A stretch of 30,103 nt of DNA from Promethearchaeota archaeon (lineage in GTDB: Archaea > Asgardarchaeota > Lokiarchaeia > Sigyniarchaeales > SOKP01). The stretch spans positions 1 through 30,103 of the forward strand of contig JAHLWS010000059.1 of NCBI GenBank assembly GCA_019057795.1, read 5' to 3'. Under the pieces are notes generated by a model that had not been told where the DNA came from, did no database searches, and saw only the letters and a program-made list of their open reading frames with translations. Below, in pieces: positions 1 to 30,103 of the stretch (positions are counted from its first letter, which is position 1; the number at the start of each line of letters is the position of its first letter). The position numbers were made by a program, and so were the translations under genes.

Positions 1-560
1 GAATTGTAATGCCGGGGATGAGATATTATCAGTGGCGATCTCGTCAGATGGTAATTACATCGTAGCAGGAGGGTCTGACGATAAAATTTATCTATTTGAT
101 AAATCAAGTCCATTACCGTTATGGAATTATAATGCCGGGGATGAGATATTATCAGTGGCGATCTCGTCAGATGGTAATTACATCGTAGCAGGAGGATCTG
201 ACGATAAAATTTATCTATTTGATAAATCAAGTTCAACACCGTTATGGAATTATGATACCGGCGATGAGATATTATCAGTGGCGATCTCGTCAGATGGTAA
301 TTACATCGTAGCTGGAAGCCAAGATAATAAAATTTATTTATTTAATAAGACCAATTCGGTGCCTATGTGGAATTATTCGACACAAAATATTGTTAAATCT
401 GTATCAATCTCGTCTGATGGTAATTACATCGTGGCTGGAAGCAAAGATAATAAAGTATATTTATTTAATAAATTAGATCCTATTCCTTTATGGGTGCAAT
501 TAACCGGAGGGGAAGTAGGTTCGGTATCGATCTCATCTGATGGGAAGTACATAGCAAGTA
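1..560 (+). repeat. Intragenic tandem repeat with 123-bp unit (about 4.5 copies visible)
   Basis: Units begin at 1, 124 and 247 with GAATT(G/A)T. The block GATGAGATATTATCAGTGGCGATCTCGTCAGATGGTAATTACATCGTAGC is identical in the first three units; units 4-5 are more diverged. Confidence 0.95.
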
Positions 561-1279
561 TATCTGATTGGAAAATAGTTTTTATTTATGTTTATTCATC
601 AAATGAATTAATATTCTTTTCTGATTCAGGTAACCTTGATAAAGATGGAAGCTTTGAATTAATTTGGGTTCCTTTTAAAGGAGCAGATAATTACTCTATC
701 TATTATTATCATAGTCTTATAACAAAAATAAATTCAAGTATTACATTATTAGAAAGTGGTATCAAAACAAATCATTACTTTGTTCATGGACTTATTGAGG
801 GGGATTATTATTTTATAATCATTGCATATAATTCTTCTGGAAGTTATTTTTCTAACAATGTTTATGTTGAAATTAGAGTGGATACACATTATAATGATTT
901 TATTTATCAAATAATTCTTTTAATTTTATTCTTTAGTATTATCTCAATATTTTTTTTTGGTGTAGTCTATGTGGCTAAAAGAAAATCCAGATATTATCAG
1001 TTTGAGTCATTTAAAGTGAGTTCATCATCTATTATGGACGATTTATTAGCTGAAATGCCTGAATTTAGAGCTTATCTCAATTCAAATATAAGTTGTAAGA
1101 AGATTCCTCTAATCAAGGAAATTCCTTTAACCTTTCTTAGCCCCGAAGAATTAAACAAAATCGATTTAATCGATCTATCAATTGAAGAAAAAAAACTTTT
1201 TATCAAAGAAATTTTAAGTCTTGATATCGAGGAAAGAAAAAAATTAATTGATGAAATATTAGACACAGGAAATAAATAA
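2..1279 (+). CDS. WD40/beta-propeller repeat surface protein with FN3-like domain, one C-terminal TM helix and cytoplasmic tail (5' truncated by window edge)
   Basis: The frame is open from position 2 (NCNAGDEILSVAISSDG...). It has 41-aa repeats SVAISSDGNYIVAGxxDxKIYLF...PLWNY, an FN3-like segment (LIWVP...NYSIYY...GLIEGDYYFIIIAYN), a hydrophobic helix (IILLILFFSIISIFFFGVVYVA) followed by KRK, and a charged helical tail. Confidence 0.85.
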   Translation, partial: NCNAGDEILSVAISSDGNYIVAGGSDDKIYLFDKSSPLPLWNYNAGDEILSVAISSDGNYIVAGGSDDKIYLFDKSSSTPLWNYDTGDEILSVAISSDGNYIVAGSQDNKIYLFNKTNSVPMWNYSTQNIVKSVSISSDGNYIVAGSKDNKVYLFNKLDPIPLWVQLTGGEVGSVSISSDGKYIASISDWKIVFIYVYSSNELIFFSDSGNLDKDGSFELIWVPFKGADNYSIYYYHSLITKINSSITLLESGIKTNHYFVHGLIEGDYYFIIIAYNSSGSYFSNNVYVEIRVDTHYNDFIYQIILLILFFSIISIFFFGVVYVAKRKSRYYQFESFKVSSSSIMDDLLAEMPEFRAYLNSNISCKKIPLIKEIPLTFLSPEELNKIDLIDLSIEEKKLFIKEILSLDIEERKKLIDEILDTGNK

Positions 1280-1312
1280 CTGCGATAAAAGTTTAACTAA
1301 TAAATTCAGCTA

Positions 1313-1480
1313 TTGTTTGATAATTGGATTGGTGTTCAGACCATTAATAAGAAATCTGATGTACTTTATAAACTATTATCAAATTTGTTTGATGCTGAAA
1401 AACCATCCTCTGAGAGTATTGAAAAATATTTAGAGGAAAAAATAAAATTTTGGATAAAAAAATTAATGGTAAAAAATTAA
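1313..1480 (+). pseudogene. Small 55-codon ORF or 3' gene remnant, not in the ORF track
   Basis: Manual translation from TTG: LFDNWIGVQTINKKSDVLYKLLSNLFDAEKPSSESIEKYLEEKIKFWIKKLMVKN*. Composition is protein-like, but there is no clear RBS. Confidence 0.3.
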
Positions 1481-1551
1481 GAAGAAAGATAAAAAAACTA
1501 TTTATTTAAATATATCTCCAAATATACTTAAAAAGTCTGGAAACACTGTTT

Positions 1552-3027
1552 TTAAATATATAATTTGAAATTATCTATAATTTCGTTATTTAAATTGAAA
1601 GTTTGAACATATGAACTATTTCCGGTAACCTCCCATACCATATAATGGTATAACGAAGCGGAAAAGTTTAATGGATGTCGAGTGCAACGTTCTGATAAAT
1701 CCGCACCGCCTCCACCTGAAACAATATGCGTCCAATTTAATATACTATCATGATATCTCTGATAATTATGCTCATGACCCGTTAAAGATACAGATACATT
1801 ATATTTCTTAATAGTTTCCATGATCATAGTTGTTATATTTGAGGAAGGTTGTCCACATCCATAATAAGGATGATGGTTTACCAGAAAAGCCCAATCATAA
1901 TTTTTTCTATAACTTTCAAGAGTTTCATTTATCCATGCTACTTGGCTAGGCTTCAAAGTCCCATACTGGCCAGTATTATACACAATAAACATACAATTTC
2001 CCACAGTAAACCAATAGTTCAATTCATCACCGGAACTATTATTATAAGTCCAATACTTATGCATATTTGCTGCCTCGTGAGGGCCCCCTTCTTCATTTCC
2101 TTGATAAAATTCGTGATTCCCACAAGCGATCATATATGCTCTATATGGCGCTAGGCATGAAATCTCTCGATGAAACTGATTCCAATTGTAATCAACTCCA
2201 CCACTTAACACAACGTCTCCAACATTTAGAGTAAAGTTAAAATCAAATTCTCCATCTGATCTAATCTGATTTTCGATTATTTTTTTTAAGATTGCGGTAT
2301 GAAAACAAGAATCTTTAAATGGACCTGCAAGTATGTGTGTATCATATCGATTATCGCCATATAAAATAAATCTTACTGTTTTAGTTTGAGAGGGATGTGC
2401 CATAGTTCTAAAATTATAAATTTTATTAATCCCATTTACTCTGTAAAAATATTTTGTATTAGGTTGTAAATTATTTAAAAAGATTGTATGATTTTTTTCG
2501 TTTTTACCCGTCCCAGCTGTGATTTTTGTTCCTAAAGAAACATTTATTAATCCATATTCTATATATGATTCAATGGGTTGATTAGATTCCCAAGAAATAC
2601 AAATGGATGTGGAAGTATTACCAACCCATGTTAAATATGGTGCTTTTTCTCGATCATTCGTTAATTCAACAAGGAAAGGTAATGAAGTTAAATACCAAGA
2701 AGAAAAAATAATATTAGTAATAATTAAGAAAACACATAAACCGCCTGAAAAGCCTTTTCCAGCGTAATCGAGGGCTTTAATTATGTTTTTCTTATATTCT
2801 GGAAATTTATATTTAAGAACTAAGCCAATTTGTAAACCAATTATTAGATGCCCTATAATTATTATATTTGCTCCCAATGTATAAGCATCATCAACACCAT
2901 ATTCTATAATCAACCCTATGACACTAAAACCAAAAATTTGCGTAGCGATTAGAAGAACGACCCAAAAGGAAGCCAAACCGGCGATTAATATCCCCAAATA
3001 AACCTTTATTTTATTAATTTTTCTCAT
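1552..3027 (-). CDS. Membrane-anchored metallophosphoesterase (purple acid phosphatase-like, FN3-type N domain plus calcineurin-like domain)
   Basis: Three N-terminal hydrophobic helices, then an FN3-like segment (ISWES...LNNLQPNTKYFYRV), then motifs YGDNR, GDVV, GNHE, NHHP and GHEHNYQR. ATG at 3027 preferred over TTG at 3036. Confidence 0.9.
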   Translation of the reverse strand: MRKINKIKVYLGILIAGLASFWVVLLIATQIFGFSVIGLIIEYGVDDAYTLGANIIIIGHLIIGLQIGLVLKYKFPEYKKNIIKALDYAGKGFSGGLCVFLIITNIIFSSWYLTSLPFLVELTNDREKAPYLTWVGNTSTSICISWESNQPIESYIEYGLINVSLGTKITAGTGKNEKNHTIFLNNLQPNTKYFYRVNGINKIYNFRTMAHPSQTKTVRFILYGDNRYDTHILAGPFKDSCFHTAILKKIIENQIRSDGEFDFNFTLNVGDVVLSGGVDYNWNQFHREISCLAPYRAYMIACGNHEFYQGNEEGGPHEAANMHKYWTYNNSSGDELNYWFTVGNCMFIVYNTGQYGTLKPSQVAWINETLESYRKNYDWAFLVNHHPYYGCGQPSSNITTMIMETIKKYNVSVSLTGHEHNYQRYHDSILNWTHIVSGGGGADLSERCTRHPLNFSASLYHYMVWEVTGNSSYVQTFNLNNEIIDNFKLYI

Positions 3028-3178
3028 TTTACTCAATTATTTTTTAATGGTCTTAGATTTAAATTTTTAATAATATTACTAAACAAATTATCCAACTCTC
3101 AAATTTATTCTTAACCGATTTCAAATTAAAGCTTACTCTTTTTTAAACATTAGGCTTATATAGTCAAAAAGTAAATTG

Positions 3179-3252
3179 TTAAAAATTATAAATAAGTAGG
3201 TCATATTTATAATAACAATTTATAATTAAAATCACAAACGATCAGAAATTAA
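3179..3252 (+). promoter_or_regulatory. Putative archaeal promoter/leader of GTPase 1
   Basis: TTAAAAATTATAAATA (TATA-like) at 3179-3194 and leader AATCACAAACGATCAGAA, both conserved at the same offset upstream of the paralog. Confidence 0.6.
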
Positions 3253-3822
3253 ATGAGTAATAACGAGAGGAAAGAAGGAAATTTAGTTTTTCAAGGGCGA
3301 ACTGAATCGATATTTAAAGTGATTGTTATTGGCGATCCCGCCGTGGGGAAGACTAGCCTTCTTACAAAATTCGCTAAAAACCAATTTGAGGAAAAATATT
3401 TGCCAACCGTAGGTGTTAATATTGTCAAAGAACCCATTGAATTGAAGGAGATGAATGCCACAATTAACTTGATGTTTTGGGATGTGGCGGGACAACCGCA
3501 ATTTTATATGTTGCATCGTCCCTACTTTAACGGGGCGGATGGTATGCTTCTAGTATTTGATATAACGCGGTCAAGTACTTTCTCTAATATTAATAATTGG
3601 TACAATTCTGCCGTTAAATATGGGCTTAGTGGCGTCCCGCGAATCTTAATAGGCAATAAAGTAGATTTAAAAGACGAGCGTAAAATCATATTACCCATGG
3701 CAGAGCATCTAAGCGAAAAACTCAACGCGCCTTATTTCGAAACCTCAGCTCTTACTGGGGATACCGTAAAAGAAGTATTTCAAAAAATAGCAGAATTAGT
3801 TTTCAAGTACAAAGAGAATTAG
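3253..3822 (+). CDS. Rab-like Ras-superfamily small GTPase
   Basis: G1 GDPAVGKTS, G2 PTVG, G3 WDVAGQ, G4 NKVD, G5 ETSAL; no C-terminal Cys prenylation motif. Confidence 0.95.
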   Translation: MSNNERKEGNLVFQGRTESIFKVIVIGDPAVGKTSLLTKFAKNQFEEKYLPTVGVNIVKEPIELKEMNATINLMFWDVAGQPQFYMLHRPYFNGADGMLLVFDITRSSTFSNINNWYNSAVKYGLSGVPRILIGNKVDLKDERKIILPMAEHLSEKLNAPYFETSALTGDTVKEVFQKIAELVFKYKEN

Positions 3823-3926
3823 AAATAAAATAATTTTATGCGTTAGTTTTGTAATTTTCAAATCGTTTTCTATAAGCAATCTAAATTTCTTTGAAGGGTT
3901 TCAAACTTAAACTTAAATAATTTTTA

Positions 3927-4000
3927 TTAAAAATTATAAATATGTACTTTATACTTATTATAAATATTCAAAATTAGAATCACAAAGGATCAGAATTCAA
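3927..4000 (+). promoter_or_regulatory. Putative archaeal promoter/leader of GTPase 2 (duplicated copy)
   Basis: TTAAAAATTATAAATA at 3927-3942, identical to 3179-3194 and 748 bp downstream; leader AATCACAAAGGATCAGAA. Confidence 0.6.
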
Positions 4001-4570
4001 ATGAGTAAAAACAAGCGAGAAGAAGGAGGATTATTTTTTGAGGGGAGGACTGAATCAATATTTAAAGTAATTGTTATTGGTGACCCTTCTGTTGGGAAAA
4101 CCAGCCTTCTTACAAAATTCGCTAAAAATAAGTTTGAGGAGGTTTATTTGCCCACAGTTGGTGTTAATATTGTGAAAGAACCAATTGAATTGAAGGAATA
4201 TAACGCCACAATTAACTTAATGTTTTGGGAGGTCGCGGGACAACCACAGTTCTATATGTTACATCGCCCCTACTTTAATGGAGCTGATGGTATACTTCTA
4301 GTATTTGACATGACACGGTCTAGCACTTTTTCCAATGTTACTAATTGGTACGCTTCAGCTGAAAAATTTGGGCTCAGTAACATCCCTCGAATCTTAATAG
4401 GGAATAAAGTAGATTTAAAAAACGAGCGTAAAATTATATTGCCCATGGCAGAGCACCTAAGCGAAAAGCTCAACGCTCCTTATTACGAGACTTCAGCTCT
4501 AACTGGTGAAATCGTTAAAGAAGTATTCCACAAAATCGCGGAACTTGTCTACAAGAACAAAGTGAATTAA
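4001..4570 (+). CDS. Rab-like small GTPase, tandem paralog with G3 Asp-to-Glu change
   Basis: Same length (189 aa) and mostly identical to 3253..3822; GDPSVGKTS, WEVAGQ, NKVD, ETSAL. Confidence 0.95.
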   Translation: MSKNKREEGGLFFEGRTESIFKVIVIGDPSVGKTSLLTKFAKNKFEEVYLPTVGVNIVKEPIELKEYNATINLMFWEVAGQPQFYMLHRPYFNGADGILLVFDMTRSSTFSNVTNWYASAEKFGLSNIPRILIGNKVDLKNERKIILPMAEHLSEKLNAPYYETSALTGEIVKEVFHKIAELVYKNKVN

Positions 4571-4628
4571 TAATGAATTAATTTTTTTATCTCAACTCAT
4601 CTTCTATTATATTTTGATAGAGGAATTC

Positions 4629-5168
4629 TTAGTTTAATAAAAAAGTCTTTTTAACTTCAAATTCCGATAGTTTCTGTTTCTCTCTTGTGATAAAATAAAT
4701 TGAATTTATCGTGAATTTTAATTGATTCCAATTTCTTTGAAGAGTTTCTATAACCTCTATTAGTCTTTTTTTCCCTTCAATTTGTCCTAAGCTTAAATGT
4801 GGAGTAAAACCGTTTTTCTGTAAATTTACATTATCGCAGTCTGGAACAATTGCCAAAAGTTTATACTGGAGATCAATAATTAAGGATTCAGGCTCGGGAG
4901 CCAACCAAATGGTATATTTCTGTTTTCCATGATTGAAATATTTAAACTTACTAAACGTAATGTCAAACGATTTTATTTTTTTGCATATCGTTGAGAACAG
5001 ACTCTCTAAAGTATTATATTCGGATTCAAGTCGAAAAGGATATAGTAAAGTGATGTGAGGTATCCATCTACGAATTTGTTTATCGTAAATCCTCCGAATT
5101 TCTTGAATTGGATCCCATATTTCTTTTGGAGGGATGATGACTGCTGCCGATGAATTAATTTTAGTCAT
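4629..5168 (-). CDS. 2H phosphoesterase (2'-5' RNA ligase/LigT-like family)
   Basis: Two Hx(T/S) motifs: PHITL and PHLSL. Confidence 0.85.
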   Translation of the reverse strand: MTKINSSAAVIIPPKEIWDPIQEIRRIYDKQIRRWIPHITLLYPFRLESEYNTLESLFSTICKKIKSFDITFSKFKYFNHGKQKYTIWLAPEPESLIIDLQYKLLAIVPDCDNVNLQKNGFTPHLSLGQIEGKKRLIEVIETLQRNWNQLKFTINSIYFITREKQKLSEFEVKKTFLLN

Positions 5169-5239
5169 AAATTAATGTTAATATAAACATGGGGATATAA
5201 AAGGTTTTTATTTGATAATCTTTTTTAAGTTAATTAACT

Positions 5240-5746
5240 ATGAATATTAAACAAAGGCACTTCATACAAAAATCGCAGATAAAAGAGCTACAAGAAGACA
5301 TTTTGAAGCGTTACGACGAGAAATTCCTGAACCAAATTTTTCCTAAAAAAGCTCGAGTTGAGGTTATCCAAACGGATGCCGGAGACACCTTGTACGCCAT
5401 AAATAACGTGTTAAAACTCTGGAAATCTAAAGACGGATATATCCCTGTTTTAACTCTACTTCTTAGCAAACAGGTCGATTTGAAAAAAATTGCTGTTGAT
5501 AAGGGAGCTATTCGTTATGTCGCGAATGGAGCAGATATCATGCGTCCTGGAATAACAAAAATCGATCAATCTATAAAGAAAGACGAGATTGTTGTAGTTG
5601 TAGATGAAACCCATGATCGAGCTTTAGCAATTTGTAAAGCCATATACAACGCCCAGAGTATGGAAGAAATGAAATCTGGGAAAGCTTTATTCAACCTTCA
5701 CACGATACAAGACAGTGTTTGGAAATTTGAAAAGGAATTTAAATAA
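5240..5746 (+). CDS. PUA-domain RNA-binding protein (archaeal MCT-1/Tma20 homolog, DUF1947 plus PUA)
   Basis: VDKGAIRYVANGADIMRPGI signature, IP.LxLL pre-PUA segment, and C-terminal GKA..NLH.IxDxVW. Confidence 0.9.
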   Translation: MNIKQRHFIQKSQIKELQEDILKRYDEKFLNQIFPKKARVEVIQTDAGDTLYAINNVLKLWKSKDGYIPVLTLLLSKQVDLKKIAVDKGAIRYVANGADIMRPGITKIDQSIKKDEIVVVVDETHDRALAICKAIYNAQSMEEMKSGKALFNLHTIQDSVWKFEKEFK

Positions 5747-6029
5747 ATTCTTTTTTTAAAACAGTTATTAATTCTTCTTTTTCATCAAATGGCGCGTTGA
5801 CAAAATAATTACGCTCAAGTTCACAGGGAGTCATATTATAATGATTGAAGAGTAGCATAATCATTCTAAGTGCGTTTTCCATGAATCCGTTGTTGTCTTG
5901 TCCGTCCGTGATCTTCATTAAATCGATTATTGTACGCATTTTCCACATGGTTTTTTGGTTTCCGTCGTTCTTAGCCAGTAGAAAATCGTCAAAAATATTC
6001 ATATAGAAATCACATTCGCATGCTACCAT
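5739..6029 (-). CDS. Hypothetical protein
   Basis: 96-aa ATG ORF converging on the PUA gene with an 8-bp overlap; purine-rich GAGAGGT upstream on the minus strand. Confidence 0.65.
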   Translation of the reverse strand: MVACECDFYMNIFDDFLLAKNDGNQKTMWKMRTIIDLMKITDGQDNNGFMENALRMIMLLFNHYNMTPCELERNYFVNAPFDEKEELITVLKKEFI

Positions 6030-6574
6030 AATTAAGGAATACCTCTCTTAATCCTAATCTCCTTTTTTAACACTTAAGTAACATAATTCAATCGTATTTT
6101 TAAATAGTTTTTTTATTGAAGAATATCGTTGCTATATTACAAACTTGCAATGGGAAATTTTCAATCTATATACTCTCTTCGTTTACGAAGAGATAACGCC
6201 CAAAGAAGTATATTTCTAATTATAATCCTAAACCTTCTTTTTTTTTTAAAAACTACTCTCGGACTGCTCAGATGGTGGGTGTTAAAGCCTAAAAATCGGG
6301 AAAATTTGCAATGGAAATTGCCCTAAGGTATTTTTTTTTTAGTAAATGGTGCTTCCCTGTTTACTTTGCTATTTATATACTAATTTGGTGAATTTTTGAT
6401 CATAGTGTATTTGAATAATATGAATGAATTAAAATTCGCGTAATACGTGGATATAATACGCATAATACATCAAGCTATAATCGTACATAACTTATATTAT
6501 TTAGATACTACTTAAAGGGTCATTAGTAGCTATATCACGATGACTCGTGAGAAATATATCAAAATTAAGGTCGT

Positions 6575-6895
6575 GTGTGTGAAAAAATGAGTATGTACAG
6601 AAGTTTTCTATTAAAAAACGATTTCTGGGCTAAGAAAGGCAACGAAAAGGAAGGCAATGTAAAATCTGAAAAGGTCTTTATAAAACATGATTCAGAGATC
6701 GGCGGAATCTACGCTATTATTAATAATGACGAAAGAAAAGGCGTAAAAATCATAGCAAATGGAGAAGAGCATTGGTTTAATAACTTTGACAAGTTAGATA
6801 TGTTCCTTAGCCGATTAAAACAAAATGAAGACGATTTTATGAAGATTCTAAGAAGAAAAAACATTTCTCAAAGGTTAAGAACGCTGGAAATTTAA
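6575..6895 (+). CDS. Hypothetical protein
   Basis: 106-aa ORF with protein-like composition; start uncertain (GTG 6575 or downstream ATGs). Confidence 0.6.
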   Translation: MCEKMSMYRSFLLKNDFWAKKGNEKEGNVKSEKVFIKHDSEIGGIYAIINNDERKGVKIIANGEEHWFNNFDKLDMFLSRLKQNEDDFMKILRRKNISQRLRTLEI

Positions 6896-6995
6896 TTTGG
6901 TTTTTACAAATTATCATCTATTCTTTTTTCAATGGAATGAGATGAGTTTCTAAGCCATTTTATTGTTAGATTATATTTGTGAGATGTTCCTAGAT

Positions 6996-8609
6996 TTAAT
7001 CGTTGTAAATAGGTCGTAGTCCTGATTGAAAGTGGCGCAATCTTAAGTTAGCACCACGAGAAACTCTTACTTTCGGAATTTTTTCTCGATTGCGGTAAAG
7101 TTCGGTTACGGCTGCGACTGCGTAATCAATATGAGAAGTTCCATAGGTGTTTCTAGGTACCGCAAATCGAACTAAATTTAAGATACTTTTTCGTTGTTCT
7201 GGCGTTTTCTTATCCCACTCAAACGCAAAAGGTCCTAATTCACAGGCTCTAATTCCGTAGTGTCTTAAGAGTTCTATACTGAACCCAACGCCACCAAAAT
7301 CATCCACCTTCATTTCTGTCCCCTTAAAGAATTTATCCATATTAATATAGACCGCGTGACCGCCCGCAGGAAGCACAACAGGTACTCCATTTTCAGTTAG
7401 TTTTCGCGCAAATTCTCGAACTTGTCGTATTCTTTCAGTAAGGTAAGGCAATTTCACGATTTCATATAATCCAACCGCGAGTGCCATAATGTCGCGCCCG
7501 CTTAAACCCCCGTATGAGTCGTTTCCAAAAGTTAAAATTTGTTTTTCTTTCAATTTAGCTCCGATGTTCCCGTTATTTGAAAATTTCTGGAAAAAAATAC
7601 TTCTATCTCTAATAAATAAACCGCCCCCTATGTTAGCAAGTCCATCTTTTTTAAAACTTATAGTAAAACCATCAACGTAAGAAAACATCTCTTGAATTAT
7701 TTTTAAAATGCTAAGGTTATTATAACCTTCTTCAAATTCTTTAATGAAAAAAGCGTTCTCTGCGAATCTGCAAGCATCTAGAAAGAGCGGAATTCCATAG
7801 TGATGTGCGATTTCGTTAATTGTTTTAATGTTATTCATTGAAACGGGTTGACCTGCGGCAGTATTATTGGTAATAGTTAAATATATTAATGGGATGCTAT
7901 CAGCTCCCTTTTTTTGGATAAAAGATTCCAATTTTTCACTATCCATATTTCCCTTGAAAGGATTTTTAATATCCATTTGATCAGGAGGAAAGTCTTCCAA
8001 TAAGTTTGCTGAGAATAGGTTTATTGGATGGAGTCCATTTACAGCAATATTTGCTTCTGTTGTATCGAAGTGTCCGTTGTTGAGGATGAAGAATTCTTTA
8101 TTTGGGCTCTTTTGCTTCAGAATTGGAGAAATAGTGGAGAATAACAAATGTTCCGCACAACGACCTTGTGGTACTAAAAACGCGTTAGGGCGAGTCAGCT
8201 GATGGATTCCCCCGTTAACAAAACCTCCTTCGAACGATGTAAGATATAACTCGTCCATTAATTTTTTTATATTGTTTTCTCCAGAAAGAATTAAGTTTAT
8301 AGCGTTTTTTGGCTCATTTCCCCTTTCAAAAGTATCTCTAATAGCATCAAGAAGAACATAATATCCTTTGTTACGCCCATAAGATTCATCTCCGTGGAAA
8401 AGAGCAGCCCACTGTGTGTCCGTCATAGATGAACTTCCACTATCAGAGAGAAAATCTAAAACAAGCATATCTGCTGGAAAAGAAAACATACTGTATTCTG
8501 TCTTTTTCAAAGCAACTTCTCTCTGCTCTTTAGAAACTTCTTTGATATTCCTTACAATTAAAGCGCGTTTAGACGGAACTGGAACGTTTAATTCGTACAT
8601 AGATTTCAT
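6996..8609 (-). CDS. tnaA: Tryptophanase (PLP-dependent beta-eliminating lyase)
   Basis: DFLSDSG, GDESYG, QGRCAE, HFDTT, TITNNTAAGQPVS, DACRFAENA, PLP-lysine motif SFKKD, YGGLSGRD, GGHAV. FDTT and C-terminal LRHF match tryptophanase rather than tyrosine phenol-lyase (FTTT, LRFF). Confidence 0.85.
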   Translation of the reverse strand: MKSMYELNVPVPSKRALIVRNIKEVSKEQREVALKKTEYSMFSFPADMLVLDFLSDSGSSSMTDTQWAALFHGDESYGRNKGYYVLLDAIRDTFERGNEPKNAINLILSGENNIKKLMDELYLTSFEGGFVNGGIHQLTRPNAFLVPQGRCAEHLLFSTISPILKQKSPNKEFFILNNGHFDTTEANIAVNGLHPINLFSANLLEDFPPDQMDIKNPFKGNMDSEKLESFIQKKGADSIPLIYLTITNNTAAGQPVSMNNIKTINEIAHHYGIPLFLDACRFAENAFFIKEFEEGYNNLSILKIIQEMFSYVDGFTISFKKDGLANIGGGLFIRDRSIFFQKFSNNGNIGAKLKEKQILTFGNDSYGGLSGRDIMALAVGLYEIVKLPYLTERIRQVREFARKLTENGVPVVLPAGGHAVYINMDKFFKGTEMKVDDFGGVGFSIELLRHYGIRACELGPFAFEWDKKTPEQRKSILNLVRFAVPRNTYGTSHIDYAVAAVTELYRNREKIPKVRVSRGANLRLRHFQSGLRPIYND

Positions 8610-8766
8610 AATATCGCCATCAGAATTTTGTTTTAAAGTTATAATTTATTGTTAAAAATAGAAATCGTACAACAATACTTTTTAATAATTAATAGAAGGT
8701 ATAAAAATTTTATAATATCTTTTTTCTTTTTTCTTAAAACGGAAAGAAATTCAGAATGATTTTGGG

Positions 8767-9315
8767 TTATTTTTGTTTTTTTACCATACTTCTACTAATT
8801 ATTGCAAACAATTCCTCCACATTTTCACCGCTTTTTGAAGAACATTCGATATAACCAATAAAATTATTATCGTTGGCAAATTTAATGGCTTCTTCTTTGG
8901 GAACAGTTCTCATTCCTTCAAGATCGAGCTTGCTTCCAGCTAAAAGTATAGGTAATTTTTGATCGTGAATTTCGTTAGCTTCGTTAAAAACAGTTAACCA
9001 ATCGGTTAGATTTTTAAATGTGACATATCGAGTTATATCGTACATAAAAATAGTTCCTTTAGAGCCCATAACAGCGCCAGGTAAGAGAAATCTAAATTTC
9101 TTTTCTCCGGCAAAATCCCAAATTTGTAGAGAGATTTTTTTACCATCCAGCTCAAGTTTTTTTATATAGAAGTCCATTCCAATCGTAAGTTGATAGGTTT
9201 CTTTAAAAACCCCATTAAGAAAGCGGTGAGTCAAGGTAGTTTTTCCTACTCCCCCATCTCCGAAGATTGGGACCTTAAATTTTAGTGGATGGGGTTCAAA
9301 GTCTGAGTCCTTCAT
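8767..9315 (-). CDS. Rab-like small GTPase
   Basis: GDGGVGKT, TIGMDF (RabF1-like), SLQIWDFAGE, YDIT, SKLD, ECSSK; no prenylation motif. Confidence 0.92.
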   Translation of the reverse strand: MKDSDFEPHPLKFKVPIFGDGGVGKTTLTHRFLNGVFKETYQLTIGMDFYIKKLELDGKKISLQIWDFAGEKKFRFLLPGAVMGSKGTIFMYDITRYVTFKNLTDWLTVFNEANEIHDQKLPILLAGSKLDLEGMRTVPKEEAIKFANDNNFIGYIECSSKSGENVEELFAIISRSMVKKQK

Positions 9316-9495
9316 TTTATCTAATTTAATTTGTTTTATTTTTTAAAGTCAAACAAAAGACCAACAACAATAAATATATCACTAAGATTATTTGAATGTT
9401 TTTTAAAACAAATATTTATTAATAATTAGTAAACAATGAAACACACGATTTTTCTTAGGAAATATTAAAATATTAAAAACAGTTTCAGCATTTAT

Positions 9496-10902
9496 TTAGT
9501 TTTTATTTCTTGATTTTAAAATTTTTGCTCGTTCTCTCAAAATATCCCTAATTCTCTCTTTATCTTGGGTATACCAATTACGAGACAATGTCCACAAAAT
9601 TATACCAGGAATTACAAAAATAGTTATTATCACAGCACTAATTTTATAGTCCTGTCCGAAAATGGATATGAAAATACCTGCGATTAAAGGGCCCATACCA
9701 TAACCGATATTCTCTAAGAATTGATTCCATGAAACAATTTGGCCTTGAGCTTCTGGAAGATTTATTTCTTGTAGGATCGGTGGTTGATTGACCATGTATA
9801 AAGAAGATATGGCGTCAGAACTTAAAATTAAAACACCCATTACATATGTTATAGGAAGCGAAAAGAATAGGACGATGTTTGCCCCTTCTTCAGGCGTTAA
9901 AAAAGGCAATGGTACGAAAAACATTAAAACAAAAGTAATTGACCCTCCTACTAAAGAAAATATAATAAAACCAATCCTTCTGACATCATTTTTCTCTGCT
10001 AACTTATCTGACACTCGAGCGAGTAAAATTTGCCCTATAACGCGTCCAGTAACTCCAAAAATAACGATAAATAATCCTGTTGTTAGTGGAGAGAGATTAT
10101 GTGGAGGCGTTTGTAAATAGGGTAAAATAATCATATCTAAACTTCCCACAAATACACTGGAAAATATTCCTTCAATTAAAGCTGCAACATTAGTGCGAGA
10201 TAGCATAGTTCTACGCATTAATTCTTTATCCATATTAAAATCATATTCAATCGATCGATCATTAAGTACATCTCGTAATTCCTTGCTTTGAACACCCCTT
10301 TTTGGTTCCTTAACGTAAAAAAAAAATATTAAGCCCGAAATAAGAACCGCAATTCCTATACTTAAAAAATATAATCTCCAATACCCAAACTGCACTAAAG
10401 CACCAGATATTAGAAAACCAAGCATCATAAAGACGGATCCAAAAATACCAAAATATCCAAAGAATTTAGAGCGATGTTTTAATGGAACAATATCGTTAGA
10501 TAAGGAAACTATGGCGGGATAACTTCCTCCAGCAAAGAGAGCAAAAATTAGAACAAAAATAAAAAAATACCACCAGGTCTGTATTCCTTGACCGGCAATA
10601 GCGAAACCGAGCATAATCATGCAAAAACTTCTGGCAATAGATATTATTAATAAGATTTTTACTCGTGAATACTTATCAATAAGCCTACCAAGGAATAACC
10701 CTGAAAAAGAAGAAGTCCATAGAAGTGTGGTCATTAAAATTCCCATCTCTAGCGCGTGATAGGGTTCTCCTGGCCAAATTAGCGAAGACAGGGGTACCAT
10801 TAATATAATTATGCCCGCAAAGGCTATACTATTAAATCCATTGAGTAGATATACTGGCCAAATTAATTTATTATAAGATTGGTGAGAATCGTTTAATTCC
10901 AT
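9496..10902 (-). CDS. MFS transporter (spinster-like features)
   Basis: About 12 hydrophobic helices, motif A GRLIDKYSR, and WR..F...EPKRG. ATG at 10902 preferred over TTG at 10914. Confidence 0.88.
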   Translation of the reverse strand: MELNDSHQSYNKLIWPVYLLNGFNSIAFAGIIILMVPLSSLIWPGEPYHALEMGILMTTLLWTSSFSGLFLGRLIDKYSRVKILLIISIARSFCMIMLGFAIAGQGIQTWWYFFIFVLIFALFAGGSYPAIVSLSNDIVPLKHRSKFFGYFGIFGSVFMMLGFLISGALVQFGYWRLYFLSIGIAVLISGLIFFFYVKEPKRGVQSKELRDVLNDRSIEYDFNMDKELMRRTMLSRTNVAALIEGIFSSVFVGSLDMIILPYLQTPPHNLSPLTTGLFIVIFGVTGRVIGQILLARVSDKLAEKNDVRRIGFIIFSLVGGSITFVLMFFVPLPFLTPEEGANIVLFFSLPITYVMGVLILSSDAISSLYMVNQPPILQEINLPEAQGQIVSWNQFLENIGYGMGPLIAGIFISIFGQDYKISAVIITIFVIPGIILWTLSRNWYTQDKERIRDILRERAKILKSRNKN

Positions 10903-11012
10903 TTCTAACTTCAATTCTAAATTCTATAAATTCATAATTATATGAAATGGAAAATGAGAATTCAAATTTTAAATTGATGAAACATTACAGAATTTAAGAG
11001 TTTTTTATTTCA

Positions 11013-12464
11013 TTAAGGTTTTATTTGATGATCTGAGGGAGATGACATCCCTTCATTTGAATCTAAAATGTCAGCTCTTCCCTTTAATATCTCTCTTATG
11101 TTATAAGCATCAGAAGGAAACCATTTTATCGCAAAACCCCATAATATTACTCCGGGAAGAATACATATAGCAATTATTAAAATTGTGGATTGATAATTCA
11201 TGCTTGTCACAGCCAATAGGATTCCACTTAATAAGGGCCCCATACCTCTCCCTAAATTTTCCAAAAATTGATTCCATGAAACTATTTGACCTTGCGCTTC
11301 TGGCAAATTTATTTCTTGTAATAATGGACTTTGATTAACCATATATAGAGAAAAAATAGATCTTGATGCGAAGAACAAAGAACCCATTAACCAAATTATT
11401 GGGAGCGCCATTAAGAAAGGAACATCTTTCCCTTGCTCAATAGTCAAATGGGGCCATGGAATAAAGAAAAAAAGAATAAAAGTAAACAATCCTCCAATAA
11501 TAGCAACGATGATAATTGGTATTCTTATAATAGGTCGCTTTTTAGCTAATTTATCGCTTAACCTTGCTAGTAATAGCTGTCCAATTATTCCACCAGTTAG
11601 CCCAAAAGTAATCATGAAAATGCTAGTTGAAAATTCTGAAATATTGTGAGGTTCATTTTGGATAAGGTTAAGAATTAAGAAGTTAATAGAGCCCATTAGA
11701 ATCTGAGTAAATATTCCTTCAATTAAGGCAACTTTATTAGTTTTACTTAACATTGTTTTAAGCATAGTCTCCCGATTGATTTTAAAGTCGTAAATGACAT
11801 CTTTCTTTTTAAGGATATGTAACAATTCTTCTTGTTGCGCTCCTCTTTTAGGCTCATCGTTATGAATGGCAAAAATTAGGGCACAAATTAAAATACCTAA
11901 TCCAGTACCCCAAAAATACTGTCTCCACAGCCCGTTCTGCACTAAAAATGCTCCAATTAAAAATCCAAAAGTCATAGTAAGAGAGCGAACTATCTCATAA
12001 AAACCAAAAAAACGCGAACGAGAAGCTTTAGGAACGATATCGTTAGACAAAGATATTACGGCGGGCCAGCTTAATCCCGCAAACATCCCAAAAATACTTA
12101 TAAATACTAAGAAATATATCCAAGAGGACGAACCGCCTCCCTCCAATGCAAATCCAAGCATTACTATCGCAAGCCCCCTAAATATTGAAATAATAACGAT
12201 TATCTTTTTACGAGAGTATTTATCAATTAAGTGTCCAAATAATAATCCTGAGATCGAAGCAGACCATGATAGCACTGCAATTAATATTCCCATTTCTAAA
12301 GCGTGAGTTGGCTCAGTTGGCCACATAATTCTTGATATTGGTACGATAAGAAAGATAATCCCGCCCCAGGCAATACTTTGGAACCCATTAAGAAAATAAA
12401 TAGGCCATAATATGCGATTGTAGCTAATAGAATCTGCTGAATTATTAGAATTGATATTTTCCAT
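11013..12464 (-). CDS. MFS transporter, tandem paralog of 9496..10902
   Basis: GHLIDKYSR and EPKRG; shares the block QEINLPEAQGQIVSWNQFLEN with its neighbour. Confidence 0.88.
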   Translation of the reverse strand: MENINSNNSADSISYNRILWPIYFLNGFQSIAWGGIIFLIVPISRIMWPTEPTHALEMGILIAVLSWSASISGLLFGHLIDKYSRKKIIVIISIFRGLAIVMLGFALEGGGSSSWIYFLVFISIFGMFAGLSWPAVISLSNDIVPKASRSRFFGFYEIVRSLTMTFGFLIGAFLVQNGLWRQYFWGTGLGILICALIFAIHNDEPKRGAQQEELLHILKKKDVIYDFKINRETMLKTMLSKTNKVALIEGIFTQILMGSINFLILNLIQNEPHNISEFSTSIFMITFGLTGGIIGQLLLARLSDKLAKKRPIIRIPIIIVAIIGGLFTFILFFFIPWPHLTIEQGKDVPFLMALPIIWLMGSLFFASRSIFSLYMVNQSPLLQEINLPEAQGQIVSWNQFLENLGRGMGPLLSGILLAVTSMNYQSTILIIAICILPGVILWGFAIKWFPSDAYNIREILKGRADILDSNEGMSSPSDHQIKP

Positions 12465-12561
12465 AAGAACTGAGCTCTAATAATAATATCCCTTATATGG
12501 TTTCTAAAATGAGCTTTCTAATATTAATGTAATGAAATATAAAATCCTAAATTTTAATTTG

Positions 12562-13755
12562 TTAATTAGTTTTAATTTTGTTTTTAGAAAGTAGATATAT
12601 AACTAAGCTTAACAACGATAATAGGGATAAAAAGAAAAATGCTAAGTTTGCATCTACCGCAGCGATAAAACCACAAAGTATTGGCGCAAAAAAGAATCCA
12701 ATTCCAATCGCAGTTTCAAAATAAATGCTGTATTTTGAAGTGTTGTTAGCTATATTCCGAAATAGTATTAGTTTGAAAGCAAGGGTATAATAAAAAGAAT
12801 TAAAAATTCCAAACGCACAAAAGAGAATTGCAAAAATAAATAAGTCTTGATTTAATCCCATCAAGAAAAGGGAAAATATTATAATTAAATTGGATATAGG
12901 AATCATTTTTTTGGTGGTTTTTATTTTAAAGTCCATAGATTTTGAAATTGAAATCGTTTGAGTACTCATTCTTAAAAAGAAAAATAGATAATTAGTGAAG
13001 AGAGCGAAATTTAGTATTTCAGATTTAATCGGATAAATTAATCCCATACCTCCAATCAAAAAACCATATATTCCAATCATAAAAAGCGGCAGATATAAAG
13101 GAAAAGAAATGTGCTCTCTTTGAGGAATTACTTTTACTCCTTCGTCAATTGGAACGATAATCTCTTTGTCCAAACTATGAGATGGTTCTTGAATAATTAA
13201 AGCCATACTAAAGCCGAAAATAGCAAAAAATAACGCAAACAAAAACATAATCTGAATATTTTCAATATAAAACAAAATAAAGAAACCTAAAGCGTAGCTA
13301 AAAATTCCTCCAAAATTCCAAGCTAAACTATACTTTTTCATTAATTTATCCTTTAAGGAGTTATTTTTACGATATTCTTCTGAATTTGATATCGCCGAAA
13401 GTGCGCCCATTAAAATTGGCCAAAACAATCCTAAAAATGTTCCATCTAATATTAACAAGAAATAAATTAACAATGGATCTTTTGAAAACTGCAAGATTAC
13501 TTGAACAAATAAGAAGCCTAATGATGATATGATAATCGTAGGTTTTACGCCAAGCTTTTTCTGAACATTTCTAAAGATTAAAGGCGAAAATAAGTATGCC
13601 ATGGCTGTTCCAGAAATAATGAATCCAATAATTTCTGGATTTAATCCTATCTCAATTAAATAAAGTGGAATAGCTAAACCAATCGCCACACCTGTCGCAA
13701 CGCGCGTAAATGCTAAAATAAATATTGGAAATACTCTGTAATTATCTGCTTTCAT
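12562..13755 (-). CDS. MFS-type transporter (divergent)
   Basis: 397 aa with about 12 hydrophobic segments and a central hydrophilic loop. Confidence 0.75.
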   Translation of the reverse strand: MKADNYRVFPIFILAFTRVATGVAIGLAIPLYLIEIGLNPEIIGFIISGTAMAYLFSPLIFRNVQKKLGVKPTIIISSLGFLFVQVILQFSKDPLLIYFLLILDGTFLGLFWPILMGALSAISNSEEYRKNNSLKDKLMKKYSLAWNFGGIFSYALGFFILFYIENIQIMFLFALFFAIFGFSMALIIQEPSHSLDKEIIVPIDEGVKVIPQREHISFPLYLPLFMIGIYGFLIGGMGLIYPIKSEILNFALFTNYLFFFLRMSTQTISISKSMDFKIKTTKKMIPISNLIIIFSLFLMGLNQDLFIFAILFCAFGIFNSFYYTLAFKLILFRNIANNTSKYSIYFETAIGIGFFFAPILCGFIAAVDANLAFFFLSLLSLLSLVIYLLSKNKIKTN

Positions 13756-13982
13756 TATATTAATAAGAAGAATTTGTTAACGGTAATAAGGAAAGCGAAA
13801 TCTTGAACTTAAAGTTTATTAAAATAGCTAAAAGAAGAAGAATATAACTTTTACATAAGTTTCAGAGAAAATGCTAATGATATTCGGTTTTTAAAAGTAA
13901 ATAGAAAAAAATAACGCAAATTCAAATCAAGAATTTAACTCATTCGTGAAATAAAAAGAAAAATAAAATTTTATTTAAATGT

Positions 13983-14393
13983 TTAGTCACTTTCTAAAAA
14001 GCTTTGCATTTCGGTTAATTTTAATAAAAATTTTGGAGCTTTCATTTTTATTTTACGGGCAACAACTTTCTTTATGATATCGCTTTGCGACAGTTTTCCC
14101 TCACCAATCTCATCAAATAGTGCTTTTGTCGTTTTCATCATGCCATCCCAACCAAGTTTTTCCTCTGTTAAGTCCTTCTTATCTTTGTTTTCAATTCCCT
14201 CTACGGAAACTGTTCCTTTGTCAACAGTTACTAAAGCGGCATATTCACCATCTTTTGGATTTAATAAAATCTTAAAGGATTCTTTAGCGAATTTCTCTTT
14301 AAATTTATCAATTGAATTTAATGGCATATAAAGATTAAAAACGCCCTCTGGATAAGTTCCTTCTTTAACCTTACCAAGTTTATTTTCTGACAT
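13983..14393 (-). CDS. SCP2 (sterol carrier protein 2)-like lipid-binding protein
   Basis: Pattern ALVTVDKGTVSVE...WDGMMKTT..LF.EI..G.LS....VVARKIKMK...LLKL resembles the SCP2 fold. ATG at 14393 preferred. Confidence 0.65.
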   Translation of the reverse strand: MSENKLGKVKEGTYPEGVFNLYMPLNSIDKFKEKFAKESFKILLNPKDGEYAALVTVDKGTVSVEGIENKDKKDLTEEKLGWDGMMKTTKALFDEIGEGKLSQSDIIKKVVARKIKMKAPKFLLKLTEMQSFLESD

Positions 14394-14834
14394 ATTTGTC
14401 AATTTTTTTTCTGTATTATTAATAATATATAAAGTTATTTCAACTCCATGAAATATAAATGTTTTAGTGTCTTAATAAAAAGAAAGTTACTTTACCTTAA
14501 TATGAAGCAAGAATATTAGTTTTTATTTCACTTGAGTTTGGACTTTCTTTTTAGAAATAGTTTTTTATATATCTTATTTGTTAGTGGAATAGTTTGAAGA
14601 AAATCAGCGTGACGATACTTATACCCTTGAAGTTTAATCTGTTCTTGCATCTTAACTATCTCAATATTATATATATTTCCTAGTTTACCATGTAAAGTTC
14701 GCATATTAAAGAATTAATATTAAAAAGAATTTTTTCAGTATGATTAGGTTTTTATATAGAAATTCATTTAAGTAAACTTAATTCATCTATAGAATAGAAA
14801 AGTTATTAAAATTTTTGCCCTTTTTTAATAAATA

Positions 14835-15617
14835 ATGCTTGCTGACAATCAGTTAATTAAACGGCTTCAAAATGGAGCGATTCGGGGAATTATCCTCGAT
14901 TTTGATGGAACTATTCTCGATATCAGAAAAACACTTAAAGACGCAATAGAAGAAGTTTACGAGGAAAAACACATTTCAGCGGACATTGAAAGCACAATGC
15001 AAGAAATAGGGGCTTTAATGGAAACAATTCAAGGGCTTCCGCTTCCAAAAATCGTATTGGAGTCTTTCAATTTATTTAAATACATAGAATCGTTCCAACC
15101 GTTAACATATTTAAAAAAACTACGAATAGCAACGAAAATTTTCACGCGTTATCTAGAGTACGCGAAAGATGCATCGTTTTATCCAGAAGCAACTGAATTT
15201 ATTAATAAATATAAAAAAACTTATGATTTATTTATTGTTTCTCACAACCAGACTAAGAATATAATTCCTCATTTAGAAGAAAAAAAAGTAAAAAGCTTTT
15301 TTAAAGGAATTTTTGGAGCAGATCTACTTCCCGCTTTAAAACCCGACCCAAACGCGTTAAACCCTGTTTTTGAAAGTTATAAATCCTGCAAATTGAAGGA
15401 ATTTGTAATGATTGGAGATATGCCTTCAGATATTGAAGCAGGAAGAGAAGCTGGAGTTTGGACGATTGGTGTTGCGAGCGGAGTAAGTAAAAGAGAGATG
15501 TTGGCGAAATTTAACCCAAGCTTATTAATTGACTCGTTAGATGAATTAATTAGAATAATTGAAAATAAAAATTTATCAAATTCAAATACTCAAAATAAGA
15601 TTGAGATAAAATCCTAG
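14835..15617 (+). CDS. HAD-superfamily phosphatase (subfamily IA, C1 cap)
   Basis: Motif I DFDGT, motif II VSH, motif III KPDP, motif IV GDMPSD. Confidence 0.9.
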   Translation: MLADNQLIKRLQNGAIRGIILDFDGTILDIRKTLKDAIEEVYEEKHISADIESTMQEIGALMETIQGLPLPKIVLESFNLFKYIESFQPLTYLKKLRIATKIFTRYLEYAKDASFYPEATEFINKYKKTYDLFIVSHNQTKNIIPHLEEKKVKSFFKGIFGADLLPALKPDPNALNPVFESYKSCKLKEFVMIGDMPSDIEAGREAGVWTIGVASGVSKREMLAKFNPSLLIDSLDELIRIIENKNLSNSNTQNKIEIKS

Positions 15618-15621
15618 GAGG

Positions 15622-17307
15622 ATGAAATTAATGGTGCTTAAAGAAGAATATAAAACTTCAGCAGATACGAGTATTATAAAAACTACTGAAGAAAAAGAAA
15701 AGGAAGATTTAGAGTTTGGTAAACGACACCAGAACTCGATGTATAAAATATTAAAATATAATCCAATCGATCCATTAAACGACCTCTATCGTCGAGCTAT
15801 TGACCAATTGAACATTGGAGAAATAGAGGGAAAACTCCAATATTGGACGGCATTTGTTTATATAAAGTTTTTTGCCCGATTGCTCTGGAATTTTAAAGTA
15901 GAATATCCTTTAGGGAATTTGTTTCCGGAATACGGGGCAGGCATTCTTGTAGGAAGCCACGAGTCTCATTTGGACCCATTCTTCTACGGTTCTGCTTGTC
16001 AAAGAAGAATCCAATACATGAGTAAATTGGATAATTTTAAAACTCCTTTAGTTAAAACGCTTTTTACAAATTTAGGGGCCTTTAAAATAGATCGAAATAA
16101 TCCTGAGCAAGGCTGGGATAGGGCTAAAGAGATTATCAGAGGTGGTGAATGGGTAGGGATTTTCCCTGAAAGTACCCGGTCTAGGGAGGAAACTGGGTGG
16201 GAACTAGGAGAGTTTAAAACGGGGGCAGTTCGACTCGCGATTGAAATGGGTGTGCCGATTGTTCCAATGGCAGTGATTGGGTCTAGAAATGCGTTACCAA
16301 AAGGTAATTTGGTCATGAAACCAACTCAAGTCAAAGTACGCGTAGGTGATCCGATTTACTACGATAAGTATAATATTGACGATGTTTCTTACGAAGAAAT
16401 TAAGAGACTAACCAATGAATTAAGACAGATTGTTCTTGATTTAAGAGAATACGTCATTGTGGACACAAGGAAAAAGAAAAAGGAAGAAGAGCTATCGATT
16501 GGTTCCCCTGAGGATGCTGAAAAACCCAAAAAGTCAAATTCAGCATTGAGATATTTAAAAGATATAGGAATGGGCACATTACAACTTGTTGATGACATCT
16601 GGTACTCCTTCATAAAATCGTTAGAAGTATTAGGACTACGCGAATATTTAGCATCTCCATCGCAAGCTATCTATGGGTGGGCAGTCCATAATTTAGGCAA
16701 CTTAATGATACCATATAAAGCAATTGACTTTGAAAAATATATTCCTGATACCGGGGCAGCAGTTTTTTGTACCAACCACAATTCTGAGTGGGACGTAATT
16801 ATGACTGCGACTTGTATGACATACCATAAAAAACGAATTCTTTTTCAAATGGCGAAACAGGGTTTGTTTAAATTCCCAATCGTTAACGCTTGGGTTAGAA
16901 CCCACCACGCGTTTCCCTTAAAAAGGGGACAACACGACATTGATTCGTATAATTACGCTAAACATCTTCTTGATAACGGAGAATTGGTTATGATGTACCC
17001 CGAAGGAACTACCAATCCAGGCGGTGGTGAACTCCTAGAGGGCCACACAGGTGCTATGCGATTAGCTATTGAAAAGCAAGTACCCATTTTATTAGTAGGA
17101 ATTACGGGTACAGAAAATACGTACCCAAAACACGCTAAGATGTTGAACTTCTATAGGGGATCTATATTAAAAGCAGGACCCCCATTCATGGAACATAAAA
17201 AACATTGGGGCAAACCAATGCCAGATTACGATGAATTAAAGCGTTTAACGGATAATATGATGGCTCAAATTAAAGATTTACTCTTATATGATAGCCCAGA
17301 TGCCTAA
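15622..17307 (+). CDS. Glycerolipid acyltransferase with two tandem PlsC/LPLAT domains
   Basis: Domain 1: HESHLD (HX4D), YMSK, IDR, FPESTR, FKTGA, PIVP. Domain 2: NHNSEWD, QMAK, PLKR, YPEGT, HTGA. GGAGG at 15617-15621 suggests the real start is ATG 15631. Confidence 0.92.
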   Translation: MKLMVLKEEYKTSADTSIIKTTEEKEKEDLEFGKRHQNSMYKILKYNPIDPLNDLYRRAIDQLNIGEIEGKLQYWTAFVYIKFFARLLWNFKVEYPLGNLFPEYGAGILVGSHESHLDPFFYGSACQRRIQYMSKLDNFKTPLVKTLFTNLGAFKIDRNNPEQGWDRAKEIIRGGEWVGIFPESTRSREETGWELGEFKTGAVRLAIEMGVPIVPMAVIGSRNALPKGNLVMKPTQVKVRVGDPIYYDKYNIDDVSYEEIKRLTNELRQIVLDLREYVIVDTRKKKKEEELSIGSPEDAEKPKKSNSALRYLKDIGMGTLQLVDDIWYSFIKSLEVLGLREYLASPSQAIYGWAVHNLGNLMIPYKAIDFEKYIPDTGAAVFCTNHNSEWDVIMTATCMTYHKKRILFQMAKQGLFKFPIVNAWVRTHHAFPLKRGQHDIDSYNYAKHLLDNGELVMMYPEGTTNPGGGELLEGHTGAMRLAIEKQVPILLVGITGTENTYPKHAKMLNFYRGSILKAGPPFMEHKKHWGKPMPDYDELKRLTDNMMAQIKDLLLYDSPDA

Positions 17308-17319
17308 ACGAGAATTAAA

Positions 17320-18396
17320 GTGGAATTAATGGAAGAACCTCAACAAACAGAGAAGAAACAGATCAAAGTTGGGATACCAAGGGCACTTCATTTTTATAGA
17401 TATTTTCCATTTTGGAAAAAATTACTGGAAGAATTAGACGCTGAAATCGTTATAAGTCCCCTTACAAACAAGAAAATCGTTGAGGAAGGCGTAACACACG
17501 GATTCGGGGAGTTGTGTATTCCAGTCAAGATATATTACGGTCAACTCTTAAGGTTAGTAAAAGATCATCCCGATTTAGACTTTGTTTTTGTGCCTAGGTA
17601 TGTTTCGGAAGTAAAAGATTCGTACTTTTGCCCTAAATTTTTGTCTTTACCAGATGTGATTAAAATTCTACCTGACATTCCAAGGATTTTAAATTTTGAA
17701 GTAAACGTTAAAGAGTTTCCGATATCGACAGCTGCCGTTGAACTCGGAAAGCAACTTGGAAAAAACCAAAACAAAGCCTTAAATGCTTATAGAGAAGCGC
17801 AGAAATATTTCGACGAATATCACGACTTTATTCGAGAGGGCGCCTCAGTTAACCACGCTTTAAGGTTAGTCGAAAGAAATCGACCTTTTACCTTACCAAA
17901 AAAAAAAAGCGAAGGAGATATACGATTTTTGCTATTAGGGCATGGTTATAACATATTTGATACTTTTATTAATCTCGATTTTCAAAAAAAATTGAAAGAC
18001 CAAGGAGTTAATCATATTACCATTGAAAACCTGCCAGAATCTATTTTCAAGACGCCCGTTATAGTGAACCCAAGAGGGGCAAAATTACAAAATTATTGGA
18101 GACACGAAGAGGAAATTATGCAGGCTATTCGATTTTTCCTTACGAAGGGACGCGACGAAATAGATGGCGTAATATTCTTAATCAGCTTCGCATGCGGACC
18201 AGATAGCCTTATTTCTGAACTAATCATGAGAGACATGAAAGTTGTAGGACTTCCCTTTTTAGAAATTATTATGGACGAGCATAGCGGGGAAGCCGGATTG
18301 CTCACAAGAGTAGAAAGTTTTGTCGAAATGATCCGAAGAAAGAAAAAGGGATTGACAGTCGGGAGAAGGGATAAATTAACGATTAAATCTGCTTAA
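17320..18396 (+). CDS. DUF2229 / acyl-CoA dehydratase activase-related Fe-S subunit (PlsA C-terminal-half-like)
   Basis: VGIPRAL..Y..FPFW, ELCIPVK, FCPKF, LLGHGYN, SFACGPD, DEHSGEAG..TRVESF. Alternative start ATG 17329. Confidence 0.85.
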   Translation: MELMEEPQQTEKKQIKVGIPRALHFYRYFPFWKKLLEELDAEIVISPLTNKKIVEEGVTHGFGELCIPVKIYYGQLLRLVKDHPDLDFVFVPRYVSEVKDSYFCPKFLSLPDVIKILPDIPRILNFEVNVKEFPISTAAVELGKQLGKNQNKALNAYREAQKYFDEYHDFIREGASVNHALRLVERNRPFTLPKKKSEGDIRFLLLGHGYNIFDTFINLDFQKKLKDQGVNHITIENLPESIFKTPVIVNPRGAKLQNYWRHEEEIMQAIRFFLTKGRDEIDGVIFLISFACGPDSLISELIMRDMKVVGLPFLEIIMDEHSGEAGLLTRVESFVEMIRRKKKGLTVGRRDKLTIKSA

Positions 18397-18566
18397 TGAA
18401 AAAACTATTAACTATTAAACTCTTAGAAGAAAAATCTTATATCTTTAAGAGTAGAATTCTCGAATTTGAAAAAGTATTAGTTGATTATTATATAAAAATA
18501 GCAGATTTAGATACAGAATCAAAAAAAGTCGCATATATTTTCGAAATTCGTGGATTGAACAAATAA
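18396..18566 (+). CDS. Small hypothetical protein (56 aa), not in the ORF track
   Basis: The ATG overlaps the upstream stop (TAATG). Manual translation: MKKLLTIKLLEEKSYIFKSRILEFEKVLVDYYIKIADLDTESKKVAYIFEIRGLNK*; it ends 11 bp before the next ORF. Confidence 0.55.
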   Translation: MKKLLTIKLLEEKSYIFKSRILEFEKVLVDYYIKIADLDTESKKVAYIFEIRGLNK

Positions 18567-18577
18567 AATTAAATAGA

Positions 18578-18868
18578 ATGAGTAATATGAGAGATCCTAA
18601 AAGAATTGGAAGAATATGTAAATTACTGGAAGAAAAGTGGATGGATGCTCCAGAATATCGATTAGGGCAATTTTTACGTGTATTTATTTTTAATTTCGAA
18701 CCTGATAATTATCCAAGTATATTTAGTCAAGAAGATGATAAAACAGAAGAGAGATTATATAATTTAGATATAGATTTAATTAAAATTAAAACTCAAAATC
18801 CTAATGTCTATGTTGAGGATTTGAAAAAAGAAGATTATAGATCATTGAAAGATACTGCCAATTTTTAG
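18578..18868 (+). CDS. Small hypothetical protein of the MRDPKRI type (possibly YihD/DUF1040-like)
   Basis: MRDPKRI.RI..LL...W...P..RLGQ...F..EDD pattern, recalled from small proteins often found in mobile or phage contexts. Confidence 0.6.
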   Translation: MSNMRDPKRIGRICKLLEEKWMDAPEYRLGQFLRVFIFNFEPDNYPSIFSQEDDKTEERLYNLDIDLIKIKTQNPNVYVEDLKKEDYRSLKDTANF

Positions 18869-19223
18869 ATAACTACATGTCCATATGTTAAGCGAGAATT
18901 TGCCATTAACTTCTTCAATATATATAGGTCCAGTTCATCCATAAACAGTAGAAAAAAATATAACTTTCAATAATAGTTTTTCTAATATGGATTTAATCTA
19001 AATTAAATGAAAATATAAGTTTCTTAGGTTTTGAAAAGGATAGGTTTATTGATATCAATTTTTTAATTATTAATTTTGCTCCGTTTTTTTATTAAAATTA
19101 TCATACAATTGATAATCTGTTTGTATTGGGTAATTTTTTATTTAATCAAATACTTGATTGAGTAAAATTAGGTTAATCTTTGAACAAAGATACTGACTAT
19201 TAACTTGAGGATTTTTCCAAGAA

Positions 19224-20414
19224 ATGATAATTACCTTTCCCAATATGGGGCCCAACTGGGTAGCTTTTAAGACTCTATTTACAAGCCTTGGTCTAGATGT
19301 AATTATTCCAGATCCAACGAATCGGGAAGCAATTAAAATCGGAGTCAAGTATTCCCCTGAATTTGTGTGCTTTCCGTTTAAAGCGACTATTGGAGATTTT
19401 GTGAATGCTATAAAAAAGGGAGCAGATACGCTGATCATGGCAATAGATTGCGGACCGTGTAGATTTGGCTTTTACGCGAGCGTCCAAGAACGCATTTTAA
19501 AAGATATGGGTTATAAAGACATCACTGTAATTCCTTTAGACCAAGCAGATCTCTTAGATTTTAAATGGGTCAAAACTCTTCAAGAAGTTAGTGGTCGAAA
19601 AGATTTGTTTATGTATTCAAAATTCGTTAAGGCTGTTATTTTTTTCCTAAAAAAAGCTAAGCTGTTAAACGATATTCAAACTGCCGAAGGTATCTTCCGA
19701 GCTTACGAGCGCAATCAGGGAGATACGACGGATTTAATTAAAAACTTATTGATTAAGCTTGATCAAGCTAATTCGCTCTCAGAATTGAAAAAATTCAAAA
19801 GCGTTATTAAGCAAGATTTTAGCAATTTAGATATTGATAAGACCCGAAATCCTCTACGGGTTGGTGTTTCGGGAGAGATTCACATTAGTTTGGAACCCTA
19901 TGTAAATTTAGATATCCGTAGAAAGCTGGGTGAGATGAACATTGAAGTACACCAGAGCCTGAGCTTATACGATTGGGTTGTCCATAAATTTCATTTAAAT
20001 TATCACAGGAAGTGGTTAGAGCACCTTTCGCGACCTTACGTTCCGATGGATATTGGAGGAGAATGTCAATGGGTGTTAGGCGAATATATAGACAAAGCTA
20101 AAGCGGGTTTCGACGGCTTTTGCCACATTTACCCATTTTTATGCATGCCGGAAGTGACGGCTCGAACGATTATAACTAACAAACTCAAGGGAGTCTACGA
20201 CCTCCCCATTATTTACTTCTCTTTCGACGAGCAGAGCGGATTGGCGGGCTTCAGAACGAGGTTAGAAGCATTCTCTGATTTAATGTATGGTCGTAGGAAC
20301 AAAGAAATTGAAAATAACGCCAAATTCGTAGCAAATGGTAATAAAAAGATTTATCCGCATTATGGCGGTTTATTTTATAATGAATGCTTTCAATTAATTC
20401 AAAATTCGGTTTAA
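19224..20414 (+). CDS. 2-hydroxyacyl-CoA dehydratase D-component-like Fe-S subunit (PlsR-like, 'CoA protein activase')
   Basis: FVCFPFK, CGPCRFGFY, VGVSGEI, YPFLCMPE, FDEQSG.AG..TRLEAF. Confidence 0.85.
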   Translation: MIITFPNMGPNWVAFKTLFTSLGLDVIIPDPTNREAIKIGVKYSPEFVCFPFKATIGDFVNAIKKGADTLIMAIDCGPCRFGFYASVQERILKDMGYKDITVIPLDQADLLDFKWVKTLQEVSGRKDLFMYSKFVKAVIFFLKKAKLLNDIQTAEGIFRAYERNQGDTTDLIKNLLIKLDQANSLSELKKFKSVIKQDFSNLDIDKTRNPLRVGVSGEIHISLEPYVNLDIRRKLGEMNIEVHQSLSLYDWVVHKFHLNYHRKWLEHLSRPYVPMDIGGECQWVLGEYIDKAKAGFDGFCHIYPFLCMPEVTARTIITNKLKGVYDLPIIYFSFDEQSGLAGFRTRLEAFSDLMYGRRNKEIENNAKFVANGNKKIYPHYGGLFYNECFQLIQNSV

Positions 20415-20432
20415 TGAAAAAGGTGAAATTAT

Positions 20433-21458
20433 TTGGTAGAAGTTACTGAAAAAGTTGCTGAAGAGGGGAAAAAAAAAGATGCTTTCCTTGGTATTGACAT
20501 TGGAAGCGTGAGTTGCAAATTTGTTCTAATGGATACAGATGGAAATTTACTTACTAGTGTATTTTTACGAAATAGAGGTTCTCCCATCGACTCAGCCAAG
20601 GCAGGAATGGCAGAGTTACGCTATAACATAGAACAAAGCGAAAATTTAGGCGACTATGAGATACGTTGTTGTGGTACCACAGGTTCGGCACGGTATTTAA
20701 CAAAAGCAATCGTAGGTGCCGATCTCGCTAAAACTGAGATAATAGCCCACGCTGTTGCGGCACAGACCATCTATCCCGATGTAAGAACGATATTAGAAAT
20801 TGGCGGTCAAGATTCGAAAATTATCATTCTACGGGACGGAATAATTGTAGATTTTGCGATGAATTCCGTATGCGCTGCGGGAACGGGTTCATTTCTCGAT
20901 CATCAAGCAGCGAGACTTGGAATTGCTATAGAGGAGTTCGGCGCTTACGCTATAAAATCAAAAAATCCTGTGAGTATTGCGGGAAGATGTACTGTATTCG
21001 CAGAATCCGATATGATTCACAAGCAAAACGCGGGTTACACTAAAGAGGATATTATTGCAGGTTTATGCGATTCACTTGTTCGCAACTATATGAACAACGT
21101 AGGTAAGGGTAAAGACTTAGAAGAACCTATTGTGTTTCAAGGTGGCGTTTCTTACAACGAAGGGATCATTGAAGCATTTGAAAGACATTTAGGTTGCAAA
21201 GTAATTGTTCCTGAATTTAATGTCCTAATGGGGGCTATAGGAATGGCAATTTTAGTTAGAGATTTCTATTTAGAGCACGAACATCAAACTGTATTTCGAG
21301 GACTCGAAGTAGCTGAAATTGAATTCACGACCTCAGCGTTTAACTGCGGAGACTGTCCTAATAATTGCGAAATAGTCCAAGTAAAGATGCCCCAAGAGGG
21401 AAATAAGATTATAGCGCGTTGGGGCTCTCGTTGTGGTAAATGGGACCAAGTAGATTAA
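20433..21458 (+). CDS. ATP-dependent [4Fe-4S] activase (HgdC/BadF-BadG/BcrA-BcrD ASKHA family) with C-terminal Cys motif
   Basis: GIDIGSVSCK, TTGSAR, EIIAH, EIGGQDSK, MNSVCAAGTGSF, RCTVFAESD, and tail CGDCPNNC...GSRC. GGTGA RBS lies upstream of the TTG start. Confidence 0.92.
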   Translation: MVEVTEKVAEEGKKKDAFLGIDIGSVSCKFVLMDTDGNLLTSVFLRNRGSPIDSAKAGMAELRYNIEQSENLGDYEIRCCGTTGSARYLTKAIVGADLAKTEIIAHAVAAQTIYPDVRTILEIGGQDSKIIILRDGIIVDFAMNSVCAAGTGSFLDHQAARLGIAIEEFGAYAIKSKNPVSIAGRCTVFAESDMIHKQNAGYTKEDIIAGLCDSLVRNYMNNVGKGKDLEEPIVFQGGVSYNEGIIEAFERHLGCKVIVPEFNVLMGAIGMAILVRDFYLEHEHQTVFRGLEVAEIEFTTSAFNCGDCPNNCEIVQVKMPQEGNKIIARWGSRCGKWDQVD

Positions 21459-21618
21459 TTTGGAGTTTTATATTCTATTCTTATCTTTTGATATCATAAT
21501 AGTTTGAAAAGTATGATATACTTTATATTTAATAAATGAATATTTGATTAAAATAAGAAAAAACATATCTACTAAAGTTATTAAAATATTGTCCAATTTT
21601 TAATAAAAGAGAAGTAAA

Positions 21619-21813
21619 ATGACAGAATTTTTTAAGCAATTAAAGGACTTGGGCGAGGGATTTCTCGAGTCCTTGCAACATAAAACAAAATTATCGACAA
21701 TATTTGATATTTATTTAGAAAAAGTAATCCCATCATTTGTTTCCGAAAAAGAGTTAAAGGAATATTACGAGAGACGGATGGAGGAAGTTAATAATTTCAT
21801 AGACAAACTATAA
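21619..21813 (+). CDS. Small helical hypothetical protein
   Basis: 64-aa ATG ORF, 14 bp upstream of the next gene, with amphipathic pattern. Confidence 0.6.
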   Translation: MTEFFKQLKDLGEGFLESLQHKTKLSTIFDIYLEKVIPSFVSEKELKEYYERRMEEVNNFIDKL

Positions 21814-21827
21814 ACGAGGGAAAAAAC

Positions 21828-22517
21828 ATGGTTGAAACATCTTCCGAGGAGAATGAAACGAAAGGAAAAGATAAGATGCTTAGTAAGAACCTTATGCAAG
21901 ATATTTTTTACGCAGTTACCAAAGGTTTAGGGAACCTAGGTTTAACGGCATTCGCAGACTTACAAATCCTGGGAAGAGAAAACATTCCTATTATAGGAAA
22001 AGCGATATTAACTACGATAAGCGACAACGCGTTAAGAGACATGGCGATTATAAGTCAAGTTTCTGGACGAAGAATTCATTTTATGGTTCATCATAAACTA
22101 ATGAAGAATCAAATGTATGGTCCCGTTCTTAAATCGTTAGGCATGTTTCGCAGTACCCTCGATAAAGACGATACCGTCCCTATAGATAAGGTGTTCCACT
22201 ATCTTAACGAAGTTGGGGATCTTGTAGCCATGACGCCAGAATCAAAACTTACCCCCGAAATTCAAGTGAAAGCAATGGCGGGAATCATTAAATTTGCGGT
22301 TGCTGGAGAGGCTCCTATAATTCCCATAGCAATATATACGGAAAAAGCGAAAATATTAGGTATGTTTAAATCACAGGGGTTAAGAGTAAAAATCGGGGCC
22401 CCGCTTAAGGTAGAAAAACGATTATCTCGACCAAAATATCGAGATGAGAGATACGAACTCGCTGAGGATATATTAAGAATTATTGATTCCCTTAAACCAC
22501 AACCCGATATTGAATAA
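21828..22517 (+). CDS. Degenerate PlsC/LPLAT-fold protein lacking the catalytic His
   Basis: GRENIP..GKAIL, RRIHFM, MTPES (for FPEG), PIIPIAI, VKIGAP. The HX4D position reads TISDNALRD. Confidence 0.75.
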   Translation: MVETSSEENETKGKDKMLSKNLMQDIFYAVTKGLGNLGLTAFADLQILGRENIPIIGKAILTTISDNALRDMAIISQVSGRRIHFMVHHKLMKNQMYGPVLKSLGMFRSTLDKDDTVPIDKVFHYLNEVGDLVAMTPESKLTPEIQVKAMAGIIKFAVAGEAPIIPIAIYTEKAKILGMFKSQGLRVKIGAPLKVEKRLSRPKYRDERYELAEDILRIIDSLKPQPDIE

Positions 22518-22550
22518 GTATAAAATTAAATATAAAAATGAGGTTTTATT

Positions 22551-22814
22551 ATGGAAAATAGCCAAAGTTCAGAAATGAACGATTTTCAGATAAATTTAAC
22601 CAGCTTAAGCGAAGAATTAGAGCAAAGAAAAGAGGATCTTATAAGAGAATTAAATACCCCTGGAAAAATTGAGAACTCGTCTGAACCAAATGCGGAATTA
22701 GGCGATGTTATAGGAGATATCTTCTATAAATCGATGAAGAACTTCTTTGAAGTAGGGTTTAAACTTGCCGAAAGTTTAAATCTTGAGTTTAGCACAGAAA
22801 ATCAGGACGAGTAA
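22551..22814 (+). CDS. Small acidic hypothetical protein
   Basis: 87-aa ORF with GAGGT RBS; coiled-coil-like N half and DIFY..K motif. Confidence 0.7.
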   Translation: MENSQSSEMNDFQINLTSLSEELEQRKEDLIRELNTPGKIENSSEPNAELGDVIGDIFYKSMKNFFEVGFKLAESLNLEFSTENQDE

Positions 22815-22959
22815 ATTAAAGGTATAAACAAGAAAGAATAGCTCGTCCAAATTTTACAAAATATTAGAGAATAAAAGTTTTAAGTTAGATAAATTGTTTA
22901 GAATTCTCATAATTCTAATTTTTTCATTATAAATTTTATTTGAGCTAATTTTTGTTAAT

Positions 22960-23580
22960 CTATTTAATATAGATCAACCATTCAAACTTTTTCCCTTTAT
23001 AATCACCATCTCCAGTACCTACAAGTTCAAAACCAATATGCTCGTGCCATAGAGCGGAAGCTTTATTCATTAATGGTAGTTTTACTATGAACGCAACTAA
23101 AGGAATGTTTATTTCAACCAACGCTTTCTCCAAAATGGCAGTCCCAACGCCTTTGCGTTGGAATTCTGGTACGATGCTAATTTGGTCCAAATAAGCGAAT
23201 TTTCTTTTTTCGTTAACGAGCAAATCTAAAATTTCTTTATCTTTAATATGGAGATTTTGCAAAGTTTTCCTAATCGTTTTTATGTTAATCTCGTTATTAT
23301 ATATGCTTGCGAAACCAATGACATCTCCGCGTTTATTTTTTGCAATGTAAACCTTCTTATTAACATCTTGAATAAGTTGGGCGTAAAATTCTTCGTCAAC
23401 TTCTTTTCTCAGGAAGCCTCGATCTTCTAACTCTTTTCTTTGTTGATCTGTAATCTCGTCAAAATCGCGTATTTCAATTAAGTTTTGCTTAAGTGCGTTG
23501 TGAATACCTGAAGAATCTCTTAAACTTGCGATTTGAACTATTACTTCCAAGTTTTTTGAATTTACATTTTTATTAACCAT
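22960..23580 (-). CDS. GNAT-family N-acetyltransferase
   Basis: Acetyl-CoA motif A LDQISIVPEFQRKGVG and N..S...HE..GF. Confidence 0.9.
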   Translation of the reverse strand: MVNKNVNSKNLEVIVQIASLRDSSGIHNALKQNLIEIRDFDEITDQQRKELEDRGFLRKEVDEEFYAQLIQDVNKKVYIAKNKRGDVIGFASIYNNEINIKTIRKTLQNLHIKDKEILDLLVNEKRKFAYLDQISIVPEFQRKGVGTAILEKALVEINIPLVAFIVKLPLMNKASALWHEHIGFELVGTGDGDYKGKKFEWLIYIK

Positions 23581-23700
23581 TTAAAACTCACCATAATTTA
23601 CATAAAAGTTTAATAAATGATTGTAATGATCATCCAAATAAAAGAATATTTTAAATTTATAATATATTTAGATTAGATAAAACTTTTCAAGGAAATAAAT

Positions 23701-25095
23701 ATGACAATCTCAACTGAAGAAGAGTATACTTTTAAAGTTACTCTAGTTTTTTGGAAATTTTATGAGCTAGGACTATATTTTGAGCTACCAGAAGTAAGAA
23801 AGTATTTAGAAAAAGAAGGCTCTTTAAAACTATATAAAGATTATCGATGTAAAATCGAAGTTCCCGGACAAGCAAAAAAGTGTAGCCAACCACTAAAGTG
23901 GATTTCAAGTCAATCTATGAAATTTGCTCCCGTTTGCTTTAAGATCGGCGGGTCGGATAGATTTTCTTGCGCTACAGTACCACACGTGCTTGGAAAGATT
24001 AGATTGGAAGGGCACATCCATTATGGTTCAGTTTTGGTAATCCATTGCGAATTAATGTTCGATAATTACCATAAGATTGAGGATTTTATAGAAATATCCC
24101 AACCCTCAAACATGATCCTGGAAAGCACAGGAAGACCTATCACAGAAAAATTCGTAGAAATAAGAGAAAATATTATAATGTTATTAAAAAAAGGAACTTT
24201 TCCAGAAAAGGCAAAATTAGAATCTTCACTAGAACCGTGGCACCATACTTGGCTTATTTGGGACGCAAAACCCGACTTTAACAGAGCAGATTATCGCTTT
24301 ATTGGAAATAATATTGGTAAGAATGCGCGATATTCAATAGGGCTTACTTTAAGAACGGACAAATATCGAGAATTAGATCCTGTGGCGTATCGAGATCAAA
24401 TTAACCTTAAAAATTTATCTCCATATTTAGACGAATTCGTGATGATTACTCACGCGGGAAACGTAATAATCCCGGGACCAGGTCTCATGGATCCCAATTC
24501 TATGAAAAACTTACTTATCGATACACTCTTTGGTCCAGAAGTTGGCAACGTTCAAAGGTTTTTGATCCTCATGCATATGGAAAATATACTAATTGTAGCA
24601 GATAAATTCGATATAGTCATCTCAGAAACCAGAGCTAAAGAAGAAAGCCTGACTTTGACGGAAACAATCGATAGATTAGAAAAACTGGAAACGGAACTCA
24701 ACAGAATAATTCTTGAATTAAATAAAGATATAATAATCTCCAAAATAACTCGCTTATTATTTACTAGTACTTTTAAAACAAGTATGTTTAACGAAATGAT
24801 AGATAAATTAGATGGTTTTAAATTTTCGAAGCAAACTGACGATGTAATCTCCAGAGTCAGGAAAACACTTAATAGACAGAGGAACACACTAAATACAAAA
24901 TCGGCAGCAATAGAAAACAAATTTTTAGCTATTCTAAATTATCTTGCCGTTTTCGAGATAGCGGTTTTAGTTATATCTTTAGCTTTAGGTGATATATTCG
25001 GAGGTACACTTTGGGGTTTTGTCCAGATTGGAGTAGCTATTTCATTTGTTATTGGAGCATTTGCTATATATAGATCGCAAGAAAAAAAACTATAG
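23701..25095 (+). CDS. Hypothetical membrane protein: large soluble domain, helical stalk and two C-terminal TM helices (CorA-like topology)
   Basis: 464 aa; coiled segment (TIDRLEKLETELNRIILEL); terminal hydrophobic hairpin (FLAILNYLAVFEIAVLVISLAL / LWGFVQIGVAISFVIGAFAIY); no GMN motif. Confidence 0.75.
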   Translation: MTISTEEEYTFKVTLVFWKFYELGLYFELPEVRKYLEKEGSLKLYKDYRCKIEVPGQAKKCSQPLKWISSQSMKFAPVCFKIGGSDRFSCATVPHVLGKIRLEGHIHYGSVLVIHCELMFDNYHKIEDFIEISQPSNMILESTGRPITEKFVEIRENIIMLLKKGTFPEKAKLESSLEPWHHTWLIWDAKPDFNRADYRFIGNNIGKNARYSIGLTLRTDKYRELDPVAYRDQINLKNLSPYLDEFVMITHAGNVIIPGPGLMDPNSMKNLLIDTLFGPEVGNVQRFLILMHMENILIVADKFDIVISETRAKEESLTLTETIDRLEKLETELNRIILELNKDIIISKITRLLFTSTFKTSMFNEMIDKLDGFKFSKQTDDVISRVRKTLNRQRNTLNTKSAAIENKFLAILNYLAVFEIAVLVISLALGDIFGGTLWGFVQIGVAISFVIGAFAIYRSQEKKL

Positions 25096-25120
25096 CGTCG
25101 TATAATTCTATTAAACTTAA

Positions 25121-25140
25121 TATTTTTTTTTATTTTTTCC
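25121..25140 (+). terminator. Oligo(T) archaeal-type terminator
   Basis: TATTTTTTTTTATTTTTTCC starts about 25 bp after the stop at 25095. Confidence 0.4.
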
Positions 25141-25249
25141 TAAACAAAACAATTATAAAATTAAAAATAAAAGTTATTTATTAAATCTTTGATTGCTTCT
25201 GAGTGTGAAGTTCTTGAATAATTAAAAATAGAATAATAAAATATATTTT

Positions 25250-25530
25250 GTTTAATATCTTGTTCTTGAAGCCTGAATTCGTAGTTTTGCTTTAGTCCGT
25301 TTTTTATCGTCCTGTAAAATAACATACCGGGTTTTGGAAGGAAGAACTATTTCATATTCTTCTTCTGCGACTGTTGAGTCCTTCTTTAAATGGTCTTAAG
25401 CTCATTAAATCAATACTGATGAGATAGCGCTCTTTCTCTTCTCCGACATTGTCCTGTGTAAAACTCTGGTCTTTAGCATAAGTCTTCTTACCTTTTGCGT
25501 AATATCTTCAAGACGTTATAAAACACCTTT
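25250..25530 (-). pseudogene. Probable decayed gene fragment
   Basis: Visibly more GC-rich than the flanking intergenic DNA. The minus strand has AAAGGTG (RBS-like) followed by ACG TCT TGA, and short protein-like runs in several frames broken by stops. Confidence 0.35.
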
Positions 25531-25737
25531 ACAATATCAAATTATTTGATAATTAAGTTTTAAAATTTATATAGTGTAAGAATTTATATTTTTATTTCTT
25601 AAAAAACCTAATAATAATGGAATAATAAATTAGCGTACTTTTTCCCTCGTTTCATACAAATAATTTTTCGATATTTTAATTAATTAACCATGATATTTTT
25701 AAAATTATAACTAATTAAGTTTTTAGATGAGATTTTT

Positions 25738-26385
25738 GTGTCTAATGATAAATTTTATGAAGAAATATCTGAAGCAATCGTAAGTCTTGACAAAGAAAAA
25801 ACTATTGAATTGGCCAATAAAGCAATTCAAGAAAAAATGAATCTTCTTGAAGTAATAGAGAAAGGTTTTGGAGCGGGGATCCGTCAAATAGGGGTTTTAT
25901 GGGACGAAGGAGAATTTTTTCTGCCGGAATTAATGCTTGGTGGGACTATTATGCAAGAGTCTATGCAGATTCTTTTTCCACACATAGAAACAGAGAGAGA
26001 TAGCATCTCGAATGGAAAAGTGGTAATTGCAACAATAGAAGGAGACATTCACTCAATAGGAAAAACAATTGTCGCTACAATGTTGAGTGCCAACGGTTTT
26101 GAAGTTTTTGATCTAGGCGCTGACGTTCCAGCTGAAAAAATTATAGAAATTGCTGTTGAAAAGAATGCGGATGTCATTGGAGTTTCTGCTCTATTGACTA
26201 CAACTATGATCGGCCAAAAAAAGATAATAGAAATACTCGAAACTAAAGGTATCCGAGACAAATTCAAAGTGATACTTGGGGGTGCTCCAGTTTCTAAAGC
26301 GTGGGTAGATGAGTGCAAAGCAGATGGATTTGCTGGTAGCGCCGTAGAAGCTGTTAATCTAGTCAAGAACCTTTTAAAAATTTAA
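25738..26385 (+). CDS. Corrinoid (B12-binding) protein, MttC/MtbC family
   Basis: Cap domain (G.LWDEGEFFLPEL), DxHxxG motif EGDIHSIGK, DLGADVP, SALLTTTM, GGAP. Confidence 0.93.
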   Translation: MSNDKFYEEISEAIVSLDKEKTIELANKAIQEKMNLLEVIEKGFGAGIRQIGVLWDEGEFFLPELMLGGTIMQESMQILFPHIETERDSISNGKVVIATIEGDIHSIGKTIVATMLSANGFEVFDLGADVPAEKIIEIAVEKNADVIGVSALLTTTMIGQKKIIEILETKGIRDKFKVILGGAPVSKAWVDECKADGFAGSAVEAVNLVKNLLKI

Positions 26386-26411
26386 AAAACGCTTATTTGA
26401 GGTAAATTGCT

Positions 26412-27293
26412 ATGTTATTCCACGATTGGTTAAAAAACGATTCGAAAATCATATTATTTGATGGAGGAATGGGGTCAGAGATATTTAAACATGGAATCAC
26501 GCTAGGAAAGCTTCCCGATACCCTTAATATCGACCAACCGGACATAATTTTTAAGATACATAAATCTTATTACGACGCAGGCGCAGATATGTGCCAAACA
26601 GGTACTTTTGGATCTAGCTTTTTAAATTTGCAAGGCTATAGAATTGAAAGCCAAATTAAAGAGTTAAATGAGAGCGCCTTAAAAAACATAAAAAGAGCGT
26701 GCCCTCCCAATCGTTTAATTGTAGGCGATATTGGCCCATCTGGTGTATTTAGACCTCCAGTAGGAAAAACAACCGCCGACCAATGGGTTTCCAGTTATGT
26801 AAAACAAGTAAATATTTTAGAACAAGGAGTAGATCTCTGGCATATCGAGACTATTTCAGACATTGAAGAAATGGAAGCTGCGATAAAAGCAATAAGAGAG
26901 ATTTCAAAAAAACCCATCATAAGCTCAATGACATACAAAAAAACAAAAAGGGGGTTTTTTACCATTATGGGCGATTCTTTAGAAAAGTGCGTGCGAATAC
27001 AAGAAGATAGAAAAGTTGACGTGATTGGAGCTAATTGTACATTAGGAAGCGATGAAATGATAGGATTAATAAAAGAACTAAAAGAGCTTACTAATAAACC
27101 CATATCGGCAAAACCTAACGCGGGTCAACCAAGAGTCGATCAAAACAATAGAGCCGTTTACGACCAGCCAATAAAGGATTTTGTAAGCGATATTCGCGAA
27201 ATTATTCAAATAGGCGCTAAAATCGTAGGAGGGTGCTGTGGTACGTCTCCTGAAACGATTAAGGAAATCAAAGAAGTTATTAATTCAATATGA
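26412..27293 (+). CDS. Homocysteine S-methyltransferase domain protein (stand-alone MetH N-terminal module)
   Basis: FDGGMGSE, IHKSYYDAGAD, GDIGP, IET, GANC, KPNAGQP, GGCCGTSP (three Zn-binding Cys). Confidence 0.92.
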   Translation: MLFHDWLKNDSKIILFDGGMGSEIFKHGITLGKLPDTLNIDQPDIIFKIHKSYYDAGADMCQTGTFGSSFLNLQGYRIESQIKELNESALKNIKRACPPNRLIVGDIGPSGVFRPPVGKTTADQWVSSYVKQVNILEQGVDLWHIETISDIEEMEAAIKAIREISKKPIISSMTYKKTKRGFFTIMGDSLEKCVRIQEDRKVDVIGANCTLGSDEMIGLIKELKELTNKPISAKPNAGQPRVDQNNRAVYDQPIKDFVSDIREIIQIGAKIVGGCCGTSPETIKEIKEVINSI

Positions 27294-27313
27294 AATAATA
27301 AAGAGATATAAAT

Positions 27314-28738
27314 ATGACGATTATTAGACCGCAAATTAAGGTATTAGATGAAGATTACAAAAATAAAATTTTTAACGAAGCTAAAAACATTCTTGAGACC
27401 CAAGGTGTTTTTGTAGAAAATGAAGACGCGATAGAATTGTTCGCTAAGAACGGAATTACCCATAAGGATTCGCGATTTTTTATCCCTTCTGATATTGTAG
27501 ATAAATGCTTGAGTAGTGTCCCTAATGAGATCAAACTATTTGATCGAGAAGGTAACGAGCATATTAACTTAAAGAACGATGAGGTTCACTTCGATCCCGG
27601 TTCAGCAGCAATTTTTATACTTGATGTAAATACAGGAGATATTAGAGAAGCTCTAACAGAAGACTTTATCAAGTTCTCAAAGGTTGTTGAACAATTAGAA
27701 TACATCGAAGCGCAAAGTACAGCAATAGTTTACAATGATGTTCCTAAAATAGCTCAAGATTGGCATCGATTGTATATAGCGCTCTTAAATTGTTATAAAC
27801 CCGTTATTACCGGAACATTTCGTAAAGAAAGTTTTTCAATTATGAAGGAGATTTTACTATCGTGTAGATTGTCAGAAAAAGACCTTGCTAAAAAACCATT
27901 GGCTATATTTGATGCGTGTCCAAGTCCACCACTGAAATGGTCCGATTTAACCACTCAATCGGTTATAGACGCAGCTAGTAGTATGATACCTTCGGAGTTT
28001 GTTTCTATGCCTTTAGCTGGAGCAAGTGCGCCGATGTCGTTAATTGGGTGTATTACTCAACACTGTGCTGAATGTCTTGCGGGAGTTGTAATTGCACAAT
28101 TGACGAAAAAAGGAGCTCCGTTAGTGTGGGGAGGGTCACCAGCAATATTGGACATGAAAAGAGGTACAACCCCGATGGGCGCAATTGAAACGATGATGAT
28201 TAACTTAGGAGATGTGGAAATCGGACGATTTCTAAAAATGCCTACTCATGCTTACATGGGTCTAAGTGACTCCAAAGTTCTAGATACCCAAGCTGGTTTC
28301 GAAGGAGGTATGGGAGCTCTTTTAGCTGGACTTGCTGGAGTTAACATGGTTTCAGGTGCCGGCATGTTAGATTTTGAATCCACGCAGAGCATTGAAAAAT
28401 TGGTAATCGATAACGAAATAGTAGGAATGGTAAAACGTCTCTTAAGAGGTATCGAAGATTACGGTGCTCCGTTCGCATCAGATATCCTTAAAGATTTCGA
28501 CGATAAAGAGGAATTGCTCTCCCACCCTTCAACATTAAAGCTATTCAGAAAAGAATTATTTATGGCTGGACCTGTAATAGATCGCTTGTCTCGAAACGCT
28601 TGGAAAGAAAATGGCTCTAAGTCTGCAAGAAAAAGAGCAAAGGAGCAGGCGACTAAACTCGCTGAGAAAGCTTCTTTAAAACCTATTGATGATAACCTAG
28701 CTAAAGAATTAGAAACTATTACTTCAAGGAATTTGTAA
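27314..28738 (+). CDS. Trimethylamine methyltransferase (MttB) superfamily protein, non-pyrrolysine type
   Basis: SPPLKW, LAGASAPMSLIG, GAPLVWG, DMKRG, GAIE, SDSKVLDTQAGFE, GAGML, KLVIDNE. Leu rather than an amber codon precedes SDSK. Confidence 0.92.
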   Translation: MTIIRPQIKVLDEDYKNKIFNEAKNILETQGVFVENEDAIELFAKNGITHKDSRFFIPSDIVDKCLSSVPNEIKLFDREGNEHINLKNDEVHFDPGSAAIFILDVNTGDIREALTEDFIKFSKVVEQLEYIEAQSTAIVYNDVPKIAQDWHRLYIALLNCYKPVITGTFRKESFSIMKEILLSCRLSEKDLAKKPLAIFDACPSPPLKWSDLTTQSVIDAASSMIPSEFVSMPLAGASAPMSLIGCITQHCAECLAGVVIAQLTKKGAPLVWGGSPAILDMKRGTTPMGAIETMMINLGDVEIGRFLKMPTHAYMGLSDSKVLDTQAGFEGGMGALLAGLAGVNMVSGAGMLDFESTQSIEKLVIDNEIVGMVKRLLRGIEDYGAPFASDILKDFDDKEELLSHPSTLKLFRKELFMAGPVIDRLSRNAWKENGSKSARKRAKEQATKLAEKASLKPIDDNLAKELETITSRNL

Positions 28739-28827
28739 ACTTTTTTAACACTCCCAAAACGAGAAATCTGTAGGTTCTGTTCTGCTATATCTTTAAGCAT
28801 AATTTAGAAGCTATCATAACTAAATAA

Positions 28828-30102
28828 TTAATTAATATGAACTAAATCGGAGTATAGCCCATTACCTAAATAATTAACTAAAACAACATTATTCTCAGAT
28901 TTTTCAATTGTATTCTCCATATTTAATATTTCTTGCCAAAATAAAGTTACTGAAGAATCATTATTAATTTCAAAGTTTGGAAAAACATAAGGACCTTTTG
29001 AAAAAATTCGATTATGTTCAATACTGAAATTATTTAATTCAAAAAAATATATTTGATAATTTTCATCACAAAAAGTCATAAATCCTTTAGTATTATTGTA
29101 ATATTTAATAATAGGATTAGAAATAGGAATGGTTGAATTAAATAATGATATAGGTGTTTCAAAAATGCCAGTCTTATTAGATGTAATATAAATATTTGTT
29201 TCATTTTCTATCCAAGAGAAATAAAATATATTTGAAAAATCACAAAAAACATTTAAATTTTCATTATTATCCGGAATATCAACAATATCACTTAAAGTTC
29301 GAGGTTTACTAAAATTCTTATTTTTAATTAAAGAATAGTAAAAAGTATTGTTACTTTTAAAAAAAAAATAGATTTCATCTAAATTATTTCTGCAAATCTT
29401 ATAATTATAAGAACTTTGATTTAGGAAAGTTAATGAATTTGATAAATTATATGAAAAAACAATCTCGGTTCTTTCTGAATGGTTATTTGTAAGAATATTG
29501 AAATCTAGACGACTGATAATAAATATGGGTTCTTGATTTCTATCTAAAGTAAAATAATATTCATTAATAGATCTATAAAATAAAGGAGGTGTTGCTGATA
29601 TGTCAGATTGAGAAATTGTTGAGAATTCAGTTTGATTTATTATAATTTTATCATAATAGCTTTCTATAATCCATGTACTAATAAAAGTTTTTGAATAATT
29701 TTCATATTCTATAAAAGGAGCTGAAAAATGTGCATCAGAAATGGCTTCAATTAGAATTTTACTATTACTTATTGTATCTTTATATGAATAGCTTGCTAAT
29801 TTTATATTTTTTTCAGTAACCCATATCAAATAAAATGTATTATTTATTTTAGTATATCTCCGTGATTTAAAAGAATTATGAATATTAATAGAATTAGAAT
29901 CAGTTGAGGTATCTTTATTTACCAAATCATAGATAGGAATAATAAAACATAACGAAAATATTATTAAATATATAAGTGATAACGACTTGATAATTCTTTT
30001 TTTGTAGGTGGTTAGATTTATTCGATAAAGATCTCTTGGTTTCTTTAAAGATAATCGAAATTGAAATAAATGGGTTAGGTTAAGAGAAGATCTAAATAAA
30101 AG
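28828..30102 (-). CDS. Membrane-anchored exported hypothetical protein (5' truncated by window edge)
   Basis: The frame stays open upstream of TTG 29925 to the window end (...TYKKRIIKSLSLIYLIIFSLCFIIPIYDLV), which adds a TM helix. The downstream domain is beta-rich with 14 N-x-S/T sequons. Confidence 0.75.
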   Translation of the reverse strand, partial: LLFRSSLNLTHLFQFRLSLKKPRDLYRINLTTYKKRIIKSLSLIYLIIFSLCFIIPIYDLVNKDTSTDSNSINIHNSFKSRRYTKINNTFYLIWVTEKNIKLASYSYKDTISNSKILIEAISDAHFSAPFIEYENYSKTFISTWIIESYYDKIIINQTEFSTISQSDISATPPLFYRSINEYYFTLDRNQEPIFIISRLDFNILTNNHSERTEIVFSYNLSNSLTFLNQSSYNYKICRNNLDEIYFFFKSNNTFYYSLIKNKNFSKPRTLSDIVDIPDNNENLNVFCDFSNIFYFSWIENETNIYITSNKTGIFETPISLFNSTIPISNPIIKYYNNTKGFMTFCDENYQIYFFELNNFSIEHNRIFSKGPYVFPNFEINNDSSVTLFWQEILNMENTIEKSENNVVLVNYLGNGLYSDLVHIN

Positions 30103-30103
30103 A

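Follow-up and report, generated by a model that had tools for sequence, protein, structure and literature searches.

A gene cluster in which PlsC-type acyltransferases are joined to a three-protein reductase of the DUF2229 (PlsA/PlsR/Ger) family is encoded in the window, meaning the whole stretch of 30,103 nucleotides of Promethearchaeota DNA that was analyzed (contig JAHLWS010000059.1). With evenly divided confidence, this cluster is read here as a two-stage lipid module, in which acylation would be followed by ester-to-ether reduction. It has long been an open question how a cell with an archaeal ether/isoprenoid membrane led to eukaryotes, whose acyl lipids are of the bacterial type, and the PlsC genes already reported in Lokiarchaeota in the lipid-divide literature have for years been cited as a hint, without a context for their role. 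No paper describing a physical coupling of PlsC genes with Ger homologs in Lokiarchaeota was found in the literature.

The genes for a HAD phosphatase, a double acyltransferase (PlsC2x), two catalytic subunits (subA and subB), an activase, and an acyltransferase-fold protein (AT229) are all present, intact, and encoded on the + strand, as an earlier note on this DNA had described. The tight spacing that it reported for the first three genes was also recovered, with gaps of 4 bp between HAD and PlsC2x and of 12 bp between PlsC2x and subA. Its proposal of a single operon holds as far as co-orientation is concerned, but subA and subB are separated by 827 bp, of which approximately 590 bp are an insertion, and therefore the cluster probably consists of at least two transcription units. 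This insertion (18397..18990, + strand) lies directly 3' of the subA stop codon and carries two small ORFs on the same strand, orf56 (18396-18566) and orf96 (18578-18868), neither of which has a Pfam match. For orf96, no family was found, and the atlas yielded only weak leads to small phage-type proteins. The insertion is missing from a 95%-identical relative (L004), is present in another locus (L003), and is outside the pathway. Upstream of subB, a perfect 7-bp inverted repeat (ATTATCA-N6-TGATAAT, 19097..19116) was read from the sequence; the approximately 150 bp around it are nearly identical in L004, and it is a possible operator.

The contig is archaeal, and not bacterial, as it encodes Ras-family GTPases and its closest loci are Promethearchaeota MAGs, one closed chromosome among them. 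Upstream of the cluster there are conserved, divergent genes for MFS transporters. They were considered as LplT or lysolipid transporters, and this was rejected because they gave only generic MFS matches. Also divergently transcribed, and part of the context rather than of the core, is the small protein orf139 (13983..14402, - strand), which is kept upstream of the cluster in genus-level loci. It has no Pfam match, and SCP2 is no more than a lead in the atlas; its AF2 model (pLDDT 68) consistently matches SCP2 domains in Foldseek (2cx7, TM 0.52-0.55; alkylsulfatase SCP2 domains; E 3e-3 to 1e-1), so that a lipid-carrier fold of the SCP2 type is probable for the modeled protein.

The first gene of the cluster encodes a HAD-IA family phosphatase (14835..15617; PF13419, E 1.9e-23) that reaches no NCBIfam equivalog cut-off (best, 87 bits versus 225). 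It is found upstream on the same strand in 50 of the 56 informative loci of the family to which the window belongs (f1; its sister family is f2). The next protein, PlsC2x (15622..17307), is a fused double PlsC/LPLAT acyltransferase of 561 amino acids with two PF01553 stretches (166 bits). The HX4D dyad and the PEGT-type motif are intact in both domains, and 27 orthologues show no change in H113/D118, in H386/D391, or in the FPExTR and YPEGT motifs. The likeness of PlsC2x is strongest to bona fide LPAAT and GPAT enzymes, and its nearest solved structure is that of Thermotoga maritima PlsC (5kym, E 1e-20). No transmembrane segment or hydrophobic anchor was found in it, nor was any transmembrane segment found in the other cluster proteins. 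The genome holds three PF01553 domains, all of them in this cluster: the two of PlsC2x and the one of AT229 (21828..22517; 26 bits versus a cut-off of 23). AT229, which is encoded after the activase in most complete loci, has the catalytic His replaced by Ser in all 15 orthologues, so that an S-x5-D stands at the HX4D position, in a strongly conserved stretch of sequence. According to this replacement, AT229 is probably non-catalytic. It is accompanied by a small acidic protein, orf87 (22551..22814, + strand), which matches no family and follows AT229 in 10 loci at 32-91% identity and occurs in the genome G084 at 44%.

The catalytic subunit subA (17320..18396) is a Red1-like member of the DUF2229 family, with a predicted 3-Cys Fe-S site. 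It matches PF09989 with 147.3 bits (cut-off 29.4) over profile positions 1-217 of 218, and residues C66, C104, and C292 are invariant in 72/72 Red1 sequences, both split and fused. Its identity is approximately 80% across more than 100 Lokiarchaeial proteins. Residues 280-338 alone match HGD-D (PF06050), at 28.1 bits versus a cut-off of 28.4, so that the full-length HGD-D match of the 2-hydroxyacyl-CoA dehydratases is not found in subA. The His of the GH motif, near-invariant in the family, is a Gln in the subA of the window and in 55 of 82 f1 orthologues. The second catalytic subunit, subB (19224..20414), had been called HgdD-like. Pfam gives for it just a short DUF2229 N-terminal match; nevertheless, its residues 27-350 align with the C-terminal Red2/PlsR-like part (1043-1398) of the fused bacterial protein P0125 (22% identity, E 1e-15), and it also has a predicted 3-Cys Fe-S site, with C49, C79, and C307 invariant in 23/23 Red2 sequences, split and fused. 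An orthologue of subB is present in approximately 70 of the 101 f1 genomes.

The activase (20433..21458, 341 amino acids) is a single-domain ATP-dependent protein of the HgdC/BcrAD type (PF01869, 162 bits; TIGR00241, 197 bits versus a cut-off of 125), whose nearest solved structures are HadI and HgdC (E about 1e-34 to 1e-38). With residues 319-640 of P0125, which comprise the second activase domain and its tail, it shares 43% identity, and its C-terminal CxxCxxxC...C tail recurs in each of the 13 systems compared, whether split or fused. The three proteins, with subA 28% identical to residues 672-989 of P0125, are thus homologous module for module to the fused activase-activase-DUF2229 protein, although here they are encoded by three genes in a different order; no fused form was found in the genome of the window. 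The PlsA/PlsR/Ger domain set that the earlier note had recognized is therefore borne out by this colinearity and by the retention of the invariant Cys residues and the Cys tail of the family. Likewise, the prospect that the subunits might group with amino-acid-fermentation dehydratases did not materialize, as only the final 60 residues of subA match HGD-D or HadC, and PDB profile matches are confined to this stretch as well. By its activase and the fold of its catalytic subunit, the reductase belongs to the BCR/HAD radical-enzyme superfamily; indeed, the top 19 Foldseek matches of the subA model (pLDDT 70) are all Had, DCCP, Bzd, or Mbd subunits (E ~1e-9).

The order of the acyltransferase and reductase genes is conserved. 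In 71 of 73 informative f1 loci, subA is preceded on its own strand by PlsC2x, within 150 bp in 59 (median gap, 24 bp), and the cluster occurs in 24 of 25 sampled f1 genomes at approximately 80% identity. The order is kept in f2, where subA is 43-45% identical, and the adjacency reappears in one further archaeal MAG, with subA merely 45-47% identical. It persists through fusion and fission of the PlsC gene (one, two, or fused domains), and in L095 and L096 the acyltransferase and subA genes overlap at their stop and start codons. The linkage to acyltransferases proposed earlier is thus conserved, but its Asgard-wide range was overstated, since orthologues of the cluster are confined to one order of Lokiarchaeia (f1 and f2). 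As a pointer to a lipid substrate, this linkage is tempered by related split modules with no PlsC neighbor, which are found on bacterial or unassigned contigs (L083, L084, L085) and in the Asgard family f5; therefore, the ancestral substrate of the family need not be a PlsC product. Searches for fusions linking both activities gave no DUF2229 domain in the 120 best PlsC2x relatives and no PF01553 domain in the 10 longer subA relatives, and the predicted complex of PlsC2x and subA (both as alignments) scored 0.20 versus a mark of 0.32, which speaks neither for nor against an interaction.

The site after subA is a hot spot for insertion and rearrangement, and the genes for subB and the activase frequently lie at a distance of kilobases or on separate contigs. 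A PlsA/PlsR-type gene pair (~980 and 462 amino acids) is present in 24 of the 101 f1 genomes, just downstream of subA in the loci read (in G114, between subA and subB). FAD-fused and fused-type DUF2229 paralogues occur at the same locus, which brings together three different DUF2229 systems. A likeness to alkyl-DHAP synthase was considered for the FAD domain of the FAD-subA' fusion and rejected: the closest relatives of this domain are cytokinin dehydrogenase and DprE1, AGPS appears only at E 7.5e-6, and it is a generic VAO-family domain with no lipid link. Conversely, the 100% complete genome G084 keeps HAD, PlsC2x, AT229, and orf87 and has no DUF2229 gene, so PlsC2x is not dependent on the reductase; this gene content fits a reductase that acts after the acyltransferase and is optional to it.

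In the first stage of the proposed pathway, PlsC2x, judging from its family membership and intact motifs, would add one or two acyl esters to an acceptor of the glycerol-phosphate type, and the HAD enzyme would take off a phosphate at some step. In the second stage, the three-protein DUF2229 enzyme would act on the ester formed. The activase presumably uses ATP hydrolysis to drive an electron of low potential into the 3-Cys Fe-S sites of subA and subB, as in HgdC-type systems, and this pair might in turn convert the ester carbonyl, by reduction, into a vinyl or alkyl ether, as the characterized fused relatives suggest. AT229, lacking the catalytic His, may serve as a substrate-binding accessory. 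By analogy, ester-to-ether lipid reduction by the cluster is plausible; the acceptor, the acyl donor, the ether product, and any physical complex are what we infer from the genes.

It is unlikely that the reductase works upstream of the acyltransferase, altering the acyl donor, for instance a hydroxyacyl or enoyl thioester that it would dehydrate or reduce like the 2-hydroxyacyl-CoA dehydratases, so that PlsC2x transfers an unusual chain. The solved relatives of subA (HadBC, Bzd/Mbd, DCCP) all act on CoA thioesters or small molecules, split modules without PlsC are common, and a 3-hydroxyacyl-CoA dehydrogenase gene lies within the L031 locus. However, DUF2229 scores far over HGD-D in subA (147 versus 28 bits), genes for a CoA-transferase or CoA-ligase are absent from the cluster, PlsC2x is retained in G084 where the reductase is missing, and the sole characterized DUF2229 enzymes act on lipid esters (PMC13159169). 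A similarly low probability is given to a role outside the bulk membrane, in which the cluster would remodel or scavenge other esters (for example, bacterial lysolipids taken up, chimeric isoprenoid/acyl lipids, or a storage or signaling lipid), with a reductase substrate unlike that of PlsA/Ger. The conserved MFS genes and the SCP2-like protein upstream would suit such a role, as would the absence of transmembrane segments; the replacement of His by Gln in subA, which is specific to the lineage, could reflect an altered chemistry, and the FAD-fused and fused-type paralogues suggest several substrates. Against it, the MFS proteins carry no LplT or other lipid-transporter signature, PlsC2x most resembles bona fide LPAAT and GPAT, and presence in nearly all sampled f1 genomes is more typical of a core function.

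The hot spot after subA, the frequent displacement of subB and the activase, and the loss of the reductase alone in G084 could also mean that both sets of genes are neighbors without a common pathway, brought together by gene-order hitch-hiking or an insertion hot spot. This is very improbable, as the adjacency is still found in three lineages where protein identity has fallen to 43-47%, with stop and start codons that overlap, outlasts PlsC gene fusion and fission, and has drawn three DUF2229 systems to the same PlsC locus.

The kinship with PlsA/PlsR/Ger asserted in the earlier note stands for the domain set and the Cys residues, but the split module is just 22-29% identical to the fused PlsA/Ger-type proteins and has a single activase domain. 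In ML trees that did not include CPE1194/1195 or Tmari_0479, the Asgard subA proteins fall in a starred clade separate from the fused-type clade. An AU test did not reject a joint clade of Asgard subA and fused-type Red1 (p = 0.113), and therefore the separation rests on ML topology only. Relatives in the separate clade beyond these archaea have no PlsC. Among the fused-type proteins used, P0130 belongs to a cluster named as Coprobacter fastidiosus. The low identity, the separate ML clade, the single activase domain, and the PlsC-free split modules were counted against the two-stage reading, as were the His-to-Gln change in the GH motif of subA and the lack of transmembrane segments. So was a lipid analysis of the one cultured Lokiarchaeon examined that, as far as PMC13400652 relates it, yielded only archaeal lipids, with a caveat on the method.

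In the two-stage reading, the cluster offers a route, testable though unproven, by which close relatives of eukaryotes would form non-isoprenoid ether lipids. Tentatively, and with less than even confidence, one Lokiarchaeia order may make non-isoprenoid or mixed isoprenoid/alkyl glycerol ether lipids: the double PlsC would acylate glycerol-phosphate or a lyso-archaeal lipid, a previously uncharacterized, PlsC-coupled clade of split DUF2229 reductases would reduce the ester, and up to three paralogous reductase systems per locus (split, FAD-fused, and PlsA/PlsR-type) would tune the products. If true, this would be an archaeal ether-lipid route that needs no prenyltransferases. Here, a reductase module of the PlsA/Ger family nearly always adjoins the PlsC genes, and genes of the PlsA/PlsR type have built up at this locus. 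This turns the hint into a defined cassette of five to seven genes, open to anaerobic expression and ether-lipid assays, tells what to seek in the lipidomes of cultured Lokiarchaeia, and gives a large uncharacterized group of split DUF2229 modules its first testable context.

The closest known system is the anaerobic plasmalogen synthase PlsA/PlsR (Clostridium perfringens CPE1194/1195, with single-gene forms in Enterococcus, Lactococcus, and Bifidobacterium). It shares with the module PF01869, PF09989, and a C-terminal PF06050, and its order is activase, Cys tail, Red1, and Red2 (PMC12838417); the 3-Cys sites are invariant in both, and the counterpart of PlsR is subB. Unlike PlsA/PlsR, the module consists of three separate proteins in the order Red1, Red2, and activase, has one activase domain instead of two, and comes together with PlsC genes, a HAD phosphatase, and an acyltransferase-fold protein that lacks the catalytic His. 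Ger (Thermotoga maritima Tmari_0479; Desulfatibacillum alkenivorans SHJ90043) is likewise a member of this family and superfamily, and homologues in Lokiarchaeota, including Prometheoarchaeum, have already been reported (PMC13159169). All confirmed alkyl-ether producers keep a BBD core, made up of two activase domains and DUF2229 (PMC13159169); it is absent here, as the activase holds one PF01869 domain and not two in tandem. In glycerolipids, it is the acyl ester at sn-1 or sn-2 that characterized members of the family reduce (PMC13159169, PMC13274423); sequence cannot yet separate PlsA from Ger, and homologues without an activation domain have no known role (PMC13274423).

With HgdABC, HadBCI, Bzd/Mbd, and DCCP, the module shares the ATP-dependent activase and the fold of the catalytic subunit. 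It differs from them in that the sequence likeness of subA is restricted to its last 60 residues, and in the DUF2229 domain and the activase Cys tail, which are not features of those enzymes. Orthologues extend to Lokiarchaeum, with one of PlsC2x in the source metagenome of GC14_75 (71%) and one of subA in GC14_75 itself (82%, Lokiarch_08770). PlsC2x has in common with bacterial PlsC (LPAAT) the HX4D and PEGT motifs and the likeness to the T. maritima enzyme; in contrast to bacterial PlsC and to the 'Lokiarchaeota PlsC', it fuses two catalytic domains in one protein, with no hydrophobic anchor found, and its gene is almost always followed by subA.

The region holds eight co-oriented ORFs, and Pfam and NCBIfam profiles recovered on the forward strand the gene set claimed in the earlier note: an HAD-IA phosphatase (14835-15617), a double PlsC acyltransferase (PlsC2x, 561 aa with two PlsC/LPLAT domains; 15622-17307), a DUF2229 protein (subA; 17320-18396), an activase of the HgdC/BcrAD type (20433-21458; TIGR00241, 197 bits with a cut-off of 125) and a third acyltransferase-fold protein (AT229, 229 aa, weak PlsC fold; 21828-22517). 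Only 4 bp separate HAD from PlsC2x, and 12 bp separate PlsC2x from subA. The subunit described as HgdD-like does exist as a gene (subB, 396 aa; 19224-20414, forward strand), but its profile match is a short one to the N-terminal part of DUF2229 only; an HGD-D match is found in the C-terminal 60 residues of subA. An ORF call on the same strand adds orf87 (87 aa; 22551-22814). No clear transmembrane segment was found in any cluster protein. The contig is archaeal and not bacterial, as it encodes Ras-family GTPases and its nearest loci belong to Promethearchaeota MAGs and a closed chromosome.

The cluster is a genuine and conserved feature. In a sample of 80 loci from GTDB species representatives, whose subA proteins are 69-97% identical, PlsC2x lies upstream of subA on the same strand in 71 of the 73 informative loci. 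The distance is at most 150 bp in 59 loci (median gap, 24 bp), and HAD is found upstream in 50 of 56 informative loci. In some loci subB, the activase gene, AT229 and orf87 directly follow subA; in others, inserted material separates subB from subA. Whole-genome searches located subA orthologues in 24 of the 25 genomes sampled from the window's own family (f1) and in both genomes of its sister family (f2; 45-46% identity), and none in the remaining phylum, where the Asgard family f5 has only paralogues of 33-36% identity. The orthologue of Lokiarchaeum GC14_75, Lokiarch_08770, is 82% identical. Among 101 f1 genomes, the same type of search found subB in about 70 and the fused type, with PlsA/PlsR-type pairs, in 24; three genomes combine subA with a fused pair and have no split subB. 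In f2, where the acyltransferase genes are separate, the order is AT, AT, subA, subB, activase; another MAG, from an uncultured archaeon, shows AT, subA, activase, subB, and here stop and start codons overlap. Therefore, the coupling of PlsC and subA persists down to 43-47% identity and through PlsC gene fusion or fission, and the acyltransferase linkage, which the earlier note had proposed to check across Asgard genomes, is conserved in f1, in f2 and in one further archaeal MAG. The whole cluster also recurs as an 85-88% identical copy in L061 (DATKTW010000084.1), from a MAG that bears the label Candidatus Nanopelagicaceae bacterium, and as another copy in G032:C6, from a genome that is 76% complete and belongs to another Asgard family (f16); both are probably mis-binned Lokiarchaeial contigs.

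The activase, subA and subB are colinear with P0125, a fused bacterial reference of 1425 aa (activase-activase-DUF2229). In pairwise alignments, the activase is 43% identical to residues 319-640, including the CxxCxxxC...C tail, subA is 28% identical to residues 672-989, and subB is 22% identical to residues 1043-1398. This Cys tail was present after the activase domain in each of the 13 systems checked, whether split or fused. subA contains exactly three Cys residues, invariant in 72/72 sequences of the Red1 catalytic module drawn from split, AB-fused and fused-type proteins, and three Cys of subB are invariant in 23/23 Red2 sequences. The top structural matches of an AF2 model of subA (pLDDT 70) are all BCR/HAD-superfamily catalytic subunits (HadBC, DCCP and Bzd/Mbd; E ~1e-9). 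At the sequence level, the likeness to these and to 2-hydroxyacyl-CoA dehydratase subunits is restricted to the final 60 residues. This restriction, together with the DUF2229 colinearity and Cys sites, identifies the three proteins as a three-component member of the DUF2229 family and rules out a 2-hydroxyacyl-CoA dehydratase; the grouping with amino-acid-fermentation dehydratases considered in the earlier note did not occur. The His of the GH motif (subA residue 75, window 17542-17544) appears in 67 of 72 DUF2229 Red1 sequences. The window has Gln at this position, as do 55 of 82 f1 orthologues, a replacement which may reflect altered catalysis; His is kept in basal f1 members, f2 and paralogues.

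Regarding the acyltransferases, 27 orthologues of PlsC2x show no variation in either HX4D dyad (H113/D118 and H386/D391) or in either PEGT-type motif. Among solved structures, T. maritima PlsC is the closest and human GPAT1 comes next. AT229 is otherwise well conserved, with Ser replacing the catalytic His in 15/15 orthologues, and is probably non-catalytic. PF01553 occurs in only three places in the whole genome, all of them in the cluster (two in PlsC2x and one in AT229); PlsY-like genes lie elsewhere in the genome. Whole-genome searches detected PF01553 in 25/25 f1 and 2/2 f2 genomes, also in families f14, f22 and f25, and in 0/13 f5 genomes. The presence of PlsC and PlsY in Lokiarchaeota was already known (PMC6737245, PMC13400652), and a full-text literature search found no published description of PlsC-DUF2229 coupling.

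A function of the cluster in lipid ester reduction is plausible. On family-level homology and gene context, the best single explanation, at roughly even odds, is that the PlsC2x product undergoes ester-to-ether reduction. The acceptor for PlsC2x would be a lyso-archaeal lipid, G3P or G1P, and the reductase would yield a vinyl or an alkyl ether. Alternatively, the reductase might modify the acyl donor, the cluster might remodel or scavenge other esters, or the acyltransferase and reductase genes might be mere neighbours. An informative exception is a natural reductase deletion: the 100% complete genome of a congener, G084 (L094, G084:C6:64000-78000), keeps HAD-PlsC2x-AT229-orf87, with subA, subB and the activase cleanly absent, and DUF2229 genes are missing from the genome altogether.

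The site just past the subA stop codon is a hot spot of insertion and rearrangement (loci L003-L082), and contigs end less than 1.5 kb past subA in 39 of 80 species. One kind of insert is a PlsA/PlsR-type pair, consisting of an activase-activase-DUF2229 frame of ~980 aa and a Red2-like protein of 462 aa. The other is a paralogous set formed by a FAD_binding_4-subA' fusion, activase' and subB', in which the FAD domain is of the generic VAO type, nearest to cytokinin dehydrogenase and DprE1. Genome G114 (L091, G114:C38:72000-91900; P0121-P0123) holds three paralogous DUF2229 systems between PlsC2x-subA and subB: a split one, a PlsA/PlsR-type pair, and one in which a FAD_binding_4-Red1 fusion is accompanied by a separate activase and Red2. 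In many f1 genomes, the opening 60-80 codons of subB recur as stray copies beside subA or inserted modules. In L031, where a 3-hydroxyacyl-CoA dehydrogenase gene adjoins the pair, the PlsA-like frame (12722-15673) is open for 983 codons, and its first ATG/GTG/TTG (13076) lies past the onset of activase similarity (~12761), which suggests that the 5' end is damaged or that an unusual start codon is used. The window carries a 590-bp insert (18397-18990; orf56, orf96) which is missing from the 95% identical locus L004. A perfect inverted repeat, ATTATCA-N6-TGATAAT (19097-19116), which precedes subB by ~110 bp, may serve as a regulator site; L004 is near-identical around it.

Other genes of the window were also noted. 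Divergent from HAD is a small protein gene (13983-14402, reverse strand), whose product probably has an SCP2-like fold. It adjoins three MFS transporter genes (9496-13755), whose proteins carry no LplT signature; of the three, MFS3 recurs as a conserved neighbour across many f1 loci. Several Ras/Rab-like GTPase genes lie at 3253-4570 and 8767-9315, and the interval 25738-28738 includes a corrinoid protein and a homocysteine S-methyltransferase beside a 474-aa ORF (27314-28738).

An exhaustive search returned 2613 relatives, the majority being split proteins of ~330 aa (32-48% identity), along with AB fusions of 690-770 aa; fused proteins of ~1400 aa are only 22-29% identical to the window module. 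When ML trees are rooted on Red2, a single clade, nested among split forms, unites the fused-type Red1 domains, and Asgard subA falls in a separate, starred clade. Joining Asgard subA with the fused-type clade was not rejected by the AU test (p = 0.113). The Asgard subA clade also contains f2, the L096 archaeon, the FAD-fused paralogue and L083, whose contig looks bacterial by its neighbour genes (YbeY and D-Ala-D-Ala ligase; no PlsC). A PlsC neighbour is also lacking for three other split modules (L084, L085 and f5), and the protein cluster of L084 includes an Omnitrophota protein.

Among known systems, C. perfringens PlsA-PlsR carries the same activation and reduction modules in a two-gene version (PMC12838417); the architecture of T. 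maritima Ger is BBDHDDH (PMC13159169). We read PlsR as the putative Red2 equivalent because the window proteins map colinearly onto P0125. For PlsA-like homologues without an activation domain, the role is not known (PMC13274423). A 2022 study that required a coverage of at least 30% reported Ger homologues from both Lokiarchaeota and Heimdallarchaeota (PMC13159169); this filter, we infer, would catch fused and not split proteins. The cluster is a new, PlsC-coupled split version of the PlsA/PlsR/Ger type.

Follow-up and report, generated by a model that had tools for sequence, protein, structure and literature searches.

In the PlsC of Thermotoga maritima (TmPlsC), R159 is the proposed ligand of the phosphate of LPA, and mutation of the Arg to Ala or Lys inactivates LPAAT alpha (PMC6688108). 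Mycobacterial PlsM, a PlsC-like enzyme, acylates both G3P and LPA (PMC10593935). Ger of T. maritima converts esters to 1-alkyl ethers in E. coli, and Ger homologs have been reported in Lokiarchaeota (PMC13159169). The literature has long noted homologs of PlsC and PlsY in Asgard genomes and has called their function unresolved (PMC9385802, PMC6431249, PMC13400652), and an open problem of eukaryogenesis is how a cell of archaeal descent gained bacterial-type fatty-acyl membranes. No description of a fused or paired PlsC architecture, or of its operon link, was found in the literature searched on Asgard PlsC, plsA and the lipidome.

The window analysed here, a 30,103-nucleotide stretch of DNA from a Lokiarchaeial genome, carries a gene for a fused double PlsC-type acyltransferase (15622..17307, forward strand), hereafter P0001. 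The reading frame encodes 561 amino acids, is open throughout and starts with an ATG at 15622, 4 nt past the stop codon of a HAD gene; a TAGGAGG overlaps that stop. PF01553 matches the protein twice, at residues 101–218 (E = 1.2e-24, half alone) and at about 371–493 (E = 6.3e-23), and the N and C halves score 87.1 and 81.5 bits, respectively, against a gathering cut-off of 23 bits. More than 200 full-length homologs are present in Asgard genomes. The AF2 model divides the N half into a helical lead-in (residues 35–89, 15724..15888, forward; helices 35–45, 49–63 and the hydrophobic 66–89) and a catalytic core (residues 90–280, 15889..16461, forward) that contains H113-x4-D118, K135, F154..R158, F181-PESTR-186 and P212/P215. 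The C half repeats this arrangement, with a two-helix lead-in (residues 307–362, 16540..16707, forward; helices 307–336 and 340–362) that carries the invariant D324, D325, W327 and Y328, and a core (residues 363–556, 16708..17289, forward) with H386-x4-D391, K412, W424, F431..R435, Y459-PEGTT-464 and P488. The linker between them (residues 281–306, 16462..16539, forward) is disordered by composition, conservation and a pLDDT below 50 (residues 280–306). The charged RKKKKEEE of the preliminary description is indeed located at 283–290, but the linker is not charged only: RKKKKEEE is followed by LSIGSP, which is conserved among orthologs, while the poly-K/E portion is variable. P0001 is composed of two complete T. 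maritima PlsC-like units, each with two helices and an alpha/beta core, and a disordered linker between them. Classification as an integral membrane protein was rejected: no 19-residue window resembles a transmembrane helix, and the top windows correspond to the buried block IV strand.

Both halves belong to the PlsC/GPAT alpha-beta fold. The model of the N half aligns with the TmPlsC structure (5KYM) over 219 residues (Z 19.9, rmsd 4.0; model residues 44–302 against chain residues 18–247), its lead-in matching the N-terminal helices of TmPlsC, and the C half folded alone aligns over 214 residues, two lead-in helices included (Z 19.3, rmsd 4.0). GPAT structures gave Z scores of 15–17.5 (17.5 for the C half); the shortfall relative to PlsC, some 2 to 4.5 units, is too small to discriminate between LPAAT and GPAT by fold. 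Profile searches returned TmPlsC with E-values of 3e-17 for the N half and 9e-19 for the C half; human GPAT1 matched the N half only (E = 2.5e-4), and none of the NCBIfam matches of P0001 (E up to 0.01) was a PlsB-named family. Against the cut-off of 102.95 bits for TIGR00530 (EC 2.3.1.51), the N half alone scores 87.8 bits and the C half alone 66 bits; the 150.9 bits of the whole protein are reached only as the sum of both halves.

The catalytic motifs quoted in the preliminary description were all found in both halves: HESHLD (H113–D118) and FPESTR (181–186) in the N half, and HNSEWD (H386–D391) and YPEGTT (459–464) in the C half. FPESTR occupies the position of block III, but its Ser184 is peculiar to P0001, most orthologs having the canonical FPEGTR. 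Across 31 fused orthologs (59–92% identity), neither half shows any variation in the HX4D motif, the block II Arg, the block III Glu and Thr or the block IV Pro, and the dyads H113..D118 and H386..D391, which correspond to block I of the GPAT/LPLAT superfamily, are retained in 31 of 31. The equivalents of TmPlsC K105 (K135 in the N half and K412 in the C half) and the block II Arg residues R158 and R435 are likewise invariant. Mean pairwise identity among orthologs is 0.74 in the C core versus 0.76 in the N core, and both halves are under purifying selection. The proposal of one polypeptide with two intact acyltransferase sites is thus borne out by the two PF01553 matches and the invariant catalytic blocks. 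Since the two units are intact, non-identical and under purifying selection, two different acyl transfers by one chain are the natural reading, although neither half is marked as GPAT-type. The two halves differ in the Arg of block III. TmPlsC EGTR aligns with E183-S-T-R186 of the N half (EGTR in orthologs), whereas the C half has EGTT, with T464 aligned with TmPlsC R159. Block III reads FPEGTRS, the motif of LPA acyltransferases, in the N clade and EGT[T/I/L]N in the C clade, the whole of which is without the Arg. This motif argument suggests that the acceptor preference of the C half may differ from LPA.

The two halves of P0001 are 30% identical and are positioned in separate clades of the phylogenetic tree (SH-aLRT 99 for N and 96 for C). 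Of 68 genomes sampled from the source organism's own family, 60 carry the fused form, while split N/C gene pairs occur in a sister family and on two other contigs; adjacent separate N-type and C-type genes were found in the same operon in L012, L013 and the closed genome G213 (L023). In each clade, the split forms branch outside the main fused group. A recent internal tandem duplication is ruled out by the 30% identity, the separate clades and the stand-alone orthologs of each half, and on these comparisons two old paralogs, one of the N type and one of the C type, were joined to give P0001. The preliminary description set the fusion against the separate enzymes of bacteria, a framing that needs adjustment, as the host is an archaeon and its relatives encode the halves as separate adjacent genes. 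HX4D is kept in the split C types of L012, L013 and P0136, whereas the catalytic His is lost (His to Phe) in those of G213 and P0159. In these lineages a C type persists without the catalytic His, so the case for two obligatory acylations in general is weaker.

When a natural split pair was modelled as a complex, its ipSAE was 0.64, whereas the best control reached 0.00. Among solved complexes 58 of 80 attain this mark, against 2 of 110 mismatched pairs, a calibration that is rough here in that own alignments were used. At least 66% of the contacts were common to the model runs, and partner pLDDT was at least 80. The predicted interface takes in residues 67–87 of the N lead-in and 318–337 of the C lead-in, is built from these helices and not from the active sites, and maps to the invariant non-catalytic residues W75, K82, R86, D325 and Y328; D324 and W327, also invariant, are located in the same helix as D325 and Y328. 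The model supports the prediction that split N and C types bind each other.

The P0001 gene is part of a forward-strand operon that begins with a HAD-IA family hydrolase (14835..15617; PF13419/PF00702), present at the same place in loci L007–L011 and L013. A subfamily assignment of the hydrolase was not accepted, as only generic HAD-IA and phosphoglycolate-phosphatase-like matches were obtained, far under the equivalog cut-offs. Located 12 nt downstream of the P0001 gene is a gene for a DUF2229 and HGD-D protein with PlsA/Ger-type domains (17320..18396), followed by a second DUF2229-related protein (19224..20414; conserved in L009, L010, L012, L013 and L023), a BcrAD_BadFG or acyl-CoA dehydratase activase-type ATPase (20433..21458; PF01869; 197 bits to TIGR00241, over the cut-off), a conserved small ORF of 64 amino acids (21619..21813; a 64-aa gene holds the same position in L009, L010 and L013), and AT3 (21828..22517), a third acyltransferase-fold protein without the catalytic His (PF01553, 26 bits; TTSDNALRD replaces HX4D). 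The small ORF and those at 22551–22814 and 13983–14402 (139 aa) match nothing in Pfam or NCBIfam. A P0001-type gene is found directly upstream of the DUF2229/HGD-D and BcrAD_BadFG module in at least 50 genomes, and in most of these the DUF2229 gene is 50–130 bp from the acyltransferase gene; the N/C pair is without exception a neighbor of such a split module. Other Asgard families have fused DUF2229 proteins of 1400 aa but no P0001-like acyltransferase. A DUF2229 control search matched the T. maritima and L. lactis genomes, the T. maritima match being Ger. The domain set of PlsA/PlsR and Ger is thus present in the operon as a split module; the resemblance is at the domain level only, and ester-to-ether chemistry here is putative. 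GGGPS is present in the genome, and neither PF01553 nor DUF2229 genes are found outside the operon. PF01210 was discarded as a marker of GpsA, giving weak Rossmann-type matches only, and the C-terminal domain PF07479 was used in its place; PF07479, PP-binding/ACP and PlsX were not found in the genome. For a cultured Lokiarchaeon, archaeal isoprenoid lipids alone have been reported, although ester lipids may have been missed (PMC13400652).

The explanation that we favor, with a probability of roughly 0.5, is that P0001 is a fusion of two anciently diverged, pairing PlsC-fold acyltransferases and provides acylation at the membrane within a lipid operon that is conserved in Asgard archaea. The protein would act at the membrane surface without transmembrane segments. 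Its N half would be a lyso-phosphatidate-type acyltransferase that transfers an acyl group to a 1-radyl-glycerophosphate, with Lys135, the block II Arg and Arg186 of block III holding the free phosphate of the acceptor; as no ACP was found, acyl-CoA is the probable donor. The C half would perform a second, different acylation, the acceptor of which may be independent of the block III Arg contact, with a dephosphorylated or head-group-bearing lysolipid or the other hydroxyl as candidates. Both halves would jointly make an ester lipid, which the neighboring reductase-like module could convert, and the HAD enzyme may remove a phosphate somewhere along this route. Evidence that speaks against this explanation includes the isoprenoid-only lipids reported for the cultured Lokiarchaeon, the likeness of the split module to PlsA/Ger at the domain level only, the His-less C types of split lineages and the fused DUF2229 proteins of other Asgard families. 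We regard as rather doubtful the further proposition that this Lokiarchaeial family natively makes fatty-acyl glycerolipids, with the two-headed acyltransferase acting on a G1P or G3P backbone, possibly GGGP, and a split PlsA/Ger-like reductase subsequently yielding n-alkyl ether or mixed lipids.

The synthesis of phosphatidic acid from glycerophosphate alone, as raised in the preliminary description, is possible but disfavored. It would require that one half is a GPAT and the other a lyso-PA acyltransferase, so that glycerophosphate and two acyl donors would suffice for one polypeptide to produce phosphatidic acid or the corresponding G1P enantiomer. Two intact and different active sites would fit this scheme, as would the confinement of the genome's PF01553 domains to the P0001 operon, the acylation of G3P as well as LPA by the PlsC-like PlsM (PMC10593935), and the Z score of the C half to GPATs (17.5), near its 19.3 to PlsC. 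Moreover, the two PlsY copies in the genome are without their usual acyl-phosphate source, as PlsX is absent. Nevertheless, both halves are nearest to TmPlsC in sequence and fold, with no PlsB-type family among the NCBIfam matches, the full phosphate-binding set is present only in the N half, and the two PlsY genes could perform the sn-1 acylation. The catalytically dead C types of some split operons imply that those lineages cannot use the pair for such a route, and we consider this scheme unlikely.

A Lands-cycle-like function appears distinctly unlikely. Here both halves would re-acylate lysolipids derived from uptake or lipases, with different acceptor or acyl-chain preferences, rather than contribute to de novo synthesis. 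The EGTTN of the C half, lacking the LPA-specific Arg, is consistent with this, and so are the MFS transporter genes beside the operon here and in L007, L009 and L010, the AMP-binding (acyl-CoA synthetase-like) gene within about 7 kb in L007 and L010, and a genome in which neither an ACP nor obvious G3P synthesis was found. However, the conserved and tightly packed operon, which also encodes a reductase-like module and a HAD phosphatase, resembles a pathway more than a repair system, the N half carries every LPAAT feature, and ester lysolipids in these archaea are only presumed. Of the two-specificity remodelling enzyme suggested earlier, the two specificities fit the data better, whereas membership in a conserved lipid operon does not suit free-standing remodelling. 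Quite improbable is that only the N half works and the C half is mainly a structural or substrate-presenting partner, its catalytic residues being kept unneeded: such a role would agree with AT3, a dead paralog retained in the same operon, with the His-less C genes of G213 and P0159 that stay beside an intact N type, and with a predicted interface of lead-in helices, but H386, D391, R435, E461, G462 and P488 are invariant in 31 of 31 fused orthologs, the C core matches the N core in conservation, and three split C types also retain HX4D.

Under the favored explanation of a fused, pairing acyltransferase couple, what passes for 'PlsC' in this family consists of two conserved, non-equivalent enzymes that are fused here and predicted to bind when split, and that share an operon with a phosphatase and an iron-sulfur module resembling an ester reductase. 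Single-domain tables of PlsC presence or absence and single-gene trees treat this two-paralog system as one gene. P0001 is a concrete candidate for the making of fatty-acid lipids in archaea closely related to eukaryotes, and the gene set of its operon, the substrates and the point mutants H113A, H386A and T464R provide defined targets for tests.

Among the known systems, TmPlsC shares with P0001 the fold with its two-helix lead-in, HX4D, the block II Arg, the block IV Pro, the K105 equivalent and the lack of transmembrane segments. P0001 differs in having two units per chain, a Thr at the R159 position of the C unit, halves that singly fall under the TIGR00530 cut-off, and an archaeal host in which no ACP was found. 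PlsM, likened to P0001 by description, is also a small, acyl-CoA-dependent PlsC-fold enzyme without transmembrane segments, whose fold can take both G3P and LPA; it is, however, a single-domain protein with measured activity (PMC10593935). Multiple PF01553 domains are likewise present in the triple fusions of Helarchaeota-type and other Asgard archaea (P0131 and P0273; 858–872 aa), which, in G240 and G297, lie within a few kb of a DUF2229 gene. Their domain 3 clusters with AT3 of the P0001 operon in a clade of its own (SH-aLRT 99), but their first two domains are positioned outside the N and C clades and some of their catalytic motifs are degenerate. Two domains per chain also occur in the bacterial tandem proteins P0147, P0196 and P0263 (444–470 aa) and P0199 (Patescibacteria), none of the four being placed within the N or C clades. 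In P0147, P0196 and P0263, the two domains of the same protein are mutual closest relatives and represent independent, more recent duplications, and kinship of P0001 to the bacterial tandem acyltransferases is ruled out by these separate duplications in the tree. The plasmalogen synthase PlsA/PlsR and Ger of anaerobic bacteria have the DUF2229, HGD-D and BcrAD_BadFG domains in common with the P0001 operon (PMC9702350, PMC13159169); in the latter, the domains are spread over three polypeptides, only one ATPase domain is present, and acyltransferase genes are linked to the module. The split pairs (L012, L013 and G213/L023) differ from P0001 in being two genes instead of one, and resemble it in their orthologous clades, in gene order and in their position upstream of DUF2229/HGD-D, DUF2229 and BcrAD_BadFG genes, with the L013 C type carrying HNSEWD and YPEGTT identical to the motifs of P0001.

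P0001, encoded at 15622-17307 (+) in DNA of ~32% G+C, is a protein of 561 residues in which PF01553 was found twice by Pfam when each half was searched alone (N half, residues 101-218, E 1.2e-24; C half, ~371-493, E 6.3e-23), and TIGR00530 (1-acylglycerol-3-phosphate acyltransferase domain) is the top NCBIfam family for both halves. The motifs quoted in the preliminary description are all in place, namely HX4D as HESHLD (113-118) and HNSEWD (386-391), block III as FPESTR (181-186) and YPEGTT (459-464), and the linker RKKKKEEE (283-290); together with the two PF01553 domains, they confirm the observation of a double acyltransferase far beyond chance. Membership of the PF01553 superfamily is firm, and neither half answers to the full definition of PlsC proper. 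No transmembrane helix was found among the 19-residue windows scanned, and the protein is at most a monotopic membrane protein, as is the Thermotoga maritima enzyme TmPlsC. Upstream lies a HAD hydrolase gene, its stop overlapped by TAGGAGG and followed after 4 nt by the ATG of P0001; 12 nt separate the TAA from the next gene start.

Among 31 orthologs (alignment A1), the invariant residues are H113 and D118 of the N half and H386 and D391 of the C half in block I (HX4D), F154/R158 and F431/R435 in block II, E183/T185/R186 and E461/G462/T463/T464 in block III, and P212/P215 and P488 in block IV. Mean pairwise identity is 0.76 in the N core, 0.74 in the C core, 0.59 in the linker and 0.42 in the first 34 residues. 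In the AF2 model (pLDDT 74, pTM 0.70), a pair of long helices leads into an alpha/beta core, an arrangement present twice, and residues 280-306 are disordered. The N unit (model residues 44-302) matches T. maritima PlsC (5KYM) with Z 19.9 and rmsd 4.0 over 219 residues. When folded by itself (pLDDT 83, pTM 0.80), the C unit matches 5KYM with Z 19.3 and rmsd 4.0 over 214 of 232 residues, the two N-terminal helices included, followed by GPAT structures (Z 17.5 and 16.1) and PatA (12.5). Within the disordered, variable linker, the short motif LSIGSP (window 16492-16509, residues 291-296) is nearly invariant among fused orthologs, and split N-type proteins carry it in their C-terminal tails (consensus LSIG); it may serve in docking or processing.

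A word-indexed protein search returned 225 homologs. Among the best 120, nearly all have 550-562 residues (a few are shorter fragments); they show 59-92% identity, almost always over the full query, and all source names are Asgard (Lokiarchaeota/Promethearchaeota, Hermod-, Heimdall- and Odinarchaeota MAGs). Only 20 proteins of a library clustered at 50% identity scored below 1e-30, so the family is tight and isolated. The assembly to which the window belongs, as contig 59, has 4.95 Mb, 100% marker completeness and 7.5% contamination. Across a phylum sample of 301 genomes, a single frame of ~550-580 residues matching the full query was present in 60 of the 68 genomes of the window's own family; weaker single-domain matches occurred in the sister family (7/7 genomes), and frames of 876-879 residues in two more families of the class.

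The two halves share only 30% identity over 185 residues. An exhaustive search revealed stand-alone Asgard proteins resembling only the N half (e.g. P0130/P0272 and P0132-P0139) or only the C half (P0136, P0140 and P0159), each including the respective helical lead-in. The Asgard locus L013 reads HAD, N-type (322 aa), C-type (253 aa), DUF2229/HGD-D, DUF2229, BcrAD_BadFG, a 64-aa gene and a third acyltransferase-like gene, its C type carrying exactly the HNSEWD and YPEGTT of P0001; L012 has the same core without the HAD gene. In the closed 4.36-Mb genome G213 of the sister family, an N type of 352 aa and a C type of 269 aa likewise precede DUF2229/HGD-D, DUF2229 and BcrAD_BadFG, and the fused gene of five further loci (L007-L011) occupies the operon position of the split pairs. 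A maximum-likelihood tree of 98 acyltransferase domains placed the N units, fused and split, in one clade (SH-aLRT 99) and the C units in a separate clade (SH-aLRT 96), with split forms outside the main fused group in both; the branching order of the two clades, relative to each other and to bacterial sequences, was not resolved in this tree. A recent internal duplication is ruled out by the low identity, the separate clades and the split operons, and P0001 is a fusion of two old paralogs. The bacterial two-domain proteins P0147, P0196 and P0263 arose separately, since their domains are sisters. Lokiarchaeota PlsC and PlsY homologs have been reported and discussed since 2017-2019, with their function called unresolved (PMC6431249, PMC6737245, PMC9385802). 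Within the library of papers searched, neither the two-domain build nor the N/C paralogy was found described, and the same holds for the existence of split and fused forms and for the tie to the operon. P0001 is a PlsC-fold enzyme pair joined in one chain.

The two units are not equivalent at block III. All members of the N clade carry the LPAAT motif FPEGTRS, the exception being Ser184 of P0001, and those of the C clade carry EGT, then T, I or L, then N, apart from the degenerate C types of G213 and P0159. Profile alignment to 5KYM sets TmPlsC K105, P112 and W116 with K412, P419 and W424 of the C half and R159 opposite T464; the N-half counterparts of K105 and EGTR are K135 and E183-R186. A review (PMC6688108, drawing on Robertson et al. 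2017 and Yamashita et al. 2007) describes R159 as placed to bind the LPA phosphate and states that mammalian LPAAT alpha is strongly inhibited when Ala or Lys replaces the block III Arg. T464 opposite the proposed phosphate ligand R159 thus suggests different acceptors; as with all substrate assignments for P0001, we infer from the alignments that the N unit takes a phosphomonoester lysolipid and the C unit a different acceptor. LPCAT-type enzymes, which act on head-group-bearing lysolipids, are likewise not known to carry the block III Arg. The interpretation in the preliminary description is partly supported: two different acyl transfers by one protein is the best reading, whereas phosphatidate made from glycerophosphate alone found no specific support and is countered by the C unit lacking this Arg and by PlsY being present in the genome. 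All 31 fused orthologs retain the C-unit catalytic residues. The C types of G213 (L023:3382-4188) and P0159, clearly of the C clade, have Phe where the catalytic His should be and a block III that has degenerated, and still lie beside an intact N type, so in some split lineages the C unit can persist as a pseudoenzyme.

The N and C units probably bind each other, as judged from the predicted complex of the two naturally separate L013 proteins, which scored 0.64 (runs 0.69, 0.64 and 0.53) against 0.00 for the best control, with at least 66% of contacts common to the runs and partner pLDDT of at least 80. In calibration this mark was reached by 58 of 80 solved complexes and 2 of 110 mismatched pairs, counts that hold only roughly here, since the model used alignments made for this analysis (A2, A3). 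No PlsC heterodimer structure is known to us, so it seems unlikely that the model merely reproduces a solved complex. In P0001 numbering, the confident predicted contacts involve 67-87 and 99-105 of the N unit and 318-337 of the C unit, together with 413-417, 431-434 and 440-448 around block II. Among them are W75, K82, R86, D325 and Y328, invariant residues that lie apart from the catalytic blocks; D324 and W327, invariant too, share the interface helix with D325 and Y328 (motif DDxWY..K.L). An 87-aa ORF (window 22551-22814, +) contains a similar helix, DIFYKSMKNF, and a docking role of the C-side helix would explain this recurrence.

The genome holds only three PF01553 domains, two in P0001 and one in AT3, the third acyltransferase-fold protein of the operon (21828-22517, +; counterparts L009:13240-13932, L010:13473-14165 and L013:7995-8843). 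In AT3 the catalytic His is missing (TTSDNALRD) and block III is degenerate; the protein groups in one clade (SH-aLRT 99) with domain 3 of P0131 and P0273, triple fusions of 858-872 aa. A role as a conserved pseudoenzyme subunit is probable. Neither the 87-aa ORF nor a 64-aa ORF (21619-21813, +), which flank AT3, matched any family; the 64-aa gene has a matching position in L009, L010 and L013. Three MFS transporter genes (9496-13755, -) diverge from the operon, MFS genes also flank it in L007, L009 and L010; L007 and L010 have an AMP-binding (acyl-CoA synthetase-like) gene nearby. The window further encodes a WD40 beta-propeller protein (2-1279), a purple-acid-phosphatase-like protein (1552-3036) and Ras/Rab-like small GTPases (PF00071; 3253-3822, +, and 8767-9315, -), the last typical of Asgard genomes; an ORF at 4001-4570 (+) equals the first GTPase ORF in length.

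GGGPS was found in the genome; PlsX, a PP-binding/ACP domain and the GpsA C-terminal domain were not, an inventory that makes acyl-CoA the likely donor. Two tandem PlsY (PF02660) genes of ~400 aa each, roughly double the usual length, lie at 18445-21050 of another contig (C75; L004:56-1261 and 1459-2661) and adjoin a BD-FAE/alpha-beta-hydrolase esterase gene; Pfam matched nothing in their C-terminal halves. P0001 might conceivably use a G1P-based or GGGP-type acceptor; PlsY and PlsC of bacteria take either glycerophosphate enantiomer (PMC13400652).

The DUF2229 genes of this genome occur only in the P0001 operon, whose ATPase scores above the TIGR00241 cut-off (acyl-CoA dehydratase activases). 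In at least 50 genomes, the ~360-aa DUF2229 gene is found on the contig and strand of the acyltransferase gene, with a gap of 50-130 bp in most; it lies one gene further off in split operons and 2-4 kb off beside triple fusions. Fused, bacterial-style DUF2229 proteins of ~1400 aa (e.g. G213:C1:2592249 and 4119612) occur without a P0001-like acyltransferase in two Asgard families (f7, 27/28 sampled genomes; f29, 11/11), so that the acyltransferase link is specific to the split form and Asgard archaea hold two distinct architectures of this enzyme family. The mechanism we favour, at about even odds (roughly 0.5), is that P0001 acts as an N/C heterodimer in one chain, which would work at the membrane surface and hand ester lipid to a PlsA/Ger-like module. 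The DUF2229, HGD-D and BcrAD_BadFG set of the operon is the domain set of the plasmalogen synthase PlsA/PlsR and of Ger, which yields 1-alkyl glycerol ethers in anaerobic E. coli and has reported homologs in Lokiarchaeota (PMC13159169, PMC9702350).
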